Source: an uncultured Gammaproteobacteria bacterium
GTDB taxonomy: Bacteria > Patescibacteriota > Patescibacteriia > UBA1558 > UBA10009
Direction of reading: 5' to 3'
DNA length: 64,000 bases
Assembly: GCA_964588165.1 (NCBI GenBank)
Contig: CAZPMS010000003.1
Span: 10,031-74,030 of the forward strand
The notes beneath the pieces were generated by a model that was not told where the DNA came from, ran no database searches, and saw only the letters and a list, made by a program, of their open reading frames with translations. A program made the position numbers and the translations under genes. Numbering within the stretch: the stretch's first letter is position 1; the number at the start of each line of letters is the position of its first letter. Shown here one piece after another: positions 1 through 64,000 of the stretch.

Positions 1-920
1 AAACCCAGCCCACTTTTTACAGGCTGCACAAAAAAAAGGCAGGCACTCCAACAATGGGCGGAGTGATAATTTGGCTGTCTGTTTTAATTTTAGCCCTTGC
101 CACTTTTTATTTATCAAAAATAATACCTTCCGATCTTATTAGGAACCTTAATTTTTTAACCAGGTCAGAAACCCTTTTGCCGCTTGGTGCCTTGGTTGCT
201 TCTGCCTTAGTGGGTTTAGTGGATGATTGGCTTGGTGTAAAAGGCATTGGAAAAAACGGCGGCGGATTAAGAATAAAACACCGGCTGCTTATCTACACAG
301 CCATTGCCATGGTGGGAGCCTATTGGTTTTATTTTAAGCTAGACTGGGATGTTTTACATATTCCTTTTTTAGGAAATTTTGAAATCGGCTGGTGGTATAT
401 CCCGATTTTTATTTTTATTCTGGTAGCTTCTGCTTTCTCGGTGAATGAAACTGATGGGCTGGATGGGCTGGCCGGCGGTGTGCTTTTAACCAGCTTTGGC
501 AGCATGGGTGCTATTTCATTTATTCTTGGCAAATACGATCTTGCCACTTTTTGTGCAGTAATAGTTGGCGCACTTTTAGCCTTTTTATGGTTTAACATTA
601 ATCCGGCCAGATTTTTTATGGGCGATACCGGGGCCATGTCACTCGGTATTACTTTAGGAATTGTAGCCATGTTAACCAATACTGCTCTCTATTTACCAAT
701 AATTGGTGCTGTTTTAGTAATTGAATCCTTATCGGTAATAATCCAAATGGTCTACAAAAAAATTACCGGTGGTAAGAAGGTTTTTTTATCTTCGCCGATC
801 CACCACCATTTTGAGGCTAAGGGATGGTCAGAACCCAAAGTGGTTATGCGTTTTTGGGTAATTTCCGGAGTTACATCGGTAATTGGATTTATCCTTTTCT
901 TATTAGATAAAGCTTGGTAG
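1..920 (+). CDS. mraY: Phospho-N-acetylmuramoyl-pentapeptide transferase MraY; 5' end runs off the window (frame is open from position 3, the first in-frame codon position)
   Basis: Polytopic membrane protein with the MraY signature NETDGLDGLAGG and a GDTGAMSLG-type motif. Sits at the head of a murD-ftsW-murG-murC-murB block. No stop codon upstream of the annotated Met at position 54. Confidence 0.85.
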   Translation, partial: TQPTFYRLHKKKAGTPTMGGVIIWLSVLILALATFYLSKIIPSDLIRNLNFLTRSETLLPLGALVASALVGLVDDWLGVKGIGKNGGGLRIKHRLLIYTAIAMVGAYWFYFKLDWDVLHIPFLGNFEIGWWYIPIFIFILVASAFSVNETDGLDGLAGGVLLTSFGSMGAISFILGKYDLATFCAVIVGALLAFLWFNINPARFFMGDTGAMSLGITLGIVAMLTNTALYLPIIGAVLVIESLSVIIQMVYKKITGGKKVFLSSPIHHHFEAKGWSEPKVVMRFWVISGVTSVIGFILFLLDKAW

Positions 921-964
921 TTGATATATACTGCTGAAACGAAATATTTTAAGAACATTATTAT

Positions 965-1522
965 ATGGAAAATACTAGACTTGAAAATGAGATTATAGAA
1001 ATAATATCAAAATCACCAGTTAAAACTGATTTACCTCATGCAAAATCAACTAGAAAATGGATTCTGAAATTAAAACCCGACGCAGATTATGCTCTTCAAA
1101 TTTCTGCTTTGGCACATGATATAGAAAGAGGTTTAGAACCTGATTATCATAATAAAACCAAAGAAAAATTCGATAACTATAAAGAACATAAACGTATACA
1201 CTCTGAAAAAAGTGCAAAAGTTATAGTTGAACTACTAGAAAAGTATAATTTTGATAAAGAATTTATTTCTAAAGTTAAACATCTGGTTTTAAAACATGAA
1301 TTTGGTGGTGATTTTGAATCTAATCTTTTAATGGATGCAGATAGTATTTCTTTTTTTGAAGAAAACTTAGTACAATACCATGAGAAATATGGAGAAGAAA
1401 AGACGAGAAAAAAGATTAAATTTATGTATAATAGGATGTCTGATAAAGCAAAAAGTTTAGTCAAAAATATTCAATATGATAATTCTAAATTAAATCTCAT
1501 TCTCAAGGAAGAAACTTCTTAA
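965..1522 (+). CDS. Hypothetical protein, possibly an HD-domain phosphohydrolase-like fold
   Basis: 185-aa ORF with an H...HD-like motif (ISALAHDIERG). Lys/Glu-rich. No stronger match recognised. Confidence 0.35.
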   Translation: MENTRLENEIIEIISKSPVKTDLPHAKSTRKWILKLKPDADYALQISALAHDIERGLEPDYHNKTKEKFDNYKEHKRIHSEKSAKVIVELLEKYNFDKEFISKVKHLVLKHEFGGDFESNLLMDADSISFFEENLVQYHEKYGEEKTRKKIKFMYNRMSDKAKSLVKNIQYDNSKLNLILKEETS

Positions 1523-1576
1523 TTTCGTAAGAGATAAATTGAAAAATATTTTTAAACAGAGTACAACACCCCATAA

Positions 1577-2899
1577 ATGAAACTATCTGACTTAAATAAT
1601 AAAAAAATAGCTTTCTTGGGGCTAGGGATTGAAAATGTATCCCTAGTTAAATTTTTATTATCAAAAAAGATAAAGGCTGATTTTACTATTTGTGATCAAC
1701 GTTCAAAAACACAGCTTCAATTAAGATATACCGGTTTTTCAAAAAATAAAAAAATAAAATGGCAGCTGGGTAAAAACTATGATTCTAACTTAGAAAGTTT
1801 TGATATTATCATAAGGTCGCCCGGTTATCCTTTATTCACAAAAAATATTTTAAAGGCAAAAAAAGCTGGAACGAAAATTACCAGCCCCATTAAGTTATTT
1901 TTTTCAATATCTCCAACCAAAAACATTATTGGCGTAACCGGCACTAAGGGGAAGGGGACAACCGCTTCCTTAATCCATTTTATTTTAAAATCAGCAGGTA
2001 AAGATTCTTACATTGGCGGCAATATAGGCATTCCGGTTTTTGACTTTTTTAAAAAGCTTAAAAAAAACAGCTGGGTGGTTTTAGAACTCTCCAGTTTTCA
2101 CTTAGAGGATTTAGATGTTAGCCCAAAAATTTCTGTAATCACAAACTTTTACAAAGAGCATTTAGCTCCAGCCGACACCTACAATCCTAATTTCCACAAA
2201 TCTTTAGCAGGTTATTGGAAATCAAAACTCAATATTGCCAAGCTTTTAGATAAAAAAAATATTACCATAGTCAATAAATCATTAAAGAAAAAAATTCAAG
2301 GCAAAAAATTAAATTCCAAAATAATTTATTTCTCAAAATCTAATTTACCATCTAAGCTAGTAGGGGAGCATAATAAAGAAAATATTGATGCAGCAATTAA
2401 AGTTGCAAAACTTATTGGTATTAAAGAAAAAAATATTGCCGATTCTGTTACAAAATTTAAAGGCCTGGAGCACAGGCTCGAATTTGTTAAAAAAACCAAA
2501 CAGGTTAAATTTTTTAATGATAGTTTTGCCACTACCGAAGAAAGTGCCATTACGGCAATTGAATCATTTAATCAGCCAATAATTTTATTAGCCGGTGGCG
2601 CTGATAAAGGAGCTGACTTTAAAAAATTAGTTAAAAAAATTAAGAACAAAGTAAAATATGTAGTTTTGTTTGATGGTGATGCCACGCCTAAGCTTAAAAA
2701 GGCTTTATTATCCATTAATTATTCAAAAACCAGCCTTAAAACCGTACACAACATGAAGCAGGCTGTAAAAACAAGTTTCTTAGCTTCTAAACCAAATGAT
2801 ATCATTCTGCTATCACCGGCCTGTGCCAGTTTTGGCATGTTTAAAAATTATAAAGAGCGCGGAAAACTATTTAAAAAAGAGGTAAAACTCCTAAAATAG
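1577..2899 (+). CDS. murD: UDP-N-acetylmuramoylalanine--D-glutamate ligase
   Basis: Mur-ligase P-loop GVTGTKGKGTT. Lies between mraY and ftsW. 440 aa. Confidence 0.85.
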   Translation: MKLSDLNNKKIAFLGLGIENVSLVKFLLSKKIKADFTICDQRSKTQLQLRYTGFSKNKKIKWQLGKNYDSNLESFDIIIRSPGYPLFTKNILKAKKAGTKITSPIKLFFSISPTKNIIGVTGTKGKGTTASLIHFILKSAGKDSYIGGNIGIPVFDFFKKLKKNSWVVLELSSFHLEDLDVSPKISVITNFYKEHLAPADTYNPNFHKSLAGYWKSKLNIAKLLDKKNITIVNKSLKKKIQGKKLNSKIIYFSKSNLPSKLVGEHNKENIDAAIKVAKLIGIKEKNIADSVTKFKGLEHRLEFVKKTKQVKFFNDSFATTEESAITAIESFNQPIILLAGGADKGADFKKLVKKIKNKVKYVVLFDGDATPKLKKALLSINYSKTSLKTVHNMKQAVKTSFLASKPNDIILLSPACASFGMFKNYKERGKLFKKEVKLLK

Positions 2900-2900
2900 T

Positions 2901-4067
2901 ATGAGAAAAAAAAGCTTGTCAGAAAAAATAAAAGATCTAATTGCTTATCCCTTGGGACATAAGTTTTATAATCATGGTCCCGATATTATTTTATTGGTAA
3001 CTTTGGGGCTGATAATTCTTTTTGGCCTAATGATGCTTTCTTCGGCCAGCTCTGTCCAAGCTTTCCAAAAATTCGGCGATAGTTATTATTTTTTCAAAAA
3101 TCAACTTTTAAAAGGTCTAATTCCGGGCCTGATTGCTTTTTATATTGCCTCCCGTATAGACTATAGAACTTGGAAAAAATATGCCTTTGTTATGCTGATA
3201 GTTTCTGTAGTTTTATTGATTTTGGTTTTTATACCAGGGTTTGGCGTAAGTTATGGCAAAGCCCAAAGCTGGCTTAAGATAGGGCCTATTGGTTTCCAAC
3301 CCACAGAAATTGTTAAGTTAACTTTTTTAGTTTATCTGGCTACTTGGCTAGAAAAAAGAGGGGAAAGGGGATTAAAAGACCCACAATACGGCTTATTGCC
3401 ATTTTTATTTGCTATGGGCGTAATTAGTTTTTTAATATTGGCCCAACCGGATATGGGCACTTTAATGATTATTATCGCCATTAGCTTTATAATTTATTTT
3501 ATTGCCGGCGCGCCTCCTAAATATATTCTTGGCATTACTGCCGGCGCTTTGGTTATTTTATTTATAGCTATTCAGGTGGCGCCTTACCGCCTGGCCAGAT
3601 TTACCACCTTTTTTAATGCAGATGCAGACCCACAAGGAGTTGGTTACCACATTAGCCAATCAAAGCTGGCTATCGGTTCTGGCGGCCTAATCGGCCTGGG
3701 CATTGGCAAATCACGCCAAAAATTCAATTACTTGCCAGAAGTTTATGGTGATTCTATTTTTGCCATTATTGCCGAAGAAATGGGTTTTGTTTTTTCCATA
3801 ATTTTAGTTTTATTATTCTTAACTTTTGCCATAAGGGGACTTAAAATAGGCCGGGCTTCTCCCGATATGTTCGCGAAACTACTGGCCATTGGCATAACCA
3901 GTTGGATAACTTTCCAAGCTTTCATTAATATTGGCGCCATGGTAGGCTTACTACCGTTAACAGGAATTCCTTTGCCATTTATAAGTTATGGCGGAACTTC
4001 GCTTACAATTTCTTTATTTGCGGTTGGTATTTTAATAAATATTTCCAAACAAACTAAAACTGTTTAA
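2901..4067 (+). CDS. ftsW: Peptidoglycan glycosyltransferase FtsW (SEDS family)
   Basis: About 10-TM SEDS protein with a conserved C-terminal block (PLPFISYGGTSL). dcw-cluster context. Confidence 0.85.
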   Translation: MRKKSLSEKIKDLIAYPLGHKFYNHGPDIILLVTLGLIILFGLMMLSSASSVQAFQKFGDSYYFFKNQLLKGLIPGLIAFYIASRIDYRTWKKYAFVMLIVSVVLLILVFIPGFGVSYGKAQSWLKIGPIGFQPTEIVKLTFLVYLATWLEKRGERGLKDPQYGLLPFLFAMGVISFLILAQPDMGTLMIIIAISFIIYFIAGAPPKYILGITAGALVILFIAIQVAPYRLARFTTFFNADADPQGVGYHISQSKLAIGSGGLIGLGIGKSRQKFNYLPEVYGDSIFAIIAEEMGFVFSIILVLLFLTFAIRGLKIGRASPDMFAKLLAIGITSWITFQAFINIGAMVGLLPLTGIPLPFISYGGTSLTISLFAVGILINISKQTKTV

Positions 4068-4107
4068 AAAAACTTGTCATTTAACAATTCAACAGGAGGA
4101 TAGGGGG

Positions 4108-4899
4108 ATGAAAAAAGCCTTCTTTTTTATTTTGATTTTTCTTCTTCCTCTCCAAATTACTGGCCAGGAAGAACGGATTATCTCCGAAGATTTAAGGTAT
4201 GATGTTTGGAAGATTGTTGTAGTGGCTAAAGCCAATTTTACAACTTCCAGCATTGGCAACGTCCACCAAATCAGCTATAACGGCAAAACCACAACCTTGG
4301 GTTGGATTATAAGCAAACTGGCTGGAAAAAAATTAATTCATAAAGAGGGTATTTGCACTTATAATCCTCAAACAGGCTTGCCTTTAGAGTTCCATCACTT
4401 TGACCGTGACCTAAACCGTTCACAAACCTGGCTGATTAATCAAGCAGAAAGTGTTTATCACACGTCATTCAACCACGGTGTTTTGCAAAGCAAAACTACG
4501 CATTACTTAAACGGCCATAATGTTCATGATATTCTAAGTGCTTTGCTTTATTTCAGAAAGCACTTAATTAATGAGTGGTCGCCCAGCGAAAAAGATGACT
4601 CTATCAACATGTTAGTTGTAAATAGTTCTACAGTTATCCAGGTGCCTATTATTTATTTGGGTAAACATGATGTTAAAATAAGGAATCAGAGGTTTAGCAC
4701 TCAACTATTTGATATTAACATCGGTAGCTTGGGCGAACAGCTTTTTGGCGGAGAAGGAAGCCTAAAGATGTATTGCACAACCGATAGTCTTCATTTACCA
4801 GTTAAAATGATGGCTAAAGTTAAAATAAACGGCAATCTCTTAGACATTTCAGCTAATCTAAACCTAGAAAGATCTTTTATTCCCAACTACAAACCTTAA
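4108..4899 (+). CDS. Hypothetical secreted protein with an N-terminal signal peptide
   Basis: Hydrophobic N-terminus MKKAFFFILIFLLPLQITG. Inserted between ftsW and murG. Good RBS (aggagga). Confidence 0.5.
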   Translation: MKKAFFFILIFLLPLQITGQEERIISEDLRYDVWKIVVVAKANFTTSSIGNVHQISYNGKTTTLGWIISKLAGKKLIHKEGICTYNPQTGLPLEFHHFDRDLNRSQTWLINQAESVYHTSFNHGVLQSKTTHYLNGHNVHDILSALLYFRKHLINEWSPSEKDDSINMLVVNSSTVIQVPIIYLGKHDVKIRNQRFSTQLFDINIGSLGEQLFGGEGSLKMYCTTDSLHLPVKMMAKVKINGNLLDISANLNLERSFIPNYKP

Positions 4900-4975
4900 A
4901 ACCCGTTTTTGAGCAAATTCATAGCGGGTTTTTTTATTTATTGATTTTTAATCATTTTTAAGTTATATTTGCTTC

Positions 4976-6013
4976 ATGAAAATTGTTTTAACTGGTGGCG
5001 GAACACTGGGTTCTGTTAGCCCGCTAATCGCCGTTTGGCAACAACTGGTAAAAAGGGATAATAGCCTAGAAACTTTATTTTTAGGTACTTTTTCCGGTCC
5101 TGAAAAAAACTTTTTAAATCAGTATTCTGATATTAAATTTAAACCAATTCCATCAGGCAAATTAAGAAGGTATTTTAGCCTTAAAAACTTTATAGATCCG
5201 TTTTTAATTGCAGCTGGCTTTTTTAGTTCATTTTTCATTTTATTAAAATTTAAGCCACAGGTAATTTTTTCAGCAGGAGGTTTTGTTTCGGTGCCTGTTA
5301 TTTTTGCCGGAAAACTTTTGGGTATAAAAATAATAATCCATCAGCTTGATATTGAGCCAACATTAAGTAACAAACTGGTACAAAATAAAGCTGATAAAAT
5401 TACGGTAACTTTTGAAAAATCCCTAAATGACTTTCCTAAAGAAAAAACAGTCTTGGTCGGTTCAGTCTTACGAGACGAAATTAAAAATTTGTCTCTTGTT
5501 TCTTGTCCCTTGTCTCTTTTGATCCTCGGTGGTGGTACCGGAGCATTAAGTTTAAATAAATTAATCCAACAAACCGTTCCTTTGCTTTCTAAAAAAATAA
5601 AAATTCACCACGTAACCGGCAAAGGCAAACAAACTAAAATCAAATCAGATAATTACCATCAATATGAATTACTAACTGATGATTATTATCAAAAAATTAC
5701 TGAAGCCAGCATGATTATTACCAGGGCCGGACTTTCAACTTTAATGGAACTTTCTTATTTAGCTAAGCCTTCAATCATCATACCCATACCTGATTCTCAC
5801 CAAGTAGCCAACGCTAAATATTTTTCGGATAAAAATGGAGGTATATATTTAGAGCAAAACAAATTATCGCCTCAAATTTGGGCTAATAAAATCAAAGCGC
5901 TTCTAGGAGATGAAAATAAAATAAAGGCATTAGGGAAATCAATTAATACTTCCATAAATCATGGTGGTGAAACTAAAATTGCAAATCTAATTTATGAATT
6001 CAAACAAAAATAA
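4976..6013 (+). CDS. murG: Undecaprenyl-PP-MurNAc-pentapeptide-UDPGlcNAc GlcNAc transferase
   Basis: GT28 N- and C-terminal halves (GGTLGS... and LGGGTGA motifs). dcw context. Confidence 0.85.
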   Translation: MKIVLTGGGTLGSVSPLIAVWQQLVKRDNSLETLFLGTFSGPEKNFLNQYSDIKFKPIPSGKLRRYFSLKNFIDPFLIAAGFFSSFFILLKFKPQVIFSAGGFVSVPVIFAGKLLGIKIIIHQLDIEPTLSNKLVQNKADKITVTFEKSLNDFPKEKTVLVGSVLRDEIKNLSLVSCPLSLLILGGGTGALSLNKLIQQTVPLLSKKIKIHHVTGKGKQTKIKSDNYHQYELLTDDYYQKITEASMIITRAGLSTLMELSYLAKPSIIIPIPDSHQVANAKYFSDKNGGIYLEQNKLSPQIWANKIKALLGDENKIKALGKSINTSINHGGETKIANLIYEFKQK

Positions 6014-6037
6014 AAAAGGTGCCCATTTTTGAACACC

Positions 6038-6445
6038 TTACGCAAATACTCTTTTATTCTTAAAGAGATTTACAAAATAGATAATTGCCATAACCATTAA
6101 TAGAAAATCAATCGTTGACAATGATACACTGGAAATCTGAATATCAAACAAGTAGATTGAAATTCTACTAATAAACGGCTCTTTAATTGCTACTGAAACT
6201 TTGTCTGCATTTCTTAGATAGTTCTCCAGCATAGTTAATGGACAATCACCACAAATTAAATTTGCAGGGAAAATACATAGCATTAAGCTGAAGCTAAGAT
6301 TCATGAATATAATTGTCCTTTTACTTGCCTGATTAACCAGCCTTCTGAAAACATAATAAACGTAAGTGGTAATTCCTGATAAAATCAAAAATATGTAGAT
6401 AAGATGAATTGATGCCACTATTCCAGCAAAAATTTTGAGTAGCAA
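6038..6445 (-). CDS. Small 4-TM membrane protein with a CxxC motif; possibly a DsbB/BdbC-like thiol-disulfide oxidoreductase
   Basis: 135 aa, hydrophobic, with ICGDCP in a loop. Convergent with murG and shares a hairpin terminator with it at 6010-6040. Confidence 0.4.
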   Translation of the reverse strand: MLLKIFAGIVASIHLIYIFLILSGITTYVYYVFRRLVNQASKRTIIFMNLSFSLMLCIFPANLICGDCPLTMLENYLRNADKVSVAIKEPFISRISIYLFDIQISSVSLSTIDFLLMVMAIIYFVNLFKNKRVFA

Positions 6446-6526
6446 TTTACACCTCCCATTTAATGAATAATTTTTAAATGTTATGCAATGATTTTAAAGA
6501 ATAATATCTAATTAGTCAATTTAAAA

Positions 6527-7900
6527 ATGGATTTAGCTAAAATTAAAAAAGTCCACTTAATAGGCATTGGAGGCATTGGAGTTTCTGCTATTGCCAAGCT
6601 TTTTTTGCATCATAAAAAAAAGGTTATTGGCTCTGATGTTCACTTAACAGAAATTACTGATGAACTTACAAACAGGGGAGTAACAATTTATAACAGCCAT
6701 CAACCAGGCAATTTAGCAGAAGATACCAGCTTAGTTGTTTTTTCACCGGCTGTACCGCCTGATAATCCTGAAAGGGCAAAAGCCAAAAAATTAAATATAG
6801 AACAGCTAAGTTATCCCGAATTTTTGGGTGAGCTTTCCCTTAAGTACCAAACTATTGCAATTTCCGGAACCAACGGCAAGTCCACCACTACCGCTATGGT
6901 TGGAAAAATTTTTGAAGCCGCCGGTTTTGATCCAACTGTAATAGTGGGCACCCAGGTTCCCGGTTTTGACGGAAACTTAAGAATTGGTAAATCCAGCTTT
7001 TTAATAGTAGAAGCCTGTGAATGGAAGGCACATATGCTTAAACTGGCACCGCAAACCATAGTTTTAACCAATTTAGAAGAAGACCATCTGGATTTTTACA
7101 AGGATTTGGATGATATTAAACACCATTTTCAAAAATTTATTGACCTTTTGCCAATTAAAGACGGGCTACTGGTTTATAACGGTAATGATGAAAATTTAAA
7201 ATCTTTAACTAAAGAAAAAGGCTATCAAATTGCTGGCTGGTCAGTTGATGAGGCTAAAATTGAAACTAAAAATAAAAAACAGCACTTTCAATATAATAAA
7301 ACTGATTTTACTCTGCAAATTCCAGGAAAATATAATGTAGCCAATGCCTTAGCAGCCATTACTGTGGCTAGGCAATATAATATTTCTGATGTAATTATAA
7401 AAAAAGCTTTGCCTGAATTTCCCAACTGTTGGAGAAGATTTGAAATTTTGGGCGCTGTAAAAAATAAAGCTAATACTTTATTAATATCAGACTATGCCCA
7501 TCATCCGGATGCCTTGGAGGGTTTATTAAAAGCAACTAAAAATTTTTATCCAGCCAACAGATTATTTGTAATTTTCCAGCCCCACCACTTTGATAGAACC
7601 TATAAATTATTTGGGGATTTTGTAAAAAGCTTTTCCGAAGCTGATTTAATTTTAATAAATGAAGTTTATGATGTAGCCGGCCGTAAAAAGGATGGGATTA
7701 GGACTGTTGGCTCGCAAAAGATGGTTAAAGAAGTTCAAAAAATAAATCCGGGAAAAGAAGTTATATTTTCGGCAGATTTAAAAAAAACAGAGCAGATAAT
7801 TTTAGAAAAAGTTAAAGAAAATGATATAGTTCTAATAGTAGGCGCGGGGGATATAGATGAAGTAGCCAGAAATTTAACAAAAAAATCCTCCGATATATAA
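6527..7900 (+). CDS. murC: UDP-N-acetylmuramate--L-alanine ligase
   Basis: GIGGIGVSAIA and GTNGKSTTTAM motifs. 457 aa. Confidence 0.9.
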   Translation: MDLAKIKKVHLIGIGGIGVSAIAKLFLHHKKKVIGSDVHLTEITDELTNRGVTIYNSHQPGNLAEDTSLVVFSPAVPPDNPERAKAKKLNIEQLSYPEFLGELSLKYQTIAISGTNGKSTTTAMVGKIFEAAGFDPTVIVGTQVPGFDGNLRIGKSSFLIVEACEWKAHMLKLAPQTIVLTNLEEDHLDFYKDLDDIKHHFQKFIDLLPIKDGLLVYNGNDENLKSLTKEKGYQIAGWSVDEAKIETKNKKQHFQYNKTDFTLQIPGKYNVANALAAITVARQYNISDVIIKKALPEFPNCWRRFEILGAVKNKANTLLISDYAHHPDALEGLLKATKNFYPANRLFVIFQPHHFDRTYKLFGDFVKSFSEADLILINEVYDVAGRKKDGIRTVGSQKMVKEVQKINPGKEVIFSADLKKTEQIILEKVKENDIVLIVGAGDIDEVARNLTKKSSDI

Positions 7901-7930
7901 TCAGAGGATGTTGGACTTACATCAAACTTG

Positions 7931-8167
7931 TTACCTCCAACGACCAGCATGTGTTGCTGATTCCACTTGTCCGTTGCCAAAATCGACACTTATTTTCCAG
8001 TTACAGCCATTAAGGCCAAAATTACAGCTGACCAGACTAATTTCTACATTATTTTCAGCTGATACAGCTTTGATCCTCCTTTGTAAATCTTCCTCGCAGT
8101 TTGCTCCGAGAGCAACGTCATCACGGATAGTAAATATTCGAGTATTTCCTGCAGTATCTACCGGCAT
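7931..8167 (-). CDS. Small Cys-rich hypothetical protein (78 aa) on a GC-rich insert between murC and murB
   Basis: RBS ggagg 6 nt upstream of the ATG (reverse complement of 8168-8185). A TTGACA -35 on the - strand at about 8217-8222. Local GC is clearly above the flanks. The opposite-strand ORF 7908..8201 is low-complexity. Confidence 0.4.
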   Translation of the reverse strand: MPVDTAGNTRIFTIRDDVALGANCEEDLQRRIKAVSAENNVEISLVSCNFGLNGCNWKISVDFGNGQVESATHAGRWR

Positions 8168-8237
8168 TTCTCCTCCAAGGGCTAGTTCACGTTCTCGGTA
8201 ATTTAAACCTAACTATTAATAAACAATTTGTCAATAT

Positions 8238-9191
8238 ATGCTAAATCCATTTAATAACCCAAAGGTTTTAGAAAACGAACCATTAAAAAACCATACTACT
8301 TTCCAAATTGGCGGTCCGGCCAAGTATTTTGTTGAATTATCTGAAACTGATGATTTAATCAATATCTTAAAAACTGCCAAAGATAATAAAATCTCTTATA
8401 TTTTTATTGGCGGCGGTAGTAATCTTTTGGTCAGCGACGACGGATTTGATGGCTTGGTAATAAAAATAAAGCCCTATAATATAAAAATTAACGGAACTGG
8501 AGTAGAAGTTGATGCAGGTTATCCTTTGGCCGGTTTAATAATGGAATGTCTAGACAACCAACTGACTGGCTTGGAATTTGCCGCCGGCGTACCCGGAACA
8601 GTTGGTGGTGCTATAAAAGGCAATGCTGGCACTTACGGTGAAGCTATGGATAAAGTAATTAAAGAAGTAACTTATCTTGATGAAAATTTAGAAGTTAAAA
8701 CTTTAAATAAAAAAGATTGTAGTTTTTCTTATAGGCACAGTATTTTTAAGGAAAATGAAAAATGGTTAATAATTTCAGCAATTTTGACGCTAGAAAAAGA
8801 TGGCAAAGAAGCTTCAAAAAAATTAATTGATGAAAGAATCCAAAAGCGGATGGATTCTCAGCCATATGGCCAACCTTCAGCCGGCTGTGCTTTTAAAAAT
8901 ATTATATACACTGATGAAATTGCCAAAAAAATGGAATCATTAGGCTGGGAACTTTCTGATAAATTCAAAAAATATAAAAAAATACCAGCAGCTTTTGTTA
9001 TTGAACAATTAGGTTTAAAAGGCAAAACAATTGGCAAGGCTCAAATCTCGGCCAAACATGCCAACTATATTGTAAATTTAGGTGGAGCAACCGCTGATGA
9101 TGTAGTCCAATTGATAAGTTATATTAAACAACAAGTAAGGGATAAAGTTGGCGTTCAGCTCCAGGAAGAAGTGAGGTATTTTGGTTTTTAA
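8238..9191 (+). CDS. murB: UDP-N-acetylenolpyruvoylglucosamine reductase
   Basis: FAD-binding N-terminus (FQIGGPAKYF), MurB C-terminal domain, dcw context. Confidence 0.85.
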   Translation: MLNPFNNPKVLENEPLKNHTTFQIGGPAKYFVELSETDDLINILKTAKDNKISYIFIGGGSNLLVSDDGFDGLVIKIKPYNIKINGTGVEVDAGYPLAGLIMECLDNQLTGLEFAAGVPGTVGGAIKGNAGTYGEAMDKVIKEVTYLDENLEVKTLNKKDCSFSYRHSIFKENEKWLIISAILTLEKDGKEASKKLIDERIQKRMDSQPYGQPSAGCAFKNIIYTDEIAKKMESLGWELSDKFKKYKKIPAAFVIEQLGLKGKTIGKAQISAKHANYIVNLGGATADDVVQLISYIKQQVRDKVGVQLQEEVRYFGF

Positions 9192-9193
9192 TA

Positions 9194-9226
9194 AACCGAG
9201 AATAAATTTCTCGGCTTCGTTTTTTT
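9194..9226 (+). terminator. Intrinsic terminator of murB
   Basis: Hairpin aaccgagaataaatttctcggctt followed by a T-run. Confidence 0.6.
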
Positions 9227-9339
9227 CTCCGAAATAGAACCTTTATAGTTCTGTCTAAGCGAACCATGAAGGTTCGCCTTCGTTTCTTGTGTCCGTAACA
9301 GAGGAACTTGTCCTCTAGAATTCATCTGTTTTAAATAAG

Positions 9340-9373
9340 AAAAAGACCTCCGGTGGAATGGAAGTCTTTTTGG
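9340..9373. terminator. Bidirectional hairpin terminator, probably serving prs on the - strand
   Basis: gacctccggtggaatggaagtc stem flanked by an A-run and a T-run. It is the last of a stack of five hairpins in 9194-9373. Confidence 0.45.
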
Positions 9374-9379
9374 TTTGGT

Positions 9380-10429
9380 TTAGTAATCGCGAAAGTATTC
9401 AGAACTAGGCTCATCATTTACCACCGATGTAATCAGGTCGCCAAAATAACCCGAGGCGTCTACCACAATAAATTTCTCTGGACCGAAATCCAAAAACTCT
9501 TGTGGAATCGGATTGGAATTGGTAGTAACAAACGCCGTCAACCAACCCTTATTAAAAGCCTCTTTTAAATTATCATACGTCTTACCGGGGGCCGGATCAA
9601 AATGAGGCGCAAAGGCATAAATGCCTTTATTGGTCTGCTGGCGAAGGCTTTTGCAGCCGCCCTTGAGAGTGCCCAGAGTAAGCGCCATGTCATCAAATAA
9701 TCCAATATTTTGGCCTACAACTTCACCAAAAAACTGCTGCCTGGAAAGTGAATTTTCAACCCGGTGATCATGCTCTTTGGCCGCTAAAACGATCGGCGTT
9801 TTAAGGCCTAAAAGGGTGCTAACCTTAATTGCCCTCGGGCTTGAGCCCCAATCAGTTGCCGAAACTTGGTCAATACCCATTTCCTTTGCTTTTTCAATCA
9901 GCAAGCTTAGCAAGTAAAATCGTCGCCGGTAGCATGGTGAAAAAAATCCAAGATGCGATGATTGATGCAGGTCAAAACAGTAAATTGACTTTGGCCCCAA
10001 GTTTGCAATCTCCCTGGCAATACTTACAGCATTGGGATCATGGCCGTCTGAATGATCAATATCATCTTTAGTGCAAAACCAAGAAAGAATAATATAAATC
10101 TCTTCAGCATTCGCGCAAGAGCTGTATATCTGCTTCAGCTCTTCAAGCGGCGATCCAATGCCGGTATACTGCAAACTGGTAACAATAAAAACCTGTTTTC
10201 CTTTAAAAGTTACACCATCTGGTCTAACACATCTGGGATAGCCATTCCCCCAAGGCTCAGTGTCAAAAAATACCGGCTCAACACCAATGTATTCACCTAT
10301 GCCACTAACCAGGGAATGATTTGTCCTGCCTGAAACTATGGCAAAATTCTGATGATTTAGTGCTTTACCTTTACTGTTCACGAGTCCACCCTCCTTATGA
10401 CCGTTATTTTTATGTGCTTTGATATTCAT
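9380..10429 (-). CDS. prs: Ribose-phosphate pyrophosphokinase (PRPP synthetase) family protein
   Basis: N-terminal Prs domain pattern (FAIVSGRTNHSLVSGIGEYIGV...DGV...GKQVFIVTSL). A DLHQ...GFF motif. A PRPP-binding loop, LFDDMALTLGTL. Confidence 0.65.
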   Translation of the reverse strand: MNIKAHKNNGHKEGGLVNSKGKALNHQNFAIVSGRTNHSLVSGIGEYIGVEPVFFDTEPWGNGYPRCVRPDGVTFKGKQVFIVTSLQYTGIGSPLEELKQIYSSCANAEEIYIILSWFCTKDDIDHSDGHDPNAVSIAREIANLGPKSIYCFDLHQSSHLGFFSPCYRRRFYLLSLLIEKAKEMGIDQVSATDWGSSPRAIKVSTLLGLKTPIVLAAKEHDHRVENSLSRQQFFGEVVGQNIGLFDDMALTLGTLKGGCKSLRQQTNKGIYAFAPHFDPAPGKTYDNLKEAFNKGWLTAFVTTNSNPIPQEFLDFGPEKFIVVDASGYFGDLITSVVNDEPSSEYFRDY

Positions 10430-10514
10430 ATATTATAACTCTACCAGAAATTGTCAAAGTGGACAAAATCTGTTAGAATTGGCTTACTTAATTTTTTACA
10501 AAATATCTTAAAAT

Positions 10515-13280
10515 ATGGGTTTTTTAGACAAATTATTTGGAGACGGTAATGAAAAATACCTAAAAACCCTCCAACCTACAATAGATAAAATTAATTCACT
10601 CGAAAAGGATTTCGAGAGTTTTTCTAATGATGAATTAAAGTCAAAAACTAATGACTTAAAATTAATGGTTAAGGATGGGAAAAAATTAGATGATATTTTA
10701 CCGGAAGCTTTTGCTTTAACCAAAGAAGCTGCCAAGCGGACTTTAAACATGAAGCACTATGATGTCCAACTTTTAGGAGGCATTGTGTTGCACCAAGGCC
10801 AGATTGCCGAAATGAAAACCGGTGAAGGTAAAACTATAACTGCCACTCTGCCGATATTCTTAAATGCTTTAGCCGGCAAAGGCGCCCATTTAATTACGGT
10901 AAATGATTATTTAGCCAGAAGAGACTCCGTTTGGATGGGGCAAATTTATAATATGCTGGGATTAACCATAGGTTGTATCCAGCATGACAGTGCTTTTATT
11001 TATGATGTTAATTATAAAGCTACAGAAGAAGTTGAAGAAGAAAGAGATAGGGGAATAGTGGTTAATGAAAACTATTTAAGGCCGGTGAGCAGGAAAGAAG
11101 CCTACGAGGCAGATATTACTTATGGCACCAATAATGAATTTGGCTTTGATTATTTGCGCGATAATATGGTCCAATCTTTAGAACAAAAAGTCCAACGGGA
11201 TTTGAATTATTGTATTGTAGATGAAGTGGACTCAATTTTAATTGATGAAGCCAGAACTCCGCTTATTATTTCTGCTCCGGATATGGAATCAACCGATAAA
11301 TACTTCCAATTTGCCAAACTGGTAAAAACTTTAAAGGAAAATGAAGATTACAATATTGATGAGAAAATGAAAGCGGCTACATTAACTGATAAAGGTATTG
11401 AAAATATTGAAAAAGCCTTAGGCGTAGATAATATCTACCAATCCAAAGGCATTCAAACGGTTCATCATTTAGAATCAGCCCTAAGGGCCGAAACTTTATT
11501 CAAAAAAGATAAGGATTACGTGGTAAAAGAAGGTGAAGTTATTATTGTTGATGAATTTACCGGCCGCATGATGTACGGCCGAAGATATTCCGAGGGCCTC
11601 CACCAAGCAATTGAGGCCAAAGAAGGTGTTAAGGTCCAACGTGAATCCAGGACTATGGCCACTATTACTTTCCAAAATTATTTTAGGCTTTATGAAAAAT
11701 TGGCCGGCATGACAGGTACGGCCGCCACCGAATCGGAAGAATTTTCTAAAATTTATAACCTGGAAGTAACAGTAGTACCTACTAATAAGCCAAATATCAG
11801 GAAAGATTTGAATGATTTAATTTACAAAAATGAAATAGCCAAATATAAGGCTGTTATTGAAGAAATTAAAAAAAGAAAGGCAGCTGGCCAGCCGGTTTTG
11901 GTTGGTACTATTTCCATTGAAAAAAATGAACTCCTGGCACAGCTTTTAGAGCAAGGCGGTGTTGAATATAATGCTTTAAATGCAAAAAACCACGCTAAAG
12001 AAGCGGAAATTATCGCCCAGGCCGGTAAAAAAGGTTCTGTTACCCTGGCCACTAACATGGCCGGCAGGGGAGTTGATATTATATTAGGCGGCAACCCAAC
12101 TGACGATAAAGAAGCAGAAGATATTAAAGCTTTGGGCGGTTTGCACGTGATTGGTACAGAAAGGCATGAATCCAGAAGAATTGATAACCAGTTAAGAGGT
12201 AGGTCCGGCAGGCAAGGGGATCCGGGATCAACCCAGTTTTTTGTCTGCATGGATGATGATTTAATGAGAATTTTCGGTTCCGATAGGATGAAAAACATTA
12301 TGACCACTCTAAAAGTTCCGGAAGATATGCCCATTGAAAATAAATTAATTACTAAATCTTTAGAATCAGCCCAAAAAAAAGTGGAAGGCAATAATTTTGA
12401 TATTAGGAAACATCTGGTTGAATATGATGATGTTATCAGCAAGCAACGGGAGGTAATTTATAAAAAAAGAAATCAAGTCTTAAAGCTTTCAGCCGGAGAA
12501 CAAACTGATGAATATAAATCTACCAAGGAAATGGTTTTGGAAATGCTAGCCGAAGAAATTACAAATCTGGTAAATTTCCATGCTGTTTCTGAAAATAATT
12601 CCGGCATTAACTATAAAGAGATTACAGAAACTATTGGCGCTATGTTCCCGCTGGATGATGAGATAAAAGAAAAAATTAACCAAGAAAAAACTCAGGAAAG
12701 TTTAACTGACTATTTAGTTAACTTAACTAAAGATAAATACCAACAGGTAGAAACAGATGTGGCTGGCATGCAGGAACTCCAAGGTGAAGCTGATCCTTTA
12801 AGAAACGTGGAAAAATCTTTAATCCTAAATACCATTGATACTTTTTGGGTGGAACATTTAGAAAATATTGACCATTTAAGAACCGGTATTGGCTTAAGAG
12901 GTTATGGCCAGCGTGATCCTTTAATTGAATTTAAAAAAGAATCATACCAACTGTTCCAATCATTGCTTTCGGCCGTCCAAAACCAGGTTATTTCTACTAT
13001 TTTTAAAATTGGCAAAGCAGCCCAAGTTACTCTTTCACCAATTGCTACTGCCAATATGAAATTCAGCGGTGCCGCTAAAACTGCTATTGATAATAGAAGC
13101 AGCATCCAGAGAATGGCCCAAAATACCAACCAGCCTCAAAAACCAGCTCCTGCTAAAAAACTTGAATCAAAACCTAAAGATGAATCTGGCAAAAAAGTTG
13201 GCCGGAATGATCCATGCCCCTGTGGAGCGGTTAAATCGAACGGCACTCCAAAAAAGTATAAGCATTGCCATGGAAAGTAG
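10515..13280 (+). CDS. secA: Preprotein translocase ATPase SecA
   Basis: 921 aa with DEAD-like motor motifs (MKTGEGKT, DEVDSILIDEARTPLIIS) and a C-terminal zinc finger CPCG...KYKHCHGK. The last 18 codons appear to be element-derived (see findings). Confidence 0.95.
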   Translation: MGFLDKLFGDGNEKYLKTLQPTIDKINSLEKDFESFSNDELKSKTNDLKLMVKDGKKLDDILPEAFALTKEAAKRTLNMKHYDVQLLGGIVLHQGQIAEMKTGEGKTITATLPIFLNALAGKGAHLITVNDYLARRDSVWMGQIYNMLGLTIGCIQHDSAFIYDVNYKATEEVEEERDRGIVVNENYLRPVSRKEAYEADITYGTNNEFGFDYLRDNMVQSLEQKVQRDLNYCIVDEVDSILIDEARTPLIISAPDMESTDKYFQFAKLVKTLKENEDYNIDEKMKAATLTDKGIENIEKALGVDNIYQSKGIQTVHHLESALRAETLFKKDKDYVVKEGEVIIVDEFTGRMMYGRRYSEGLHQAIEAKEGVKVQRESRTMATITFQNYFRLYEKLAGMTGTAATESEEFSKIYNLEVTVVPTNKPNIRKDLNDLIYKNEIAKYKAVIEEIKKRKAAGQPVLVGTISIEKNELLAQLLEQGGVEYNALNAKNHAKEAEIIAQAGKKGSVTLATNMAGRGVDIILGGNPTDDKEAEDIKALGGLHVIGTERHESRRIDNQLRGRSGRQGDPGSTQFFVCMDDDLMRIFGSDRMKNIMTTLKVPEDMPIENKLITKSLESAQKKVEGNNFDIRKHLVEYDDVISKQREVIYKKRNQVLKLSAGEQTDEYKSTKEMVLEMLAEEITNLVNFHAVSENNSGINYKEITETIGAMFPLDDEIKEKINQEKTQESLTDYLVNLTKDKYQQVETDVAGMQELQGEADPLRNVEKSLILNTIDTFWVEHLENIDHLRTGIGLRGYGQRDPLIEFKKESYQLFQSLLSAVQNQVISTIFKIGKAAQVTLSPIATANMKFSGAAKTAIDNRSSIQRMAQNTNQPQKPAPAKKLESKPKDESGKKVGRNDPCPCGAVKSNGTPKKYKHCHGK

Positions 13281-13442
13281 TCTCTACATTATAATTACTT
13301 AGTATTAGCTAAGTTTAAATTAAGTTCATATATAACACGGTGTATACGAAAAAACAGCTCACTTCTTGAGCTATTTTCTGCAAATTTGACTTATTTTTCT
13401 ATTATCAGTATTATATAAATATACTAATATATTTATATTACT

Positions 13443-13661
13443 ATGCGTAAAATAGATTTAAAAAATGTAATCTGGAAAGAAGGCAAATATTACGTGGCAC
13501 AATGTCTTAATGTTGATGTGTCTAGTTTTGGTAAAACAAAAAAAGAAGCTCTAGCTAATTTAGATGAGGCATTAGAGTTATATTTTGAAGATGTACAAAT
13601 ATCCAAGGTTACCAAAGTAGAAAGACCAGAGGTGGTAAGGCTATCCCTACGCTATGCCTAA
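13443..13661 (+). CDS. hicB: HicB-family antitoxin (UPF0150-like)
   Basis: 72 aa with the pattern KEGKYYVAQC...GKTKKEALANLDEALELYFE, typical of HicB N-domains. Overlaps the downstream hicA by 8 nt. Confidence 0.7.
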   Translation: MRKIDLKNVIWKEGKYYVAQCLNVDVSSFGKTKKEALANLDEALELYFEDVQISKVTKVERPEVVRLSLRYA

Positions 13662-13872
13662 ACTTTATTCATCTAGTAAAATTATCAAAGTCCTATTATC
13701 TAAGGGCTTTATTTTTATATCCCAAAAAGGCTCTCATGCCAAATATCGCAAATTCAATAGACTAGTTTTAACGGTTATTGTGCCTATTGGTAAAAAAGAA
13801 ATTCCAATAGGAACTTTTAAATCTATTTTACGCCAAGCAAATTTAATAGAAGAAGATTTCAAGAAAAAATAA
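13654..13872 (+). CDS. hicA: HicA-family mRNA interferase toxin
   Basis: 72 aa with KIIKVLLSKGF...QKGSHAKY...IPIGTFKSILRQANL, the HicA/YcfA consensus. Confidence 0.75.
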   Translation: MPKLYSSSKIIKVLLSKGFIFISQKGSHAKYRKFNRLVLTVIVPIGKKEIPIGTFKSILRQANLIEEDFKKK

Positions 13873-13926
13873 GTCAAAATTCGCATCCGCACACAAGTTA
13901 TATGAAATAATTAAATTTTTAGAACA

Positions 13927-14190
13927 AAAAAACACCTAGGCCAATAATGACAGCCTAGGTGCTACGAATAAGCTTACCTTGCAGCTCTGAGCTGGGTGCG
14001 ATACAGTCTCCAGCTAGTATTGTTACTTCTCCCAGTTGGCCTGCTTCTTCTAAAGAAAAAAGGAAGAAAGCTTAAGGTAGTTATTTGATACCAGCCTGGG
14101 CACATCATGTTCGCGTAAGACAGCAGAGGTCAGAAGGTGCTAGCTAGCATTTTGCTTATCCGGTTTTGATCCCTTTGTATAAAAAAACTT
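13927..14190 (-). ncRNA. Putative sRNA of about 264 nt, GC-rich relative to the host, convergent with hicBA
   Basis: On the - strand, TTGACA (complement of 14222-14227), a 17-bp spacer, then TATATT (complement of 14199-14204). It ends at an intrinsic terminator: hairpin cacctaggc/gcctaggtg at 13934-13962 followed by a U-run (plus-strand A-run 13927-13933). There is no convincing ORF (best is 47 aa without an RBS). Confidence 0.4.
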
Positions 14191-14374
14191 AAATACTAAT
14201 ATATAATATATTTAATATTTTGTCAATAGTAAGTAATAGCTCAATCAAAACAAAATTAAAAAAATTAAATAAGAAAAACCGCCGAGTTGTGTAACTAGGC
14301 GGTTTTGTGATACCTCAACACTCATCATTTTTTTCTTCTTAGAGAATCTATTCTAACTGCACTACCGAATCTCT

Positions 14375-14452
14375 CGGAATGATCCATGCCCATGCGGAGC
14401 GATTAAAGATGATGGAACTCCAAAAAAATACAAACATTGTCACGGAAAATAA
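14375..14452 (+). pseudogene. Displaced 3'-terminal fragment of secA (zinc-finger tail [25 protein letters not shown]), an attR-like remnant
   Basis: 17 nt identical to secA 13203-13219 (cggaatgatccatgccc), then synonymous-diverged codons for the same C-terminal peptide, ending in TAA. There is an in-frame stop immediately upstream, so it is not a complete gene. Confidence 0.65.
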
Positions 14453-14631
14453 TTCTTTTTTAAAAAAATCCTGTATCCACCATAATAAAGTGATGAAAAC
14501 AGGATTTAATGATTGTAATTATAGCCAAGTGCCTGAAGGACTAACTGGTCCTTAGGTTGGCTTGTAGCCAGCGATCCAAAAGCCGGAATCCCAATAGTAA
14601 CCGAAGATAATTCTCGCTCTGGGCTTACCGC

Positions 14632-15003
14632 TTAAATTATCGAATCGCGCGTTACACCAGTACCCATCTCTATTCTTCCAGTGGGTCCCGTTGGGGAATT
14701 CCTCGGCGAAAATCGGTTTTGTTCATTAAGCGTAGCTAGTGTAAAAGGATCAACAACACGCAGGCCACGTTCTTCACAATAAATGTCAACTTCTTCGTCA
14801 GTGGTCATACCAGATTTTAGTTCGAACAAGAAAACATCGATTTCCCCGCCACTACCCCTCGGCATTTGTTCAATCAACCTATGGCCAATAATCTCTCGGC
14901 CAGTACCCTCTAGCACATTCAATGAAGTACGGCTACAATCCACACTGACACGACAGACTATCATGTCGCCATGGTCGCTCTGGATAAATTTAAAAGACAT
15001 GGT
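14632..15003 (-). CDS. Hypothetical protein (island cassette gene 1); probable start MSFKF at 15003
   Basis: RBS agaaaggataatacc before the ATG at 15003. The first 17 residues of the tracked ORF are read-through of the shared repeat. GC-rich. A terminator hairpin and U-run lie downstream at 14465-14510, so the gene may be frameshifted or longer. Confidence 0.45.
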   Translation of the reverse strand, partial: TMSFKFIQSDHGDMIVCRVSVDCSRTSLNVLEGTGREIIGHRLIEQMPRGSGGEIDVFLFELKSGMTTDEEVDIYCEERGLRVVDPFTLATLNEQNRFSPRNSPTGPTGRIEMGTGVTRDSII

Positions 15004-15021
15004 ATTATCCTTTCTTGTTGT

Positions 15022-15140
15022 TGAATGAATTGTACGAATAATAAAGCACTGCATCAGATTCCAGCTATATTGTCAATAATCTATATAAAATAAAAAACCA
15101 CCTTAAGCTATGTCGAAAGGCGGTTTTGTAATAACCAAAA
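15022..15140. repeat. Direct repeat copy 1: promoter, 5' UTR and terminator module of the island cassettes
   Basis: About 119 bp, near-identical to 16161-16280. Contains an upstream terminator (aaaaaaccacc...ggcggtttt) and a leftward TTGACA promoter. Confidence 0.8.
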
Positions 15141-15148
15141 TTAGCTAT

Positions 15149-15400
15149 TTAAGTAAACAATAAGATGCCGGCGATTAGTATGCCAATGATTGGGATGCCA
15201 AATAGAATTATGCGTGTACGAAGTTTTTGCCTGGCTATCAATACGCTTCTACCTGCCTTACCTTGCCTCTGGCACTTATAGCATACACCGTCTTTATGAT
15301 GGATTGTATACCATCTTTCGCCACAATGGATGCAATCTTCCATCTCATCCCTTGATCCTTCAGCCAGTTCGGCCATTAAGTCACCTGTATGGTCGCCCAT
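15149..15400 (-). CDS. Small zinc-ribbon protein with a C-terminal TM helix (island cassette gene)
   Basis: CIHCG...CYKCQ double CxxC plus a hydrophobic tail. - strand promoter TTGACA-17-TATTAT (complement of about 15445-15473). Confidence 0.5.
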   Translation of the reverse strand: MGDHTGDLMAELAEGSRDEMEDCIHCGERWYTIHHKDGVCYKCQRQGKAGRSVLIARQKLRTRIILFGIPIIGILIAGILLFT

Positions 15401-15622
15401 AATCTACCTATGTTTGTTGGATTTAAAAAAACGTTAACATCGAATAATAACATAAACAAATAAACTTGTCAATAATCTATTTAAAATTAATTCATTGGAA
15501 AGCTTAAATAATTACGATAACGATTTAAGAATATATAAAATCCCTTAAAAAATTTATCATAAATAAAAGCGTAAATCATGTAGACTTACGCTTGTAATTC
15601 AGAAACTTTCTAAATTTTCTAC

Positions 15623-16126
15623 TCATTGATCCTGATAAAAGCCGATCCAAAATACACCGCCTAGTACAAAAAATAATACGTACAAAACTAGGAAAAGCCA
15701 TTGGTACGGAAAAATAACAATTTTGGTTGGCTTAATAACATGAGAGCTTTCATCAACTAAGACTTCTCGAATCTTCATTAAAGCAATGCCTTGTTCTGAT
15801 TGCGTTACAGTTAATGAATCAATTTTAAAACGTCTTATGATTGTTGATGTGGTTTGTTTGGCTCCCTGAATTTGTGAATACCAAATAGCAACATCATTAC
15901 TAGGTCGAAAGAAGGCAAAAGCAGAGTGACCACTAGTCAAGCCTCTCTCTTCGATTTTCAGAAGAGCATTGTTAAGAAACTCATCAGCGCGCTCTATGCT
16001 CGGAGCCTCAGCTGCTAACTTAAGCCAATCGCCGATATCACGATCAAAGGTGTAGTCAAGAATGCAGTGGTAAACACTAAGGCCCAGAAAGAAAAGAGTA
16101 AAAGCTATGGCAATAAACTGTTTCAT
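15623..16126 (-). CDS. Hypothetical membrane protein (island cassette gene 2); start MKQF at 16126
   Basis: N-terminal and C-terminal TM segments. The upstream residues of the tracked ORF are encoded by the repeat (GTG start). Uses the shared promoter/UTR module. Confidence 0.5.
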   Translation of the reverse strand: MKQFIAIAFTLFFLGLSVYHCILDYTFDRDIGDWLKLAAEAPSIERADEFLNNALLKIEERGLTSGHSAFAFFRPSNDVAIWYSQIQGAKQTTSTIIRRFKIDSLTVTQSEQGIALMKIREVLVDESSHVIKPTKIVIFPYQWLFLVLYVLFFVLGGVFWIGFYQDQ

Positions 16127-16160
16127 CTCTAAATCCTTTCGCCCTATTAAGAGCTTTTCT

Positions 16161-16280
16161 TTGAATGAATTGTACGAATAATAAAGCACTGTATCAGATT
16201 CCAGCTATATTGTCAATAATCTATATAAAATAAAAAACCACCTTAAGCTATGTCGAAAGGCGGTTTTGTAATACCTCAAT
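16161..16280. repeat. Direct repeat copy 2 of the promoter/UTR/terminator module
   Basis: Near-identical to 15022-15140 (1-2 mismatches). A third, partial and diverged copy lies at 16583-16650. Confidence 0.8.
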
Positions 16281-16304
16281 TCATTGCTTTCTCTTATTGG
16301 TGAT

Positions 16305-16577
16305 TTAATTAGAATCTATTCTAACTGCAACACCGAATTTCTCGGAGTGATGCATAATTAGATCACCAACTGCTTTATATGGAACCTTGCCAGCTGCCCA
16401 AATTCCAGGCTTTCCCTCAATGCATGCATGATAGTCAGCTGTTCTTTTTGTGACAACGATAACTATGGTCTTTTCTTTGGGCCGCCCGCTAAGGTATATG
16501 AAGAAAAAAAGTACCCAAGCCAACAAAGCGCCAACCCCGCCAACAATAATGTAGGTTACCAGGTCTTCCATGACCAT
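16305..16577 (-). CDS. Small membrane protein (island cassette gene 3); start MVMEDL at 16577 with a ggag RBS
   Basis: One TM helix. The C-terminal codons are supplied by the element-end/att-like repeat (16311-16355). Confidence 0.4.
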   Translation of the reverse strand: MVMEDLVTYIIVGGVGALLAWVLFFFIYLSGRPKEKTIVIVVTKRTADYHACIEGKPGIWAAGKVPYKAVGDLIMHHSEKFGVAVRIDSN

Positions 16578-16726
16578 CTCCGAAGTTGAATGAATTGTGC
16601 GAATAATAAAGCACAATATCATATTCTAGTCATATTGTCAATAGTAGTACAAAAAAACATTAAACAAAACACCCATACAAAAGCTTGCATTTTTTTAGTA
16701 ATTACTCTAAAATAGTACGCAAGATT

Positions 16727-18427
16727 ATGGCAAATAAAGTAAAAGTAGTTACCAGAAGAAAAATCTGGCTAAGTTTCTTAGCCGTTTTAGTTTTGGCCTT
16801 ATTTTGCGGCTTTGTTGTTTATCCTAACTTACCCCAATCATTCCCGGGTAAGTCTTTTTTTAGCGGATTTTATCCACATTTGGGCTTAGATTTACAAGGC
16901 GGAACCCATTTGGTTTACCAAGCTGATGTTTCTACCATAGAATCCGGTGATCAAGATTCAGCCTTAGAAGGCGTAAGGGATGTTATAGAAAGGCGGGTAA
17001 ATGCTTTTGGAGTTTCTGAACCTTTGGTCCAGACCAAATCCGGCAACCGCTTAATAGTAGAACTGGCCGGTGTCCATGATGTAAATGAAGCTATCAAGCA
17101 AATAGGTGAAACACCCTTGTTGGAATTCAAAGAATTGGATGAAACCATGCCGGAACCTTTAACTGATGAGGAAAAAGCCGAGGCTATTGAATATAATAAA
17201 GGTGTTCTGGATAAAGCTAATGAATTAATATCCAGAATTAATTTAGGTGAAGATTTTGCCACCTTAGCCACTGAATTTTCCGAAGATCCTGGAAACAAAG
17301 ATAACGGAGGTGATTTAGGCTTTGCCAAAAGGACAACTTATGTAGAAGAGTTTGATAAAGCAATTTTTGAAGATTTACGCATAGGCCAAACCACCAGCCA
17401 GCCGGTTAAAACCCAGTTTGGCTATCATATAATTAAAAAGGAAGAAGAAAGGGGAGAGGCTGAAAATTTAGAAGTTAGGGCCAGGCATATTTTACTCACC
17501 ACTAAAAATGAGTTTACCAAAGAAGCTCCTCCGGCTGATTGGAAAAATACCCAGCTTTCCGGAAAAAACCTGCAAAAAGCCCAAGTGGAATTTGATCCAA
17601 ATACCGGCCAGCCAAATGTTGCTTTAGATTTTGATAGTGAGGGACAAAACCTGTTTGCCGAGTTAACCAAAAGAAACCTGCAAAAGCCAATCGCCATATT
17701 TTTGGACGGCAGTGCCATTTCTGTGCCAACAGTACAAGAAGAAATTTCACAAGGCAGGGCTATAATCTCCGGCAATTTTAATATAAATGAAGCCAAGCTT
17801 TTAGTGCAAAGGCTTAACGCCGGTGCCTTGCCGGTTCCTATAGATCTTATCAGCCAGCAAACTGTCGGGCCAACTTTAGGCAAAATTTCTTTACAAAAAA
17901 GTTTAATGGCCGGTTTAATCGGCCTGATTGCCGTTATCTTTTTTATGCTTTTCTATTACCGCTTATTGGGTTTGTTTGCTGTTTTAGCTTTACTAATCTA
18001 CGGCTTAGTTACTTTGGCCATATTTGAGGCGTGGCCCGTAACTTTAACCCTTTCGGGAATTGCCGGTTTTATTCTTTCCATAGGTATGGCTGTTGATGCC
18101 AATGTTTTAATATTTGAAAGAACCAAGGAAGAATTAAAAAACGGCAAACCGCTGGGAACTTCTATAGAAGAAGGGTTTGCCAGGGCTTGGCCTTCTATAA
18201 GGGATTCTAATATTTCCAGCATAATAACCTGTTTAATTTTATTCTGGTTTGGTTCCAGCATTATAAAAGGATTTGCCATAACGCTGGGCGTTGGTATTAT
18301 TATTTCCATGTTTTCCGCCATTACCGTAACCAGGACATTCTTGAGGTTAACCTCTGGCAATTTCTTCTCCAAACACCTTGCTTTATTTGGCATTAAAACA
18401 AAACCAACAGATAAATTTCCTACCTAA
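16727..18427 (+). CDS. secD: Protein-export membrane protein SecD with an embedded parvulin/PpiC-type PPIase-like domain in the periplasmic head
   Basis: SecD TM1, P1 head and C-terminal 6-TM bundle. Residues roughly 150-260 carry GGDLGF..FDKAIF...TQFGYHIIK and ARHILL, the parvulin rotamase signature. The Met at 16727 is preferred over 16685. Confidence 0.85.
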   Translation: MANKVKVVTRRKIWLSFLAVLVLALFCGFVVYPNLPQSFPGKSFFSGFYPHLGLDLQGGTHLVYQADVSTIESGDQDSALEGVRDVIERRVNAFGVSEPLVQTKSGNRLIVELAGVHDVNEAIKQIGETPLLEFKELDETMPEPLTDEEKAEAIEYNKGVLDKANELISRINLGEDFATLATEFSEDPGNKDNGGDLGFAKRTTYVEEFDKAIFEDLRIGQTTSQPVKTQFGYHIIKKEEERGEAENLEVRARHILLTTKNEFTKEAPPADWKNTQLSGKNLQKAQVEFDPNTGQPNVALDFDSEGQNLFAELTKRNLQKPIAIFLDGSAISVPTVQEEISQGRAIISGNFNINEAKLLVQRLNAGALPVPIDLISQQTVGPTLGKISLQKSLMAGLIGLIAVIFFMLFYYRLLGLFAVLALLIYGLVTLAIFEAWPVTLTLSGIAGFILSIGMAVDANVLIFERTKEELKNGKPLGTSIEEGFARAWPSIRDSNISSIITCLILFWFGSSIIKGFAITLGVGIIISMFSAITVTRTFLRLTSGNFFSKHLALFGIKTKPTDKFPT

Positions 18428-18433
18428 CCTCCT

Positions 18434-19501
18434 ATGTTCAAAATAATTCAAAAAAGAAAAATTTGGTTCTCATTCTCCGGTCTTTTAGTATTATTAAGTA
18501 TTTTAGCTTTAATTTTTTGGGGACTTAATTTAGGCATAGATTTTACCGGTGGTAGCCTTTTAGAACTTAAGTTTAATGCCAATAGGCCGGATAACTCCCA
18601 AATTCAAGAAGCTGTTGCCGGTTTAGAATTGCCCAATATTTATATCCAGCCGATTGACGATGACGGAATTTTAGTTAGAACTGTTTCTTTATCCGAAGAA
18701 CAACATCAAGATATTTTAAAAGCAATAGATAAAATCGGTTCTGACGAAACAACCGCTACAGAAGATAATTTACACCCAGAGGCTAAAAATTTGAGTGCTG
18801 AAAATTTCGGCATCACAGGCGAAGGACTGGAAAATCTTAAAATAGAAACTATTGGGTCCGGCGGTGAAATGATTGATTTTAATTTAATAGATGATCAGCC
18901 AACAGCTGGTAATTTTAATAGCTTCGAAGAGCTTAGATTTGATTCTATCGGGCCAATTATCGGCCAAGAGCTTAAACAAAAAGCTATCTACGCCATTATT
19001 ATTGTTTTAATTGCGATTATTTTATACATAGCTTATGCATTTAGAAAAGTTTCCCATCCTGTTGAATCTTGGAAATTCGGCTTATCCGCTATTGTTGCCT
19101 TGGCCCATGATATTATCATAATCACCGGCATCTTTGCGGTTTTAGGCCACTTTTTAAATATCCAGTTAGATTCTTATTTTGTTACCGCCCTTTTAACGGT
19201 TTTAGGTTTTTCGGTCCATGATACCATTGTAACTTTTGATAGGACCAGAGAAAATTTGCGCAGGCACCAAGATAAAACTTTTGAAGATGTAGTTAACTTA
19301 AGCGTTAATGAAACAATCGTCCGTTCCCTCAATACTTCCTTAACAACTATATTTGTTTTGCTGGCCATTATTTTATTTGGCGGTGAAACTATTAAATATT
19401 TTGTTTTAGCTTTAATGATGGGTGCCATAGTTGGAACTTACTCATCAATCTTCCTGGCAAGTCCGCTATTAATGATTTGGTATAAAATAAAAAAATATTA
19501 A
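18434..19501 (+). CDS. secF: Protein-export membrane protein SecF
   Basis: SecF TM topology and conserved C-terminal bundle. Directly follows secD. Confidence 0.9.
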   Translation: MFKIIQKRKIWFSFSGLLVLLSILALIFWGLNLGIDFTGGSLLELKFNANRPDNSQIQEAVAGLELPNIYIQPIDDDGILVRTVSLSEEQHQDILKAIDKIGSDETTATEDNLHPEAKNLSAENFGITGEGLENLKIETIGSGGEMIDFNLIDDQPTAGNFNSFEELRFDSIGPIIGQELKQKAIYAIIIVLIAIILYIAYAFRKVSHPVESWKFGLSAIVALAHDIIIITGIFAVLGHFLNIQLDSYFVTALLTVLGFSVHDTIVTFDRTRENLRRHQDKTFEDVVNLSVNETIVRSLNTSLTTIFVLLAIILFGGETIKYFVLALMMGAIVGTYSSIFLASPLLMIWYKIKKY

Positions 19502-19535
19502 AAAAAGAACCAGGGTTTATTGGACCTTGATTCTT

Positions 19536-19566
19536 ATGAGTAAACTAGGTTTTAAAACCTAGTTTT
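19536..19566 (+). terminator. secF intrinsic terminator
   Basis: aaactaggtttt/aaaacctagttt hairpin followed by a T-run. Confidence 0.6.
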
Positions 19567-20281
19567 TTTGATGTAGGAAAAAAGTAAAAATGAAGATTAT
19601 AGTTGGTTGTGAAAAAGTTGAGATAGAGAAAGATGAAGATAAAAGTATTAATGATCTTGGCAAAAACAGAAACTAAAGGATGGATATAAACGGAAAAGAT
19701 TATAGAGGATAGAATTTCATGAATTTAGATTGGTCAGGGAATTAAGGATAGGAATTTAAGAAAATGATTAATAACAGAAAAATAAGTGGCGAAAAAAGAT
19801 ATAGGCGTCAGAAAAAATAAAGAGATGATTAAAGGAAGTAATGAGAAGTGGAGTAGTGGTTTTAGAAAGTATATCAGAATTAAGGAGAAAAAAGCATTAT
19901 TAGGTAGTATAAGTAGTAAAGTAAATGGATTTCAGGGAAAAGAGGAATAAGAATGAGGTGAGGATTTTTATCTTCGGGGTATAATTTCACAACTGGCTAT
20001 TAAATTTTCAATTTACATTTTTTTGAGTCTTCTTCCAGAAAGAACTAAGGTTGGCTTTTCTATCCCGCAAAACTATGGAGGAACCATAGCGCGGCAAGGG
20101 ATATTTATTGGAGATTAAGACTAAAAATAGTCATAACCTCCACCCCCGCAGGGGACCTAGTAATTTACTTATAGAATATATTTACAAATTAATCAATACT
20201 TGACGAATATAAGCTTTTATGCTATATTTTAAATATTATAAAAAAATCAATGATTTTGAGGGGAATTAACCAATATTTTTT

Positions 20282-21367
20282 ATGGAAGAATCAATTTTAG
20301 ACAAAGTAATAGATAGCCAAAAATCAGCTGTGGTAATGGATTTCAACCCACAGCAAATTTTAAATTCCTTATTTAAACCATTAAACCAAAGGGAGGTTGA
20401 TGTTTTAACTTTAAGGCATGGCCTGGAAGACAATAAAAAAAAGACTTTAGAAGAAATAGGCAACAAATTTAATGTTACTAGAGAAAGAATCAGGCAAATA
20501 GAAAATACCGCCTTAAAAAAAGTTAGAAATAACGAAAACTTAGATGAACTTCTTAGGCCTGTTGAAGTAATTATAAACCAAACCCTAGAGGAGCATGGAG
20601 GAATTATGCAAGAAGATTCTTTAGTTAAAAAAGTTCTCTTGATTCCGGGTGAAAGCAAAGCGAGCTTCTCCTCCACCAAATTTATCCTTTCCCAACTTTT
20701 AAGCGAAAAATTACACTTTATTTGTACTGATGATAATCTTCATAATTGCTGGAAATTGCCAACTACTTCCATAGAAGAAATACAATCTATTATAAATAAA
20801 CTTATTGGCCAAATTGAAAAAGAAAATCAGCCTTTAGCAACCCAAAACATTATCCAACATTTGGAAGAAGATATGGAGGAGCATGTAGCTGAATCACTTT
20901 TAGAAATTAGCAAAAATGTTTCTACCAATCCTTTTAACGAATGGGGGATGGTTAACTGGAATTCCATTTCTTTAAAAAGAATGAGCGATAAAATTTTCTT
21001 AATTCTAAAAAAAGAAGCCAAGCCGCTTCATTTTACCGATATCGCAAAAAAGATTAACCAAGCCGGCTTTGACCATAAAAAAGCCAACCCTGCTACAATC
21101 CATAACGAACTTATTTTGGATAAAAAATATATTTTAATTGGCAGGGGAATTTATGCTCTAGAAGAATGGGGTTACAAACCAGGCGTTGTTGCCGAAGTAA
21201 TTTCGGAAGTTTTAAAAGAAGCCGGCATTCCTCTTTCTAGGGAAGAAATTATAGAAAAGGTTTTAGAAAAAAGAATGGTAAAAAGAAGTACCATTATTTT
21301 GGCGCTTATGAACAAAGATAAGTTTGCAAAAAATGAATCTGGTGAATATTTAATTGCTTCAAATTAA
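20282..21367 (+). CDS. Sigma-70 region-4-type HTH domain protein with a roughly 270-aa C-terminal region of unknown function
   Basis: N-terminal LTLRHGL...KTLEEIGNKFNVTRERIRQIENTALKKVR, the sigma region 4.2 consensus. A TTGACG-17-TATATT promoter lies at about 20199-20227. Confidence 0.55.
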   Translation: MEESILDKVIDSQKSAVVMDFNPQQILNSLFKPLNQREVDVLTLRHGLEDNKKKTLEEIGNKFNVTRERIRQIENTALKKVRNNENLDELLRPVEVIINQTLEEHGGIMQEDSLVKKVLLIPGESKASFSSTKFILSQLLSEKLHFICTDDNLHNCWKLPTTSIEEIQSIINKLIGQIEKENQPLATQNIIQHLEEDMEEHVAESLLEISKNVSTNPFNEWGMVNWNSISLKRMSDKIFLILKKEAKPLHFTDIAKKINQAGFDHKKANPATIHNELILDKKYILIGRGIYALEEWGYKPGVVAEVISEVLKEAGIPLSREEIIEKVLEKRMVKRSTIILALMNKDKFAKNESGEYLIASN

Positions 21368-21412
21368 ACTTTAAATTTTTATTGGCTATATTTGGCCTAA
21401 ACAAAAACAAAA

Positions 21413-22951
21413 ATGGATATTACTATCGATTTAAGCAGATTTTTTGAACTGATTAATGAAGAGCCAGCTAGCCTTTTATGGTTTTTATTTACCCATGGCG
21501 GTTGGCTTGTTTTAATTATCGTAATTTTATCAATCTTCCTTTATCTTCGTTTATATAACCAGCAAAAAAAATATCTAGAGTCTGTAGAACAAACAATCTT
21601 GGCCATAGATATCCCTAAAGATAATGAACAAAGTTTAGTGGCAGCAGAACAAATATTCGCCAGCCTAGCCGGTATAAAACGCAGCGGCACTTTGGTTGAT
21701 AAATACTGGCACGGCAAAACACAGCTTTCTTTTAGTTTGGAAATTATTTCCCTGGAAGGCTATATTCAATTCTTAATCAGAACCCCTGTCCGATTTAAAG
21801 ATTTGGTAGAAGCTGCTATTTATGCCCAATATCCGGAAGCCGAAATTACCGAAGTAGAGGACTATGTTAAATCTATCCCGGATGATGTACATGAATTGGA
21901 TTCAGATTATAAACTTTGGGGTACAGAATTTAGATTGGATAAATTCAGCGCCTATCCTATAAAAACCTACCGAAGTTTTGAACATCCTTTAACTCAAACT
22001 TTTATAGACCCAATGGCTTCTATGCTGGAAGTAATGAGCAAGCTTGGCCCCGGTGAACAACTGGGCCTCCAGTTTGTAATTGCACCGGTAAATAATAAAT
22101 GGAAAGAAAGAGGCTACCAGCTTATAAAAAAATTAATTGGTGAAAAAGTTGATGCTAACAAAAATTTAGGAGATAAATTAGTAGAGTCTTCTGTAGAAGG
22201 TTTGGGAAAATTCAGCGAATCAATTTATAAAATTTGGGGCGATATTGAAGAAAAAAGAGATGATGATTCTGCGCATCCTAATTTATACCAATATTTAACT
22301 CAAAATCAAAAATTTGTGGTAGAAGCCATAGAAAACAAGCTCTCCAAAATTTCTTTTGCTACAACCTTTAGGGTTTATTATTTAGCCAACACTCAGCGCT
22401 ACCAAAGAGGCAAAGGTGTTAACCCAATAATTGGAGCCATTAACCAATTTAATTCATCCGATTTAAACTCATTCAAAAAAAATAAGAGGTTCACAACCGA
22501 TGCCCACTATTTTTTTGTGGATAAAAGAATTTCTAGAGTTCAAAAAAAACTGTTAAAATTATATAAGAAAAGATCCAGGAAAGGAACTTATGAATTTTAT
22601 TTAGGCACCGAAGAGCTGGCTACCTTATATCATTTCCCTATTATAACTGTTAAAGCTCCTTTACTAAAAAGAACGGAATCTAAAAAAGCAGAAGCTCCAA
22701 CTGCATTGCCTTTGGAGCAGCAAAGAGCCAGCGAGCTTTTTAACCCGCCCACTGAAGATATTTTACCCGCAGATGATGAAGAAAAGTTAGGGGAGCCGGA
22801 CCATAAAATTACCGAATCTTTGCCAGGCTATGATTTTGATAATGACTATTTTGAAGAAAAATTTAAAAAAGACGATTCTACAATAAAAACTCCCAGCCAG
22901 GAATTATCAAAAAAGGAGGACCCTCCCTCAAATTTACCAATTAGCCACTAA
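21413..22951 (+). CDS. Hypothetical membrane-anchored protein (N-terminal TM, large soluble domain, acidic C-terminal tail)
   Basis: 512 aa with a single N-terminal TM (WLVLIIVILSIFLYL). Tightly coupled (8-nt gap) to the downstream ATPase. Confidence 0.5.
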   Translation: MDITIDLSRFFELINEEPASLLWFLFTHGGWLVLIIVILSIFLYLRLYNQQKKYLESVEQTILAIDIPKDNEQSLVAAEQIFASLAGIKRSGTLVDKYWHGKTQLSFSLEIISLEGYIQFLIRTPVRFKDLVEAAIYAQYPEAEITEVEDYVKSIPDDVHELDSDYKLWGTEFRLDKFSAYPIKTYRSFEHPLTQTFIDPMASMLEVMSKLGPGEQLGLQFVIAPVNNKWKERGYQLIKKLIGEKVDANKNLGDKLVESSVEGLGKFSESIYKIWGDIEEKRDDDSAHPNLYQYLTQNQKFVVEAIENKLSKISFATTFRVYYLANTQRYQRGKGVNPIIGAINQFNSSDLNSFKKNKRFTTDAHYFFVDKRISRVQKKLLKLYKKRSRKGTYEFYLGTEELATLYHFPIITVKAPLLKRTESKKAEAPTALPLEQQRASELFNPPTEDILPADDEEKLGEPDHKITESLPGYDFDNDYFEEKFKKDDSTIKTPSQELSKKEDPPSNLPISH

Positions 22952-22959
22952 TTAAAATA

Positions 22960-24555
22960 ATGAAAAATGAAATAACAACTTTTGCCAAAACTAACTTCCG
23001 CAATCAGGAAACGAAATTTGGGATAAAAACCGACGACAGGCGTCGGCATATGTATTTGTTAGGCAAAACAGGCATGGGTAAATCAGTTACCTTGGAGAAT
23101 ATGATTATCCAAGATATTAAAAACGGCAAAGGCGTAGCTGTAGTAGATCCCCATGGAGAGCTGGCAGAAAAGGTTATAAAATTTATTCCCAAAGATAGGA
23201 TAAATGATGTTGTTTATATTAACCCGGCGGACTTGGATTTTCCGGTTGCTTTTAATGTTTTAGAACAAGTGGCGCCGGAGCACCGGCATTTGGTTGCCTC
23301 TGGCTTGCTCGGGGTATTTAAGAAAATTTGGGCAGATTCTTGGGGACCTAGATTAGAATATGTTTTAAATAATGCCATTATGGCCCTTTTGGAATACCCA
23401 GGAAGTACGCTTTTAGGAATTATGCGGATGTTAACTGATAAAGTTTTTAGGAAAAAAGTGGTTAACAAAATCAGCGATCCTGTGGTTAAAGCCTTTTGGG
23501 TGGATGAATATTCAAAATATCCAGATAGGTTCCAAGCCGAAGCAATAGCCCCTATCCAAAATAAAGTTGGCAGATTTTTATCCTCTTCTATGATGAGAAA
23601 TATCGTTGGCCAAGTAAAATCTTCTATTGATTTAAGAAAGGTAATGGACGAAAAGAAAATCTTGCTTTTAAACCTTTCTAAAGGCAGAATTGGTGAAGAT
23701 AACTCCGCTCTTTTAGGAGCGATGATTATTACCAAAATTCAGCTGGCAGCCATGAGTAGGGTAGAGATGTCTGAAGATAAACGGGAAGACTTCTACCTTT
23801 ACGTTGATGAATTCCAAAATTTTTCAACCGAAAGTTTCGCTAATATTTTATCTGAAGCAAGAAAATATAGGTTGAATATTATAATGGCGCACCAATATAT
23901 TGAACAGCTAAAAGATGAAACCAGAGCAGCTGTATTTGGCAATGTTGGCACTATTATCTCATTTAGGATTGGGGCAGAAGATGCAGAATTTTTAGCTAAA
24001 GAATTTAACCCCAGATTTGATGAAATTGATCTGGTTAACTTAAGCAAATACCATATTTATTTAAAGCTGATGATAGATGGAGTTTCATCTGAACCTTTTT
24101 CTGCAACTACTTTGCCGCCTGCTACAGAACCGGAAGAATGGGAAGAAAATTTAAAAAAAATAGTTGATGTTTCCAGGGAGAGATATTCTACCAAAAGGCC
24201 TGTTATAGAAGAAAAAATTTCCCGTTGGGCAAACTTGGAAACTGATTCTACCGATGATTCTCCCGATAAAGGCACCAGTAAAAATTACCGTGGCAGCAAT
24301 CCAAGATCAAATAATGATCAAGATCAGCCCAGGGTAGTGGCTACTTGCGATAATTGTGGCAATAAAACCATTTTAAATTTTGAACCTGATTTAAATAAGC
24401 CCATCTACTGCAAGGACTGCTTAAAGAAAAAATATAAAACTCCGGCCAAAAAAGAAGGCCTTGGTGAAAAAACCCAAAAACAAGAATCTATTTCACTTAA
24501 AAATGCTATGGACCAAAAGGTCCAGGATTTTAAAGGCGGCAGGAATAAAAATTAG
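22960..24555 (+). CDS. VirD4/TraG/TrwB-like type IV coupling-protein-family ATPase, soluble, with a C-terminal zinc ribbon
   Basis: Walker A LGKTGMGKS. VDPHGE and DVVYINPAD...FNVLEQ blocks. A DEFQNF...EARKYRLNIIMAHQYIEQL C-terminal AAD-like block. C-terminal CDNCGN...CKDC. No TM segment. Confidence 0.55.
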   Translation: MKNEITTFAKTNFRNQETKFGIKTDDRRRHMYLLGKTGMGKSVTLENMIIQDIKNGKGVAVVDPHGELAEKVIKFIPKDRINDVVYINPADLDFPVAFNVLEQVAPEHRHLVASGLLGVFKKIWADSWGPRLEYVLNNAIMALLEYPGSTLLGIMRMLTDKVFRKKVVNKISDPVVKAFWVDEYSKYPDRFQAEAIAPIQNKVGRFLSSSMMRNIVGQVKSSIDLRKVMDEKKILLLNLSKGRIGEDNSALLGAMIITKIQLAAMSRVEMSEDKREDFYLYVDEFQNFSTESFANILSEARKYRLNIIMAHQYIEQLKDETRAAVFGNVGTIISFRIGAEDAEFLAKEFNPRFDEIDLVNLSKYHIYLKLMIDGVSSEPFSATTLPPATEPEEWEENLKKIVDVSRERYSTKRPVIEEKISRWANLETDSTDDSPDKGTSKNYRGSNPRSNNDQDQPRVVATCDNCGNKTILNFEPDLNKPIYCKDCLKKKYKTPAKKEGLGEKTQKQESISLKNAMDQKVQDFKGGRNKN

Positions 24556-24590
24556 TTTATATTACCGGCAAAATATGTTATAATTTTGCC

Positions 24591-25535
24591 ATGGAAAACC
24601 CGAAAACAACCGCAAAAAAAATTAAAGAGCTTAATATACAAGGAGCCCGAGCTATTGCCGTGGCTTCTTTATTATCGCTAAAAACATCAAGACGCGAAGG
24701 CGCTGAGTCGCAAAAGCGCAAAAGCGCAAAAGCTCAAAAACAATTTATTACCTCAATCAAAAAGGATGTTAATTTGCTAATTGATGCACGGCCCACCGAA
24801 CCTTTAGTCCAAAATACTCTTAATTTTGTTTTAACCCAAGTTAAACTTTATAAAAAATCAGATGTTAAAGGTTTAATTAATGTTGTTAAAGACACGGTTG
24901 ATTATCTGCTGGATGTTCTAAAAAATGCCCGCCTGGAAATTATCAAAACAGGGGAGAAGCTGATTAAATCTAAGCAAAACGTTTTTACCCATTGCCATTC
25001 ATCTACAGTTGAAGCAATTTTGATTAATGCCTGGAAAAATAATAAAAAATTTAAAGTTTTTAATACCGAAACCAGGCCACTGTTCCAAGGCAGATTAACG
25101 GCTAAGGCCTTAAGAAAACAAAATATTCCGGTTACTATGGTAGCAGATAGTGCTGCTTCGTTTTTAATTTCAGAAACTTCCGGCAAACAATTAATGATGG
25201 ATAAAATTTTACTGGGAGCAGACGCTGTTTTACCAGATGGATCTGTGATAAATAAAATTGGCAGTTTTGGCATTGCCCAAAGCGCCCATTTAAATAAAGT
25301 TCCGCTTTATGTGGTAACCAACTTGCTTAAATATGATACTGACGGCATTATTCCGATTGAGATACGAGCCGAAGAAGAAGTCTGGAAAAACAAACCTAAA
25401 GGTTTAAAAATTATTAACTTTGCTTTTGATACTATTCCAGCAAAATATATAACAGGTATTATTTGTGAATTCGGCGTTATAAAACCTTCTAAAATAAAAA
25501 CATTAATAAAAACTAACTATCCTTGGTTAAAGTAG
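24591..25535 (+). CDS. Ribose-1,5-bisphosphate isomerase (e2b2 / eIF-2B alpha-beta-delta-like family)
   Basis: eIF-2B-like fold signature GADAVLPDGSVINKIGSFGIA. Directly upstream of the RuBisCO gene. Confidence 0.7.
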   Translation: MENPKTTAKKIKELNIQGARAIAVASLLSLKTSRREGAESQKRKSAKAQKQFITSIKKDVNLLIDARPTEPLVQNTLNFVLTQVKLYKKSDVKGLINVVKDTVDYLLDVLKNARLEIIKTGEKLIKSKQNVFTHCHSSTVEAILINAWKNNKKFKVFNTETRPLFQGRLTAKALRKQNIPVTMVADSAASFLISETSGKQLMMDKILLGADAVLPDGSVINKIGSFGIAQSAHLNKVPLYVVTNLLKYDTDGIIPIEIRAEEEVWKNKPKGLKIINFAFDTIPAKYITGIICEFGVIKPSKIKTLIKTNYPWLK

Positions 25536-25624
25536 CCACTACGAATTACTAATCAATACGAATATACCAATAATTTGTAATTCGTATATTTGTACAAATT
25601 CGTAATTAGTAGTAATTAAAACAT
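25536..25624. repeat. Palindromic TACGAAT/ATTCGTA intergenic element, copy A (between the R15P isomerase and rbcL)
   Basis: actacgaattactaat..tacgaatata...ttcgtatatt...attcgtaattagtagt, nested inverted repeats. Confidence 0.6.
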
Positions 25625-26887
25625 ATGAAAAAAACAAACTATATAAATCTAAAATACAAACCTGATCTTAAAAACGAAATTTTGGCTGAATATTACGTTG
25701 AATCAACTTTACCAATAAAACAGATTGCTGTAGAAGTTGCTAAAGAAAGTTCTATTGGAACTTGGACCAAACTGGCCGCTTTGGAAAGTAAATATTTCAA
25801 CAAACTGGCTCCACAGGTCTATTCAATAGATTCCAGAAAAAAAATCATAAAAATTGCTTACCCGTTGGATTTGTTTGAAATGAATAGTATTCCTCAACTT
25901 TTATCCAGTTTAGCCGGCAATATTTTTAGTATGAAGGTAGTTACTAAATTGAGGCTTTTAGACTTACACTTTCCGGAAAAATATATTAACAGCTACCAAG
26001 GTCCGGCTTTTGGCATTGATGGCATACGGAAAAAAATGGGCATTAAAAAACGACCACTCTTGGGATCAATTATAAAACCTAAAGTTGGTTTAACCTCTAC
26101 CGAACATGCCAACTTAGCTTATACCATTTGGAAAAGTGGAGTGGATGTGGTTAAAGATGATGAAAATTTAACAGACCAGCCATTTAACAGATTTACAGAT
26201 AGAGTAAGAAAGGTTATTAAACTCCGGAAGAAAGTAGAAAAAGAAACAGGCAAAAAAAAGCTTCATGTTTTTAATGTTACCGGCACTTCGGATATGATGT
26301 TAAAACGAGCCAAGTATGTTAAAAAAATGGGCGGTAAATGTGTAATGGTGGATATAGTTTCTACAGGACTTGATAATGTTCAATTTTTAAGAAAATGGAA
26401 TTTAGGTTTAATAATCCACGGCCACAGAGCAGGGCATTCCATGTTTACCCGCGACGAACACCACGGCATGACAATGTTAGTACTGGCTAAACTTGCACGC
26501 TTGGCAGGTATTGATCAATTACATACCGGTACAGTTGTTGGTAAAATGGATGGAGATAAAAAAGAAGTAACCACCATTAATAAATTATTAAAGGAAGACT
26601 GGAAGCATCATAACGCTCTAAAAGATAATTGGTCTAAGTTAAAACCAACCATGCCAATCGCCTCGGGCGGTTTACATCCTGCTTTAGTTGAAAAGATGAT
26701 AAAAATTTTAGGTAATGATGTTATCGTCAATTTTGGTGGGGGCTTACACGGCCATCCAGACGGAGCTGCCGCAGGTGCCAAAGCCTGCTTGGATGCAGTA
26801 ATGGCCACTCAAAAAAAATATACTTTAAAACAATACGCCAACAATCATCCTGAGCTAAAGAAGGCTTTGGAGTATTGGAAAGTCTAA
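25625..26887 (+). CDS. rbcL: RuBisCO large subunit, form II/III type
   Basis: Carbamylation-site block VVKDDENL (KDDE). GGLHP and GGGLHGHP active-site loops. 420 aa with no small subunit nearby. Confidence 0.85.
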   Translation: MKKTNYINLKYKPDLKNEILAEYYVESTLPIKQIAVEVAKESSIGTWTKLAALESKYFNKLAPQVYSIDSRKKIIKIAYPLDLFEMNSIPQLLSSLAGNIFSMKVVTKLRLLDLHFPEKYINSYQGPAFGIDGIRKKMGIKKRPLLGSIIKPKVGLTSTEHANLAYTIWKSGVDVVKDDENLTDQPFNRFTDRVRKVIKLRKKVEKETGKKKLHVFNVTGTSDMMLKRAKYVKKMGGKCVMVDIVSTGLDNVQFLRKWNLGLIIHGHRAGHSMFTRDEHHGMTMLVLAKLARLAGIDQLHTGTVVGKMDGDKKEVTTINKLLKEDWKHHNALKDNWSKLKPTMPIASGGLHPALVEKMIKILGNDVIVNFGGGLHGHPDGAAAGAKACLDAVMATQKKYTLKQYANNHPELKKALEYWKV

Positions 26888-27021
26888 TTTTAAGCTGATT
26901 TTATTGATATAATCAATTAATTCGCATATATAGTGTTATGTGACATGGTGCTTTTATAGCATAATAAAAACCCGCCGTTCGTACTAAACTACTAAGCGGG
27001 TAATAATGAGAGATGCCTGGA

Positions 27022-27201
27022 TCATTTTTCCTCGTATTCAATACAAGCAACGACGGGCCCACCGCGACCAATCTGACCATCTTCAGCAAGAGTCACACGG
27101 GTGACAGTCACCTCAATACCCCTATCCTTACGATTCTGAATGAACCATTTTGTAACCAGCATCTCAATCGTGCTTGCCTGAACTGTTGTTGTGTTTTTCA
27201 C
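27022..27201 (-). CDS. Small hypothetical protein (about 60 aa, GTG start) on a GC-rich insert
   Basis: RBS aggagg plus a 7-nt gap before GTG. Perfect - strand promoter TTGACA (complement of 27267-27272), 17-bp spacer, TATTAT (complement of 27244-27249). Confidence 0.4.
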   Translation of the reverse strand: MKNTTTVQASTIEMLVTKWFIQNRKDRGIEVTVTRVTLAEDGQIGRGGPVVACIEYEEK

Positions 27202-27243
27202 AATCAATCCTCCTGTGTAGGTATTAATATTTTGTAACAAGGA

Positions 27244-27272
27244 ATAATAGCATACAAAAATTATTCTGTCAA
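27244..27272 (-). promoter_or_regulatory. Consensus sigma-70-type promoter for the 27022..27201 ORF
   Basis: TTGACA-17-TATTAT read on the - strand. Confidence 0.5.
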
Positions 27273-27448
27273 TAGTAAGTTAACTTAATTATTCTGTAGT
27301 TAATGCACCACATCACATAACATCCCATATGCGGTTCTGTGTCCTTTCCCTTTCAGCTATAATTAAAAAAATAACATGAAATCAATTTTAGAATCAAAAT
27401 CAGCGTTAATAATAAAATCTTATAAAAAATAAACTAACAAATATATTT

Positions 27449-27871
27449 ATGAAAAATTACCATGAGGTTCCAAATATTTCAGTAGATAAAGCCCTGGAAG
27501 CTGTACAACATGCAGTTAGTATTGGTGCAGAACTTGGAGTTAAAGTATCAGTTTCAGTTGTAGATAAATCAATGAATTTAATTGCTTTTGCCAAAGCTGA
27601 TGGCGCAACTCCGCATAGTACTGATACCAGTAGAAAAAAGGCTAATACAGCTTCTTCTACCAGCAAAGCAACAGGCTGGATGAGTTCTGATATTGCAATT
27701 ACTCTGCCCATGGGAAGCAATAACAGGCTTACCAATGTTAATGGCGGTTCACCACTAATTTTTGACGGTAAGGTAGTCGGAGGCATTGGTGTTGCCGGCG
27801 GAACAGTAGATCAAGATCAAGAAGTAGTATCTAAGGTAATTGAAAAAATAGGTTCAGAGTTACCAAAATAA
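27449..27871 (+). CDS. GlcG/HbpS-like (DUF336) heme-binding family protein
   Basis: 140 aa with GGSPLIFDGKVVGGIGVAGGTVDQDQ, the DUF336/GlcG signature. Confidence 0.65.
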   Translation: MKNYHEVPNISVDKALEAVQHAVSIGAELGVKVSVSVVDKSMNLIAFAKADGATPHSTDTSRKKANTASSTSKATGWMSSDIAITLPMGSNNRLTNVNGGSPLIFDGKVVGGIGVAGGTVDQDQEVVSKVIEKIGSELPK

Positions 27872-29110
27872 ATGAAACAAAATAAATACAGTTTAGCAGT
27901 AATAGGTGGTGGGCCGGCAGGCATGATGGCAGCCGGACACGCAGCAGAAAATGGAGCCAAAGTAATCTTGCTGGAAAAAAATGAAAGTTTAGGTGTAAAA
28001 CTGCAAATAACCGGTAAAGGCAGATGTAACATTACCAATGCCGAAGAAGATTTAAAAAAAATCATTGCCGTCTATGGCAAAAATGGAAGATTTTTATATT
28101 CTGCCTTAAATAAATTTTCTAATAAAGATGTTGTAGATTTTTTTGAAAAAAGGGGAATTAAAACCAAAGTGGAAAGAGGCAATAGAATATTTCCGGTTTC
28201 TAATAATTCTAAAACAGTTATTGATTGTTTAAAAAAGTATTTATTGGATAACGGAGTTTTAATAAAATTCAACCGTCCGGTAGAAAAAGTGGTAACTGAT
28301 GGTAAAAAAATAACAAAAGTTATTTTAAAAAATGGTGATAAAGTGGAAGCAGAAAATTTTGTTATTGCCACTGGCGGAAAGTCATACCCAGGAACCGGTT
28401 CTACAGGCGATGCCTATAAATGGTTAAAGCAAATAGGACATACTATAGTTGAACCAAAGCCAGTTTTAACACCGGTTATTGTAAAAGAGAAAATTGTAAA
28501 AAAGCTTGAAGGCTTAAGTTTAAAAAATGTAGAAGTAAGTTTATTTAATGGTAAAAAGATATGTTCACATTTTGGAGAAGCTTTATTTACCGCTAACGGC
28601 CTAAGCGGGCCAATTATTTTAAACTTAAGTAAAACGATTAGCGAAATTGATGAGAAGAATCTTAAACTGATTATTGACTTTAAACCGGCATTAGACTTCC
28701 CAACTTTAGATAAAAGGATTCAAAAAGATTTTGAAGAGCAAAATAAAAAGCAATTTAAAAACAGTTTGGATAAACTTTTGCCTAAAAAACTGATTCCGGT
28801 TATTATTGAACTTTCCGGTATTGATGAAAATAAAAAGGTAAACGAGGTAACTAAAGAAGAAAGAAAAAAACTAATTAAGTTATTAAAAGAATTTGAGTTG
28901 ACTGTTGATGGCTTAATTGGTTTTGAAAAAGCAATTGTAACGCAGGGCGGGGTAAATTTAAAAGAAGTTGATCCTAAAACCTTAAAGTCTAAACTGATCG
29001 ATAATTTATACTTTGCAGGGGAAGTATTGGATATTAACGGTCCCACCGGCGGTTATAATCTGCAGATAGCCTGGAGTACTGGCTACGCAGTTGGAGAAAA
29101 TAAATTTTAA
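27872..29110 (+). CDS. HI0933/BaiN-like NAD(P)/FAD-dependent flavoprotein
   Basis: N-terminal Rossmann AVIGGGPAGMMAAGHAA. About 410 aa, typical of the aminoacetone-oxidase-like family. Confidence 0.7.
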   Translation: MKQNKYSLAVIGGGPAGMMAAGHAAENGAKVILLEKNESLGVKLQITGKGRCNITNAEEDLKKIIAVYGKNGRFLYSALNKFSNKDVVDFFEKRGIKTKVERGNRIFPVSNNSKTVIDCLKKYLLDNGVLIKFNRPVEKVVTDGKKITKVILKNGDKVEAENFVIATGGKSYPGTGSTGDAYKWLKQIGHTIVEPKPVLTPVIVKEKIVKKLEGLSLKNVEVSLFNGKKICSHFGEALFTANGLSGPIILNLSKTISEIDEKNLKLIIDFKPALDFPTLDKRIQKDFEEQNKKQFKNSLDKLLPKKLIPVIIELSGIDENKKVNEVTKEERKKLIKLLKEFELTVDGLIGFEKAIVTQGGVNLKEVDPKTLKSKLIDNLYFAGEVLDINGPTGGYNLQIAWSTGYAVGENKF

Positions 29111-29166
29111 CAAAAAGAAAACCGGGACAGTTTTGTAACCGTCCCGGAAAAAATCATGAATCATTA

Positions 29167-29358
29167 CTAAAACTTCACACACATGCCAGCTTCATTCTCA
29201 TCATGAGAACATCCAGCACTTCCGGATTGAAAGTGTACACAACCATTGACTTCACAATGACAGATAAATTGCACGTCATCATTAGGTGTGCCAATCTCCT
29301 CGGTACTCTCATTAGTACTTAAAGGATCAGTACTAATAGAATTGTCATGAGCTAACAT
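29167..29358 (-). CDS. Small Cys/His-rich peptide (63 aa) with an acidic N-terminal half
   Basis: RBS caggagg. - strand promoter TTGACG-17-TATAAA. The C-terminal half is FICHCEVNGCVHFQSGSAGCSHDENEAGMCVKF (5 Cys, 4 His). Confidence 0.45.
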   Translation of the reverse strand: MLAHDNSISTDPLSTNESTEEIGTPNDDVQFICHCEVNGCVHFQSGSAGCSHDENEAGMCVKF

Positions 29359-29537
29359 GGTTCCAACCTCCTGAATTGATCTATGAATTTGAATGAAATG
29401 TGCTTTTGCTTAATAAATATTTATATCATAAATAAATAATTTCGTCAATAATAAACATAATTAGAATGCCAGGATGTCAGTTTTATTACTAACCTCCTAA
29501 CCTCCTGACATCCTAATTTCCTAACCTCCTAAAACCT

Positions 29538-31034
29538 ATGGCCTTATTTCTAAAAGCAAAAAAACTGGATTTTGAAACAGGCAAACAACTTATTGCCCTT
29601 ATGAATGAAGAAGAAGCCCACAACTTTGGCGTCCAGGCAGGAGACAAAGTTTCTTTAACCTGGCGTGGTAATAAAAAAATTAATGTAGAAATCAATTTAA
29701 GTGATAAAAAAATCAAGCCGGGCTCTATAGGCCTTTATGAAGATATCTGGAAAAAACATTCAGTTGAGTTGAATGAAATTATGGAAATCCATATTTTAAG
29801 CCGGCCTGATTCAATTTTGGCCATTAAAGATAAACTTTTAGGCAAAAAACTTAATTACGACCAAATAAATTCCATTATGCGCGATATCACCGAAAACCGC
29901 CTATCCAATATCGGCATAACTTACTTTGTAGCTTCCAGCTTTTTTTATCCTTACTCAGATGATGAGCTGTATTACATGGCCAAGGCCATTGCCGAAAATG
30001 GGGAAATTATTAAATTCGGCAAAGGCATAGTGGCAGATAAACATTCAGTTGGGGGAGTGGCCGGCAACAGGACCACTATGGTGGCCATTCCTATTATAGC
30101 TTCTCTGGGAATTAAAATTCCCAAAACTTCATCCAGGGCCATTACTTCACCAGCCGGCACAGCTGATACTATGGAGGTTTTAGCCCCGGTAAGTTTTTCT
30201 GCCGAAGAAATGAAAGAGATTGTAAAAAAAACCAACGGCTGTTTGGTTTGGGGCGGGGGATTTAACCTGGCTCCGGCTGACGATAAAATTTTAAAGGTTA
30301 CTTATCCTTTATCTTTAGAGCCTTATGATAAGCTGATTGTAAGCATTATGGCCAAAAAAATTGCCACCTCGGTAACTCATTTGGTAATAGATATGCCGGT
30401 TGGAAAAACCACCAAGATTCCCAACCTGGCCCACGCTAAAGATATTAAAAGAAAGTTTGAGGTAGTGGCTAAAAAATACGGCATTAAAATTAAAGTTATT
30501 ATCACAGAGAGTTCTGATCCGGTGGGCAGGGGAGTTGGACCCGCTTTGGAAGCTAGGGATGTATTAAGGGTACTTCAGCAAAAAGAAAGAAAGCCCTTGG
30601 ATTTGGAAGCCAAAAGCGTAATGATGGCCGGAGAACTTTTAGAAGTCTGCGGCAAAGCCAAGAAAGGCCAAGGTAAAAAACTGGCTAAAGAGCAACTTAC
30701 CAATGGCCAAGCCTGGAAAAAAATGTCAGAAATTATTGCAGCCCAAGGCGGAAAAGCAGACCTTGATTCAGAAGATGTAACCATTGGCGCCATAAAGCAT
30801 TATGTAAATAGCCCTAAAGCCGGCACTATACAAATGGTAAACAACAGGCGCATTAATGATATCTGCAGGATTTTAGGCGCGCCAAAGGATAAACTGGGCG
30901 GTATTTTCTTAAATAATGAAATTGACGACATCGTAAAAAAAGGCGACAGGCTATTTACCCTTTATGCCCGTAACGAAGCCAGAATGTCACTTGCTAAAGA
31001 AGCCATTAAAAAGCTAAATGTTTTTGAATATTAA
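29538..31034 (+). CDS. deoA: AMP phosphorylase (thymidine-phosphorylase family with the N-terminal AMPpase extension)
   Basis: Pyrimidine-nucleoside-phosphorylase core (SVGGVAGN, TSSRAITSPAGTADT) plus an N-terminal extension of about 85 aa, characteristic of archaeal-type AMP phosphorylases. Confidence 0.75.
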   Translation: MALFLKAKKLDFETGKQLIALMNEEEAHNFGVQAGDKVSLTWRGNKKINVEINLSDKKIKPGSIGLYEDIWKKHSVELNEIMEIHILSRPDSILAIKDKLLGKKLNYDQINSIMRDITENRLSNIGITYFVASSFFYPYSDDELYYMAKAIAENGEIIKFGKGIVADKHSVGGVAGNRTTMVAIPIIASLGIKIPKTSSRAITSPAGTADTMEVLAPVSFSAEEMKEIVKKTNGCLVWGGGFNLAPADDKILKVTYPLSLEPYDKLIVSIMAKKIATSVTHLVIDMPVGKTTKIPNLAHAKDIKRKFEVVAKKYGIKIKVIITESSDPVGRGVGPALEARDVLRVLQQKERKPLDLEAKSVMMAGELLEVCGKAKKGQGKKLAKEQLTNGQAWKKMSEIIAAQGGKADLDSEDVTIGAIKHYVNSPKAGTIQMVNNRRINDICRILGAPKDKLGGIFLNNEIDDIVKKGDRLFTLYARNEARMSLAKEAIKKLNVFEY

Positions 31035-31087
31035 GAACTTGCCAAAAAAGCAAATTTAGCTTAAGATAGTTTGCTACAACTAACCCT

Positions 31088-32575
31088 ATGAAAGAAAGAA
31101 CAAAAATTAGATTTTTTGAAATCCTGCCGGGTTCCATAACCTGGCTGACTTTTATTTTAGCCATTGTGTCTTCTATCTGGCTACCAATTTGGGCCATCTT
31201 TTTTATTATAATTTTTGACTTCCTGTGGCTAACCAGAGTTTTTTATTTAGTTATCCACCAGATAACTTCCTGGACCAGGTTTAGAAAAGAAGTAAAAATA
31301 GACTGGCTTGATAAGGTAAAAAATTATAGTAAAAAAAACTGGCAGGATTATTGCCATGTTATATTTTTGCCAACCTACCAGGAGCCCCTAAATGTGGTTG
31401 ATAAAACTTTTGAAAATTTATCCAGAGTAAAATACAACAAACAAAAATTTATAGTTGTTTTGGCCGGAGAAGAAAAAGATAAAAGCAATTTTTTAAGTAT
31501 TGCCAAAAAAATAGAGGAAAAGTACAAAGGCACTTTTTTAAAAATTTTAGTAACCCTTCATCCACAAAACTTGCCAAATGAAATTCCGGGCAAGGGTTCT
31601 AATATAAATTACGCCGGACATGAGGTAAAAAAACTTATAGACCAGCTAAAAATTCCTTATGAAAAAGTTATTGTTTCCACTTTTGATATTGATACTAACG
31701 CCCATCCGCAATATTTTGCCCATTTAACCTATAGATATTTAACTCATCCAAAGCCTACTAGGGTAAGTTATCAACCTTTAGCCCTGTACCACAATAATAT
31801 TTGGGAATCTGATCCCTTAACCAGAGTGGTTGCCAATTCTACCACCTTTTGGCTTATGACGGATTTAGCCCGCAGTGATAGGCTGTTTACTTTTTCTTCC
31901 CACAGTATGAGCTTTAAGGCCCTGGTTGATGTTGGCTTTTGGGAAAAAGATATAGTTTCGGAAGATTCCAGAATTTTTTTGCAATGCCTGTTAAAATATA
32001 ATGGCGATTACAAAGTGGAACCAATGTATATTCCGGTTTCTATGAACACAGTAAGTACCGGTAGCTTTTGGCAAGCCATTGCCGACCAATATAAACAGAT
32101 GAGGCGCTGGGCCTGGGGAGTAGAGCACATTCCTTATATGATTAAAAATTTCAAAGACCGCCCTAAAATGCCTTTTACTAAAAAACTAAAACATTTTTTT
32201 AATCAAATGGAAGGCATGTGGTCTTGGGCTACGGCGCCAATTTTAATTACCATAATGGGCAGGCTGCCTTTATGGGTGGCCTCTAAAGATGTCCATGCCA
32301 CAGCCATTGCCCAAACTACACCTTTAATTTTGCAATGGCTGATGACTTTTGCCTTAATCGGCCTTATTTTAAATGCCATCTTAAGTACTTTTTTACTGCC
32401 CGAGAGACCCCGAGGCAAAAAATCTTGGTATAAATATCCTCAAATGCTTTTGGAATGGATTTTATTCCCTATAACTATGATAGTTTTTGGCTCTATTCCG
32501 GCTACTGATGCCCAAACTAGGCTACTGCTTGGCGGTAAATTTAAGCTTGGCTTTTGGGTAAGCGGCAAAAAATAA
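31088..32575 (+). CDS. Processive GT2-like membrane glycosyltransferase (CesA/BcsA-like)
   Basis: Multiple TM segments, DxD-type motifs and a Q(Q/R)xRW block (QYKQMRRWAWG). Confidence 0.5.
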   Translation: MKERTKIRFFEILPGSITWLTFILAIVSSIWLPIWAIFFIIIFDFLWLTRVFYLVIHQITSWTRFRKEVKIDWLDKVKNYSKKNWQDYCHVIFLPTYQEPLNVVDKTFENLSRVKYNKQKFIVVLAGEEKDKSNFLSIAKKIEEKYKGTFLKILVTLHPQNLPNEIPGKGSNINYAGHEVKKLIDQLKIPYEKVIVSTFDIDTNAHPQYFAHLTYRYLTHPKPTRVSYQPLALYHNNIWESDPLTRVVANSTTFWLMTDLARSDRLFTFSSHSMSFKALVDVGFWEKDIVSEDSRIFLQCLLKYNGDYKVEPMYIPVSMNTVSTGSFWQAIADQYKQMRRWAWGVEHIPYMIKNFKDRPKMPFTKKLKHFFNQMEGMWSWATAPILITIMGRLPLWVASKDVHATAIAQTTPLILQWLMTFALIGLILNAILSTFLLPERPRGKKSWYKYPQMLLEWILFPITMIVFGSIPATDAQTRLLLGGKFKLGFWVSGKK

Positions 32576-32616
32576 AAAACCTCAGAAAATAAATTCTGAG
32601 GTTTGAAATAAAACAC

Positions 32617-33327
32617 TTAGGGTAATGAAAATGTAGCACTGGTGAATCTTACACCAGATCCAGCCAGTTGCGGCTCCAAAAAATCGCTGATTAAGCGGGA
32701 AAAATCTTCCTGCTGTTTTTTGTCCAGTGGATTATAAAAATAGGCCAGTTTCTTACTGCTAGAATCATTAAATTCATAAAGCTGATATTCCAGCCAACTA
32801 TTTAAACTACTATGGACTAAAATCTTATAGGAAAGATCGTTAACAGTAGTATAGCTATTTCCAAAAGACAGAAATCCTTCACCAAACAAAAGAAAATCTT
32901 CAGGTGTACCATTCGCTTCAACAACCACGTTGTAAGCCAATCTTCGAACTTTTGGATTTTCTGTAATCGGACTTACAGACATTTGTACAGTGTGTATAAA
33001 CGCAGAATAACTTTTAACTTCCCTGCCGCTTATACGAATATCCCATGGCCACAAATGAGAATCTTCAGTAAAAACAGTTGAAACTAAATTATTCTCAGTA
33101 TCATAGACTAGCGACTCACCAGGGATATTCTCAACGGTGAATGCAAATAATAAGACAGATAAGAGGCCTATAAAAACTGTTGAAATGCCCATTGCATGAA
33201 GCCTGTCCTTTTTACTTGCAAATCCCTTCCATCGAGCTAAGTAAAAAATAGCTGACACCAGAATTGTTAAGCTTAAAGCCAGTTGAGCCCAAATAGGCTG
33301 ATGAATAGCTTGCCAAATCGCTTCCAT
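32617..33327 (-). CDS. Hypothetical membrane-anchored protein
   Basis: N-terminal TM helices then a soluble domain. No recognisable motif. Confidence 0.4.
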   Translation of the reverse strand: MEAIWQAIHQPIWAQLALSLTILVSAIFYLARWKGFASKKDRLHAMGISTVFIGLLSVLLFAFTVENIPGESLVYDTENNLVSTVFTEDSHLWPWDIRISGREVKSYSAFIHTVQMSVSPITENPKVRRLAYNVVVEANGTPEDFLLFGEGFLSFGNSYTTVNDLSYKILVHSSLNSWLEYQLYEFNDSSSKKLAYFYNPLDKKQQEDFSRLISDFLEPQLAGSGVRFTSATFSLP

Positions 33328-33396
33328 GATACTTCCTCCTGTTATGTGTTTTAATGTGCTGACGTAATCTTACACTATCTAAAACTAAATGTCAAT

Positions 33397-34317
33397 TTAT
33401 TTAAAATAGCCGTTTATAAATTCATCTGCTGACATTTCTTTTTTGCCTTCTACCTGAAGTTTAATAATAATTAATGATCCTTTACCACAGCGGACAACTA
33501 ACTGTCCGTTTTTGGTTTGAAATTCGCCAATTTCTCCCTCAATATCATCGCTAACTTTAGCCGATAAGATTTTAATCCTTAGTCCTTGATCCTTAGTTTT
33601 AAATTCAGCAAAGCTACCCGGCCAAGGAGTATAAGCCCTAACTTGACATTCGATCTCATCAGCTGACTTAGTCCAGTTAATTTCACCATCTTCCCGTTTT
33701 AAAATTTTTGAAAAAGTAGCTTTTGAATCATCTTGAGGTACTGGCTTGATTTCGCCTGACAAATATTTTGGCAAAGTATCAACTAATAATCCAGCACCTT
33801 TTTGAGCCAATTTATCATGCAAATCTTCTGATGTATCGTTATCTGATACACGATATACGATTTGCGATACAATATCACCATGATCCATCTGCTCATCAAG
33901 TTTAATAATAGAAACACCTGTTTCTTCTTCACCATTTAATATGGCTTGCTGGATAGGGGAAGGCCCACGGTATTTTGGCAATAATGAAGGATGGATATTC
34001 AAACAGCCTTTAGAAAATATATTTAAAATTTCTTGGGGAATAATTTTTCCATAAGCCACAACTACACCAACCTCAGCATTGCAATCTTCTAGTCTTTTAA
34101 TCTTTAAATCATCCGCAATTTCCAACCCCATCTTTTCTGCCTCAACCTTAACTGGCGATGGAGTTAGTACCTGCTTCCTGCCAACGGGCTTATCCGGCTG
34201 CGTAACCACTAAACAAATATTAAACCCTTCGCTATGAAGGGCCTGTAATGTTGGTACTGCAAATTCCGGTGTACCGAAAAAAACAATTTTAGTTTTTTTA
34301 TTCATATTAAATTTCAT
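33397..34317 (-). CDS. fmt: Methionyl-tRNA formyltransferase
   Basis: Formyltransferase N-domain (IVFFGTPEFAVPTL, HPSLLP). Overlaps def by 11 nt. Confidence 0.9.
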   Translation of the reverse strand: MKFNMNKKTKIVFFGTPEFAVPTLQALHSEGFNICLVVTQPDKPVGRKQVLTPSPVKVEAEKMGLEIADDLKIKRLEDCNAEVGVVVAYGKIIPQEILNIFSKGCLNIHPSLLPKYRGPSPIQQAILNGEEETGVSIIKLDEQMDHGDIVSQIVYRVSDNDTSEDLHDKLAQKGAGLLVDTLPKYLSGEIKPVPQDDSKATFSKILKREDGEINWTKSADEIECQVRAYTPWPGSFAEFKTKDQGLRIKILSAKVSDDIEGEIGEFQTKNGQLVVRCGKGSLIIIKLQVEGKKEMSADEFINGYFK

Positions 34318-34825
34318 CAGGCTGGTCCGCCTTAATGCGAGACAAGCCCTGCTTTTTTAATTCTTCAAGCTTTTTTCTGCCTTTGGTATACTTAATAATT
34401 TTATCAATAAATAAAATTCCTTTTATATGGTCTACTTCATGCTGTAAAACTCTGGCCAATAAACCTTTGGCCCTTAAATGCCTTAGCCTGCCTTTACTAT
34501 CACGGTACAATAAGCGGATGCAAATCGGCCTCTTAACCATACCAAAAATTCCTGGAAAAGAAAGGCAGCCTTCTTCACCGATTTCTTTAGCCCATGATTT
34601 GTAATAAATTCTGGGGTTAATAAAAATCTTTGGTTTGTTCTTATAATTTACAGCCAACATCCGCCAGTCTTTATTTAACTGGTTGGCTGCCAAGCCAATA
34701 CCGTCTTCTTTAAGCATGGTTTCTTTTAGATCAGCAATAAAACTTTGAATTTCTGGATTCTTAATATTAGCCACCTTGTGTGACCTTTTCCTTAATATTT
34801 TATTGGGATATTTTATTATATTCAT
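34307..34825 (-). CDS. def: Peptide deformylase
   Basis: EGCLSFPG and HEVDHIKG motifs. Confidence 0.9.
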   Translation of the reverse strand: MNIIKYPNKILRKRSHKVANIKNPEIQSFIADLKETMLKEDGIGLAANQLNKDWRMLAVNYKNKPKIFINPRIYYKSWAKEIGEEGCLSFPGIFGMVKRPICIRLLYRDSKGRLRHLRAKGLLARVLQHEVDHIKGILFIDKIIKYTKGRKKLEELKKQGLSRIKADQPDEI

Positions 34826-34962
34826 AACTCTTATATCTTAAATGGTGTAGGGTATATCGTATATTATTACTTAAAAAAATTCAAGGATATGTAATATACG
34901 ATTTATGATACACGTTACATCATTTGTGTTATAATTCTACTATAAATTAACTTAATAATAAA

Positions 34963-35232
34963 ATGGATGAAAATAACGGTTTCCAGAAAATAGGAGATAT
35001 TAAAAAGGCGAAAACCATTAAACCACCGGCTTACCAGTGGCAGGATTTAGCCTTAAGAATAATAAATGAGCTGAGAGTGCCTGGTTTTAAGCGTAATTCT
35101 GTTTTTAAAGTCTGCAAAGAAAACCATAAAACCCATATAGAAAGGTGTTTAAATGACACCAAAGAACTCTGCACAGAGGGTGAAAAATGGAAATACTTTT
35201 TTAAATTAATTAATGAAAAAGCCCCTGATTAA
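34963..35232 (+). CDS. Small hypothetical protein. Its 3' end is duplicated at 36695-36768.
   Basis: 89-aa ORF. The C-terminal ...GEKWKYFFKLINEKAPD-coding sequence recurs downstream of the neighbouring ATP-grasp gene. Confidence 0.4.
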   Translation: MDENNGFQKIGDIKKAKTIKPPAYQWQDLALRIINELRVPGFKRNSVFKVCKENHKTHIERCLNDTKELCTEGEKWKYFFKLINEKAPD

Positions 35233-35266
35233 AAAATTAGGGATTTTTATTTTTTTACAATCTATG

Positions 35267-36607
35267 TTATTCAGTGGCAATTTGAATTGCTTTTTCTGTC
35301 CTTCTGATATCTGCCAATAAGCCGGATCGTTTTTTATTAAAAAGAATTAACTCCAATACACATTTACCGCCATTTTTAGCGAAATTGCATCTTTCGCCGA
35401 TTTTTTTATTGGTTTTAGAACCATGATAAGAAGAAAGCTCTTTTATTTTGATTACTCCAAGAAGCTGGGATAAGACACCTTCGTTTTTAGGATAAAATTT
35501 AAGCACCGCCGAATAACCTTTAACTGTTTTCCTAACAACGGGCTGTTTAGGAATCCTAACTAATAAATCATTCAGGGCGTGATCAAAATTATAAGAAAGC
35601 TGGTACAACTGATGTCTAAAGCCGCCCATTCTGGCACCGGCCTCAATCACTTTCCAGCCAGCCTCGGTTTTCATTAATTCTATATGAACAGTAGTGCTTC
35701 TTAAGCCCAAGGCTAAAACTGACTTGGCCGCTATAACCTGGGCTTCTTTTTCTGATTCATTATTTAATAATGTGGGAGTTATCTGAGTGTAGCCAAAAAA
35801 GTCATCAAATCCTATTGAACGTCCGGTTTTAACATTCACTGTGGGGCAAAATATAATCTTGCCGGCAGCTGAAACATAGGCATCTATTGAATATTGTTCG
35901 CCATCTAAAAATTTTTCCACCAAAACCTTGGGTTCTTCTTTTCTTTTATTCTCTTTATAGATGCTATTTATCTTTTTAAAAACAGTATTTAAAGATTTTT
36001 CCAGCTCTTCCTCATGAAAACAAATAGTTACCAGCAAGCTAGAAGCCAAGCCTGCCGGTTTAATAACCAAAGGAAAGCCGACTTTTTCTTTTATTTCTTT
36101 GATTGAAGATTTATTACTGCCGGTAGCTACAATAAATTTAGGACAAATTTCTTTATCATAATTAAAAAGATATTGCCTCATCATTAATTTATCAGTAGAT
36201 CTGATTAAAGAATCATCAGTTGGCGCATTTAGATAAGGCAAATGTGGTATAACTTTTGCAAAATTTAAAATCTGCCTTTCTTCACGGCAACTAACTACCA
36301 TAATCCTTTCTTGATATTTTGCCAAAGCCTCAGCTATTTTAAGAGGCTTATAAAGATCGCAATCAATGTATAAATCTACGTTGCTGTTGCCATTCTCTTT
36401 TAACGAAGGTAATCTAGAATCTCTTATCACAGCCAGCTTTAGCTTTTTCTTTAAAATCTTACCAAGTTTTTTAACTGCTTCAACATTTTCATCCCTTATT
36501 TCATTGATAAATAATACTATATCTTTATCCTTATTTTTATCTTCTTTGGTAGGATCTAATTCTTCTGCGAACTTTTTAATTAAGGTTAAAACATTGCTCT
36601 TTGGCAT
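35267..36607 (-). CDS. ATP-grasp domain enzyme (carboxylate-amine ligase-like)
   Basis: ATP-grasp core blocks (LVEKFLDGEQYSIDAYV, TVHIELMKTEAGWKVIEAGARMGG). Flanked by imperfect direct repeats of about 60 bp. Confidence 0.55.
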   Translation of the reverse strand: MPKSNVLTLIKKFAEELDPTKEDKNKDKDIVLFINEIRDENVEAVKKLGKILKKKLKLAVIRDSRLPSLKENGNSNVDLYIDCDLYKPLKIAEALAKYQERIMVVSCREERQILNFAKVIPHLPYLNAPTDDSLIRSTDKLMMRQYLFNYDKEICPKFIVATGSNKSSIKEIKEKVGFPLVIKPAGLASSLLVTICFHEEELEKSLNTVFKKINSIYKENKRKEEPKVLVEKFLDGEQYSIDAYVSAAGKIIFCPTVNVKTGRSIGFDDFFGYTQITPTLLNNESEKEAQVIAAKSVLALGLRSTTVHIELMKTEAGWKVIEAGARMGGFRHQLYQLSYNFDHALNDLLVRIPKQPVVRKTVKGYSAVLKFYPKNEGVLSQLLGVIKIKELSSYHGSKTNKKIGERCNFAKNGGKCVLELILFNKKRSGLLADIRRTEKAIQIATE

Positions 36608-36939
36608 ATGATTTATTTAAAAATATAAAAAAATATGAAGTCTATATTATACTTTCTTTAAACAAATAATGCAATATAAAGATATTTGAACTGTCGGTGA
36701 AAAATGGAAGTATTTTTTTAAACTGGTTAATAAAAAAACCCTGATTAAGAAATCCGGGTTTTTGTTTTCTTTCTGTTGTCAATAAAAACATAGATAATAA
36801 GCAAAAAGAAAACTGCTCCGGGACCCAAAAAAATAAAAAGTGCTAGTGATACAAACATAAGGACTATTAATCCCAGAAACTGTGAACCAAACATGGTTTC
36901 CTCCGACTATTTCAAAAAACTATTTCTTCCAAAACCTTA

Positions 36940-37140
36940 TCACTTGATTGGGTTTGGGTGTTTAGAATATAACTCGCAGGCCTTATTGATAGAGTCCACT
37001 AGGCTCTGAAAAGCAAAAAACTCGGCTAACTGCCTATTGCCAAGCACCTCTTCGCTTGGAGCTTTTGGTCTTGGCAGCCGGCGAAGGCAAACTGGCCTAC
37101 TAATACTAATTGGCAAGTTACTGCCATTTCTACGAGACAT
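36940..37140 (-). CDS. Small hypothetical protein (66 aa), GC-rich
   Basis: RBS ggaggtatgt before the ATG. No homology recognised. Confidence 0.3.
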   Translation of the reverse strand: MSRRNGSNLPISISRPVCLRRLPRPKAPSEEVLGNRQLAEFFAFQSLVDSINKACELYSKHPNPIK

Positions 37141-37178
37141 ACATACCTCCGTGTAATGTACAAAAACTATTTAAACTT

Positions 37179-37967
37179 TTATAAACTAAAGTTCGCTGTT
37201 AAATAACCTACGCCAAACGGACTCTCATAACTCAAAACTTCTGGTTGATAATTAATTTCCGAAAAAGCACCAAGTAATATTAAAATGGATCTTAGGCCGC
37301 ATTCGCCGGCTTCTTCTATTAATTTTTTATCTAATTTTAAAATATCTTCGGTTTTTTTGTTTTTCAAAAATTCAATCAGCTTATCGTCAAATTCTTTACC
37401 TTTGGCACTGTAGCCTGCCGGTGCATCTTTTGTCAAACGGTGGGATAAATCACCAGAAGCAATTATGGCCACCCGCTTGGTGGTTTTATCCAATTGTTTC
37501 CTAATCTGGTGGCCAAAATCAAGATGGTCTTTAAATGACTGCAAGGAGTAACCAATCGGAATTACCTTAACTTCTTTTAAGTGCTGGGTTAAATAATAAA
37601 GAGGTACGGTTGAACCATGGTCCAATTCATCTTCAGTAGTTAAAACTACCGGCATCTTAGTTTCCAAACGTTCGCGCAGCTGATAACCCAAGCCCAGATC
37701 GTTTTTAAATTCTAAAGTTGTTTCCAAATCACCAAAATCTTTAAAACCGCCTTTTAAAACAGGGGAGTGGTTTATGGTAAAAGCTTCGGAAGTTAAATTG
37801 CCATGAGGTGAAACAATAATAATCGTATCAGGCTTTTTTGAATACAAACTGTTTTCCAGCTCTTCTAAAGCTTCTTTGGTTTTAGAAATCTGTTTTAAAT
37901 TGTCCTGGCCGATAGTCGGAATTAATATCGGAGGATGGGGGCATATGGCCCCAAAAATAAGCGGCAT
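37179..37967 (-). CDS. LigB/Memo-superfamily protein (class III extradiol-dioxygenase-like), candidate AmrB-type partner
   Basis: 262 aa with MP..FG..CPHPP and IIIVSPHG motifs, and a SGDLSHRL block typical of the LigB/Memo fold. Confidence 0.5.
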   Translation of the reverse strand: MPLIFGAICPHPPILIPTIGQDNLKQISKTKEALEELENSLYSKKPDTIIIVSPHGNLTSEAFTINHSPVLKGGFKDFGDLETTLEFKNDLGLGYQLRERLETKMPVVLTTEDELDHGSTVPLYYLTQHLKEVKVIPIGYSLQSFKDHLDFGHQIRKQLDKTTKRVAIIASGDLSHRLTKDAPAGYSAKGKEFDDKLIEFLKNKKTEDILKLDKKLIEEAGECGLRSILILLGAFSEINYQPEVLSYESPFGVGYLTANFSL

Positions 37968-38062
37968 AAACTACGAATTACTAATTTGTACCAATATACG
38001 AATAAAATATTTTATCAGGCATCTAAAATTCGTATATTAGTAATGATTTGTAATTAGTAGTT
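37965..38062. repeat. Palindromic TACGAAT/ATTCGTA intergenic element, copy B
   Basis: Outer arms actacgaattactaat / attagtag plus inner tacgaata / attcgtata pairs. Same architecture as 25536-25624. Confidence 0.6.
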
Positions 38063-39641
38063 AACTTGGGTTGTCATTCAAACTCTCTACCTCATCAATA
38101 ACTTCTTCTGTAGCAGTTGGATTTTCTGCTTCTAATGCCTCGCCTTCTTCTACCAGACTTTCAATTTCATCATCATTATCGGCCCAACCGGGTATTAAGG
38201 AGGTGTCTAAATATTCCAAGGTTTCTCCGGTTGGATGAATATCTATTGCCTGCTTGTTTGTTTCAATTATTTTATTCCATTGGTAATCCCTGGAGGTAAA
38301 CGAAGTCTCGTCAGCAATTGGCAGCTTGCGTCCGTTTGATATAACATAAACCACATCACTTTCATCTGACTTCACCAAAACGCCATCTTTAAATTTAACG
38401 GCTTCACCCTTGGGATATTTGGCCAGTTCATCTGTATGGCCGGATAAAATCGTTTGGTTTGGATAATTAACTTTTAGAATTTCCTGTGAAAATATTGGGT
38501 ACTTAATGCCGCTGTTAACATAATATATTCCGCCCGAAGTTGCATCTTTAATTAAAGCGCCAGTAGGATAAGCCGAAGTTAAAGTAATTTCAGCTCCAAA
38601 AGAAAGGCCGGCTAAATCTGCATCGGTTACTTCTTCCACTTCTTCCGGGTTAAAGCCTAAAGTTCTAAAAACTTCCATTTCGGCAATTTTTCTTAAAGAG
38701 TCATCAACTAACAAATAAATATCTCCGGCGGAATTTTTTAAAAGTGAATATTGAGGAAATTTAATTTCTGCGCCAAGTTCATATTGGTCCAGTTCCGTAG
38801 AATCAACCGTAATTATATTTGAAGGGTCATATCTTGTAACTAAAGAACTAAAAGTGGCAAACGGACGCTTTAGGCCATTATAGATTAAATAAACTTTATC
38901 ACTATCTGCTGACTTTAATAAAGAGCCAGCCGGCCTAAAAACTGATTGCTCAAACCAGCTGTTCCAAATTTTCCAAAAATTATAATTGGCGCCAATTTTA
39001 TAGCCATCCACTACAGTGCCGCCTCTGTAAGGATTATAAGTATATAAAGCTGCTGTAATTTTATTTTGTGGAATAATTAATTGGTAATCCTGGGTTTCTT
39101 TAGGATCGCCTATACACCACTTGGTAAAAGTGCAATAATAATTTTTTTTATGAAGCCCTTTAACGTTAAGGTCGGCAATATAGTTGTTTATGATTTTATT
39201 GGCCATTGACCTTATCTGCATGCCAAAGCCTTTGTATTTATCCAAACAAATTCCGCCATAGCAACTGTAGCCTACAGCCCAATCGTATTGGCTTTGCGAA
39301 GGATTGTTATCTGTTACCAAACTTTGTTCTTTTTGCAGCATGGTTAAAATAAATTTTGGGCTGATTTTAAATTCCTGTGCTGTTTGCCATATAACCCAAT
39401 AAGCCGGCAATTTAACCACCGGGTCTATATATGTGCCCAGGGTGCCTCCCTTGGAATCTACAAAATCCCGAATCTGCTCAACAGTCATGGAATTGTAATC
39501 GCCTAAAGAAGCATCTGATAGTATGTTATTGGGATTGAAATCTAGGTTGGTTTCATAAAAAGAAACGCCTGCCAAAACAGGCAGGATTGGGTAAAAAAGT
39601 AATCCAAATAGAATAGATATAATTATCCTTTTATTTTTCAT
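38061..39641 (-). CDS. Large secreted hypothetical protein with an acidic C-terminal tail
   Basis: Signal peptide (ISILFGLLFYPILPVLAG), 526 aa, acidic (E/D-rich) C-terminus. Confidence 0.5.
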   Translation of the reverse strand: MKNKRIIISILFGLLFYPILPVLAGVSFYETNLDFNPNNILSDASLGDYNSMTVEQIRDFVDSKGGTLGTYIDPVVKLPAYWVIWQTAQEFKISPKFILTMLQKEQSLVTDNNPSQSQYDWAVGYSCYGGICLDKYKGFGMQIRSMANKIINNYIADLNVKGLHKKNYYCTFTKWCIGDPKETQDYQLIIPQNKITAALYTYNPYRGGTVVDGYKIGANYNFWKIWNSWFEQSVFRPAGSLLKSADSDKVYLIYNGLKRPFATFSSLVTRYDPSNIITVDSTELDQYELGAEIKFPQYSLLKNSAGDIYLLVDDSLRKIAEMEVFRTLGFNPEEVEEVTDADLAGLSFGAEITLTSAYPTGALIKDATSGGIYYVNSGIKYPIFSQEILKVNYPNQTILSGHTDELAKYPKGEAVKFKDGVLVKSDESDVVYVISNGRKLPIADETSFTSRDYQWNKIIETNKQAIDIHPTGETLEYLDTSLIPGWADNDDEIESLVEEGEALEAENPTATEEVIDEVESLNDNPS

Positions 39642-39686
39642 TTTTATTATTATTTATTAATTATCCATCTCTATGGTACCATTTTT

Positions 39687-40724
39687 TCAGGCTTTTTTCA
39701 ATGGCAGCTTAAATTTGCACTTAACACACTTGCCATTTTCATCATGTAAAGTTATTTGATAGCCTAATCTCTTTATTACCAGCTCATTGCATTTAGGGCA
39801 AAAACTATTTTCCCTCTTATCACCATAAACATTCCCCACATAAATATAATTTAATCCCGCTTGCTTGCCAATTTGATAAACCTGATCAATTAGCTTATCA
39901 GAAGTTTCTTGGCCATCGTGCAATTTGTAAGAAATTTCCGGAGAGAATTTAGAAATATGCCAAGGTACATCATTAGATAGTTTCCGGCTGATAAATTCAG
40001 CAATCATTTTCGGCTGGCCATTAATATCAGTTAATCCGGGAATTAGCAAAGTAGTTACCTCCAGTAATACATTTTGCCGGCTTAAATATTTCAAATTTTC
40101 CAAAATCGGTTCCAGTTTACAGCCACAATTTTTTAAATATATTATATTATCAAAAAATTTCAAATCAATATTAATGGCATCAAGATAGGGGAGAATAGCT
40201 TTAAAAGCAATCTGGCTCATGTAGCCATTAGAAACCCATACATTAAACAAACCTTCTTGTTTTGCCAGCTTCATGCAATTTAGGGCAAAGTCGGTAAAAA
40301 TTGTCGGCTCGGTGTAAGTGTATGAGATCGACTGACATCCAAAATCAACTGCTCTTTTAACAACTTCTTCAGCTGTCACTTTATAGCCAGGCAAGCTTGT
40401 CCCCCTTCCCTTATCCCTTGTCCCTAACTTAGATCCTTGGCTTATTTGCCAATTCTGGCAGTTGTCACATCTTAAGTTACAGCCGATAGTGGCAATGGAA
40501 TAAGTTTTGCTGCCGGGTAAAAAATGGAAAATCGGCTTTTTCTCAATTGGATCCACCTCCTCAGTGATCAGACGGCCATAATTCAAACTCATTAGTTTAC
40601 CGTTAATATTTTGCCTAACTCCGCAAATACCTAAATCACCGTCACCTAACAGGCAATAATGATTGCATAAAAGGCATTTAACTTGCCGGGTGCCTTTTTT
40701 TTCATAAAATTGGGATTCTATCAT
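39687..40724 (-). CDS. AmmeMemoRadiSam-system radical SAM enzyme (AmrS-like)
   Basis: N-terminal CLLCNHYC and a radical-SAM cluster CNLRCDNCQNWQIS, characteristic of AmrS/pyruvate-formate-lyase-activase-like enzymes. Confidence 0.7.
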   Translation of the reverse strand: MIESQFYEKKGTRQVKCLLCNHYCLLGDGDLGICGVRQNINGKLMSLNYGRLITEEVDPIEKKPIFHFLPGSKTYSIATIGCNLRCDNCQNWQISQGSKLGTRDKGRGTSLPGYKVTAEEVVKRAVDFGCQSISYTYTEPTIFTDFALNCMKLAKQEGLFNVWVSNGYMSQIAFKAILPYLDAINIDLKFFDNIIYLKNCGCKLEPILENLKYLSRQNVLLEVTTLLIPGLTDINGQPKMIAEFISRKLSNDVPWHISKFSPEISYKLHDGQETSDKLIDQVYQIGKQAGLNYIYVGNVYGDKRENSFCPKCNELVIKRLGYQITLHDENGKCVKCKFKLPLKKA

Positions 40725-41038
40725 AAATTAATTATAGCAAAATTAAAACCGTCGAGCGAAAGCCCAACGGTTAGGTGAGAAAAAGAGCCAAAAAATTAAC
40801 ATTCATTTTGTCTTTTACCTCCAAAAATCCATCCGATATACGCTAAACAACCCAGAGTTATTAGGCTATAAAAAACAAAATAACCTCCAGCGTTGCCTGC
40901 TAAACCTGCTCTAGCGATAAATTCTTCCCAAATCATGGCATCCTCCAGTAAAAACAAGTTTGGCAACTAACTTAAACTTAAATAATATTTTTAATTATGT
41001 CAATTGAATATTAACCTTTAAAATGTTAAAATAAGCCC

Positions 41039-41587
41039 ATGAAAAGAGTATTTTTAGGTATTGATTTACCGGAAAAATTAAAAGAAAAAATTCAAAAATT
41101 AAAAATGGAAAGCGGGCTTAAAGCTTTGCCAATTAAACTGGTAGAGCCCGAAAACAGCCATATTGCCATTAAATTTTTAGATGAGCTTTCTGATGTGCAA
41201 ATTGAACAACTGGATAACATAGTAAACCAAACAATTGCCGGGTTTAAAAGCTTTGAAATTAAAATTGAAAATGTCTTGGCTTTCCCTAATTTCTTCCAGC
41301 CGCGGGTGTTGTCTTTAAAAATAAATAGCATCAACTTAGAAGGCTTGGTAAAAAAACTTTCCAGTAATTTTAGCCAGCTGGATTTTATTTCTGATGAGGA
41401 AAAAAAATACACTCCCCACATTACTTTAGGCAGGATCAAAGATAAGCTTTCTAAAATTGATTCGGAAAAAATTGCAAAAATTATTTTTGAAGATGAAGTT
41501 ATTATTAATGAAATTCATTTATTTGCCAGCCAGCTAACTGCCGAAGGTCCTATTTACACTATTTTAAAAACTTACAACCTTAGATAA
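41039..41587 (+). CDS. thpR: 2'-5' RNA ligase / 2H phosphoesterase (ThpR/LigT family)
   Basis: Two H-x-T/S-type motifs (SHIAIKF, PHITLGR), 182 aa. Confidence 0.6.
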   Translation: MKRVFLGIDLPEKLKEKIQKLKMESGLKALPIKLVEPENSHIAIKFLDELSDVQIEQLDNIVNQTIAGFKSFEIKIENVLAFPNFFQPRVLSLKINSINLEGLVKKLSSNFSQLDFISDEEKKYTPHITLGRIKDKLSKIDSEKIAKIIFEDEVIINEIHLFASQLTAEGPIYTILKTYNLR

Positions 41588-41589
41588 CC

Positions 41590-42471
41590 ATGAAAGTAGA
41601 TATTCTAGGAACTCAAATTGATTCTCTTACTCAAGCCCAGGCTCTTGATAAAATCGACTTATTTCTTAATCATCAGCCATTAGCCATCCGGCCTCAACGG
41701 CAGGCAGGTAGTCATCAAATAATCACTGCAAATCCGGAAATTATTTTAGAAGCCTGGGCTAACAAAAAATACCGGGAGCTAATCAATAAAGCAAATTTAG
41801 TTTTGGCTGACGGCATTGGCGTATTATGGGCTGCTAAATTTTTATCTTTAAAATCTGATTCAATTTTTACAACTGTAGCCCAGCTGATTGTGAGCTTATT
41901 CAGTTTAGTTTTCCAACCGGATTATTGCAGGGAAGTTTTGCCCCAAAGAATCGCCGGCGTGGATATAATGGAAAAAATTTGTGAACAAGCTTCTAAACAA
42001 AATAAAAAAGTTTATTTACTGGGAGCAGAGGAGGGGGTGGCTAAAAAAACTGCCGATATTTTAAAAAAGAAATATTTAAATTTGAACATAGTCGGTTCAG
42101 AACCTGGACCAATTTTACAAACTACAACCTACCCACTACAACCTACAAATAACATCCAAGAAACAATAAATAAAATAAAAGATGTTCAACCCGATATATT
42201 GTTTGTAGCTTTTGGCGCCCCTAAACAAGACTTTTTTATAAACCAGTATCTTAATCAAATACCTTCGGTTAAAGTAGCCATAGGGGTGGGGGGCGCCTTT
42301 GACTTTATTTCCGGCAAAGCCAAGCGGGCTCCGCAAGTTTACCGTGATCTGGGCTTAGAATGGCTGCACCGGTTTTTTCATGAACCAAAAAGAGCCGTTA
42401 GAATTTTTAACGCCACTATTAAATTTATTTATAAAATAGTAATATTAAAAAATTATGGACAAAAAAATTGA
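41590..42471 (+). CDS. tagA: WecB/TagA/CpsF-family glycosyltransferase
   Basis: Family block VAFGAPKQDFFI and ADGIGVLWAAKF. Confidence 0.7.
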   Translation: MKVDILGTQIDSLTQAQALDKIDLFLNHQPLAIRPQRQAGSHQIITANPEIILEAWANKKYRELINKANLVLADGIGVLWAAKFLSLKSDSIFTTVAQLIVSLFSLVFQPDYCREVLPQRIAGVDIMEKICEQASKQNKKVYLLGAEEGVAKKTADILKKKYLNLNIVGSEPGPILQTTTYPLQPTNNIQETINKIKDVQPDILFVAFGAPKQDFFINQYLNQIPSVKVAIGVGGAFDFISGKAKRAPQVYRDLGLEWLHRFFHEPKRAVRIFNATIKFIYKIVILKNYGQKN

Positions 42472-42649
42472 TTGGAAACTTACTTTAGGAATTTTAGGCT
42501 GGTTTTTAATTGTCTTGGTCTGGATTTGGCAAACCCAAAGGTATTTTGAAAAAGATGACTTAGTTGGTGGAATTCTGCACATTCTAGTCGCCTTAACTTG
42601 GACTATTTTTGGTTTTGTTAGTACTAAAAAATATTTAAACAGTAAATAA
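42455..42649 (+). CDS. Small 2-TM membrane protein
   Basis: 64 aa, two hydrophobic helices. Overlaps the tagA stop. Confidence 0.3.
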   Translation: MDKKIDWKLTLGILGWFLIVLVWIWQTQRYFEKDDLVGGILHILVALTWTIFGFVSTKKYLNSK

Positions 42650-42703
42650 ATTTAAATAAAAAAGCCCAGATTTTTAATCTGGACTAATTGATTCCTTACA
42701 CGA

Positions 42704-42925
42704 TTAACTTTCTTGGACTGAAATAAATGTGCCGCTGGCTTCACAAAAAGAAGCTTCATGTCTATGAGATCGCAACATTTCTTCCCTTGGAATTTCACCG
42801 TCTTCAACCAAAAAATTCCTATCGCATATAAAGCATTTAATAAACTGTAGCCTAGGGCCGTTCCGAGTTTGAATTCTGATTCTAAAAAATGGCCACTTCG
42901 CGAAAGTAATCAATTGAAGTTTCAC
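42704..42925 (-). CDS. Small zinc-finger-like protein (GTG start after a ggaggg RBS)
   Basis: CFICD...HRHEASFC arrangement. GC-richer than the flanks. Confidence 0.3.
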   Translation of the reverse strand: MKLQLITFAKWPFFRIRIQTRNGPRLQFIKCFICDRNFLVEDGEIPREEMLRSHRHEASFCEASGTFISVQES

Positions 42926-43011
42926 AACACCCTCCAAGGTTTTTGGTACAATTTTATAAAAAAAATATATCACCTAATTAAAATTCAGTCAACATCTGCT
43001 ATAATAACTTT

Positions 43012-44457
43012 ATGACTAAAATTAAAACCAGATTTGCGCCTTCACCAACCGGTTACTTGCATATCGGCGGTTTAAGGACAGCTTTATATAATTACCTTTT
43101 TGCCAAACAAAATAAAGGCCAATTTGTTTTAAGAATAGAAGATACTGACCAGTCCAGGGAGGTAAAAGGAGCTACCCAAGATCTGATTCAAACCATGCAA
43201 AAAACCGGCCTAAATTGGGACGAAGGTCCATTTGTGAATAAAACCCTGAATATCACGGAAAAAGGCCAAAATAGCCCATATTTTCAGTCAAAAAGGCTTA
43301 AAATCTACCAAGAATATGCTGAGATGCTGGTTTCTGATAAAAAGGCTTATTATTGCTATTGCAGTCCGGAAAGATTGGTCAAGTTACGCAAGGATCAGGA
43401 GGCTAAAAAACTGGCTCCCAAATATGATGGCTGTTGCCGAGATAAAAATCAAAAACCAAAATCTGGCGATAAATATGTTATCAGGCTTAAAGTTCCTAAG
43501 GATGGGGAAGTAGTTTGTGATGATTTAATCAGGGGCAAAGTTAAAATTGACTACAGTGAAATTGACGACCAGGTTTTAATAAAATCTGACGGTTTTCCAA
43601 CTTACCATTTAGCTAATGTTATTGACGACCATTTAATGGGCATTACCCACGTTATCAGGGGAGAGGAATGGCTGCCTTCTACACCTAAGCATATTTTATT
43701 GTATGAAGCTTTTGGCTGGGACAAACCGATTTTTGCCCATCTGCCGCTTTTATTAAATAAAGATAAATCCAAACTTTCTAAACGCCAAGGTGATGTGGCA
43801 GTGGAAGATTATTTAACTAAAGGTTATCTGCCGGAGGCTTTGATAAATTATGTGGCCCTGCTTGGCTGGCATCCTAAAGATGATAGGGAATTATTTAGCT
43901 TAAAAGATTTGATAAAACATTTTTCTTTAAATAAAGTCCAAAAAGGTGGAGCCATTTTTGATACTGAAAAACTAAATTGGTTTAATTGCGAATATATTAA
44001 ACAAAAACCTGATAAAGAATTAATAAAATTGGTTAAAAAATTTCTACCTAATGCTGATGATAACTTTTTGGGAAAAATTATCAGAATTGAAAAACAACGT
44101 ATTAATTCTTTGTCAGAAATTTGTGAGAAAACCAGATACTTTTTTTCACAACCAAACTTTAACTCAAATATTCTAATATTTAAAAAATCAGATAAAGCCA
44201 AGACTTTAAATAGTTTAAAACTGGTTTTAGCTCAACTGACCAAGTTAAAAGAAGCCAAATGGAAAATAAAACATCTTCATAAAATTTTAGAAAAGATAGT
44301 AAAGCTTAACCAACTGACTAACGGCGATGTTTTTTGGCCTACAAGAGTAGCCGTTTCCGGATTGGAAAAGTCACCTTCACCGGAAGAAATCATAGAGGCC
44401 TTAGGCAAAGAAGAAAGCTTAACCAGAATAAAAAAAGCTATTGATAAACTGACATAG
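43012..44457 (+). CDS. gltX: Glutamyl-tRNA synthetase
   Basis: Class I HIGH (PTGYLHIGG) and KMSKS-like (KLSKR) motifs. Confidence 0.9.
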   Translation: MTKIKTRFAPSPTGYLHIGGLRTALYNYLFAKQNKGQFVLRIEDTDQSREVKGATQDLIQTMQKTGLNWDEGPFVNKTLNITEKGQNSPYFQSKRLKIYQEYAEMLVSDKKAYYCYCSPERLVKLRKDQEAKKLAPKYDGCCRDKNQKPKSGDKYVIRLKVPKDGEVVCDDLIRGKVKIDYSEIDDQVLIKSDGFPTYHLANVIDDHLMGITHVIRGEEWLPSTPKHILLYEAFGWDKPIFAHLPLLLNKDKSKLSKRQGDVAVEDYLTKGYLPEALINYVALLGWHPKDDRELFSLKDLIKHFSLNKVQKGGAIFDTEKLNWFNCEYIKQKPDKELIKLVKKFLPNADDNFLGKIIRIEKQRINSLSEICEKTRYFFSQPNFNSNILIFKKSDKAKTLNSLKLVLAQLTKLKEAKWKIKHLHKILEKIVKLNQLTNGDVFWPTRVAVSGLEKSPSPEEIIEALGKEESLTRIKKAIDKLT

Positions 44458-44491
44458 ATCACTTTTGTTCATTACATAAAGAAACAGGGGT

Positions 44492-44731
44492 TTGAAAGTG
44501 GAAAAGAAGAGCGAAAAAACTGCGACAGATAGTATTGATATTAATTGGACTTTGATTATAACTTTCGGTATCGCGATTATTATAGGTACACTGGTAGCAG
44601 TTTATTTTCCTGACTCTCATATTTCTACAAATAATCCAAATATTGAAATTACAGCGAGATGCCTATTTGGCTTCGTGGCATGTATTATTTCGGTGCCAAT
44701 AATTGGTGCCTTGGCCGGTGCCGTGAATTAA
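44492..44731 (+). CDS. Small 2-TM membrane protein
   Basis: 79 aa. Followed by terminator hairpin ctccgtttaatcataacgacggag plus a T-run. Confidence 0.4.
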   Translation: MKVEKKSEKTATDSIDINWTLIITFGIAIIIGTLVAVYFPDSHISTNNPNIEITARCLFGFVACIISVPIIGALAGAVN

Positions 44732-44766
44732 CCCCACTAATCCTTAACTCCGTTTAATCATAACGA

Positions 44767-44852
44767 CGGAGTTTTTATTTATATTGACAAAATTCTTAAT
44801 ATTTTATAGAATAAATTGATTTGTTCATCTGATTAACAGGAGGACCAAAGCC
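44767..44852 (+). promoter_or_regulatory. Promoter/leader module A (TTGACA, TATAGAAT, shared leader, AGGAGG)
   Basis: Near-identical to 45112-45187, including the first codons ATG ACA. Confidence 0.6.
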
Positions 44853-45080
44853 ATGACAAGCAATAACTACCCGTGCGTTGGTAAAGTTGTTGCTGAAACA
44901 GGTCTACACATTCAAAATCAACCAAAATCTAAAAGGCAAGGGCAGGCCACTAATCATCCAATGATTACTACTACAGAAAAGGAGAAAAAAAATCATGATT
45001 TTGGCTGTTTTTTAGTTTATCTGCTGCATGACCGCCCGGATCATTGGCCAGGACACCAACCTTCATTCAGTAAAAAATAA
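44853..45080 (+). CDS. Small hydrophilic hypothetical protein (75 aa)
   Basis: Driven by module A. Followed by terminator actccggtt...aactggagt plus a T-run. Confidence 0.4.
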   Translation: MTSNNYPCVGKVVAETGLHIQNQPKSKRQGQATNHPMITTTEKEKKNHDFGCFLVYLLHDRPDHWPGHQPSFSKK

Positions 45081-45111
45081 TAGACTCCGGTTAGTATTAA
45101 TAACTGGAGTT

Positions 45112-45187
45112 TTTTATATTGACAAAAGCTTGCATATTTTATAGGATAAATTGATTTGTTCATCAGATTAACAGGAGCACCAAAACC
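45112..45187 (+). promoter_or_regulatory. Promoter/leader module B (duplicate of module A)
   Basis: tattgacaaaagcttgcatattttataggataaattgatttgttcatcagattaacaggagcacc, about 90% identical to module A. Confidence 0.6.
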
Positions 45188-45451
45188 ATGACATACTTAA
45201 AGAAGAGGTTAGTAGATAACTTTTCTACTTGGTTAGTGGCTGTACTGATATTATTGGGGGGAATATTATCAACAGTTTTTTTTCTCAATAGCTTTATACT
45301 GTTCCTAAAATATCCAACTTGGGCATCGGGCGCACCAGTATTTAGTTCTTTATGTGCAATGATATTATCCTCGGTAGTTTCTTTTGTATACGGAATAAAG
45401 AAAAGCTCGAGCGAACAAAGAAACAAACACAGACCGATGCCAACTTTCTAA
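45188..45451 (+). CDS. Small 2-TM membrane protein (87 aa)
   Basis: Driven by module B. Unrelated in sequence to the 44853 ORF. Confidence 0.45.
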   Translation: MTYLKKRLVDNFSTWLVAVLILLGGILSTVFFLNSFILFLKYPTWASGAPVFSSLCAMILSSVVSFVYGIKKSSSEQRNKHRPMPTF

Positions 45452-45537
45452 CTACTTGGAATTTATTCCAAAAAGACCTTGTAACAATTTGAGGTCTTTT
45501 ATTATTCAAAAATGATTTATGGTATAATGTAGGGTAG

Positions 45538-46797
45538 ATGAGAAATAAATTTCAAAAAATTAGCCTAACAATTTTGGCTCTATTTATAGCAGTCAATTTT
45601 TTGTTACCCGCGTCACTATTGGCTCAAGACGGGCAGGGGAGTACTGATGAATTTGTCCAGCAGTTTGATCCGGAAATCCAAAGGTTAAAGGACGAAATCC
45701 AGGATTACCAAGACCAGCTGGATGAATTAACTAAACAACGCCAAGCTTACGAGCACAGCATTAATGCCAAACGGCAAGAAATAAATAACTTAAGGAACCA
45801 AGTTGGCATTTTAGAAGATAGCATGGCTAAATACGCCTTGGAAATTCAATCTACAGAATTACAGATAGAAAAAACCAATTTGGAAATAGAAAACACCCAG
45901 TTGGAAATAAACCATAAAGAGCAAGAAATTGTAAATCAGCGCCAAAAAATGTCCGACGTGATAAATACTATCAATAAAATGGATAGGAAGAAAAGTTATT
46001 TGGAAGTATTAATTTTAAAAGGTGATTTAGGCAGTTTTTTTAAGGAAGTAAATGAACTTCAGGTATTAGAAGAAAGCTTAAATGAAGATTTAAATATTTT
46101 AGCCGAACTAAAAAAACAGTTAGATACTAAAAAAAATATTTTTGAAAAAAGGCGTGATCAATTAAACAGCCTTAAAGATAAGCTGGAAGCCAATAATGAA
46201 CGCTTAGTAATAGATAGAAATGTTAAAAATCAAATTGTTGCACAAACATTGGGACAAGAGGCAAATTTTCAACAGCTTTTGGAAGAAGTGAAAGCCGAGC
46301 AATCCCAAATAAATGCTGATATCCAAAATTTAGAAATAGTAGCCCGAAAAAGGCTTTTAGAAACCGAGGGGGTTTTACCCAATGATGACGGTTTTATCTG
46401 GCCTATTCCTTCCAGAAGAGTCACAGCTTATTTTCATGATCCGGATTATCCTTACCGTTACATTTTTGAACACCCGGCCATTGATATAGGTAGTACGCCG
46501 CAAGGCACGCCCATTAGGGCAGCACGTTCCGGTTATGTAGCTAGAGTAAAATTTGATGGAAGTTCTAAGTATGGCTATATTTTAGTGGTTCATACAGATG
46601 GGCTTTCTACTGTTTATGGCCATATAAGTAAACCATATATAAATGAAGATGATTTCGTGGTCCAGGGCGAAGTAATAGCTTTATCCGGTGGCAGTCCAGG
46701 AACTTCAGGTGCTGGCAGTTTAACTACAGGTGCTCATTTACATTTCGAAGTAAGATTAAATGGTATTCCAGTTGACCCGTTAAACTATTTGCCTTAA
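45538..46797 (+). CDS. M23/LytM-family peptidoglycan endopeptidase with an N-terminal coiled coil (EnvC-like)
   Basis: Signal/TM, a long coiled-coil region, and a C-terminal HxxxD...GxHLHFE LytM domain. Confidence 0.8.
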   Translation: MRNKFQKISLTILALFIAVNFLLPASLLAQDGQGSTDEFVQQFDPEIQRLKDEIQDYQDQLDELTKQRQAYEHSINAKRQEINNLRNQVGILEDSMAKYALEIQSTELQIEKTNLEIENTQLEINHKEQEIVNQRQKMSDVINTINKMDRKKSYLEVLILKGDLGSFFKEVNELQVLEESLNEDLNILAELKKQLDTKKNIFEKRRDQLNSLKDKLEANNERLVIDRNVKNQIVAQTLGQEANFQQLLEEVKAEQSQINADIQNLEIVARKRLLETEGVLPNDDGFIWPIPSRRVTAYFHDPDYPYRYIFEHPAIDIGSTPQGTPIRAARSGYVARVKFDGSSKYGYILVVHTDGLSTVYGHISKPYINEDDFVVQGEVIALSGGSPGTSGAGSLTTGAHLHFEVRLNGIPVDPLNYLP

Positions 46798-47131
46798 TAT
46801 TTTGCGACACTAAAAATATCAACCAAATAAAAAACAGGGGATTAAAAGCCCTATTTTTTAATTTTTATGATACTAGTCGTCCAAGATATTCCAGAAGGCC
46901 AAGATGCCGATTATAAAAAATATATAAACCCAAACCGAAACATTATTTTGCATCAAAATAAATAAAACAACAATTGAAAATAGAAGTAATATTATTTTTT
47001 TACCCATTTATATATTATTTTAATTATTATTAATAACTACGGTAGGGAAAAGGGCTTTTTTAGTATATTTTAAGATAGTAGATGTGTCGCACAATATATC
47101 TTATACGAACCTATAATATAGGCTTTAGCCT

Positions 47132-47986
47132 TTACTTATATATAACCTGGTTTTCTACCCTTAAATTAATATAATTTACTTTGTTTAAATCTATCTTGCC
47201 TACCAATAAAGATTGTTTAAGTTTATTTATTTGGCTGCCAAAACTTGTAAGATAATTAACGTGGATTTCAAAACCTTGTTTTGTGACAATTTTTATATAA
47301 TTACTATCTGGGCTATCTACTTTAAAATAATCTAAATCAATAACCGGCAGCTCATAACTGGTAAAAGTTTGATAACTTTCCAAAATTAAGTCTACCAGCT
47401 GCTTATTTACCAATTGTTGGTTTATATCAAATAAAACATTGGATGAATCATATATAACCGGCACTTCTACATTTACCAGGTCCTTTATTGGAAGTTGTTT
47501 TTCTATAATCCCTTCTAAATTAAGTATATAAAATTGTTCGTTAGAAATCCAGATCATCTGGCCCAGCTTATCAGTTAAGTTAATATTTAAAGTATGCGGA
47601 AATTTCTTTTTTATTTCCAATTCAACCAACAAGCCTTGTTCATCAAATTTATCTTGGATTCTTTTGGTTTTAACAAAAAAATAGTTATCGCCAGGGAATA
47701 AACCAAGTCTTGACTGTTCCAAGGCCTGCCAAACGAAATTTTCCACTTCTTCTGTTGCCACTTCCGAATTTCTGGAAATGTTTAAATATAAAATCCTAAA
47801 ATATTTAGAATAAAAAAACAAGTATCCCAAGTAGGCCAAAATTAAAATAAATGCAATTACAAATACTTTTTTTCTTAGCCTAACCGCAGATTCAAAATCA
47901 AACTCATGAGTCCGCTTGCTGCGGTTTCTTAATAATTGGGAAGGCCTTCTTTTACCATAAGAAAGCCTGGAAAATTTATTAGACAT
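47132..47986 (-). CDS. ftsQ: Cell-division protein FtsQ/DivIB-like (TM + POTRA)
   Basis: Cytoplasmic basic N-terminus, a single TM, a POTRA-like region. Directly downstream of ddl (conserved ddl-ftsQ order). Confidence 0.55.
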   Translation of the reverse strand: MSNKFSRLSYGKRRPSQLLRNRSKRTHEFDFESAVRLRKKVFVIAFILILAYLGYLFFYSKYFRILYLNISRNSEVATEEVENFVWQALEQSRLGLFPGDNYFFVKTKRIQDKFDEQGLLVELEIKKKFPHTLNINLTDKLGQMIWISNEQFYILNLEGIIEKQLPIKDLVNVEVPVIYDSSNVLFDINQQLVNKQLVDLILESYQTFTSYELPVIDLDYFKVDSPDSNYIKIVTKQGFEIHVNYLTSFGSQINKLKQSLLVGKIDLNKVNYINLRVENQVIYK

Positions 47987-48998
47987 TTATATTTGAACCT
48001 AATTCAAACGTGGTTTTTAACCTATTTTTCTCCTGATGGCGTTCTACAGCTAAATTTATTAATTCGTCCAACAATTTTTCATACGGCAAACCAGAGGCCT
48101 CCCATAGTTTTGGATACATACTTATTTTTGTAAAACCGGGTATGGTATTAACCTCATTTATAAAAATTTTATCTTTATTAATTAAAAAATCTACTCTGGC
48201 CATACCGCATAAATCTAAAGCCTTAAATGCCTTTATAGACATTTCCTGAACGTTTTTAATTATTTTGGCAGAAAGTTCGGCTGGAATTACTAACTTGGTC
48301 TTATTATCTATATACTTATCATTATAACTGTAAAAATCATCATCTGGAATTATTTCACCAAGAACCGATGCTTTAGGCTCATCATTGCCTAAAACTGCAC
48401 ATTCAATTTCATTACAGTTTTCTATGGATTCTTCTATAATAATCCTTCTATCATATTTAACTGCTTCATTAATTGATTCAACAAGTTCTTTTTTATTATT
48501 AACCTTATTAATTCCCACAGATGAACCTAAATTGGCCGGTTTTACAAATATTGGATAGTTTAAACTTGATTCAATTTGATCTATAATTTCAGATTGATTT
48601 TTCTGCCAATCTTTTGACAAAAAATGCTCAAAATTTACATTATTTAAGCCAGCTGTCTCAAAAAGCTGTTTCGCAACTATTTTATCCATAGCCGCAGCCG
48701 AACCAATCACACCAGCGCCAACATAAGGCAGATTGGCCATTTCTAATAAACCTTGAATTTTTCCATCTTCGCCGTAAGTACCATGCAGGATAGGTAAAAT
48801 CACATCAAAACTCTGCTGGTTTGGATCTGCTGATATAATATTGTTGGACCATTTGCCGTCTTTGGTAATTGTTATTGGTACAGCATCATATTTATTTTTA
48901 TCTAAGGAGTTAATAACCGACTTACCTGAAACCAAAGAAACTTCGTATTCCCCACTCATACCTCCCATTATTACCCCTACCCTCTTTTTTGATGACAT
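47979..48998 (-). CDS. ddl: D-alanine--D-alanine ligase
   Basis: ATP-grasp Ddl blocks ([31 protein letters not shown]). Confidence 0.9.
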
Positions 48999-49019
48999 AG
49001 TTCTATGCGTCGTAAAATA

Positions 49020-49412
49020 TTAATCATTAATTATCAAATCTTTAATTTTACATTTTTTTATTTCTCCATCAACTTTAAGAATTATCCAGGTTTCTGCCCC
49101 ATAAAAATTTATTAACTCTTTACAAGTTTGGCAGGGCGTTATAATAGTTGGTTTTTTCACGTCCCTCATTTGGATTGAAACTATTGTATCAAATTCTTTT
49201 TCTCCATTTGATGCTGCCATTCCTATTGCTACATGCTCTGCACAAACATCAACATTTTGAGATTCAAGGTGAACTCCGGCATAAGTTTGCCCAGATTTTG
49301 CCCTAACAGCAGCGCCAACATGATGCTTGCCTAATAAAAAATTATTCTGGATAACTTTTGTAGCCACATCAATCAACTCTTGATCTTCTTCTGTGATATT
49401 AATAAATTTCAT
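49020..49412 (-). CDS. cdd: Cytidine/deoxycytidylate deaminase-family zinc enzyme
   Basis: CAE...PCQTC zinc-binding arrangement. 130 aa. Confidence 0.6.
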
Positions 49413-49430
49413 TTTTTATAGCACCAATTT

Positions 49431-50162
49431 CTATTTAATTAATAAAGTTAAGGCACTTATAATTATTACAATAATAAAAGCTCTTTTTATCCAAACATTC
49501 CCTAGCTTAATTCCTAATATAGCACCTACCCAGGCACCCAGTCCAGTAGCCACAAACATAGTTGCAGCTACCTGCCAATCAACTAATCCAGCAAATATCA
49601 ATATTACAACCGAAACTAATCCTACTGATAATGCTGCTATTTTCCTAGTTGCTGCAGATTGTAAAAATGTTAGACCTAAAAAAATATACAAATATGTAAA
49701 CCATAAACCGGTTAAAGCAAAGAGGCCTCCTAAAAAACCAGCTACTATCGCTAAAAACCAACCTATTATAAATCTAATTTTAGTGATTTTTATCTCTTTA
49801 ATTCCGATTTTAGATTTATAAAATATTAAAATCAATGAAATAATAATTACTAGGCCGATTAGCTTCTCAAATAATTCCTGATTTATCTCAATGACTATAT
49901 AAGTCCCGAGTATTGTTCCAATTAATGTTGGTATAAGAAGTAAAACCCCTAGCTTCCATTTTACTAAGTTAAACTGATTGAATTTTATTAATGAAAAATT
50001 ATGAGAGAGCGCTCCAAATCTATTTGTGGCAATTGCTTCGGACGGTGACAGACCAAAAAATATTAGTAATGGCAATAGTATCATTCCTCCGCCACCAACA
50101 GTAACACTTATAATTCTCACAAGAAAAGTTATAACAAATATTATTGATAACTCCAAAAACAT
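49431..50162 (-). CDS. TauE/SafE (DUF81) family anion exporter
   Basis: 7-8 TM with Gly-rich repeats (VGGGGMILLPLLIFFG, GAILGIKLG). Confidence 0.65.
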   Translation of the reverse strand: MFLELSIIFVITFLVRIISVTVGGGGMILLPLLIFFGLSPSEAIATNRFGALSHNFSLIKFNQFNLVKWKLGVLLLIPTLIGTILGTYIVIEINQELFEKLIGLVIIISLILIFYKSKIGIKEIKITKIRFIIGWFLAIVAGFLGGLFALTGLWFTYLYIFLGLTFLQSAATRKIAALSVGLVSVVILIFAGLVDWQVAATMFVATGLGAWVGAILGIKLGNVWIKRAFIIVIIISALTLLIK

Positions 50163-50164
50163 AA

Positions 50165-51328
50165 TTACTTAATTATCTTCCTTGGCAACAACGGATTTAT
50201 CCTGGTTACCACTTCGTAATTAATAGTATTTAATTTATTGGCCATTTCATCAACCGTAATTTCCTCTATCCCACGTCCCGAACCTTGTTGAGGGGCCTGC
50301 CTGCCTATTAAAACTACTTCATCTTCCACTTTTATATCATCTATATCAGTAACATCAACCATGCACATATTCATACAAATTCGGCCTAAAATTTTAGCCC
50401 GCAGGCCTTTTATTAAAACATTGCCAATATTGGAATATCCCCTATCCAGACCATCCCAATAACCCACTGGCAAAATGGCTATCTTAGAATCTCTGTTTAA
50501 TCTTTCGCTGCAGCCATAACCGATTGGCATATCTTTTTTAATAGTTTTAATTTGAGCAATAAATGTTTTCCAAGATAAAACTTGCTTTAGGGTTAATAGC
50601 TTCCGATGTTTTTCGGCTGTTAGCCTGGTTTCGTTACTGCTCCAAAGGCCATAAGTGCTTATGCCGGGCCTTACCAGATCAAAATGAGTCTGTTTATATA
50701 AAATTGTGGCTGCACTGCAGGCGGTGTGCTTTAAAGGGATTTTTATTTTATGCTCATCAAGTAAATAGATAGTATTATTAAAAATTTCTAATTGTTTAAA
50801 GGCAAAACTGTGGTCCAGAGTATCTTCAATATTAGCAAAGTGGGTATATAAGCCTTCAATTTTAATATGAGAAAACTTTTTTATACTGTTTATGAAATCT
50901 AAAATATCTGCCGGGTCTATTCCCTGCCGGCCCGTTCCGGTTTCTAGTTTTAAATGAACCTTAATTGATTTTTTTAACTGGCCTAATTTTTTTATGGTAG
51001 CCAAATTATAAACCACCAAGGCAACATCTTTTAATTTAACTAAATCGGATAGTTCATCCAGCTTAACATAGCCTAAAATTAAAATTGGTTTTAAAATTTT
51101 ATGGCTTCTTAATATTTGTGCCTCGGCCAAAGAATTTACGCCAAAAAAATCCACACCGTCTTTTACTAAAACTTTAGTGGTTTCAACTAAGCCGTGCCCA
51201 TAAGCATTGGCTTTTACCGGCACCATAAGTTTAACCTTTGTGCCGATTAATTTCCTGAATTGTGCTAAATTATGAATTAAGGCAGGCTCGCTTATTTCAA
51301 CCCAGCTATTTTTATATATCATTGACAA
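50165..51328 (-). CDS. alr: Alanine racemase
   Basis: PLP-lysine motif VKANAYGHG. 387 aa. Confidence 0.9.
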   Translation of the reverse strand: MSMIYKNSWVEISEPALIHNLAQFRKLIGTKVKLMVPVKANAYGHGLVETTKVLVKDGVDFFGVNSLAEAQILRSHKILKPILILGYVKLDELSDLVKLKDVALVVYNLATIKKLGQLKKSIKVHLKLETGTGRQGIDPADILDFINSIKKFSHIKIEGLYTHFANIEDTLDHSFAFKQLEIFNNTIYLLDEHKIKIPLKHTACSAATILYKQTHFDLVRPGISTYGLWSSNETRLTAEKHRKLLTLKQVLSWKTFIAQIKTIKKDMPIGYGCSERLNRDSKIAILPVGYWDGLDRGYSNIGNVLIKGLRAKILGRICMNMCMVDVTDIDDIKVEDEVVLIGRQAPQQGSGRGIEEITVDEMANKLNTINYEVVTRINPLLPRKIIK

Positions 51329-51536
51329 TAACTTATTAATATATTATGATAAGATATCATTGTTCATCAACGAGGCACAAAATGTCCGGACAAACCATAG
51401 TCGTAAAAGGAAACGATATTATTTCACACCTATTGAGGTGGTACTTATCAATCTCAAACCGTGAAATTGTATTAAGAATTCCCGTTGGCATTTGGACTGT
51501 TGACCATTGGTCACACTTTGCCACTATACGTCGATA

Positions 51537-52787
51537 CTAACTATCGGCGTTTTTTATTTTTTCTAAGCCTAAAAATTTTTGTAGAACTTTAGGAACTTTT
51601 ACTGAACCGTCTTTTTGCTGGAACTGTTCTAAAATTGCCGGAATAAGTCTGGATGTTGCCAATCCGGATGCATTTAGAGTATGAACAAATTCTTTTTTAC
51701 CGTTATCTTTAAATTTGACGTTGCCTCTTCTTGCTTGATAATCCAAAGCATTGGAAACGCTTGATACTTCTTTATAAACTTTCATGGAAGGAATCCAAAC
51801 TTCCAAGTCAACAGTTTTAGCCATAGCGGCACTGGCATCCCCGGCAGCCAAAAGCGATGTTTGGAAATGCAAACCCAAACCCTCAACAAGTTCCTGAGCT
51901 TGTTTTAGTAATTCATCAAAGGCCTGCCAGGAATCTTCAGGCTTGGTAAACTGGAACATTTCTATTTTGTTAAATTGATGCCCTCTGATCATACCTCTTT
52001 CTTCTGCCCTATAACTTCCTGCCTCTCTCCTAAAACAGGTAGAAAAAGCAAAATATTTTAACGGCAGCTTCTCCGCATCTAAAATTTCATCCCTATGATA
52101 ATTGCCCAACATCATTTCAGCTGTGGCATTTAAACAAGTTTTGTCCTGGGTCCAAAACAGATCATCTTTAAATTTTGGCAGATGTCCTGAAACATAAGCT
52201 GACTCCTCGTTTAGTAAATATGGAGGAATTAAAAATGTATATTTGTTCTTCCTATGAAATTCAATAAAATAATTTAACAGTGCCCACTCCAGCAAAGCAC
52301 CATTGCCAGTGTAAGCCCAAAAACCTGTGCCGGACATTTTAACTGCCCTTTCGTAATCAATTAAGCCTAAAGTGGTTGCCAGTTCTATATGGTCTTTGGC
52401 CTTAAATTTAAACTCAGGTTTTTTGCCAAAAGAATCATCCAAAACTTCATTTTTTTCCTTGCCACCGGCCGGAACACCATCAGCCGGGATATTTGGCAAA
52501 GCCGACATTAACTTATTTAATTTACCTTGGACATCTAAAACATTAGCATCTGCATCCTTAATCTCTCTTTTTAAAGTTCTCAATCTTTTAATAACCTGCG
52601 GTTCCGGTTTAGATTTAGATAATTTATTTTGTTCTGCTTTTAATTCTTCAGCTTTAACTATAAATTTGCGACGCTGTTCGTCCAAATTTAAAATTTTATC
52701 TAAATCCAAATCAGCTTTGGGCATTCTTTTTAGTAAAGCCTTGGCTACTTCATTTTTATTCTCTTTGATTTTATTAATGTCTAGCAT
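51537..52787 (-). CDS. serS: Seryl-tRNA synthetase
   Basis: N-terminal coiled-coil arm plus class II core motifs (FRREAGS, GLATSR). Confidence 0.9.
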   Translation of the reverse strand: MLDINKIKENKNEVAKALLKRMPKADLDLDKILNLDEQRRKFIVKAEELKAEQNKLSKSKPEPQVIKRLRTLKREIKDADANVLDVQGKLNKLMSALPNIPADGVPAGGKEKNEVLDDSFGKKPEFKFKAKDHIELATTLGLIDYERAVKMSGTGFWAYTGNGALLEWALLNYFIEFHRKNKYTFLIPPYLLNEESAYVSGHLPKFKDDLFWTQDKTCLNATAEMMLGNYHRDEILDAEKLPLKYFAFSTCFRREAGSYRAEERGMIRGHQFNKIEMFQFTKPEDSWQAFDELLKQAQELVEGLGLHFQTSLLAAGDASAAMAKTVDLEVWIPSMKVYKEVSSVSNALDYQARRGNVKFKDNGKKEFVHTLNASGLATSRLIPAILEQFQQKDGSVKVPKVLQKFLGLEKIKNADS

Positions 52788-52852
52788 ATTTTGAAAATTA
52801 AGGATTAAGGATTAAGGAAGAATTTAATCAATCCTTAGTCCTTAGTCCTGAA

Positions 52853-53437
52853 TTATAGAAACTTCACAATCTCTTCTATATTTTTTCTGCGATGGTTAAT
52901 TTGATTATATTCATCATCAGTAAGTTCTGATAAATTTTTATTAAAAACTTTCTCTATAAAAAATGCGCGGTACGGGAAGCCTTCCGGGTAATTATCATTA
53001 TATTCATCTGTTAAAAAACCTTCTATGGAATTGGTTGAACAATGCAAATCGCTATTTGATTTTGCCAAACACAGAGTAGCGGTAAATTTAGCCTGGCGTT
53101 TATCCTCTGGAATTCTTTTTACTACCTTCTGCAAATGATCCACAATTTCTTGGTCTGTTGCCTCAAATCCCATCCATCTGCGGGATTTCACGCCCGGTTC
53201 ACCATTTAGATAATCAATAGTAAAGCCTCCGTCTTCAGCTAAAGTTGGCATTTTAGCTAAATTATAATAAAAGCTGGCTTTATCTTCTGCGTTGGCTTTA
53301 AAAGTGTCTTTATTTTCTTCAAACTTATCAGTTATGCCCAAAGTGTTTAAGGTTTCCACTTTAAAGTCTTTTTCCACCAAAATCCTTTTGTAATCTTTTA
53401 TTTTAGCAGGATTGTGAGTGGCAATTAAAACCTTCAT
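52853..53437 (-). CDS. rdgB: Non-canonical purine NTP pyrophosphatase (Ham1/RdgB)
   Basis: N-terminal ATHNPAKIKDY and the Ham1 fold pattern. Confidence 0.8.
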   Translation of the reverse strand: MKVLIATHNPAKIKDYKRILVEKDFKVETLNTLGITDKFEENKDTFKANAEDKASFYYNLAKMPTLAEDGGFTIDYLNGEPGVKSRRWMGFEATDQEIVDHLQKVVKRIPEDKRQAKFTATLCLAKSNSDLHCSTNSIEGFLTDEYNDNYPEGFPYRAFFIEKVFNKNLSELTDDEYNQINHRRKNIEEIVKFL

Positions 53438-55351
53438 CTAATTAAATAATTTAAAGTCTTTGGTTAATTTTTTAACTGAATCAATCTTGCCATAAACCAG
53501 AGCACCTAAATATTCAACTTCTTCATGTTTTTTTTGTGAAGTTATTTTGGCAATTTTTTTATCATCAGTGGTTTCTAACATTTCTCTGGTGAACTCTGCA
53601 ATCTCCAATTCCTTTTCTTTAGCTTTGTTAATTAGTTTTAAAATATCTTTGTTGGATTTTGCCTCTTTTATCATTATGGCATGCTGAATATTGAGTTTAA
53701 TTTCATCATTATCTTTTGTAAAAATTGAATCTTGTTGCAATAAATCTTTACCTTCTCTGGCGCCAAAAGCTGCAGTTAAATGAGCCACTGTATTCATTTC
53801 TTCCCAATCCTCTAAATCTAATTCTTTATTTACAAGAATCACCGCCATCATGGTTTCTTTAGATTTGCCTGCTTTACTAACTTTTTGGCCTTCTGGTTTT
53901 AGGGTTGGGAACAAAATTACTTCTTTAATATTGTGTGTGTTTGTAAGAATATTAACCAGCCTATCAATCCCCATGCCAAGTCCGGCTGTTGGCGGCATGC
54001 CATATTTTAAGGCTTCTATAAATTCATCGTCCTTACCCATGGCTTCTTCATCACCTTTGGCCGTTAAGCTCTGTTGGAACTTAAACCTTTCTTCTTGGTC
54101 TATTGGATCATTAAGTTCAGAAAAAGCGTTCATTAGTTCAATTTTGCCCCCAACAATAAGTTGGAAACGTTCTACATAATTTTCTCGGCCGACAATTTTT
54201 TTTGCCAGTGGTGAAAGCTCTATTGGATGATTAATTATATAAGTTGGGTTTATCATATTAGTCCGGACAAACTTCTTAAATAATTCATCAGCTATTTTAC
54301 CTTTGCCCCAAAACTCTTCTACTCTTAAACCTTTTTTCTTAGCTTCTTTAGTTAATGATTTGGCATCATGCTTATCTAAATCAATCTTTGCTTCTTTAAG
54401 CAAAGCTTCTCTAAAATCCAATCTGGGATACGGCCCTTTGAAATCAATTTTATGTCCGTCGTACTCCACTTTGGTTTTACCGACTACGTTTTTTACCAAC
54501 GCCGGCATAAACTTTTCCATAAACTTCATTAAGCCTTCATAATCCTGGTAAGCCCAATAAAATTCTATTTGGCTAAACTCCGGATTATGGGCATAATCAA
54601 CCCCTTCATTCCTAAAACATCTGGCAATTTCAAAAACCTTTTCGTAACCGCCAACAATTAATTCTTTTAAATACAGTTCCGGCGCAATCCTTAAATACAT
54701 ATCCGTATCCAAAGCATTATGATGGGTTTTAAACGGCTTTGCTATAGCCCCAGAAGCCACTTGCTGCAAAATTGGCGTATCAACCTCTATAAAACCTTCT
54801 TTAATGAAATAATCTCTAATAAATTGGATTAACTTGCTTCTTACGCTGAAAATATTTTTTACTTCCGGGTTTGAAATAAGGTCTAAATATCTTTTTCTGA
54901 ATCTGGTTTCTACATCAGAAAGGCCGTGCCATTTTTCTGGCAATGGCAAAATTGACTTTGTTAACATTTTAAAGTTTTTTACTAAAACTGACTTCTCTCC
55001 CCTCTTGGTGGTAAAAGGGCTGCCGGTTATTTCTATAAAATCACCAACATCAAATGAATTTTTGAAGAATCTGTAATCTTTATCGCCCACTTCATCTTTT
55101 TTAAAGTAAGCCTGGATTTTGCCCGATTCGTCTTCTAAATTCACAAAACACGAACCACCATGCAACCTGATTGACCTTAGCCGGCCAACAATGGTGAATT
55201 TCTTCAATTTTTTAAAATCAGCCAAAACCTGGCCAATTTGATGAGTTCTTTTTACTTCTTTGGGATAAGGATTAATACCATTTTTTTTGATTGTTTTCAG
55301 ACGATTTAACCTAATTTTGTTTTCATCTGAATAGTTTATTTTTTCCGTCAT
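53438..55351 (-). CDS. lysS: Lysyl-tRNA synthetase (class II) with a C-terminal extension of about 140 aa
   Basis: OB-fold anticodon domain, class II motifs (FRNEG, GMGIDRL). 637 aa against a typical length of about 500. Confidence 0.85.
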   Translation of the reverse strand: MTEKINYSDENKIRLNRLKTIKKNGINPYPKEVKRTHQIGQVLADFKKLKKFTIVGRLRSIRLHGGSCFVNLEDESGKIQAYFKKDEVGDKDYRFFKNSFDVGDFIEITGSPFTTKRGEKSVLVKNFKMLTKSILPLPEKWHGLSDVETRFRKRYLDLISNPEVKNIFSVRSKLIQFIRDYFIKEGFIEVDTPILQQVASGAIAKPFKTHHNALDTDMYLRIAPELYLKELIVGGYEKVFEIARCFRNEGVDYAHNPEFSQIEFYWAYQDYEGLMKFMEKFMPALVKNVVGKTKVEYDGHKIDFKGPYPRLDFREALLKEAKIDLDKHDAKSLTKEAKKKGLRVEEFWGKGKIADELFKKFVRTNMINPTYIINHPIELSPLAKKIVGRENYVERFQLIVGGKIELMNAFSELNDPIDQEERFKFQQSLTAKGDEEAMGKDDEFIEALKYGMPPTAGLGMGIDRLVNILTNTHNIKEVILFPTLKPEGQKVSKAGKSKETMMAVILVNKELDLEDWEEMNTVAHLTAAFGAREGKDLLQQDSIFTKDNDEIKLNIQHAIMIKEAKSNKDILKLINKAKEKELEIAEFTREMLETTDDKKIAKITSQKKHEEVEYLGALVYGKIDSVKKLTKDFKLFN

Positions 55352-55453
55352 AATAGAAAAATTATAGCTAAAAATTGATTATTTTACAATAGGTTATTGA
55401 ATTGTCCACAAATAGTGTTTGACAAAAATAAGATGATGTTTTAAACTTTAGAT

Positions 55454-55553
55454 TCTCCTCTCTCCATGTTCGCATGGAGTTCCGCGCCCGCCCGGTCTTC
55501 GGACCGGGCTCCTACAACAACAGGTTCAGAAACACATCTCTGAACCTTTTTTC
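55454..55553 (+). ncRNA. Putative sRNA unit 1
   Basis: TTGACA (55419-55424), 17-bp spacer, TAAACT. Two UUCG-capped hairpins (ctccatgTTCGcatggag, cccggtcTTCGgaccggg). Terminator ggttcagaaacacatctctgaacc plus U7. Confidence 0.4.
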
Positions 55554-55628
55554 TTTGTTTTAAAAAATTGCTAATTAATACCTTTGGGATGCCTTGACAA
55601 AAACTATAGATTAATATATAGTAATTTT

Positions 55629-55756
55629 TGCCTCCTGTTTATCTTTGTCTTCACCCAAGCATGAGGCATCTTCACTATATGTGAAGGAAAACTTGCCGGT
55701 CACTTACATCAGTAAGTGACGGAAAGGCTCAGAAGCGCAACTCTGGGCCTTTTTCT
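55629..55756 (+). ncRNA. Putative sRNA unit 2
   Basis: TTGACA (55594-55599), 17-bp spacer, TATAGT. Hairpin cacttacATCAGtaagtg. Terminator ggctcagaagcgcaactctgggcc plus a U-run. Confidence 0.4.
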
Positions 55757-55824
55757 TTGGTAAAAAAAATATAGAGCCATTAAGCTATCTTGACAAAAAT
55801 AAGCATTAATGTATAATGTTTTTG

Positions 55825-55947
55825 TCTCTTAATCAATCTCCACCCGATTTTGAGACGCCTCCCCAATTCGACCTGGGGAACTAACTGAGTCGCTTTCATC
55901 AGAAAGTGGCGAAAAGGTTCAGAAACACATCTCTGAACCTTTTTTTA
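55825..55947 (+). ncRNA. Putative sRNA unit 3
   Basis: TTGACA (55790-55795), 16-bp spacer, TATAAT. Hairpin gctttcATCAGaaagtg. Terminator identical to unit 1. Confidence 0.4.
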
Positions 55948-55988
55948 TCCACTTGTTGCAATTTTACTTTTCAAGATATAATTAAACT

Positions 55989-56152
55989 AATCATAGGAGA
56001 TTTTAATAACATTCGGTGAACCCACTCCCTTTTAGTTTTGTCAGACTGACCACCCCTTATTGAGCCTTCGGGGTTGACAATTCATACGCATACCGGGTAC
56101 ACCGAAACAATCAAAACGAGCCTGGCACTTTCCCCGTCAGGCTCTTATATTT
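55989..56152 (+). ncRNA. Putative sRNA unit 4
   Basis: TTGCAA, about 15-bp spacer, TATAAT. Terminator gagcctggcactttccccgtcaggctc. No ORF. Confidence 0.3.
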
Positions 56153-56184
56153 GACAACAATATTAAATCTTTTATAATAAAAAT

Positions 56185-56450
56185 ACCCTGGAATCATGTG
56201 CCAGGTTTAGTGCGAGTTTGGTAGGCTTGCGCTATCGCGCCTGGGTTGTTATCTGGCGGATTGAGTACCGTCAAATAACTTGCTGGTTGTGGGACCAACA
56301 AACCCGTGCGTGAACTCCCTCACTGCCCGTCAGCGTCCTGTTGACGGGAGCAAACAACTTACTTCTAATACACATCAACTTCAACCAAGGAGATTACTGA
56401 AGGTTTCCATATCATCTACAAAAGCTTAACATCAGTTAAGCTTTTTATTT
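56185..56450 (+). ncRNA. Putative sRNA unit 5 (about 265 nt)
   Basis: TTGACA (56151-56156), 16-bp spacer, TATAAT (56173-56178). Terminator aaaagcttaacATCAGttaagctttt plus a U-run. GC-rich, structured, no ORF. Confidence 0.4.
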
Positions 56451-57235
56451 TTGTACTTAAAATAATATTTCAGCCAACTCAATAAATGGGTTCTGGCTGA
56501 CTTTGAAAAAATTGATGAAAATAAATTGCCTTCTGCTGAGATCCTTTGATGGTAATGGATAACACTTGCTTCTGCCACATACCACACTTCCCATTTTTTT
56601 TCCCAAAACCGCCGGCACCAGTCTAAATCTTCCATATATAAAAAATATCTTTCATCCAATAAGCCAACTTCATCAATGGCACTTTTTCTAACCATCAAAC
56701 AAGCGCCAAATAGCCAATCAACTTTGGCATTAGACATATGGTCCCAATCCATCATTAAATAGTGTTCGTTCCATTTTTTCCCTTTCTTTGTTCTGGATAA
56801 AAATGTCCTCCTATAAAAAGGCAGTTTCCAGTCTGGGAATCTGGAGCAAGTAAACTGGATAGAGCCATCCGGATTTTTAATTTTTGGCCCGGCAATGCCT
56901 ATCCGCAAATTAGCCTCCATAAACTTATATAATTTGGTAATTGCATCTGATAAAATAGTAACATCGGGATTTAAAATTAATATATATTTTCCTTTGGCAA
57001 TTTTTATTCCTAAATTATTTCCTGCCGCATAACCCCTGTTCTCTGCAGCTCTAATAAATTTAACATCAATGAATTCATTTTTAACCATCTCTTCTATATT
57101 ATCTCCGGAGTTATTATCAACCACAATAATTTCATAATCTAAAGGAATATTTAAAGACCTTAAACCTTTTAAGCTTTGTTTTACCAGCCCTTTTTGCTTA
57201 TAGCTTAATATTATAATTGATAAATCTTTACTCAT
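56432..57235 (-). CDS. GT2-family glycosyltransferase
   Basis: N-terminal GT-A fold (SIIILSYKQ...VVDNNSGD...DxD). Confidence 0.75.
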   Translation of the reverse strand: MSKDLSIIILSYKQKGLVKQSLKGLRSLNIPLDYEIIVVDNNSGDNIEEMVKNEFIDVKFIRAAENRGYAAGNNLGIKIAKGKYILILNPDVTILSDAITKLYKFMEANLRIGIAGPKIKNPDGSIQFTCSRFPDWKLPFYRRTFLSRTKKGKKWNEHYLMMDWDHMSNAKVDWLFGACLMVRKSAIDEVGLLDERYFLYMEDLDWCRRFWEKKWEVWYVAEASVIHYHQRISAEGNLFSSIFSKSARTHLLSWLKYYFKYKNKKLN

Positions 57236-58268
57236 ACCATTTTTCTAAACTGCTTGGCTTTATTTTAACCATATTCTTAAAAATATATTTTCGTTTTTTC
57301 TTATTGTTTTTCCGCTGTTTTAAAAACATTTTTAAACCCTCCAATGTTTGCTGTTCAAATAAAAAAATAAAGATTATTTTTTTAAACTCATACCAAAATA
57401 TATGAAAAAAGTACTTAAGAAAATTTGCCCTGAATTCATTTTTAAAAAGCATTAATAAATGATTTTTGTATGAATAAATTTTTACCATCCTGTCTTTGCG
57501 TTTTCTGCTTTCTTTTACTGCCTTATCGCGTAAATCTTTGCCAGCTTTTATTGTCCTATCATGATAAGCCTTGGCTTCGGGCAGATAAAAGGAATTAAAG
57601 CCGGCCAGGCGTAATCTGAATGATAAATCAACATCTTCTTTGTAGGCAAAAAAATCTTCATCAAAATATTCTTGGTGTGAATAGTTTTTAGATAAGCTGA
57701 TCTTTATTTTTTCCAAAGCTGACCTTCGGTATGTTGGCAAAGCTCCGGAAAGCCCAAAAACCTCTTTTGTTTTATCATATTGGCCCTTATCTATCTCCCC
57801 CTGCCCTACTTCTATTACACGATGATTTTTAAAAATTTTCAAACCCAATGAATCAATATATTTAGTCTTGCTGTTGGTGCCAAAATCCCATCTTAATATT
57901 TTACCGCCAACGGCTGCAGCTTCTGGATGATTTTCTAAATATTTTATTATTTTCTCTAGATAATCCGGTTCCAATATAATATCCTGGTTTAGCAAAGTTA
58001 TATATTTACTATTAGACCAAGAAATTGCCTGGTTATGAGTTTTAGTAAAGCCCAAATTTTTTGGATAGCTAACAACTTTAACTTGAGGATAATTTTCTGC
58101 CAAAAAACTCAAGGTATTATCAGAAGAACCGTTATCAATAACAAGCAGGTTAAAATCAGTAAAAGTCTGCTTAAAAACAGAACCCAAACAAAACGGCAAA
58201 TACTTTTCCGCATTATAAGTAACTAAATTTAAACTTAGTTTAGTTTGCTCTTTCATCATTTTTCTCAA
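57228..58268 (-). CDS. GT2-family glycosyltransferase
   Basis: LSLNLVTYN...VIDNGSSDNT and DxD blocks. Confidence 0.75.
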   Translation of the reverse strand: MRKMMKEQTKLSLNLVTYNAEKYLPFCLGSVFKQTFTDFNLLVIDNGSSDNTLSFLAENYPQVKVVSYPKNLGFTKTHNQAISWSNSKYITLLNQDIILEPDYLEKIIKYLENHPEAAAVGGKILRWDFGTNSKTKYIDSLGLKIFKNHRVIEVGQGEIDKGQYDKTKEVFGLSGALPTYRRSALEKIKISLSKNYSHQEYFDEDFFAYKEDVDLSFRLRLAGFNSFYLPEAKAYHDRTIKAGKDLRDKAVKESRKRKDRMVKIYSYKNHLLMLFKNEFRANFLKYFFHIFWYEFKKIIFIFLFEQQTLEGLKMFLKQRKNNKKKRKYIFKNMVKIKPSSLEKWYE

Positions 58269-59679
58269 TTAAACAAAATATAATTGCGCTTGCCAGCATA
58301 ATAAAACCTATGCCTAAAGGATGGTTTAAATATGGGCTAAATGTATTGGTAACAACCAAGGCAGTAAGCGAAATGAAAATTATCACGCCTGTTGCACCTA
58401 TATTCAAGCTGTCTTTGGCTATTTTAATCAATAATCCAAAATAAGCAAGCAGGCCCAGTAATCCAATTTTAAGCCAAATATCCAGATAACCCCATTCAAA
58501 GGCATAAGTTGTGTAATTGCCGTCTGGATGTTGGTTCCTAATTCTTGGATCATCACTTACATAAGTAACTTCTGTGCCAAAGCCTGAACCTAAAATAGGC
58601 TTTTTAAAAATTGCAGTTGATAATGGTTTAAGCTGCTGCAACCGGCTAGCAGATGCGGGCCCCTCTTTCAACTGAGCTCCTCTTCCGATACTAATAGAGT
58701 TGAAGCCATCAAAAATAACTGAAAGTAAGCCAATTTCTATTACGATTACAATAATAATAACCAAAACTGTTTTAACAATTTTTTTTATAGAAAATTTATA
58801 TTTAACTATTAATAAAATAAACAACATTATCAATCCGCCGATTATACCCAGCCAAAAACTTCTGGATAGGCTAATTAGAATTACCAGGCTGGATAAAACC
58901 GAAATAATTATCAAAGGCACTTTATCTTTTTTTGAATATTTCTTTAAAATAAGCAAGGTTAAGGTAAATAAAAAACCAATCATCACATAAAAATGGGCTT
59001 GGAAAAATATTCTATAAAAATTATCGGTAACTTGGGTAACTTCGGCCACTCCACTATCTCGCAACCATTTATAAAAAACTTCTCCTATTTCAACGTATTT
59101 AAAAGCAAATAAAAACAGAAAGCTGATGGTTTTTAGGCATAAATAAAAAACTGAAGCCAATAAAATGATAAAAATATTGTTAACTACCCTGCCCTCTTTT
59201 ATTACGGCATAAAAAACAGGGACCATTAAAAAATATATCCAGCCATTAGCATCAAAAATCAGATTGCTTAATCCATTATTTAATAAACCATTGGTTGTTC
59301 CCAAAGTAATAAAAATAAAAATGGCTAAATAATAGGTCAGCCACTTTGTCTTAAAAAATTCTAAGGATTTGCCCCGTAAAACATTAAACAACCAAACTGC
59401 AAATATTACTGAAAATAAACCAATCCTTATAGAAAACCTTTCATCATCTATATCCAAAAAAAATAGATGCCCTTTGGAACCTATAAAAAGTTCGGCTAAA
59501 AATATATATAGTCCATATTCCAATTTTTTTAATGATAAAAACGCCGTTAAAGAACATATTAAGACAAAGGTGATAATATTAACTACTGTAAATTGGTGAG
59601 CTAAAAATGAAAGTATTTCAAAAATCAAAATTAAAACAAAGGTAATAGCAAATTTTTTTTCGAAAAGATTATTTAACAT
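58240..59679 (-). CDS. O-antigen ligase/polymerase-like (Wzy/WaaL-type) polytopic membrane protein
   Basis: At least 10 TM with a large periplasmic loop, embedded in the GT cluster. Confidence 0.5.
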   Translation of the reverse strand: MLNNLFEKKFAITFVLILIFEILSFLAHQFTVVNIITFVLICSLTAFLSLKKLEYGLYIFLAELFIGSKGHLFFLDIDDERFSIRIGLFSVIFAVWLFNVLRGKSLEFFKTKWLTYYLAIFIFITLGTTNGLLNNGLSNLIFDANGWIYFLMVPVFYAVIKEGRVVNNIFIILLASVFYLCLKTISFLFLFAFKYVEIGEVFYKWLRDSGVAEVTQVTDNFYRIFFQAHFYVMIGFLFTLTLLILKKYSKKDKVPLIIISVLSSLVILISLSRSFWLGIIGGLIMLFILLIVKYKFSIKKIVKTVLVIIIVIVIEIGLLSVIFDGFNSISIGRGAQLKEGPASASRLQQLKPLSTAIFKKPILGSGFGTEVTYVSDDPRIRNQHPDGNYTTYAFEWGYLDIWLKIGLLGLLAYFGLLIKIAKDSLNIGATGVIIFISLTALVVTNTFSPYLNHPLGIGFIMLASAIIFCLIEKNDERAN

Positions 59680-60508
59680 TCTTAGATTTTATTGAAGATA
59701 ATAATAAACTAACGGGTGAAAGAATTAAAACAATAAAATAAATAAATGGATTTTGGTGCTTAGCTATATAGCGTAACCTGCTTTTATTATAGATCCACTG
59801 TTTTTTAAGATTGAATAACTGCCTAAAACTTTGGCCTCCATAATGAATTATACTAACCTGGCTAAAAAATAAAATCTGGTAACCGGCTTTTTTAACACGC
59901 TTACAATAATCTACTTCTTCAAACCAAATATAATACTTTTCATCTAAATATCCAACTTGTTCAAAAACCTTTCTGCTAATTACAAAAAAAGCGCCCATAA
60001 CCTGGTCTACCTCGGCAGTCTTATTATAGTTGAAATCTTTTGCTAAATATTTTTTTAAAGGGAATAGATGGTGCAGCTTAAACATCATTACTAAATGGTC
60101 TAAAAACTTAGGAAACCTACGAACCGAAGCTTGCAGAGTTAAATCATGGTTTAATAATTTACAGCCTAAAACACCCACCTTAGAATTTGTATCCAAAAAA
60201 TCTATAACTTTCTTTAATGAATTATCTTTTAATTTAGTATCAGGATTTAACAACAATAAATATTTTCCGGAAGATTTTTTAATTCCTAAATTATTGGCTT
60301 TGGCAAAGCCTAAATTAATTTTATTGGCTATTAATTTTACCTGCGGAAAGCTTTGCCCTGCCATTTCTACCGTGCCATCGCCTGAATCATTATCTATTAC
60401 TATAACTTCAAAATTAATCTGACTGGTGTGTTCAAAAATAGACTCTAGACATTGCTTAAGTAAATCCTTTACCCTCCAAGATACAATGATAATTGATAAA
60501 TCCTTCAT
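59669..60508 (-). CDS. GT2-family glycosyltransferase
   Basis: LSIIIVSWR...VIDNDSGDGT and DxD blocks. Confidence 0.75.
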   Translation of the reverse strand: MKDLSIIIVSWRVKDLLKQCLESIFEHTSQINFEVIVIDNDSGDGTVEMAGQSFPQVKLIANKINLGFAKANNLGIKKSSGKYLLLLNPDTKLKDNSLKKVIDFLDTNSKVGVLGCKLLNHDLTLQASVRRFPKFLDHLVMMFKLHHLFPLKKYLAKDFNYNKTAEVDQVMGAFFVISRKVFEQVGYLDEKYYIWFEEVDYCKRVKKAGYQILFFSQVSIIHYGGQSFRQLFNLKKQWIYNKSRLRYIAKHQNPFIYFIVLILSPVSLLLSSIKSKNVK

Positions 60509-60518
60509 ATTTATTATT

Positions 60519-61685
60519 TTATAATTTTTGTAATATCAAATCCATAATTCTCTCTACTCTTTTTAACCAACTATGATCCTTAATTATATTTAACCTCTTC
60601 TCCCTCAATTTTTCATTATCTTTAGAAATAGACTGGTTTATTAATTTATTAAACTGCTGGAAATCATCAGTAATTCCAATAAATTCTTTAAACATTTCTA
60701 CGCCTGATCCTTTGGTAGAAACTACCGGCTTGCCGCAAGCCAAATATTCATATATTTTCATGGGATTAGTTGATTCAACAAATTTATCTACCTTATGGGG
60801 AATTATTCCGACATCAAACTGCTGAATATACATAGGCACTTCTTGATAGCTTTTTCTGCCTAAAAAATAGATATTTTTATAAATTGAAAATTTATTTTTA
60901 ATTTCTTTGTACCAAACCGGACCTACCATTACAAATGATTTATCAGGATTTGTTTTTACCAAATATTCTAGCAGCTCTTGGTCCATTCTATCCTGGATTG
61001 TACCAACATAACCGATAATCGGTTTTGCTATCTCACCAATATCCCTGTTAACAACTGGGTAGTCTCCTTGATAATGCTTAAGGTCTACCCCATTGGGAAT
61101 CCAATGGACTTTTTCTCGGTTAGCATAAAGGCTTTGAAGTTCATCAGCCACTGTTAAAATTAAATTAGCTTTTTGGTCAATAATTTTATAATTTTCCTGT
61201 AACCTCTGTTTAAATTTTATATATGAAGGATGTTCAGACCAATTATCAACTGTATCAAATACAAACAGCTGGGGTTTGAGTTTTTCAAAATAATCCACCT
61301 CTAAGGGGTAATAAGACCAAACTATATAATCTTTAAAATTCAACTTTTTCAAAAACTTTTTTAATTCCTCATAAAATTTATTTTTTGAAAATATTGAAAG
61401 CACGGATGAATAAACAGTCAGCTGTTGATCAATCTCTATTGCTTTAGAAAAAGGGCTTCTAAAAACAACTTTGCTGTCTGAAATTTTTAAAATATTCTCT
61501 TTATAATTTTTTAAGCTTCTTTTAAAATTATGCGGCAAATAATCAATAGCAACAATCTTGCCAATTTTGCCATTGGCTCTTAAATTTTTCAAAATATGGA
61601 AATTGCGGTTCTGGATTCCCCTTTCCCATTCCGAAAAAGCGGACATATTAAATATTACGATATTTATTTTTTCATTTTTTTTCAT
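60519..61685 (-). CDS. GT4-like glycosyltransferase (start moved to MKKNEK at 61685)
   Basis: C-terminal GT-B block (GYVGTIQDRMD...GIIPH). The tracked N-terminal 26 codons lie in a GC-rich palindrome and are rejected. Confidence 0.55.
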   Translation of the reverse strand: MKKNEKINIVIFNMSAFSEWERGIQNRNFHILKNLRANGKIGKIVAIDYLPHNFKRSLKNYKENILKISDSKVVFRSPFSKAIEIDQQLTVYSSVLSIFSKNKFYEELKKFLKKLNFKDYIVWSYYPLEVDYFEKLKPQLFVFDTVDNWSEHPSYIKFKQRLQENYKIIDQKANLILTVADELQSLYANREKVHWIPNGVDLKHYQGDYPVVNRDIGEIAKPIIGYVGTIQDRMDQELLEYLVKTNPDKSFVMVGPVWYKEIKNKFSIYKNIYFLGRKSYQEVPMYIQQFDVGIIPHKVDKFVESTNPMKIYEYLACGKPVVSTKGSGVEMFKEFIGITDDFQQFNKLINQSISKDNEKLREKRLNIIKDHSWLKRVERIMDLILQKL

Positions 61686-61689
61686 AGTT

Positions 61690-61795
61690 TTTTTGTCTGA
61701 GACTAGCCTGCGCCTGTCCGTGTCGTCCGTGGGTGCCTGTGTAAGTCCGTGACGGACAAACACGGACGACGCGGTCTTACACTGACCAACACGGA
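61690..61795. repeat. GC-rich palindromic element (gtccgtg/cacggac repeats) between the glycosyltransferase genes
   Basis: ctgtccgtgtcgtccgtg ... cacggacgacgcgg ... cacggac. Local GC is far above the roughly 30% background. Confidence 0.5.
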
Positions 61796-61796
61796 C

Positions 61797-62894
61797 TTAA
61801 CTTAATTTATTATTTAATTTCTCCGCTTGAATTTCCCAATTAAATTTTTCCTTAATCATTTTTTGTCCATTTGAAGCAAGTTGATTGCCTTTTTTTTGAT
61901 CACTAAATAACTCAAAAATCTTTTGTGATAAATCCAAAACATTATCTGGAACTACCAATAAGCCGGTTTGATTATCAATTACTACCTCTGGAACGCCACC
62001 ACTATTTCCGGCAACCACAGGCAGCCCAAAACTTATAGCCTCCAAATAAACCATGCCAAAGCCTTCAACATCGCCATCAATATCCCTAGAAGACATTACA
62101 AACACATCAGCCAACTGATAATAAGTTGGTAACTCTTCGTCAGAAACACTTTTAATGATTTTTACATTGTCTTCTATTTTTAATTTTTGACTTATACTTT
62201 TTAAGTTTTTTTCGATTGGACCACTGCCGATAATTAAATATATCAAATTTGGGAAACTTTCTAAAAGCCGTGGCATAGCCTTAATAACCATATCCTGACC
62301 CTTTCTTTCTACCAATCTGCCAACTGTAAGTAAAACCTTTTTATCTTTAAGATTTAACTTCTCTTTGATTAACTCTATTTGATTATGGTTTATGGATTTT
62401 GGATTATTACTAATATGACAACCTGGATAAACTACTTCAACTTTATTATCATCAATATTGAGTTTTATTAATTCATTCTTTGTAAATTGACTGTTGCTGG
62501 TAATAAATTTAGCCTCTGCTAAAATCTTCTTCATTAACTTTTCTTTTTTTAAAGACTTTTGTGGCAACATAATATCCATACCATGGGTTGAAACAAAATA
62601 AGGAATCTTAAATTTCTTTTTAATTAAATAAGCTACGGTTCCAACAGGAAGAATTTGGCCAACCCAAATAATATCAGGACGATTTTTTTTGACTATTTTT
62701 TTTATCTCAAAATACAACTTCAGCCATTTTGGCCAAAAAAATTTGTAAAATGACTTTCCACTAGCTTTAAAAACTTCAACTTGATGATTATCAAGGTTTT
62801 TGACTAAATTATAATAATAATTCCCTACTCCACCCTTATCTGGCGGATATTCCATTGTTATCAATAATATTTTCATGAAATCTTTTTTACCCAA
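61797..62894 (-). CDS. GT4-family glycosyltransferase
   Basis: GT-B C-domain with an EX7E-like block (VMSSRDIDGDVEGFGMVYLEAISFGLPVV). Confidence 0.7.
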   Translation of the reverse strand: MGKKDFMKILLITMEYPPDKGGVGNYYYNLVKNLDNHQVEVFKASGKSFYKFFWPKWLKLYFEIKKIVKKNRPDIIWVGQILPVGTVAYLIKKKFKIPYFVSTHGMDIMLPQKSLKKEKLMKKILAEAKFITSNSQFTKNELIKLNIDDNKVEVVYPGCHISNNPKSINHNQIELIKEKLNLKDKKVLLTVGRLVERKGQDMVIKAMPRLLESFPNLIYLIIGSGPIEKNLKSISQKLKIEDNVKIIKSVSDEELPTYYQLADVFVMSSRDIDGDVEGFGMVYLEAISFGLPVVAGNSGGVPEVVIDNQTGLLVVPDNVLDLSQKIFELFSDQKKGNQLASNGQKMIKEKFNWEIQAEKLNNKLS

Positions 62895-63679
62895 CCCTTT
62901 AAAATTTTCTTTATTTCATCTAAATGATTTTTGTCAACAAAAGTATGTGGCGCATCTTTAATAATATACATTTCTTTTTCTCCAATTAAATTATTATATA
63001 AATATTTATTTGCTTCCATAGCTTTATCATTATCTCCAACTATTATTATAACCGGCATCGTCAATTTTTCTATTTCGGGTATTAAATCATATTTTAACTT
63101 GTCTTCCATATGCGACCATGGCAATTTCGTTATTAGGTCTGGTCTAGTTGTACTTTTTCTACTTTGCCAACCCGTTTTTTTCCAATTCTCTATTTCTTCT
63201 TTTGCTCTTTGTTTTAGTGACAATTTACCAGAAACAGTAGTTGATATTGGTGCTAGCGCCTTTACACTTTCTGGAAATTTCTCTGCATATAAAGCCGTAC
63301 AAATTCCTCCCAAACTATGTCCAGCCAAAATAAATGGCTCCTGATACCATTTTTGCTCTTTTGACCAGCTAATAACATCTTCCAAATCTTCATAATAATT
63401 TGTTATAGTAGCATCTTCGTATTTACCGTCGCTTTCACCGAAAGTGTTAGTTGTATCAAATCTAACAACTGTATATCCGTTTTCAAAAAATGCTTCAGAA
63501 AAAACTTGTATATGATTCTGCTCTTTATAGCCACTGAGTCCATGCATAACAAAAGCCAAACCTTTTTGTTTATCATTTAGTTCCAGTAAAACAACAATAT
63601 TTTGCCCCTTACGATTTTTTATTGATATCTTCATAAACTTCTTTCCTTTTTTACAAAACTTCGCCACAACAACAAGCAA
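62873..63679 (-). CDS. Alpha/beta-hydrolase fold protein
   Basis: Nucleophile elbow AGHSLGG and catalytic-triad spacing. Confidence 0.6.
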   Translation of the reverse strand: MLVVVAKFCKKGKKFMKISIKNRKGQNIVVLLELNDKQKGLAFVMHGLSGYKEQNHIQVFSEAFFENGYTVVRFDTTNTFGESDGKYEDATITNYYEDLEDVISWSKEQKWYQEPFILAGHSLGGICTALYAEKFPESVKALAPISTTVSGKLSLKQRAKEEIENWKKTGWQSRKSTTRPDLITKLPWSHMEDKLKYDLIPEIEKLTMPVIIIVGDNDKAMEANKYLYNNLIGEKEMYIIKDAPHTFVDKNHLDEIKKILKGWVKKIS

Positions 63680-64000
63680 TCGTCTTTAGTGTAGCCTTTT
63701 ATTAAATATAGAATTCCAAAATAGATTAAACCTCCAAGTGGAATCAATAAAATAAAATTAACGAATGATAAAAGATAAATAATAGCCAAATACATTAGTA
63801 AGCCGGAGAAAATGATTTTAGTGAATTTGCCAGCCAAAAACTTGCCGGAAAATGGCGTAATTTGTTTGGCCACATAAAACTGCAGTAAAAACATTAGAAA
63901 TGTACTAATTGATGAAGCAATGGCCGCACCAACATAACTGTATTTAGGAATTAAGATTACATTAAGGATTATGTTTGCCAGCATTACGATTCCAATATGG
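63631..64000 (-). CDS. Polysaccharide-biosynthesis flippase (Wzx/MATE-like), C-terminal part; the gene continues past the window end
   Basis: Hydrophobic multi-TM C-terminus. The reading frame is open through 64000. Confidence 0.45.
   Translation of the reverse strand, partial: HIGIVMLANIILNVILIPKYSYVGAAIASSISTFLMFLLQFYVAKQITPFSGKFLAGKFTKIIFSGLLMYLAIIYLLSFVNFILLIPLGGLIYFGILYLIKGYTKDDCLLLWRSFVKKERSL

Follow-up and report, generated by a model that had tools for sequence, protein, structure and literature searches.

A displaced secA gene end and an array of small genes between secA and secD in a Patescibacteria genome

Mobile elements that enter the 3' end of a gene and supply a replacement for it include the islands found in tRNA and tmRNA genes, ICESt1/3 in fda, Tn5801 in guaA, and SCCmec in rlmH, and among tRNA-targeting islands the integrase subfamilies use different sublocations. 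Integron and superintegron cassette arrays often hold toxin-antitoxin cassettes. In natural transformation, homology-facilitated illegitimate recombination and Campbell-type insertion-duplication have been described for Acinetobacter and Streptococcus pneumoniae.

The interval between secA and secD in the 64-kb window (the whole stretch of DNA that was analyzed) resembles each of these in part. As with islands, prophages, and ICEs that integrate at 3' ends, the insert lies between direct repeats of a gene 3' end, of which the first is complete and functional and the second a truncated remnant; a crossover core is identical while the rest has diverged, and a toxin-antitoxin module is part of the cargo. 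It differs from them in having neither integrase nor excisionase, in an insert of only 1.17 kb, in its target, the SEC-C region of secA, and in a putative right "arm" that appears to be the coding end of a neighboring small gene. Set against the criteria for integrative elements, a flanking direct repeat and a replacement gene end are present, and a recombinase gene is absent from the scanned open reading frames (ORFs). With integron arrays it shares small, mostly unknown genes lying between repeats, toxin-antitoxin cargo, and units that are individually gained or lost between strains. In contrast to integrons, it lacks intI and attC-type sites, its repeats are whole promoter/leader/terminator modules, so that the cassettes are self-expressed, and the only variation observed stems from RecA-type recombination between repeats of 120 nt. 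An integron was rejected because no integrase was found and the repeats are promoter and terminator modules. The possible likeness to homology-facilitated illegitimate or Campbell-type recombination lies in one candidate conserved anchor and a candidate microhomology join, for which no dedicated recombinase would be needed, and such recombination would explain why the duplicated gene end has different boundaries from locus to locus. It is normally a low-frequency laboratory observation, whereas here it would be fixed in a natural population and recurrent at one gene end across a phylum.

The explanation that we favor, giving it about an even chance, is that two processes, one tail insertion and an older recombining array, produced a 3.4-kb accessory islet between secA and secD, with no cis-encoded integrase (Table 1).

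Table 1. Features of the secA-secD interval and its borders, in window coordinates
Feature	Position	Strand	Basis or remark
secA, 921 aa	10515..13280	+	ORF; Pfam SecA domains; "long-type" SEC-C zinc-finger tail
17-nt core, copy A (CGGAATGATCCATGCCC; codons R-N-D-P-C-P)	13203..13219	+	exact 17-mer only here and at 14375
Replacement secA tail A, present functional 3' end	13220..13280	+	continuous with secA ORF; 79-81% identity to copy B
Terminator-like hairpin 3' of tail A	13356..13372	+	terminator prediction
Inverted repeat around hicBA, left arm (17-nt and 19-nt blocks)	13382..13463	.	repeat search
Promoter-like site of hicBA, TTGACT-17-TATTAT	13386..13414	+	promoter prediction
hicB-like antitoxin candidate, 72 aa	13443..13661	+	Pfam DUF7387, E=6e-7; 8-nt overlap with hicA
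hicA toxin, 72 aa	13654..13872	+	Pfam PF07927, E=3e-16; phrog_353 "toxin", E=7e-17
Inverted repeat around hicBA, right arm	13815..13881	.	19-nt block GCGTAAAATAGATTTAAAA perfectly complementary
Candidate noncoding RNA, ~265 nt	13925..14190	-	promoter 14226->14198; intrinsic terminator 13963->13931
Terminator hairpin of conserved TTGAGGTATYACAAAACCGCC module	14275..14306	-	repeat search and sequence reading
Repeat D6, copy B	14343..14374	.	read as truncated 3' end of a u1-like minus-strand cassette
Displaced secA tail B (core + 61 nt), gene-end remnant	14375..14452	+	intact codons; SEC-C Pfam match
Bidirectional hairpin between tail B and convergent u4; probably former terminator of secA	14466..14507	.	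inverted repeat
u4, 122 aa	14632..15000	-	uncharacterized domain family; 95 distant homologues; no Pfam match
Module D1, copy 1: terminator, TTGACA promoter, and u4 leader	15014..15133	-	D1 97%
u3+u2 segment missing from strain-variant contigs	15134..16160	.	deletion between the two D1 modules
u3, 83 aa	15149..15400	-	four Cys as CxxC...CxxC and hydrophobic C terminus; promoter 15472->15444
u2, 167 aa, small membrane protein family	15623..16126	-	homologues at 44-58% identity
Module D1, copy 2: u1 terminator and u2 promoter/leader	16154..16273	-	repeat and promoter searches
u1, 90 aa, ORFan	16305..16577	-	hydrophobic N-terminal stretch; promoter 16641->16613
Repeat D6, copy C, with 11/13 "core-like" 13-mer	16311..16355	.	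within last 15 codons of u1
Third promoter/leader module copy (D2), drives u1, divergent from secD	16585..16643	-	repeat and promoter searches
secD with inserted PpiC rotamase domain; right border of variable interval	16727..18427	+	domain search

Two secA tails and the segment between them

A sequence-only reading of this DNA had proposed that the secA tail at 13203-13280 recurs at 14375-14452 and that the first 17 nt of the two copies are identical. Alignment confirmed a direct repeat of 77 nt (13203-13279 and 14375-14451) with 81% identity, and the 17-mer CGGAATGATCCATGCCC occurs exactly twice in the 64 kb. Copies A and B differ by 16 nt, 12 of them in third codon positions; among the codon changes, 10 are synonymous (including TAG/TAA) and 3, all in the loop, are nonsynonymous, and both tails have stop codons. 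Copy B had been described as synonymously diverged and preceded by a stop, which agrees with these counts and with an in-frame stop found 7 codons upstream of it, with no ATG, GTG, or TTG between. Because the differences are mostly synonymous and at third positions, both tails appear to have evolved as functional coding ends, and divergence under purifying selection points to different lineages of origin rather than duplication in situ. The secA ORF ends in tail A, whose CxC...CH motif is intact, and copy B is startless, as expected from the earlier proposal that the insert supplies a replacement secA end and displaces the resident one; tail B is now probably an untranslated remnant. It is directly followed by the bidirectional terminator convergent with u4, an arrangement that fits tail B as the former functional end of secA, lying in front of the array. 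The chance that two independent tails agree at each of the five synonymous positions within the 17-nt block is estimated at ~1% (computed by hand from rough codon frequencies in twelve long-type tails), which points to a crossover in that block.

We consider it very improbable that the repeat arose in situ, by a tandem duplication that took in the 3' end of secA and the DNA beyond it, after which the copies diverged and the content was replaced. Slipped or unequal recombination can yield direct repeats of gene ends, and two other loci, L105 and L025, have perfect duplications of 42 and 16 nt around tiny inserts. However, copies A and B are 21% different, almost entirely synonymously and with stops kept, whereas a nonfunctional duplicate would not be expected to diverge in this manner and remain intact, and the DNA downstream of A is unrelated to that downstream of B. 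The intact frame of copy B and the good preservation of remnants in other loci would also suit a functional repeat rather than a scar, either a template/variable pair of a diversity-generating retroelement or an alternative C terminus reached by recoding. This is extremely doubtful, given that no reverse transcriptase domain was found in the scanned window ORFs, that the mismatches involve every base type and are mostly synonymous rather than adenine specific, and that copy B lacks a start. Among remnants at other loci, the frame relative to secA differs (+2 in L163 and L005 and +1 in L082, read by eye), and some have lost a zinc ligand (His to Tyr in L163) or the stop codon (L058 and L059). 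Finally, several contigs end near repeated modules, as might be seen if the repeat were a chimeric assembly of strain variants joined through the conserved tail. We give such an artefact next to no credence: JGI and ENA assemblies made independently from different samples agree at every position of 12501-17500, Logan contigs span parts of that stretch, and only the D1-mediated deletion described below varies among assemblies of the interval.

One insertion event, in which a 1.17-kb segment without an integrase displaced the resident secA tail, is well supported. This segment contains the replacement tail, a terminator, hicBA, and a noncoding RNA candidate bounded by a promoter and a terminator. 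HicA matched PF07927 at 59.6 bits (cutoff, 27). As in type II HicAB toxin-antitoxin systems, the toxin domain is accompanied by a small overlapping upstream partner; the sole match of this 72-aa partner is DUF7387, at 30.2 bits (cutoff, 27.9), with no HicB match in Pfam or NCBIfam and no recognizable DNA-binding domain. The hicBA pair reported earlier therefore stands for its toxin, but its antitoxin is a candidate. Also unlike known HicAB systems, the pair is surrounded by an unusual 17+19-nt inverted repeat that extends into both coding regions. The sRNA likewise becomes a candidate: a minus-strand promoter (TTGACA-17-TATATT) and an intrinsic terminator are its basis, its fold z-score is -2.0, and it matched no Rfam family and contains no ORF of at least 60 aa. 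The intervening DNA had been called GC richer than the host, which holds for u4, u3, u1, and the RNA candidate (43 to 45%) but not for the hicBA insertion, whose 31.7% (30.7% for hicBA alone) is lower than the 34.8% of the window. Neither the interval nor the remaining scanned ORFs of the window yielded a domain of an integrase, recombinase, or transposase, consistent with the absence claimed for the intervening DNA. The scan covered essentially all ORFs of at least 180 aa beyond ~23 kb and, over the first ~23 kb, the genes of a precomputed table; two of the ORFs scanned gave no Pfam match whatever.

Repeat D6 and the u4-u1 array

The sequence-only reading had also inferred two elements stacked in tandem, from a third, degenerate core and from a sequence of roughly 34 nt preceding both copies. 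The latter does recur, since 14343-14387 is repeated at 16311-16355 over 45 nt with 89% identity, and the first 19 nt of this repeat, D6, are identical in both copies and occur at no other site in the window. Both copies lie 24 to 31 nt from the same TTGAGGTATYACAAAACCGCC terminator motif. As the end (att arm) of an element, D6 is not clearly supported, because copy C appears to be the coding end of u1 followed by the same conserved terminator; the simpler reading, from sequence context, is that the flank of copy B is a truncated end of a u1-like cassette. With u1 being an ORFan, its status as a gene, and hence that of D6 as a gene end, is argued from promoter, ribosome-binding site, and terminator context only. 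The B-versus-C differences have no clear coding signature. The third core exists as a core-like 13-mer at 16343-16355 (CGGAGTGATGCAT), but it matches the core at only 11 of 13 positions and lies inside the minus-strand ORF u1; no SEC-C-like tail remnant follows on its 3' side, the next bases being u1 coding sequence. The B-versus-C and A-versus-B homologies overlap by exactly this 13-mer. Two stacked elements are thus not borne out, and the DNA between tail B and secD is instead a minus-strand cassette array.

These repeats bear on a further alternative, a nonautonomous integrative element whose mobilization in trans depends on a tyrosine or serine integrase gene at another site, with attL at 13203-13219, attR at 14375-14391, D6 as the integrase-binding arm, and 16311-16355 as a decayed earlier attR. 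A diverged repeat whose left edge is a perfect 17-nt core is exactly what such an integrase would leave, the 3' end of secA is restored, and the three-way pattern of secA-core-tail A, D6-core-tail B, and D6-core' would be accounted for. We nevertheless hold it to be rather unlikely. Copy C of D6 is inside an ORF with its own promoter and terminator and has no tail remnant after it, copy B folds no better than shuffled sequence (z=-0.77), D6 had no further match in the rest of the window, in 182 loci, or among viral contigs, and the scanned window ORFs include no integrase.

Between tail B and secD, positions 14453-16684 hold an array of four small genes on the minus strand, each with a promoter/leader/terminator module nearly identical to the others. 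Contigs that have lost u3 and u2 have their junction within the 120-nt modules, in two independent assemblies (L164/L167 from ENA and L171 from JGI). As read from these sequences, the array varies by recombination between the 120-nt modules and not at the secA core.

A possible route of insertion

In the explanation favored here, the first process would be a single horizontal insertion of 13220-14374, joined to secA, an essential gene, at the 17-nt core within the SEC-C coding sequence. The incoming DNA would have carried tail A, the terminator, hicBA with its inverted repeats, the noncoding RNA candidate, and a u1-like 3' stub (D6), and would have pushed resident tail B downstream. The second process would be the expansion and contraction, by homologous recombination between modules, of an older u4-u1 array between the former secA end and secD. 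The donor may have been a sister lineage ordered secA (tail A)-hicBA-ncRNA-u1'-secD, in which the secA-tail 13-mer CGGAATGATCCAT and the similar u1' 13-mer (11 of 13 positions, same orientation) could have undergone an illegitimate, microhomology-mediated join. A fragment or circle consisting of core, tail A, cargo, and D6 would then recombine with the recipient secA at the identical core once the DNA had been taken up, through the host's own recombination, of either the Campbell or the homology-facilitated illegitimate type. The candidate anchor is thus the identical 17-nt core, and the candidate microhomology is the 11/13 13-mer common to the secA tail and u1. The SEC-C coding sequence would suit the anchor role well, being conserved at the nucleotide level across divergent lineages, and insertion would be harmless if the tail is restored. 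One objection to this mechanism is that transformation does not usually proceed through the uptake of DNA circles.

secA ends in related genomes

In the closest relative with data, L165 (SecA identity, 78%), secD lies ~95 nt after secA; no closer relative was found in the collections searched. Another relative, L163 (75% identity), has a different small insert with a related leader adjoining secD. A search for a same-species empty site found none, nor did searches for a variant SecA with tail B, a circle junction, or the donor arrangement. The size of the secA-secD interval varies among relatives, which would also suit integration in trans.

Displaced tail remnants occur at ~15 of ~150 Patescibacteria secA loci. 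They always extend to the stop codon, as with tRNA-targeting islands and in favor of a trans-acting integrase, but they start at different points (VGRN, RND, Cys2/Gly, or KKC); the left boundary varies by locus. The inserts, whose cargo includes toxin-antitoxin modules and which bear an AbiEii toxin gene, ORFans, or hairpins, are only 60 to 1,500 nt, and this argues against an integrase. So does the absence of recombinases among the 25 families listed for 150 downstream ORFs, a survey of the first 94 related loci within 3.5 kb of secA in which all families matching at least 3 ORFs and part of those with two members were listed, so that a recombinase present in just one or two ORFs could have gone unlisted. 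Seven loci have a common Cys2/Gly junction and a conserved AAGCGGAGTCC hairpin, which looks more like a specific element than random microhomology and counts against the host recombination that we favor.

A literature search found no precedent for the SEC-C zinc-finger coding sequence of secA as an insertion target, in keeping with the earlier remark that secA is an unusual choice, yet its use is recurrent in Patescibacteria. The secA end looks like a recurrent landing pad in this group, without a visible integrase. Duplicates of 3' ends are enriched at secA (5 of 120, compared with 6 of 771 other long ORFs at the same loci, only 2 of these 6 being end anchored).

The displaced secA end and the segment it bounds

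The final 77 nt of secA were found again 1,172 nt downstream with 81% identity, and the first 17 nt (the core, 13203-13219) are identical and occur exactly twice in the 64 kb. All of the repeats described in the sequence-only reading are present. An in-frame stop precedes the downstream copy (copy B, 14375-14452) by seven codons, with no start codon between, and the end of the SEC-C zinc finger is still readable in it. The two copies differ at 16 positions, 12 of them third codon positions. Ten codon changes, TAG versus TAA among them, are silent, and the 3 amino acid changes all fall in the variable loop. Each copy thus has a history as a functional gene end in a lineage of its own, and the displacement of one tail was recent enough for the copy to stay intact. 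A hand estimate from rough codon frequencies in twelve long-type tails gives a chance of about 1% that two independent tails agree at every one of the five synonymous positions in the 17-nt block, and the crossover therefore probably occurred inside this block. The displaced tail B is slightly closer to the long tails of relatives (81 to 86%) than is the functional tail A (74 to 76%), over 78 nt that are too short to decide which copy is native.

The proposal of an insertion at the secA 3′ end with tail replacement holds for one segment, 13220-14374, which has the identical core at its boundaries, restores secA, and has a TA pair as cargo (Table). This segment is absent from the nearest relative with the junction available (L165; 78% SecA identity), which has a short-type tail and secD approximately 95 nt downstream. 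No recombinase domain was detected in the interval or in the other scanned ORFs of the 64-kb window. The sequence-only reading was correct that the intervening DNA has no integrase and correct in calling secA an unusual target; we found nothing relevant in the literature on secA as an integration site. Searches of positions 1-64000 for Rfam families (gathering threshold), tRNA, and tmRNA returned zero matches, and the interval matched nothing in Rfam at an E-value threshold, indicating a target other than an RNA gene and no known family for the noncoding RNA candidate. This candidate, which lies on the inserted segment, contains no convincing ORF and has a fold z score of −2.0 and a GC content of 43%. 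The claim that the intervening DNA is GC-richer than the host applies to u4, u3, u1, and the RNA candidate (43 to 45%) and not to the hicBA-bearing insertion (31.7%, versus a window mean of 34.8%). An inverted repeat of two blocks brackets hicBA (13382-13463 and 13815-13881); a 17-nt block spans the promoter −35 element, and a perfect block of 19 nt is located in hicB codons 2 to 7 and near the hicA C terminus. They may represent TIR-like termini of a mini-cassette or form an mRNA fold-back.

Features of the secA-secD interval and displaced secA tails at related loci
Feature	Position	Strand	Description
Terminator-like hairpin	13356-13372		After tail A
Promoter TTGACT-17-TATTAT			After the tail A hairpin, before the hicB-like ORF
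hicB-like ORF			Matches DUF7387 only; overlaps hicA
hicA			PF07927, E = 3e-16
Strong intrinsic terminator	13963 to 13931	Minus
Noncoding RNA candidate	13925-14190	Minus	About 265 nt; bounded by near-consensus promoter and intrinsic terminator
Promoter TTGACA-17-TATATT	14226 to 14198	Minus
Terminator hairpin	14275-14306		Followed by the D6 repeat, then tail B
Hairpin serving convergent transcription	14466-14507		Downstream of tail B
Near-identical terminator/promoter/59-nt leader modules	15014-15133, 16154-16273, 16585-16643		Ahead of u4, u2, and u1
Displaced tail, L105			42-nt perfect repeat flanks 60-nt hairpin insert
Displaced tail, L025			16-nt perfect repeat flanks 71 nt
Displaced tail, L096			19-nt perfect repeat flanks 1.49 kb with AbiEii toxin gene; stop codons of the two copies differ
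Displaced tail, L009	+542		Remnant VGRNESCPCNSGKKFNQCHGK with stop
Displaced tail, L072	+763		Remnant begins at RND codons, as in the window; 162-aa ORF between
Displaced tails, L137 and L083			Remnants more degenerate

The window comes from Patescibacteria, and its sequence is also present in independent ENA (SCRA20-1 and SUTE22-1), JGI (3300009374, 3300009375, and 3300009405), and Logan assemblies. Locally, mur genes and a divergent prs-like gene come first, then secA (10515-13280), the 3.4-kb interval, secD (with a PpiC insert), and secF. In a species-level genome collection, Patescibacteria MAGs give the top SecA matches, with at most 64% identity. Scans of the genome and metagenome collections found the nearest relative at approximately 64%, and those two collections therefore hold no same-species empty site; a large protein collection contained SecA relatives only at 78% and 75%. 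Neither a same-species empty site nor a SecA variant ending in tail B was found, the latter also not in a cluster look-up, and exact look-ups of HicA and u4 returned an identical context every time. Two ENA assemblies of the window secA region (L164 and L169) have secA called as two ORFs, of 672 or 666 aa and 249 aa. The split in L164 coincides with the single gap in its alignment to the window, and an assembly error is more likely than a real frameshift in an essential gene.

The minus-strand gene array between tail B and secD

From tail B to secD, genes were found on the minus strand only: u4 (122 aa), u3 (83 aa), u2 (167 aa), and u1 (90 aa), each with a TTGACA promoter, a common 59-nt leader, and a terminator. 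Two of the promoter/leader/terminator modules span 120 nt each and share 97% identity. The conserved leader sequence, GCTTTATTATTCGTACAATTCATTCAAC, may be regulatory. u4 belongs to an uncharacterized domain family of approximately 95 distant members, u2 has homologues at 44 to 58% identity, and u1 is an ORFan for which a homologue search found none. One u2 homologue, with 50% identity, lies within another array of small unannotated genes (L179:1-3600), in which a repeated module, CTCGACTCGAGAAYYAAWTCAATRRTTGTCCRGTCAAGAGAG, occurs in two intergenic regions; self-expressed arrays of this kind, in which small genes have repeated modules upstream, may be more widespread.

The sole polymorphism seen in the population is the loss of u3 and u2 (15134-16160), observed in two independent assemblies (L164/L167 and L171) with the junction within the 120-nt modules; the genes were lost by recombination between these modules. 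Several contigs from other samples terminate at the module repeats. In the relative L163 (75% SecA identity), the gene next to secD is a different membrane gene, also on the minus strand, and has a related leader, GTTGAATGAATG…TTGTCAA, which indicates that the promoter position is older than the divergence of the two lineages. The secA core is uninvolved in these changes, whether the u3 and u2 loss or the L163 leader.

The 45-nt repeat D6 at 14343-14387, ending within copy B of the secA tail, is repeated at 16311-16355 (copy C) with 89% identity. The sequence-only reading took copy C for the edge of a second stacked element, which is wrong or at least unsupported: read on the minus strand, copy C is the final 15 codons of u1 (…MHHSEKFGVAVRIDSN and stop), and the match to a third core, although present, extends to 11 of 13 bases with no tail-like sequence after it. 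Downstream of copy C, 31 nt away, lies the TTGAGGTATTACAAAACCGCC hairpin with the next promoter behind it; for copy B, the corresponding features are the TTGAGGTATCACAAAACCGCC hairpin, 24 nt away, and the RNA candidate's own promoter. Given this matching context, the repeated unit appears to be a cassette 3′ end plus terminator, and the view of D6 as an element end is wrong or at least unsupported. At copy B, the cassette-end unit stops exactly at the start of the secA tail. Tail B, with its own downstream hairpin and its convergence with u4, looks like the former functional secA end in front of a pre-existing cassette array. Searches of viral contigs and of all fetched loci found D6 in this organism only.

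How the insertion may have arisen

The homology between copies B and C and the homology between the two secA tails overlap by exactly a 13-mer, CGGAATGATCCAT/CGGAGTGATGCAT. We favor an illegitimate join followed by host recombination over an integrase. A sister lineage would once have had the arrangement secA (tail A)-hicBA-RNA-u1′-secD, and similar same-orientation 13-mers in secA and u1′ would have permitted illegitimate joining. DNA of the form core-tail A-cargo-D6, produced in this way, would then have recombined with the recipient secA at the identical core. Such a history explains why a core-like 13-mer is located inside a gene, and it fits both the comparable divergence of the two repeat pairs (approximately 80% and 89%) and the absence of an integrase. 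A recombinase acting in trans, with D6 as its arm site and the 13- to 17-mer as its core site, would also account for the three-way pattern of homologies, but no integrase was found in the scanned ORFs, and we consider this route rather unlikely.

The window element shares a gene-end repeat, a replacement end, and TA cargo with genomic islands that target gene 3′ ends, but it lacks the cis-encoded integrase that defines them; nor is the arrangement an integron. We rejected a diversity-generating retroelement (no RT in the scanned ORFs and the wrong mismatch pattern) as well as use of the remnants in recoding, frameshifting, or bypass, since the remnant frame varies among loci and some remnants are damaged.

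Stranded secA tails across Patescibacteria

Patescibacteria commonly have secD after secA in the same orientation, separated by 59 nt to more than 9 kb, and displaced secA tail remnants were found at approximately 15 of some 150 loci. Seven of these have inserts of 60 to 1,500 nt between the secA end and the remnant (Table). In a control, 3′-end duplicates within 3 kb downstream occurred at 5 of 120 secA genes versus 6 of 771 other ORFs of at least 300 codons at the same loci, and only 2 of the latter 6 were anchored at the gene end. The remnants begin at different codons and in every case extend to a stop codon. Several integrase subfamilies could produce such variable starts, and so could homology-anchored insertion where the sequence is conserved enough for recombination across lineages; the latter would be the simpler reading, given tiny inserts without an integrase. 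No recombinase was found among 25 families listed from 150 ORFs within 3.5 kb downstream of secA at the first 94 related loci; the list covers all families with three or more ORFs and part of those with two, so that a recombinase confined to one or two ORFs could have escaped notice. The secA end has hic genes independently in two further loci, L140:11076-11553, with hicBA 47 nt past the secA stop, and L148:3010-3185, with a split hicA match or fragment just after secA on the opposite strand. Second SEC-C motifs in L037 and L119 were rejected as remnants (they are genuine separate small SEC-C proteins), and self-matches in L073 and L097 were judged to be chance.

Seven loci (L005, L027, L047, L058, L059, L082, and L163) have a long-type tail, as in the window, and a short-tail remnant downstream. 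Within 45 to 65 nt they share the order A-rich spacer, AGCG.AG motif, GC hairpin, and remnant (G)SGKKYKKC[HC]G with stop, an arrangement found at 0 of approximately 134 short-type loci. The hairpins fold better than shuffled sequences at most of the loci tested. On a SecA neighbor-joining tree, the long type (32 of 120 tips) requires 25 parsimony changes, versus 28.5 with shuffled labels, and is thus scattered almost randomly. The SecA zinc-finger tail exists in two forms whose distribution does not follow the SecA tree, and the long form looks like a mobile alternative tail. The GC-rich hairpin motif CCGCCG[AT]AGCCTTGGCGAAGGCGG occurs in intergenic regions of different Patescibacteria genomes, beside secA and elsewhere (L037:393, L126:4681, and the secA-proximal hairpins of L027, L047, and L105), and may be a REP-like element. 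A hairpin-like match in secA of L067 is in-frame coding sequence and was rejected.

The most interesting outcome is a recurrent insertion site in the SecA zinc-finger coding sequence across Patescibacteria that apparently needs no recombinase. A broader reading, which we offer tentatively as a possibility, is that the SEC-C coding sequence is a phylum-wide landing pad for integrase-less mini-cassettes, with the displaced tail as a portable homology arm. The cargo would comprise TA modules, ORFans, GC-rich hairpin elements, and the mobile long tail; each insertion would bring or regenerate a tail, and the insertion allele would spread between divergent lineages through host recombination or a trans-acting recombinase. 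Bacteria of the Candidate Phyla Radiation (CPR) have tiny genomes with few recognizable mobile elements, and their acquisition of accessory genes is poorly understood; we know of no cultures. A recurrent insertion site that works without a recombinase and falls in the few best-conserved codons of an essential gene would provide, in stranded SEC-C tails, a concrete, searchable signature of gene flow in CPR bacteria. It would also be a natural case of a conserved coding sequence serving as a cross-lineage recombination anchor and possibly a neutral docking site for future genetic tools.

Elsewhere in the window, a few kilobases downstream of secF (21413-24555), a DUF8128 gene is followed by one for a HerA/TrwB/TraG-like coupling ATPase with a zinc finger, a possible component of DNA transfer or uptake. 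Genes for an IF-2B-family protein, a RuBisCO large-subunit homologue, and a nucleoside-phosphorylase-like protein are clustered at 24591-31034, in what we take to resemble the AMP/nucleoside salvage pathway of CPR bacteria and archaea.

Follow-up and report, generated by a model that had tools for sequence, protein, structure and literature searches.

A minus-strand unit of about 265 nt, running from promoter to terminator in a 64-kb stretch of Patescibacteria DNA (hereafter the window, meaning the whole 64,000 nucleotides that were analysed), is best read, with a probability that we put at roughly 0.4, as a probably transcribed non-coding unit of one Patescibacteria population, whose only visible pairing partner would be the read-through RNA of the convergent hicBA toxin-antitoxin module. 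This tentative reading draws on the unit's promoter and terminator, on its base composition and lack of a coding frame, on its recovery from separate assemblies and on the way in which hicBA ends; it is weighed below against a decayed coding cassette, a small RNA with targets elsewhere, a small-protein gene, an RNA of an integrative element and a divergent member of a known RNA family. To our knowledge, the regulatory RNAs of Patescibacteria, or the Candidate Phyla Radiation (CPR), have hardly been studied, and our search of the literature on non-coding RNAs of this group found nothing usable. If it is expressed, the unit adds one strain-specific non-coding transcript to the group.

Results

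Promoter, terminator and extent of the unit

The signals that bound the unit, and the body between them, are the following:

14221..14226, minus strand: -35 hexamer TTGACA (sequence and promoter scan)
14198..14203, minus strand: -10 hexamer TATATT, behind a 17-bp spacer (sequence and promoter scan)
13964..14191, minus strand: predicted transcript body of about 228 nt, 43-45% GC, with no whole-body coding signal and a fold stability within that of shuffles
13933..13961, minus strand: terminator hairpin whose perfect 9-bp arms can be lengthened to 11-13 pairs (terminator and repeat scans)
13926..13932, minus strand: U7 tract of the terminator (sequence)

An initial annotation of this DNA had described a perfect TTGACA, a 17-bp spacer and TATATT on the minus strand, and we find these elements at 14226..14198 (TTGACA at 14226..14221, TATATT at 14203..14198), where they match the consensus at 11 of 12 positions. 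Sites that match at least 11 of 12 positions occur ten times in the window, against 2.75 ± 1.6 times in dinucleotide shuffles (maximum 7 in 60), a 3.6-fold enrichment, and six of the ten fall in intergenic DNA, which makes up 15% of the window; both the enrichment and the concentration argue for a transcribed unit. Other promoters of this class head short terminated units at 55.4-56.4 kb and at 44.8-45.1 kb, so the promoter type does drive small units here. The unit at 44784-45116 (plus strand) has an 11/12 promoter and a canonical terminator enclosing a 75-aa ORF (44853-45080) with an AGGAGG Shine-Dalgarno sequence, and is a small-protein gene. Around the -35 hexamer of the minus-strand unit, the stretch TACTATTGACAA resembles the promoter of the 105-aa cassette gene further along (14201-14231 vs 16616-16646, 74% identity).

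The intrinsic terminator, for which a 9-bp GC-rich stem and a U7 tract had been claimed, is equally clear. Its arms, CACCTAGGC and GCCTAGGTG, lie at 13961-13953 and 13941-13933 and pair perfectly over 9 bp, the stem can be extended to 11-13 pairs, and a T7 run follows directly at 13932-13926. In a scan of the 64-kb window it was the strongest of ten canonical terminators, and it is specific to the minus strand, since the same hairpin read on the plus strand runs into CTACGAATAAGC and has no U tract. With transcription starting near 14190-14194 and ending with the U tract, the predicted RNA would measure about 262-268 nt, in agreement with the unit of roughly 264 nt, convergent with hicBA, that was first proposed. 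The 3′ end had also been said to abut the hicA stop, which is wrong: the stop codon ends at 13872, and 53 nt separate it from the last U at 13926.

The body contains 42.7% GC over the span that was folded (13966-14192) and 44.9% over its core (13964-14170), the latter being above the 34.8% of the window as a whole, the 35.2% of coding sequence and the 22-27% of the adjoining spacers; hicB has 34% and hicA 28%, and the neighbouring island ORFs have 38-44%. The statement that the unit is far more GC-rich than its surroundings therefore holds against the spacers and fails against the adjacent island ORFs. The contrast with hicBA and the spacers speaks for the preferred reading; however, the elevated GC could also be inherited from a former coding cassette.

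Coding potential

The unit is probably not coding. As had been noted from the letters alone, it holds no credible ORF: the longest has 44 aa (14108..13974), a phmmer search with this ORF against 1.84 billion representative proteins returned repeat-protein artefacts only, and a Pfam search of the six-frame peptides returned nothing relevant. We scored codon likelihood with a model trained on the genes of the window, under which 95% of non-coding frames score below 0.22 and 99% below 0.44. Over the whole body the six frames score between -0.15 and -0.79, compared with 0.41 ± 0.14 for genes and 0.15-0.27 for the island ORFans, which supports the non-coding reading.

A small-protein gene, made either from the 44-aa ORF or from a 59-codon frame that begins at the ATG at 14150-14148 and has a single in-frame TGA read through, is accordingly given a very slim chance. 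One frame is indeed open for about 70 codons apart from one TGA, and the missing Shine-Dalgarno sequence, which is normal in this genome, is uninformative because most genes here lack one. However, TGA serves as a stop in 4 of the 48 genes of the window, only one frame scores worse over the whole body than that of the 44-aa ORF (-0.649), the database matches are those artefacts with nothing from Pfam beside them, and the ATG is not in a leaderless position. Most genes of the window have no Shine-Dalgarno sequence and many carry a TATAAT 6-8 nt ahead of the ATG (for example 39687-40724, 43012-44457, 45538-46797 and 53438-55351), a pattern that suggests that leaderless mRNAs are widespread in this genome.

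The 3′ third of the body (14071-13958) behaves somewhat differently, in that it is open for 38 codons, has no start codon, and ends at a TAG (13957-13955) inside the terminator stem. Its codon scores of 0.27-0.48 are not significant after allowing for about 18 windows, and one T added to the T6 run at 14061-14056 would join its frame to the frame upstream. This weak hint keeps alive the reading of the unit as an inert relic of a small coding cassette (an ORF of 83-188 aa) that was broken by indels, with promoter and terminator surviving by chance and the transcript functionless. Such a relic is somewhat unlikely in itself, and nearly as likely as the non-coding unit that we prefer. Besides the negative whole-body scores in all six frames, the lack of homologues for the real or reconstructed peptides speaks against it: none was found in Pfam, among the 1.84 billion proteins (searched with the 44-aa ORF only), or, by tblastn with the reconstructed peptides, in the loci examined, in phages or in plasmids. 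This absence is weak evidence, because the island ORFs are ORFans themselves.

Fold stability

Two structural elements were predicted within the body:

14154..14162, minus strand: 5′ arm CGGAUAAGC of a predicted closing helix, with its partner GCUUAUUCG at 13965-13973 (single-sequence prediction)
14043..14071, minus strand: predicted hairpin GCUUUCUUCC-UUUUUUCUUUA-GAAGAAGC with a U/C-rich loop, including the T6 run at 14061-14056 (fold prediction)

Beyond its terminator, the unit has no detectable structure. The 227-nt body folds with z = -0.04 when the terminator is removed, and 93 of 200 shuffles fold equally well or better; the complement of the body gives z = +1.04. The whole unit reaches z = -1.5 to -1.8, entirely because of the terminator. 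The 9-bp closing helix, which would join 14162-14154 to 13973-13965, encloses 199 nt with z = -1.2. The initial annotation had implied a structured RNA, and the body does not bear this out. A body with no fold signal is what a decayed cassette would have, and for the preferred non-coding reading it is an objection.

Four ORF-less promoter-to-terminator units at 55.42-56.35 kb served as an internal control and give z from -3.8 to -6.4; three of them, with their bodies folded separately, give z from -2.7 to -4.7. Given this gap, the unit beside hicBA is unlike the good sRNA candidates of its own genome, among which the body's -0.04 stands against a range of -2.7 to -6.4. The control units lie in a 1080-nt intergenic region (55421-56352, plus strand), three of them behind 11/12 or 12/12 promoters, and they are GC-rich (44-55%) as well as strongly structured. 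Two have the identical terminator GGTTCAGAAACACATCTCTGAACC followed by a T run, three start with C-rich CUCC/CCUCC stretches, and none has an Rfam match. They are far better sRNA candidates than the unit described here.

Known RNA families

The initial annotation had failed to match the unit to tmRNA, RNase P, SRP or 6S RNA by conserved motifs, and profile searches lead to the same result. Rfam 15 at the gathering score gave no match anywhere in the window, and an 801-nt query (13700-14500) searched at E ≤ 10, the covariance check that had been suggested at the outset, gave no family match that covers the body. The sole Rfam match that touches the unit is L20_leader at 13861-13981, over the terminator, with 15.2 bits against a gathering score of 58.7. 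ARAGORN found neither a tRNA nor a tmRNA gene in the window; the 64 kb hold no tRNA gene at all.

Several classes were considered and rejected. Covariance-model matches are absent for the Rfam 15 families as a whole (tmRNA, RNase P, SRP, 6S, riboswitches, group I and II introns, HEARO, OLE and raiA), and tmRNA is additionally excluded by ARAGORN across the window. A type III toxin-antitoxin RNA antitoxin, a TIGR array or a CRISPR-like array would require repeats, and TRF and repeat scans found no tandem or interspaced array within 13920-14235. 6S or another structured housekeeping RNA is at odds with the z values of the body and of the helix-enclosed 199 nt, and with the unit's absence from the related genomes searched. 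Downstream on the minus strand lies the antisense of hicA, and, as no same-strand gene follows that could be regulated, a riboswitch or attenuator leader is ruled out. Guide RNAs of mobile elements (IS110 bridge RNA, TnpB/IscB omega RNA, retron msr-msd) were rejected since no recombinase, nuclease or reverse transcriptase adjoins the unit: the neighbouring ORFs are HicB, HicA and four ORFans, none with a Pfam, PADLOC or PHROG match of that kind. PADLOC matched none of the seven proteins queried, and matches in PHROGs were confined to HicA (toxin) and HicB (families of unknown function), with none for the island ORFs.

That a known structured family (6S, SRP RNA, RNase P RNA, tmRNA or a riboswitch leader) is represented here by a highly divergent copy is hardly credible on these results. 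The size of the unit and its GC richness in an AT-rich genome would fit, and the predicted 9-bp helix would link the 5′ and 3′ ends of the body; but the Rfam and ARAGORN searches were negative, the body folds no better than its shuffles, and the unit sits in a recent insertion that is missing from the closest relatives (SecA 75-78% identical), which is the wrong place for a housekeeping RNA.

The mosaic island between secA and secD

The unit is located between secA and secD, the latter starting at about 16685, and three features of this region record an insertion:

13203..13279, plus strand: current secA 3′ end and left-hand member of a 77-nt duplication (sequence comparison)
14375..14451, plus strand: displaced secA 3′ end, 81% identical and with an intact frame, at the right edge of a 1.17-kb insertion (sequence comparison)
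14264..14387, minus strand: terminator of the cassette type (14264-14318), together with the final ~15 codons of a 105-aa-like gene (14343-14387), directly upstream of the RNA promoter (sequence comparison)

The last 77 nt of secA (13203-13279) are thus repeated at 14375-14451, with the identity of the two copies setting in exactly at CGGAATGATCCATGCCC and lasting to the stop codon. L178, the closest relative for which the neighbourhood is available, has a secA-secD gap of only about 1 kb with two unrelated small ORFs; the displaced copy matches the secA end of this relative (blastn, 80.8% over 78 nt, E = 4e-15), and the tail now in use has no match there at E ≤ 1e-3. The duplication, together with this match to the displaced copy, indicates that the 1.17 kb between the copies were inserted together with a secA tail of their own. 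Besides hicBA and the RNA unit, this insertion holds the cassette-type terminator and the end of the 105-aa-like gene. The gene fragment and the displaced secA copy share 13 nt, an overlap that looks like a microhomology junction, and the insertion as a whole could have arisen either through site-specific integration at the secA tail or through illegitimate recombination, aided by homology, with DNA of a related strain. A search with the 105-aa island protein, made for the donor lineage of the insertion, matched only the protein itself.

Displaced secA tails are also seen directly downstream of secA in two other Patescibacteria contigs. L178 carries one (8218-8253, GSGKKYKKCYG*) 45 nt past its real stop, and another locus, L118 (~3040-3195), has a 42-nt exact direct repeat of the secA tail around a 60-nt GC-rich insert; the secA tail, which encodes the SEC-C zinc finger, may be a recurrent integration or recombination site in Patescibacteria. 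Because the insertion with hicBA and the RNA is bounded by two secA tails and displaced tails recur in those two loci, the unit might be imagined as a functional RNA of a small integrative element that targets the secA 3′ end. We regard this as highly improbable; if true, the RNA might act in maintenance, site choice or regulation of the element and would belong to a class undescribed in Patescibacteria. Two assemblies of the same species as the window (L082 2878-5627 and L084 2855-5627) show secA split into an ORF of 672 or 666 aa and another of 249 aa, in place of a single ORF of 921 aa; this could be a frameshift variant or an assembly error.

Beyond the displaced tail, a 17-bp inverted repeat (14466-14507) with a T run on the minus strand is likely to terminate a 140-aa gene and was probably the hairpin that originally terminated secA; the 3′ UTR of the 140-aa gene (14508-14631, 125 nt) is GC-rich. 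An array of four small ORFan genes (about 90-188 aa, including the 83-aa and 188-aa genes) follows on the minus strand at 14632-16646. Its genes share promoter and 5′ UTR modules (15014-15133, 16154-16273, 16585-16643) and terminator modules, one of them inside the insertion (14264-14318, 15085-15139, 16225-16279), and in some population variants (L082, L086) the 83-aa and 188-aa genes have been lost through a 1140-bp deletion between repeats.

The order of parts supports the decayed-cassette reading. The unit shares strand, architecture and GC range with the neighbouring ORFan cassettes and has a related promoter context, and it stands directly downstream of a truncated 105-aa-like gene and its terminator exactly as the 188-aa gene stands downstream of the intact 105-aa gene. 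Against this, for an ORF to be scrambled between a perfect terminator and an 11/12 promoter that is still intact, the decay would have to be very recent.

Relation to hicBA

Convergent with the unit lies the following module:

13381..13908, plus strand: hicB-hicA module, separately mobile, with the RNA outside it (homology to other loci)

HicA (PF07927, E = 3e-16) and HicB (DUF7387) form an overlapping pair. The module of 528 bp (13381-13908) has 84-86% DNA identity to two loci, L092 and L091, in which it stands in other contexts, and in both the homology stops at 13908, 18 nt short of the U tract of the RNA. In the three loci with the most similar HicA (86, 85 and 81% identity), the module is followed by different neighbours, no gap like this one occurs, and the RNA is absent. 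Complementarity of the RNA to hicBA, or to any other part of the 64-kb window, did not exceed shuffle level in a short-word blastn search, which was used with shuffles after RNAduplex on 80-nt tiles had given meaningless long duplexes. From the end of homology at 13908, the different neighbours of the relatives and the absent complementarity it follows that the RNA is not an evolved partner of hicBA. The initial annotation had suggested, as one option, an antisense or regulatory RNA of the toxin-antitoxin module, and a dedicated link of this kind finds no support: hicBA is self-contained, its relatives do without the RNA, and no pairing stands out from the shuffles.

The module has conserved inverted repeats of its own, with arms at 13382-13398/13865-13881 and 13445-13463/13815-13833 (compared with L092 1055-1578). 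In the 19-nt repeat, which is perfect, codons 2-7 of hicB are matched to the 3′ part of hicA; the 17-nt repeat takes in the promoter -35 and the hicA stop. Both could form a long-range structure in the mRNA, or else be terminal repeats.

The unit does not overlap the hicBA coding region, and its own terminator halts the RNA before hicA. In the opposite direction, no terminator-like site was seen on the plus strand from the hicA stop up to a hairpin at about 14277-14310, which is the cassette terminator and the first on that strand to be followed by a U run. The module in L092 has its own plus-strand terminator right after the module end, and the copy in the window has none. As no plus-strand U-tract terminator precedes ~14277-14310, read-through of hicBA past the unit is plausible, and the preferred reading of a non-coding unit takes its only visible partner from this. 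The absence of the RNA from the closest hicBA modules counts against it, as does target complementarity at shuffle level within the 64 kb.

A further reading, which we consider rather unlikely, makes the unit an island-borne trans-acting sRNA that base-pairs with mRNA targets elsewhere in the genome, for example through the unpaired U/C-rich stretch 14070-14052. It has the usual build of a bacterial sRNA, with a promoter to itself and, at the 3′ end, a Rho-independent terminator that includes a U tract, and it has a pyrimidine-rich predicted loop. However, its best complementarity in the 64-kb window is at chance (61 of 100 shuffles equal the top score), and so is an 18-nt match to the cassette terminators (15092-15109 and 16232-16249). 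A mode of action through the anti-Shine-Dalgarno sequence is unlikely, as most genes lack the Shine-Dalgarno sequence and are seemingly leaderless; and the RNA would be unusually long and unstructured beside the units at 55.4-56.4 kb, with no conservation to recommend it.

Conservation and homologues

Nine contigs of the same species, from independent assemblies (JGI, ENA and Logan), carry the unit and are 100% identical across a 3.6-kb region. The unit is therefore real and not an assembly artefact, and, for the same reason, there is no variation to analyse for covariation. The host is an AT-rich member of the Patescibacteria (34.8% GC) whose SecA (10515-13280) is at most 64% identical to those of GTDB species representatives, all of them Patescibacteria MAGs, and 75-78% identical to the two closest metagenomic proteins.

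Homologues of the unit were sought in about 170 loci of other Patescibacteria and in phages, plasmids and viral contigs. None was found by nhmmer and blastn in 80 GTDB SecA loci, in 80 metagenome loci with a SecA C-terminus (among the matches listed, at most 50% identity), in three loci with HicA homologues or in the two closest relatives by SecA (75-78% identity), nor did blastn find one in phages or plasmids; viral contigs, scanned four times for shared k-mers, yielded chance 17-mers only. Conservation in homologues, which the initial annotation had named as a touchstone, is thus missing as far as the databases searched reach, and with neither homologue nor sequence variation the non-coding reading has no evidence of selection behind it.

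Discussion

We propose that the unit fills one "cassette slot" in the mosaic, recombination-prone island between secA and secD. It would be transcribed, and its action, if any, would be by base pairing and not as a folded ribonucleoprotein RNA. The hicBA module may have landed here without a plus-strand terminator of its own, in which case the hicBA mRNA would run antisense through the whole unit and could pair with it over about 265 nt, while the terminator of the unit would keep minus-strand transcription out of hicA. This antisense arrangement looks accidental and not like an evolved toxin-antitoxin regulator. The unit is at most a strain-specific small RNA, and as a candidate it is an unremarkable orphan borne by an island.

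The present evidence on the unit, with neither family, structure, conservation nor target, teaches little, and the surroundings are more informative than the RNA. Insertions apparently recur at the secA 3′ end, ORFan cassettes form a fast-changing array between secA and secD, and hicBA moves as a compact 528-bp module.

Comparison with known systems

Among known systems, the unit comes closest in build to orphan, strain-specific sRNA genes of genomic islands, with which it shares a free-standing, ORF-less layout from promoter to terminator (sigma-70, Rho-independent), a place in horizontally acquired variable DNA, and a 3′ stem-loop with a U tract; it differs in being longer and far less structured than typical sRNAs. 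It resembles 6S RNA in its comparable size range, strong promoter and relative GC richness, but lacks the Rfam match, the stable rod-like fold and the conservation in relatives. It also differs from the antisense RNAs of type I toxin-antitoxin systems, which overlap or pair with the toxin mRNA itself. Convergent cis-antisense RNAs of 3′ untranslated regions offer the nearest parallel for its arrangement, since the unit is convergent with hicBA and would be fully complementary to its mRNA if hicBA reads through; here, however, the overlap would fall only in the untranslated tail of hicBA and not in coding sequence, and related hicBA modules that do without the RNA indicate that the two are not a conserved regulatory pair.

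Follow-up and report, generated by a model that had tools for sequence, protein, structure and literature searches.

Organization of the secA-secD locus

In the window (the whole 64,000-nt stretch of DNA that was analysed) the genes secA (10515..13280, plus strand) and secD (16727..18427, plus strand), the latter with a PPIase insert, form the left and right borders of an island of 3446 nt, in which four small genes lie on the minus strand in the order D, C, B, A. The host genome is that of a Komeilibacteria-related member of the Patescibacteria. Gene D (16305..16577), which is divergent from secD, encodes a protein of 88-90 aa that has a transmembrane helix at its N-terminus; gene C (15623..16126) encodes 167 aa, with a helical bundle flanked by transmembrane helices at both termini; gene B (15149..15400) encodes 83 aa, with a CxxC...CxxC zinc ribbon and a C-terminal transmembrane helix; and the product of gene A (14632..15000), of 122 aa, is predicted to be soluble. 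These proteins are mutually unrelated and their genes are coding-like in frame. Compared with the ORF coordinates of an earlier note on this DNA, two starts have to be moved: that of gene A is 15000 rather than 15003, and that of gene D is probably 16571 rather than 16577, with GGAG 6 nt upstream and a call of 88 aa in contig L004. Past the TAA stop of gene A, 41 more codons are open in frame. A frameshift rescue of this gene (the YWDSGFWIAGYKPT* frame) was considered and rejected, the codon usage giving it no support and the repaired protein being without a family match.

As to function, sequence searches of Pfam, NCBIfam, PHROGs, PADLOC and PDB were uninformative for the cargo genes. Genes A and D had no homologues besides themselves in a word-indexed search. 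Gene C is a member of a family that is widespread and uncharacterised, with 449 cluster representatives at E<1e-3, and its structure model, of pLDDT 97.5, gave no fold matches below E=0.1.

On the other side of the island, within an inserted segment (13281-14374), there is a toxin-antitoxin pair on the plus strand (hicB-like/hicA, 13443..13872). It can be assigned to HicAB by the match of hicA to PF07927 (E=3e-16); the neighbour of hicA matches DUF7387 (5.9e-07) and, more weakly and below threshold, a UPF0150-like family (E=0.14). Next to the pair is an unannotated unit on the minus strand, here called unit X (13925..14195), a predicted transcript that would run from a promoter P_x to a terminator at 13931-13963. 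It contains no credible ORF and has no Rfam match, and is either a decayed cassette or a non-coding RNA. Pairing of its RNA with the leaders described below was no better than that of shuffled sequences, and an 18-nt complementarity between 14069-14086 and a terminator arm was within chance.

The secA-secD gap varies strongly among relatives, measuring 85, 1661, 3085 and 4599 nt, with the closest relative having only 85 nt, and the 1.7-4.6 kb of genes in the non-empty gaps are unrelated between relatives. Having conserved flanks and differing content, the slot is an insertion hot spot, and the accessory island that occupies it here contains the array (D, C, B and A together with decayed units). 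None of the repeated modules to which we now turn was found between secA and secD in the relatives L018, L024 and L026, and within the island itself no regulator gene was found.

A repeated terminator-promoter-leader module

Self-comparison bore out what had been noticed in the sequence, namely that two near-identical segments and a diverged third precede different genes of the array. Copy 1 (15014..15139, core 15021-15133, minus strand) has gene B upstream of it and gene A downstream; for copy 2 (16154..16279, core 16161-16273, minus strand) the upstream neighbour is gene D and the downstream neighbour gene C. The two are 97% identical over 120 nt (15014-15133 versus 16154-16273), and in the 113-nt core there is a single mismatch (99%). 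Partial copy 3 (16585..16643, minus strand) comprises the predicted leader and promoter of gene D, adjoins the divergent promoter of secD, and is 86-88% identical to the full copies. Within the 64 kb a 27-nt core pattern matches only these three copies, where shuffles predict 0 and none would be expected by chance.

Obviously, a repeat of this kind may be a duplicated or collapsed contig end, and it is this artefact that the earlier note had named beforehand as its own refutation. Short contigs of low-coverage samples do break within the module, at 15079 and 16247, which means that assemblers struggle with it. However, the arrangement recurs in at least six independent assemblies and is 100% identical in contigs of several independent samples; contigs of 133 kb, 98.7 kb and 6.5 kb and several smaller ones span both copies in identical fashion, with unique flanks; these contigs differ in sample, assembler and data provider; and the copies are distinguished by fixed substitutions. 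An artefact is thus contradicted, and we regard it as next to impossible.

Each full copy is predicted from its sequence to contain, in minus-strand order, an intrinsic terminator, a TTGACA-17-TAnnnT promoter and a conserved leader. The predicted terminators T1 (15094-15127 plus U-run, copy 1) and T2 (16234-16267, copy 2) read, on the minus strand, AAAACCGCCUU...AAGGUGGUUUU and then UUAUUUUAU, which makes an 11-bp stem and a U-run; since full pairing involves one G-U, it is obtained on the minus strand only, and the predicted terminator is therefore strand-specific. The predicted promoter of copy 1 has its -35 TTGACA at 15071-15076 and its -10 TGCAGT at 15048-15053, preceded by TG; in copy 2 the -35 is at 16211-16216 and the -10 (TACAGT) at 16188-16193, and in copy 3 they are at 16636-16641 and 16613-16618 (TATTGT), respectively. 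Consensus promoters are also predicted on the minus strand ahead of gene B (TTGACA-17-TATTAT, 15444..15490) and as P_x (TTGACA-17-TATATT, 14198-14226). With a spacing inside the 16-18 nt range, TTGACA-17-TACAGT, TATTGT, TATTAT and TATATT resemble sigma-70-type promoters, three of them with a TG extension, whereas the -10 of copy 1 is weak compared with the consensus; across five units the promoter consensus keeps the same register. The leader of copy 1 occupies 15004-15047 and copy 2 has about 20 extra nt between the conserved leader and the RBS, which lies outside the repeat. Judged by these consensus matches, the modules would have both promoter and terminator activity, and a TTGACA promoter with a 5' UTR ahead of an unrelated next gene, as proposed earlier, is supported at this level. 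The proposed hairpin terminator is present in copies 1 and 2 but not in copy 3, which is confined to leader and promoter.

More diverged relatives of the block also exist. By sequence similarity, a predicted terminator T0 (14275-14306) and P_x together form one such relative (14198..14318, minus strand), and there is 69% identity between 16225-16355 and the region 14264-14387, in which T0 lies together with the 3' end of a D-like pseudogene. Promoter-only relatives are found at 14201-14231 and, ahead of gene B, at 15466-15490 (92% over 25 nt), where TATAGATTATTGACAA and an upstream A/T block are common to gene B and the modules. Gene C additionally has its own predicted terminator (15567-15593). 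Taken together, four unrelated small genes sit behind full modules and related blocks; however, the zinc-ribbon gene had been counted among the cargo behind leader copies, and that has to be withdrawn, as gene B is preceded by a promoter-only relative of the block.

Falsely shared N-termini

When duplicated leaders are translated, unrelated genes seem to begin alike. The N-terminal motif M.CFIIRTIHST obtained by naive ORF calling had been suspected of being spurious, and rightly so: the stretch is non-coding, copy 2 has ATA where copies 1 and 3 have their upstream ATG, and the long ORF through copy 2 is in a different frame from those through copies 1 and 3. Since copy 2 lacks the ATG and the frames differ, a leader peptide was likewise rejected. 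Public annotations nevertheless contain the extended ORFs, of 140 aa, 188 aa and 105 aa, and the false shared N-termini in these gene calls represent a systematic annotation error.

Probable recombination at a D-module-A junction

Copies 1 and 2 are direct repeats around a segment of 1,140 bp that carries genes C and B. What we consider the probable explanation of the locus is the following: the repeats are the ordinary regulatory DNA of an array of small genes that also provides homology for recombination, and a recent recombination took place at a D-module-A junction. In such a scheme, the stem-loop and U-run of the module would end the transcript of the upstream gene; 18 nt past the terminator, transcription would restart from the TTGACA-17-T(A/G)CAGT promoter with its TG extension; and the module would then give rise to an A/U-rich leader of about 45 nt, ending before the RBS that each gene has of its own. 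The inserted 1,140-bp segment would consist of leader, gene C, the promoter of gene B, gene B and terminator. That direct repeats of 99% identity bracket these 1,140 bp points to a recent recombination within one pre-existing D-module-A junction. As to its direction and mechanism, we infer that a C-B segment with one module, circular or foreign, was inserted by a single crossover, or else that crossing-over was unequal; the repeats could in turn delete or amplify C-B by homologous recombination. Of similar style is a duplicated terminator/promoter/leader that precedes unrelated small ORFs at 44775-44858 and 45110-45193, and another adjoins a homologue of gene C in another organism (contig L047).

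Two contigs resemble products of such events. L052 reads like the window with precisely the 1,140 nt between the two copies taken out, and L041 runs from gene B through a module into the start of gene C, i.e. the reciprocal junction. Each is a lone short contig that differs from the reference only by the rearrangement and, in L041, by one substitution in the -35, and both junctions could be assembly collapse or cycling through the 113-nt repeat. As proof of a rearranged strain L041 is further weakened: its first 379 nt are the HU-xseA locus of another organism, joined at a shared ~20-mer, which makes its left end chimeric and the contig a chimeric assembly. The modular shuffling suggested by the earlier note is supported only indirectly, by an island that is variable among relatives, by the insertion scar described below and by the absence of the 1,140 nt from L052; L052 and L041 may be assembly collapses.

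The degree of conservation in copy 3 speaks against the preferred explanation. Between copies 3 and 1 the leader is identical at 29 of 30 positions and the -35 block at 12 of 12, while the spacer/-10 stretch agrees at only 10 of 17. A leader kept, like the -35 block, in a diverged copy is more than recent duplication alone can account for, and hints at selection for some function. One alternative is concerted evolution of a co-regulated set, in which the promoters and leaders come from old tandem duplications and were held alike by selection for a common regulator-binding site or RNA element in the leader and by local gene conversion, with no recent insertion of C-B. In addition to the pattern in copy 3, this would fit a short inverted repeat, (TT)GTGC-N10-G(C/T)AC(AA), that lies across the -10 and the start and is better matched in copy 3, as well as the -35 context (A/C)TATTGACAA common to five units. 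However, the identity of 99% includes the terminator loop and the spacer, for which selection has no need; the borders of the repeat are sharp and the C-B segment is just as long as one period of the repeat; and the island is without a regulator gene. Nor did the leaders of copies 1 and 2 fold better than shuffled sequences, and Rfam 15 gave no match in the whole window at the gathering score and, at the level of E-values, only noise (E>1) in 13850-16720 and nothing in 19480-20300. We consider concerted evolution unlikely, and keep to recent recombination within ordinary regulatory DNA as the preferred reading.

A different possibility is that the module itself moves, as a MITE-like miniature element with an outward promoter that inserted between genes. 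Its size of about 120 nt is suitable, Correia-type elements can likewise have a promoter and terminator aboard, and at the ends of copy 2 there is a perfect inverted repeat of 9 nt (AATGAATTG...CAATTCATT). Yet copy 1 is missing the right-hand inverted repeat, copy 3 has no partner repeat, target-site duplications are absent, no transposase is nearby, and the copies are confined to 14.2-16.7 kb of the 64-kb window. No copy was found in a viral contig collection, nor in 185,579 GTDB species genomes, a set that lies apart from the source samples; a metagenome collection, which likewise excludes those samples, gave nine matches, all of them chance 19-mers without flanking similarity. A mobile element of this kind is very doubtful, and that the module was found nowhere else in the window or in these collections, and has neither transposon nor attC features, speaks against the portability that had been attributed to it.

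The array also calls to mind an integron-like or Xer-type site-specific cassette system with the module as recombination site. As in the integron arrays of Vibrio cholerae, with their repeats of about 120 nt, small unrelated ORFs follow one another on the same strand with repeats of that size and a toxin-antitoxin pair close by; copies 1 and 3 have GTTGAAT, which fits GTTRRRY, at their left edges; and L052 shows the precise loss of one unit. An attC site, however, consists of R''/R' core sites bounding an imperfect palindrome of 57-141 nt, and on both strands of 13281-16726 there is no R'' (RYYYAAC)/R' (GTTRRRY) pair, where 0.9 would be expected in shuffles. The single-strand DNA folds, with z values of +0.2 to -1.4, do not surpass those of shuffled sequences, and only a short, off-centre 11-bp stem is consistent among them; relative to the ORFs, the heptamer that matches is on the wrong side; no integrase or recombinase is annotated within ~10 kb on either side; and every cassette has its own predicted consensus promoter, where those of integrons mostly have none. 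Site-specific capture is, we believe, hardly credible.

A probable scar of an older insertion

Left of gene A two relics adjoin each other. The 3' end of a D-like gene (14343..14387, minus strand) encodes 14 aa and is 89% identical to 16311-16355, and the 3' end of secA (14375..14452, plus strand) is 81% identical to 13203-13279, its translation preserving the reading frame and sharing 22 of 25 aa with the SecA C-terminus. The two relics overlap by 13 nt (CGGAATGATCCAT). An inverted repeat at 14466..14507 is a predicted bidirectional terminator, serving gene A and the relic (formerly complete) secA. The 1.1 kb that now separate the two secA ends hold hicBA, unit X and the T0/P_x block.

A diverged duplicate as anchor at one end and a microhomology junction at the other are the features expected of a scar of homology-facilitated illegitimate recombination, and the secA/D-like junction appears to mark an older insertion by illegitimate recombination. 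This process has reportedly been described by de Vries and Wackernagel (2002) and by Prudhomme et al. (2002); the likeness lies in the secA-anchored end, the 13-nt microhomology at the other end, the duplicated secA 3' region and the truncated foreign gene, and the difference in that here the event is read from its scar alone.

Comparison with known systems

Minimal mobile elements have been described in Neisseria. Such elements, or recombination hot spots between conserved flanking genes, are named in two published studies (PMC1797815, PMC3787668). The secA/secD slot is similar in that its cassettes vary between relatives, the closest of which has an empty slot (85 nt), and that no dedicated mobility gene is present; by analogy, its contents would presumably be exchanged by transformation and homologous recombination. 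In contrast to minimal mobile elements, there is a repeated terminator-promoter-leader block between the cassettes here, which provides internal homology, and, the sampled population being nearly clonal, the variation of the slot is known from relatives rather than from strains.

Phage morons, reportedly described by Juhala et al. (2000), are autonomous promoter-gene-terminator units, and each small gene of the array is, by prediction, similarly self-contained, with a sigma-70-type promoter and an intrinsic terminator. The context here, however, is not a prophage, there are no meaningful PHROG matches, and the regulatory shell is repeated. The vsp/vsa loci of Mycoplasma have highly conserved 5' non-coding regions, and there inverted sites and a site-specific recombinase switch a single promoter. 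In that case it is the conserved 5' leader before different small membrane-protein genes, in a bacterium of reduced genome, that is alike, whereas the copies here are direct, each has a promoter, and a recombinase is absent. From integron arrays the locus differs by having no attC core sites or fold, no integrase, and promoters of its own. The module is not an integron attC site, a MITE or a known RNA family, and it does not represent a new class of element.

Implications

A far-reaching idea is that Patescibacteria have a cassette system at the level of the population, integron-like without an integrase, with the terminator-promoter-leader block as its common shell. We find such a system quite improbable. 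If it existed, recombination within the shell would let self-expressing genes for small membrane proteins leave as circles and insert again, or be exchanged once DNA had been taken up; L052, L041 and the D-like/T0/P_x relic, imported from another strain, would be direct traces of that traffic, and the duplicated shells at 44.8-45.2 kb and in L047 would add to the examples.

From a practical point of view the module is predicted to be a short, strong and insulated promoter/terminator pair, in a lineage in which genetic parts are scarce. For the biology of the organism, the locus offers a small-scale view of how accessory genes may be gained and lost in the reduced genome of an uncultured member of the Patescibacteria: a fixed slot between Sec genes would be filled by self-contained promoter-gene-terminator units whose repeated shells double as recombination homology, and its scar would record one-sided homologous plus illegitimate recombination.

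Copies and anatomy of the repeated module

Comparison of the window with itself recovers the repeat described in the earlier note: 15014-15133 and 16154-16273 are 97% identical over 120 nt, with a core (15021-15133 and 16161-16273) of 113 nt holding one mismatch, and a partial third copy at 16585-16643 is 86-88% identical. A 27-nt core pattern, allowing up to three mismatches, matches only these three copies in the 64 kb and nothing in 100 shuffles. The repeat is real and statistically clear. Base for base, the two-copy arrangement is also present in a 133-kb JGI sequence (Ga0118721_1000050), a 98.7-kb ENA scaffold and a 6.5-kb JGI contig, as well as in a number of shorter contigs that derive from other samples and assemblers; some low-coverage contigs break within the module, at 15079 and 16247. 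Since the arrangement is the same across independent samples and assemblers, an assembly artefact, the danger to which the note had pointed, is ruled out as the source of the repeat.

Read on the minus strand, the module begins past the stop codon of the upstream gene with a stem, AAAACCGCCUU-loop-AAGGUGGUUUU, followed by UUAUUUUAU. The stem of this predicted terminator contains a G-U pair, and it is fully paired only in the minus-strand RNA, because on the plus strand an A-C mismatch falls at that position. Eighteen nucleotides beyond the terminator begins the TTGACA of a predicted promoter, which has a 17-nt spacer and a predicted -10 element of TACAGT in copy 2, TGCAGT in copy 1 and TATTGT in copy 3, each preceded by TG; after the -10 comes a conserved A/U-rich leader, ...GCUUUAUUAUUCG(U/C)ACAAUUCAUUCAA. 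Ribosome-binding sites are gene-specific and lie outside the repeat, whose border precedes each of them (AAAGGA, 7 nt ahead of the ATG, for genes A and C; GGAG for gene D). Copy 3 lacks the terminator and abuts the divergent secD promoter. The earlier note had also regarded the N-termini shared by naively called ORFs as spurious, and rightly: the ATG behind the "MQCFIIRTIHST / MILCFIIRTIHST" extensions sits in the -10 region, copy 2 has ATA at that position, and the long ORF there is in a different frame, so the shared N-termini are non-coding. The extended ORFs, of 140, 188 and 105 aa, are nonetheless annotated publicly.

The cargo genes

All four cargo genes lie on the minus strand, and no similarity was found between any of them. 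Gene A (14632-15000, 122 aa) is predicted to be soluble, gene B (15149-15400, 83 aa) has a zinc ribbon and, at its C-terminus, a transmembrane helix, gene C (15623-16126, 167 aa) has one transmembrane helix at each end, and gene D (16305-16577, 88-90 aa) has one at its N-terminus. In-frame codon usage is genome-like in all four, and Pfam, NCBIfam, PHROGs and PADLOC gave no meaningful match. A word-indexed search of 5.8 billion proteins returned no homologues of A and D except themselves. Gene C has 449 cluster representatives at E<1e-3 and is a member of a real, widespread, uncharacterised family; its highly confident model (pLDDT 97.5) is a helical bundle flanked by two membrane helices, with no significant match among PDB folds. 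Past the TAA of gene A, 41 further codons are open in its frame, with weakly coding-like usage (14509-14631, minus strand), and this stretch stops just short of a hairpin at 14466-14507; gene A may have been truncated by a nonsense mutation.

Regulatory DNA or mobile element

Were the module an integron attC site, one would expect an R''/R' pair, yet neither strand of the island has one; moreover, the module has no attC-like single-strand fold, there is no integrase within about 10 kb, and each cassette has its own predicted promoter, so this explanation is rejected. A miniature inverted-repeat element (MITE) is suggested by a 9-nt terminal inverted repeat around copy 2, but this is present at that copy only, target duplications are absent, and dispersed copies were not found in the 64-kb window, the genomes of the GTDB species or viral contigs (metagenome matches being due to chance); this reading is rejected as well. 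No known RNA element in Rfam matches the module, and the leader folds better than shuffles, weakly, in copy 3 only. In that copy 29 of 30 leader positions are conserved, together with 12 of 12 in the -35 block and 10 of 17 in the spacer/-10 stretch. Recent duplication alone does not explain such leader conservation, and the leader may have a function, for example as an operator, a translation enhancer or a stability element.

Relatives of the module and a recombination scar near secA

When five intergenic regions of the array are aligned, including the predicted promoters of gene B (15444-15472, TTGACA-17-TATTAT) and of unit X (14198-14226), the -35 context (A/C)TATTGACAA and the 17-nt register are present in all five. 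The unit X promoter is adjoined by a diverged terminator copy (14275-14306) and directed into 13925-14195 (minus strand), which ends in a good predicted terminator (13931-13963). Within unit X no credible ORF and no Rfam match was found, and its folding z-score is modest (-1.9); its G+C exceeds that of neighbouring spacers. It could be either a decayed cassette or an unrecognised RNA.

The 45 nt after the diverged terminator (14343-14387) match the 3' end of gene D (16311-16355) at 89% identity, and 14 codons of a D-like protein are still readable. Exactly at the end of this relic, with 13 nt in common (CGGAATGATCCAT), begins a second relic (14375-14452, plus strand; alignment 14375-14451) that shares 81% identity with the final 77 nt of secA (13203-13279), 1.17 kb downstream of the true secA stop, and whose translation matches the SecA C-terminal zinc-binding tail in 22 of 25 residues. 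As the two differ by 15 nucleotide changes but only three amino acid changes, both copies must have diverged while they belonged to functional secA genes of different lineages. The inverted repeat that follows (14466-14507) is positioned suitably for a bidirectional terminator serving secA and gene A. The most economical reading of this junction is that a related-strain fragment, running from the secA 3' end through hicBA, unit X with its promoter and the diverged terminator to the D-like relic, may have integrated here, one end by homologous recombination in secA and the other by illegitimate joining at the microhomology; we take this to be the pattern called homology-facilitated illegitimate recombination. 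It would imply that the other strain had a D-like gene with the same style of terminator/promoter shell and different neighbours.

A variable island between secA and secD

SecD shares 70% identity with its counterpart in a Candidatus Komeilibacteria MAG, which makes the organism a Patescibacteria/CPR bacterium. The gap between secA (10515-13280) and secD (16727-18427) is 3.4 kb here, 85 nt in that MAG, the closest relative, and 1.7, 3.1 and 4.6 kb, with unrelated contents, in three other syntenic relatives; no comparable repeat was found in the gaps of the relatives. The array thus lies in an accessory island, an insertion hot spot between conserved genes. SecD itself (plus strand) carries a PPIC-type peptidyl-prolyl isomerase (rotamase) domain inserted at residues ~158-240, as is common to Patescibacteria relatives. 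Downstream of secF, a stretch of about 400 nt (19560-19960) is nearly C-free on the plus strand and purine-rich (GC skew up to +0.67), with no convincing ORF, tandem repeat or Rfam match found. Just beyond secDF, 20282-24555 (plus strand) encodes a sigma-70 region 4/HARE-HTH protein, a DUF8128 protein and a VirD4/TraG-like coupling ATPase bearing a treble-clef zinc finger, possibly a DNA-transfer or DNA-uptake module.

The two near-identical copies form a sharply bordered direct repeat, spaced by 1,140 nt, and enclose exactly gene C, the gene B promoter region and gene B. This arrangement could have arisen by a single crossover of a circular or foreign segment bearing one module into a pre-existing D-module-A junction, or by unequal crossing-over, and the direct repeats would then permit loss or amplification of the C-B segment. 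Two public contigs are consistent with such events: L052 (JGI 3300009405, 5,069 nt, secF to secA) equals the window minus exactly those 1,140 nt, with one module, and L041 (ENA, 1,460 nt) joins the 3' part of C to B, a module and then the start of C. Assembler products of the 113-nt repeat fit as well. Both junctions are what assemblers make on such a repeat, both contigs are otherwise identical to the reference save one -35 substitution in L041, and the left end of L041 is demonstrably chimeric, joined to the HU-xseA locus of another organism via a shared ~20-mer; L052 and L041 are therefore leads, not proof. The string behind the chimeric scaffold, (TT)TAAAATTGATTCATTAAC(T), is identical over ~19-21 nt between gene C (window 15810-15829) and the HU gene end of the unrelated organism (L041 340-380; also contigs L045/L046). 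Short SPIRE/ENA contigs should accordingly be used with caution as evidence for rearrangements.

Similar shells and overall reading

A second duplicated pair in the window (44775-44858 and 45110-45193, plus strand, 88% identity) comprises a terminator-like hairpin, a predicted promoter (TTGACA-17-TATAG(A/G)AT), a leader, an AGGAG ribosome-binding site and ATGACA, and precedes two small ORFs that are unrelated to each other (44853-45080, 75 aa; 45188-45451, 87 aa and hydrophobic). In L047, a contig from another organism, a 90-nt promoter and leader-hairpin block occurs twice (232-321 and 1101-1190, 83%), once before a gene C homologue (47% identity) and once before a paralogous pair of 79-aa genes; two more gene C homologue contexts have no such repeat. 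These genomes may commonly package small accessory genes in this way, as self-contained units whose regulatory shells are duplicated locally, although two or three cases are too few to establish this.

The best explanation is that the module is ordinary terminator/promoter/leader DNA, duplicated by recent recombination in a hot-spot island, whose repeats would supply the homology by which the C-B segment can be gained and lost. The anatomy proposed in the earlier note stands, while its idea of a portable module is only indirectly supported. It is unlikely that the locus reflects a more organised cassette-exchange system; it is of a known type, a cassette island at a hot spot, with indels mediated by repeats.

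Follow-up and report, generated by a model that had tools for sequence, protein, structure and literature searches.

The question raised by this locus is whether a protein that annotation pipelines label simply as SecD carries a parvulin domain, where that domain sits and what it may do at the exit of the Sec translocon. A sequence-only reading of the window (the whole 64,000-nucleotide stretch of DNA analysed here) had placed a parvulin/PpiC-like module in the periplasmic P1 region of SecD, and this is borne out by a conserved insert with a highly significant profile match. The reading that we favor, and consider probable, is that of a SecD, here from an ultra-small Patescibacteria bacterium, with a catalytically competent-looking, permuted parvulin in its base-head connector, acting as a tethered foldase/holdase in the manner of PrsA or SurA. 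The features on which the argument rests are the following, with the borders of P1 base and head taken from Pfam subdomain boundaries.

10515..13280, + strand: secA (921 aa), upstream of secD in the same orientation, with SecA_DEAD, SecA_PP_bind, P-loop_SecA and SecA_SW domains
16727..18427, + strand: secD coding sequence (566 aa plus stop), from TIGR01129, the Pfam layout and public gene calls
16727..17140, + strand: TM1, GG motif and first portion of the P1 base (aa 1-138), up to and including the strand LLEFKEL; Sec_GG at aa 51-67, SecD_1st at aa 82-138
17141-17512, + strand: inserted block (aa 139-262), absent exactly from homologues P0107 and P0113
17141..17242, + strand: N-terminal end of the insert (aa 139-172), a short linker followed by a long helix (147-172), from AF2 secondary structure
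17243..17452, + strand: parvulin core (aa 173-242), helix 2 to strand beta4, from PF13616, PF00639, PDB sequence matches and Foldseek
17285-17287, + strand: D187, in the parvulin core
17426-17428, + strand: H234, in the parvulin core
17453..17470, + strand: six-residue turn (aa 243-248) from beta4 to the putative relocated beta1, from AF2 secondary structure
17471..17500, + strand: putative relocated parvulin strand beta1 (aa 249-258, EVRARHILLT), from motif, re-ordering, alignment and AF2
17486-17488, + strand: H254, on the putative relocated beta1
17501..17539, + strand: flexible connector (aa 259-271) from the insert to the first head strand, of low pLDDT and low conservation
17540..17842, + strand: P1 head subdomain and return strand (aa 272-372); PF22599 (SecDF_P1_head) at aa 273-370, E=1.4e-30
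17843..18427, + strand: TM2-TM6 (SecD_SecF_C), including D457; PF02355 at aa 373-540
18434..19501, + strand: secF (355 aa), the partner subunit; TIGR00966 at 280.8 bits (cut-off 160), PF02355 at E=1.5e-57

The protein itself is a SecD. TIGR01129 scores 413.9 bits over aa 52-539 (cut-off 244.4), the Pfam domains come in the order Sec_GG, SecD_1st, SecDF_P1_head and SecD_SecF_C, the reading frame is continuous, and public gene calls on other contigs use the same ATG start. The helices and strands of the AF2 model (helix 10-31 and strand 131-138, for example) are consistent with SecD architecture, and its best matches among known structures, by Foldseek and by sequence alike, are the SecDF proteins of T. 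thermophilus and D. radiodurans (Foldseek E=1e-25 to 1e-23 for 5yhf and 3aqp). The first 138 residues align to T. thermophilus SecDF residues 34-120 and the P1 head to residues 151-252. D457, invariant in 60 sequences, lies opposite D340 in the alignment to 3aqp; that residue is reportedly the conserved proton-path Asp in TM4 of T. thermophilus SecDF. In common with canonical SecDF (T. thermophilus 3AQP/5YHF, D. radiodurans 5XAN), the protein has TM1, a P1 region made up of base and head, and the helices TM2-6 with the proton-path Asp. The C-terminal bundle has five helices, TM2-TM6, and not the six that had been counted after P1.

Starting 6 nt downstream of secD, secF is a further point of agreement with canonical SecDF, yet SecD and SecF are separate genes here. 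A variable island of 3.4 kb lies between secA and secD, and the secA-secD-secF synteny is present in relatives too. Within the 64 kb we found no parvulin other than the one in SecD. The earlier suggestion that the fused domain could make up for a missing PrsA/SurA-type chaperone in a minimal genome is a speculative one, and a literature search on PrsA in Patescibacteria yielded nothing that bears on it.

The insert is a genuine parvulin/PpiC-type domain of ~120 aa. Both rotamase profiles that the sequence-only reading had proposed for a scan of this product match significantly and well above their gathering thresholds (22.5 bits for PF13616, 21.7 for PF00639): Rotamase_3 (PF13616) covers aa 161-240 with 76.7 bits and E=2.7e-21, and Rotamase (PF00639) covers aa 158-239 with 70.5 bits and E=2.5e-19. 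The protein therefore holds more than SecD domains, and the motifs quoted in that reading are all present, FGYHIIK at aa 231-237 and EVRARHILL at aa 249-257 among them. Sequence matches of the core in the PDB are to SurA (E=3.6e-18) and PrsA, which are the best, and to PpiC and Pin1. Foldseek searches of the PDB with a model of the insert support the parvulin fold (77 columns at an rmsd of 1.1 A to the PrsA parvulin 6xd8); in that model, SecD helix 147-172 corresponds to parvulin helix 1, lengthened at its N-terminus. No SurA_N, SurA_N_3 or comparable chaperone domain was found in SecD by Pfam scan, and NCBIfam PrsA/SurA models match the parvulin segment only, far under their cut-offs (PRK03095, 59.7 against 361). 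The domain is internal to SecD, with no signal peptide, lipobox or single N-terminal TM of its own.

The site of insertion is given precisely by homologues that lack the domain. In P0107 and P0113 the block between LLEFKE and W-x-N-T-x-L-S-G-K is missing exactly, PF21760 ending at aa 140 and PF22599 beginning at aa 151, which places the insert in the P1 base-to-head connector, between the Pfam P1-N-terminal and P1-head subdomains. T. thermophilus SecDF has only ~30 unrelated residues at this site, against ~120 aa of parvulin here. The span first proposed for the module, 17130-17560 (aa 135-278), does bracket the insert; its assignment to the inside of the head does not hold. In the structure prediction that had been suggested, the insert itself is modelled with confidence (pLDDT 94.6), whereas its placement relative to the head is uncertain in the full-length AF2 model (pTM 0.56). 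The connector leading into the head includes the lowest-confidence block of the P1 region (aa 261-270, pLDDT 63).

The residues expected of an active parvulin appear intact in sequence. We take Pin1 H59, C113 and H157 (the dual His and the Cys/Asp position) and L122, M130 and F134 (the proline pocket) to be the reference positions, and the SecD equivalents are H254, D187, H234, L197, Y205 and F209. Among insert-bearing homologues D187 and H234 are kept in 118/118, H254 in 117/118 and its neighbor I255 in 118/118, and the pocket positions remain hydrophobic (L197, F/L/M/Y at 205, F/Y at 209). Within the folded insert, identity is lowest in the linker and long helix at its start (32%); the connector at aa 259-271 has the lowest conservation of the P1 region (20%).

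One of these residues, H254, lies beyond the core, and here the chain departs from the canonical parvulin order with its N-terminal beta1 (beta-alpha3-beta-alpha-beta2). AF2 secondary structure has no strand preceding helix 1 of the insert, and in native order SecD matches PF00639 only at profile positions 16-96 of 97. Most likely, judging from alignments and models, the domain is circularly permuted, and EVRARHILL is its own first strand shifted to the C-terminal end; the chain would then run from helix 1 to beta4 (GYHIIKK) and through a short hairpin into beta1 with the first catalytic His. RARHILL, which had been read as a hallmark block following the others, is indeed a parvulin block, but probably the relocated first strand of the same domain and not a second hallmark. 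The strand motif follows beta4 in ~115/118 homologues. With aa 244-259 moved to the front, PF00639 is matched over its full length (positions 1-96 of 97) at 79.8 bits; the native order gives 73.6, and a control with the strand reversed 74.4. For PF13616 the corresponding scores are 89.1, 80.6 and 78.2. The insert aligns to SurA 178-278, that is, to P1 without its beta1, the linker and then the beta1 of P2, and a doubled PrsA parvulin sequence is aligned from the core of copy 1 into the beta1 of copy 2, spanning SecD aa 164-261. In an AF2 model of the insert alone (pLDDT 94.6, pTM 0.86), strands 94-104 and 111-120 form a hairpin at pLDDT 97-98. Foldseek alignments keep chain order and so offer no proof of permutation, and a long match, over 108 columns at an rmsd of 1.6 A, to the PPIase 8hm4 of Bacteroides is ambiguous on this point, 8hm4 being an ordinary tandem-parvulin SurA-like protein. 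On this evidence we strongly infer a permuted topology, in which beta1 would occupy aa 249-258.

The fusion is widespread. A survey of SecD homologues, as had been suggested, finds the same insert in 118 of the 120 best homologue clusters, and the SecD-parvulin architecture, already visible in precomputed Pfam annotation, is the common state across a large part of Patescibacteria (Komeilibacteria, Buchananbacteria, Falkowbacteria and others). In one lineage nested among insert-bearing SecDs the insert has been cleanly lost, and it is therefore not indispensable to SecD function; no parvulin gene was found in the neighborhood in this closely related insert-free lineage. In relatives P0185 and P0230 the loop from beta4 to beta1 has grown to ~50 low-complexity residues and the beta1 strand is kept. 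In a search of a representative library with the junction segment, multi-parvulin proteins from other phyla, whose repeat scores are additive, outweighed the rest; the search brought up two-unit and long-linker SecD variants and gave no clean count of SecD-type clusters.

The two-unit variants, a large family (Falkowbacteria, Parcubacteria and relatives; ~690 aa, P0129 for example), share the insertion site, the flanking motifs and the strand after the last core with the single-unit SecD. Unlike it, they have two parvulin cores, with a second whole parvulin inside the beta4-beta1 loop. The His is kept in 120/120 at beta1a and in 120/120 in core B, but in 0/120 in core A and 52/120 at beta1b; the terminal strand stays hydrophobic, and its His relaxes along with that of the unit it would complete. 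This co-conservation of His pairs suggests that a permuted parvulin, itself inactive, holds a canonical and active one nested in its beta4-beta1 loop. Since one of the two units has lost catalytic His residues, non-catalytic roles would seem to be tolerated in this family.

Several known systems bring parvulins and the Sec machinery together. PrsA, the lipoprotein foldase at the membrane-wall interface of B. subtilis and other monoderms, has a closely similar core (TQYGYHIIKKTEER in PrsA, TQFGYHIIKKEEER in SecD; PDB matches at E=1e-16 to 1e-13), has Asp at the Pin1 C113 position as SecD does, and shares the presumed job of folding Sec-channel exports in a cell without an outer membrane. In contrast to PrsA, the SecD parvulin has neither PrsA/SurA-type N- or C-terminal chaperone domains nor a lipobox, its anchor is SecD itself, and its strands are most likely permuted. 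E. coli SurA gives the best PDB sequence matches and is collinear with the insert from its P1 core to the P2 beta1, and the D-P-G-x-x-x-x-G-G-D-L-G loop of the SecD parvulin equals that of SurA P2 in length (FSQDPGSANQGGDLGW). SurA is, however, a soluble protein of the periplasm, whose two canonically ordered parvulins are accompanied by an N-terminal chaperone domain. It has been reported that SurA binds the holo-translocon, with AlphaFold and biochemistry putting its parvulin domains on the SecDF P1 head (PMC9987972); the SecD fusion would make such a contact covalent and permanent, in a lineage thought to have no outer membrane. PpiD-YfgM is found at SecYEG in E. coli (PMC9643414), and a parvulin lipoprotein of Mycoplasma pneumoniae cross-links to SecD (bioRxiv 10.1101/2024.09.05.611430). 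Like the fusion, PpiD-YfgM and Mpn444/Mpn436 are membrane-anchored parvulin-domain proteins at the Sec translocon or cross-linked to SecD; unlike it, each is a polypeptide in its own right, has an anchor and chaperone-like domains of its own, and associates non-covalently.

With these comparisons, a role for the SecD parvulin can be proposed. The P1 head would capture unfolded chains as they emerge from SecYEG, and the tethered parvulin would then act on the captured chains like PrsA or SurA P2, by prolyl isomerization and transient binding. The dose of parvulin would be one copy per SecD subunit, near the translocon exit. Since a long helix and a flexible linker suspend the domain from the hinge connector, it probably follows the head, or moves next to it, as the head swings under proton drive. 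Enzymatic activity and a coupling to translocation are what we infer from these features.

Reasonable motifs do not guarantee enzymatic activity in a parvulin domain, as the inactive one of PpiD illustrates, and the SecD domain could likewise be a non-catalytic holdase or chaperone surface (like PpiD and SurA P1) that widens the capture area of the P1 head without isomerization. The retention of unit A in the two-unit family, where none of 120 sequences keeps the beta4 His, speaks for such a role, as does the prediction that SurA, in its capacity as a chaperone, touches the SecDF head with its parvulin domains. In the single-unit family, to which this SecD belongs, there is however almost no variation at the two His, at the Asp or in the hydrophobic pocket, and one unit of the two-unit family always retains both His (120/120 each). 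A surface that only binds should require less conservation than this, and we regard a purely non-catalytic domain as unlikely.

Much less probable is an insert that is mainly mechanical or serves for docking, modulating the base-head hinge or anchoring SecDF to another envelope component and doing nothing to substrates. It does occupy one of the two base-head connectors, at a site that also accepts long low-complexity insertions in relatives, but its conserved residues are those of the parvulin active site and proline pocket and not a novel surface patch, and the 13-residue, poorly conserved linker behind the domain probably leaves the connector flexible. The resemblance to the SurA P1-linker-P2 junction and the existence of two-unit relatives could also point to EVRARHILL as the vestige of a deleted second repeat, leaving a truncated, three-stranded parvulin. 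We reject this as very improbable: H254 in 117/118 and I255 in 118/118 are unexpected for a vestige, the strand survives expansion of the linker and is packed by AF2 at pLDDT 97-98, and without it the domain would be short of a central strand and one catalytic His. An artefact of assembly or gene calling (a chimeric contig or fused ORF), for which nothing was found in favor, is effectively refuted by an identical protein on nine independent contigs from different samples, by hundreds of homologous clusters with the same architecture, by its presence in GTDB assemblies of several Patescibacteria lineages and by the continuous frame.

The tethered PrsA/SurA-like foldase/holdase is therefore the reading that we retain. 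A bolder version of it, which we offer only tentatively and think rather doubtful, posits a mechanical link between the permuted parvulin and the swinging P1 head, which would give a PMF-powered SecDF that pulls and folds, with capture, pulling and isomerization in one polypeptide. The permutation might then have been selected to put both chain ends on the hinge-connector side, in a scaffold that later accepted a nested canonical parvulin. If true, this would be a 'Rosetta-stone' sign that parvulin chaperones and the SecDF head cooperate in bacteria generally.

A search of the accessible literature found no description of a SecD-parvulin fusion or of a permuted parvulin, in keeping with the earlier impression that the architecture had not been described; it is unusual only relative to model organisms, being common in Patescibacteria. 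The probable circular permutation of the parvulin fold, including the nested two-domain form, likewise appears to be undescribed, and should be instructive both for students of protein evolution and for those who build domain-annotation pipelines. The debate on how exported proteins pass from the Sec channel to folding factors still draws largely on cross-links, low-resolution EM and AlphaFold models of short-lived complexes (SurA-SecDF, PpiD-SecYEG, Mpn444-SecD). A fusion so widespread in nature is an independent, evolutionary argument for linking the two functions, and gives structural and biochemical work an object that is stable and of fixed stoichiometry. For Patescibacteria, it hints at how cells with very small genomes arrange the folding of proteins outside the cytoplasm.

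The secD gene (566 aa) scores 413.9 bits against TIGR01129, with a cut-off of 244.4. A parvulin/PpiC domain had been proposed within the product by a sequence-only reading; an HMM scan confirms it, and every motif on which the proposal drew is found in the protein. The span then given corresponds to aa 135-278 and encloses the insert. The neighbouring genes and the Pfam domain order are:

10515-13280, secA, upstream of secD
16727-18427, forward strand, secD
18434-19501, secF, downstream of secD
SecD, first Pfam domain, Sec_GG
SecD aa 82-138, SecD_1st
SecD aa 158-240, Rotamase (E=2.5e-19) and Rotamase_3 (E=2.7e-21), both far over gathering scores
SecD aa 273-370, SecDF_P1_head
SecD aa 373-540, SecD_SecF_C

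Nine independent metagenome contigs carry the identical protein, which rules out an assembly artefact as the source of this architecture.

Aligned with its homologues, the insert is an extra block of aa 139-262 (17141-17512), bounded N-terminally by the conserved base strand LLEFKEL and followed by a short variable connector that leads into the first head strand, W-K-N-T-x-L-S-G-K. Exactly this block is absent from P0107 and P0113, two homologue clusters of 446 aa, and the Pfam borders in P0107 place PF21760 up to aa 140 and PF22599 from aa 151; the parvulin therefore lies between P1 subdomains and outside the head. The earlier placement inside the P1 head thus holds as far as P1 is concerned, but the position is the base-to-head connector between two Pfam-defined subdomains. 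Canonical Thermus thermophilus SecDF differs in having ~30 unrelated residues at this site.

Several lines of evidence lead us to infer strongly, from sequence and models, that this parvulin is circularly permuted, with strand beta1 moved C-terminal of beta4. The native PF00639 match covers only profile positions 16-96 of 97, and because it begins at position 16, beta1 is missing in front. The motif RARHILL, previously noted as following the domain, is indeed present, but it most likely represents the parvulin's own missing beta1: EVRARHILL is as expected for the absent strand, and a beta1-like E-V-x-x-x-H-I-L comes after G-Y-H-I-I-K in ~115 of 118 insert-bearing homologues. When aa 244-259 are placed ahead of the core, the PF00639 match becomes full-length (1-96 of 97) and scores 79.8 bits, versus 73.6 with the native order kept and 74.4 when the strand is reversed as a control; the corresponding PF13616 scores are 89.1, 80.6 and 78.2. 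Residues 178-278 of E. coli SurA (PDB sequence comparison), which comprise the P1 parvulin minus its beta1, the linker and the beta1 of P2, are collinear with the insert. A self-concatenated PrsA parvulin aligns over SecD aa 164-261 from the core of copy 1 into the beta1 of copy 2, at the level of the alignment a textbook mark of permutation. The high-confidence AF2 model built for the insert by itself (pLDDT 94.6, pTM 0.86) predicts that beta4 (aa 232-242) pairs in a hairpin with the relocated strand (aa 249-258) at pLDDT 97-98, with identical secondary structure in the full-length model, and in Foldseek the core matches parvulin structures of PrsA and SurA (e.g., 6xd8, 77 columns, rmsd 1.1 A). 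In canonical parvulins beta1 and beta4 are adjacent antiparallel strands bearing both active-site histidines, and the chain termini adjoin each other. Given this adjacency, the rearrangement is geometrically simple: a hairpin links beta4 to beta1, and the chain opens in the loop between beta1 and helix 1.

The active-site positions are near-invariant across the 118 homologues:

D187, equivalent of Pin1 C113, 118/118
H234, equivalent of Pin1 H157, 118/118
H254, equivalent of Pin1 H59, 117/118
I255, no Pin1 equivalent given, 118/118

Proline-pocket positions are kept hydrophobic (L197; F/L/M/Y at 205; F/Y at 209), and mean identity is 59% in the parvulin core, 68% in the head and 72% in the TM domain. 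The connector C-terminal of the insert, at 20% identity and low pLDDT, is as expected of a flexible tether. These alignments point to purifying selection on the insert, with the catalytic site as its focus. The main rival, a purely non-catalytic binding role for the parvulin, is rather improbable, as it sits poorly with this near-invariance. Cluster P0038 is the sole single-unit homologue without histidine in the relocated strand (EVHVYDIYF); it retains the beta4 histidine and may represent a lineage whose parvulin is turning non-catalytic.

All single-unit homologues with a named source are Patescibacteria (Komeilibacteria, Parcubacteria, "Patescibacteria group"). The complete junction segment turns up, among GTDB species genomes, in the Komeilibacteria, Buchananbacteria, Falkowbacteria and Parcubacteria, and also in unclassified Patescibacteria MAGs. 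One further match, on a 10 kb scaffold (JAACEG010000012.1) of a MAG labelled Lysobacteraceae, has a full-length junction segment 58% identical to the Patescibacteria-type insert, and is probably a mis-binned Patescibacteria contig. Odd labels (Bacteroidales, Actinobacteria) likewise occur among two-unit matches. In a neighbour-joining tree of SecD homologues computed without the insert columns, the insert-free P0107 and P0113 nest within the insert-bearing clade, adjoining cluster P0021. Synteny is unchanged at their locus, no parvulin gene is found there near secD, and the case looks like clean secondary loss.

A representative search also recovered variants, including one fused SecDF of 905 aa, in which ~50 low-complexity residues separate beta4 from the relocated strand. 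A two-unit family (~690 aa; at least 120 clusters, Falkowbacteria and Parcubacteria among them) has two parvulin cores at the same insertion site, in the order core A, strand beta1a, core B, strand beta1b, head. Histidine is present in beta1a and in core B beta4 in 120/120, in core A beta4 in 0/120 (Glu in 85/120) and in beta1b in 52/120. The simplest reading of these residues is that a canonical, putatively active parvulin (beta1a and core B) sits within the beta4-beta1 loop of another that is permuted and apparently catalytically dead (core A and beta1b). The hydrophobic residues of beta1b are retained although its histidine is missing from more than half of the members, so that, on this reading, structural constraints preserve the trailing strand where catalysis has gone.

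At the locus itself, a 3.4 kb variable island splits secA from secD, and relatives show a secA-secD-secF arrangement. Its features are:

13281-16726, the island
13443-13661 and 13654-13872, HicB/HicA-like toxin-antitoxin pair
15014-15133 and 16154-16273, 120-nt direct repeat, 97% identity between copies
16585-16643, third partial repeat copy, 86% over 59 nt

Island gene content varies among otherwise identical public contigs, and several of its small minus-strand ORFs have no Pfam match. The repeat copies sit at the upstream ends of three such ORFs, two of which seem to share the start peptide M-x-CFIIRTIHST because of the repeat; it looks like a recurring promoter/terminator module of small gene cassettes. 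The secA 3' end (13203-13279) encodes a zinc-binding tail at the protein's C-terminus, RNDPCPCG...KKYKHCHGK, and has a second copy with 81% identity at 14375-14451, ~1.1 kb downstream and past the HicAB pair. No obvious intact ORF surrounds this copy, which may be a target-site remnant of island insertion. SecF has 355 aa against the 279 positions of TIGR00966, the excess being ~70 acidic, low-complexity residues in the periplasmic P4 region (roughly aa 95-165); SecF of an insert-free relative is long too (344 aa). Downstream of secF, the conserved segment 20282-24555 encodes a Sigma70_r4/HARE-HTH protein, a DUF8128 protein and a TraG/VirD4-like coupling ATPase carrying a treble-clef zinc finger at its C-terminus, a gene order repeated in a relative without the SecD insert.

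The SecDF P1 head is thought to bind and pull the emerging polypeptide via the proton gradient (PMC6028853). Parvulin chaperones turn up at this machinery again and again: SurA binds the holo-translocon, and in AlphaFold models the parvulin domains of SurA lie on the P1 head of SecDF (PMC9987972); PpiD-YfgM is associated with SecYEG (PMC9643414), and the Mycoplasma pneumoniae parvulin lipoprotein Mpn444 cross-links to SecD (bioRxiv 10.1101/2024.09.05.611430). The most economical explanation is a covalent, translocon-tethered foldase or holdase: a parvulin-SecDF association would have turned covalent in this lineage, tethering a PrsA/SurA-P2-like domain at the translocon exit beside the substrate-gripping head. 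Enzymatic activity of the insert and its coupling to the head's swing are both putative. The sequence-only reading also suggested that the module could make up for a missing PrsA/SurA-type chaperone in a minimal genome, which stays a hypothesis: the 64 kb window holds no second parvulin gene, and a literature search on PrsA in Patescibacteria yielded nothing usable.

A full-text literature search, with most subscription journals outside its coverage, returned no description of a SecD-parvulin fusion or of a circularly permuted parvulin. Existing annotation names these proteins "SecD" only, and precomputed Pfam matches already show the rotamase domains. The architecture is real and widespread, and it has apparently gone undescribed. 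Each component belongs to a well-known family, and their combination here comes with an unexpected topological twist.
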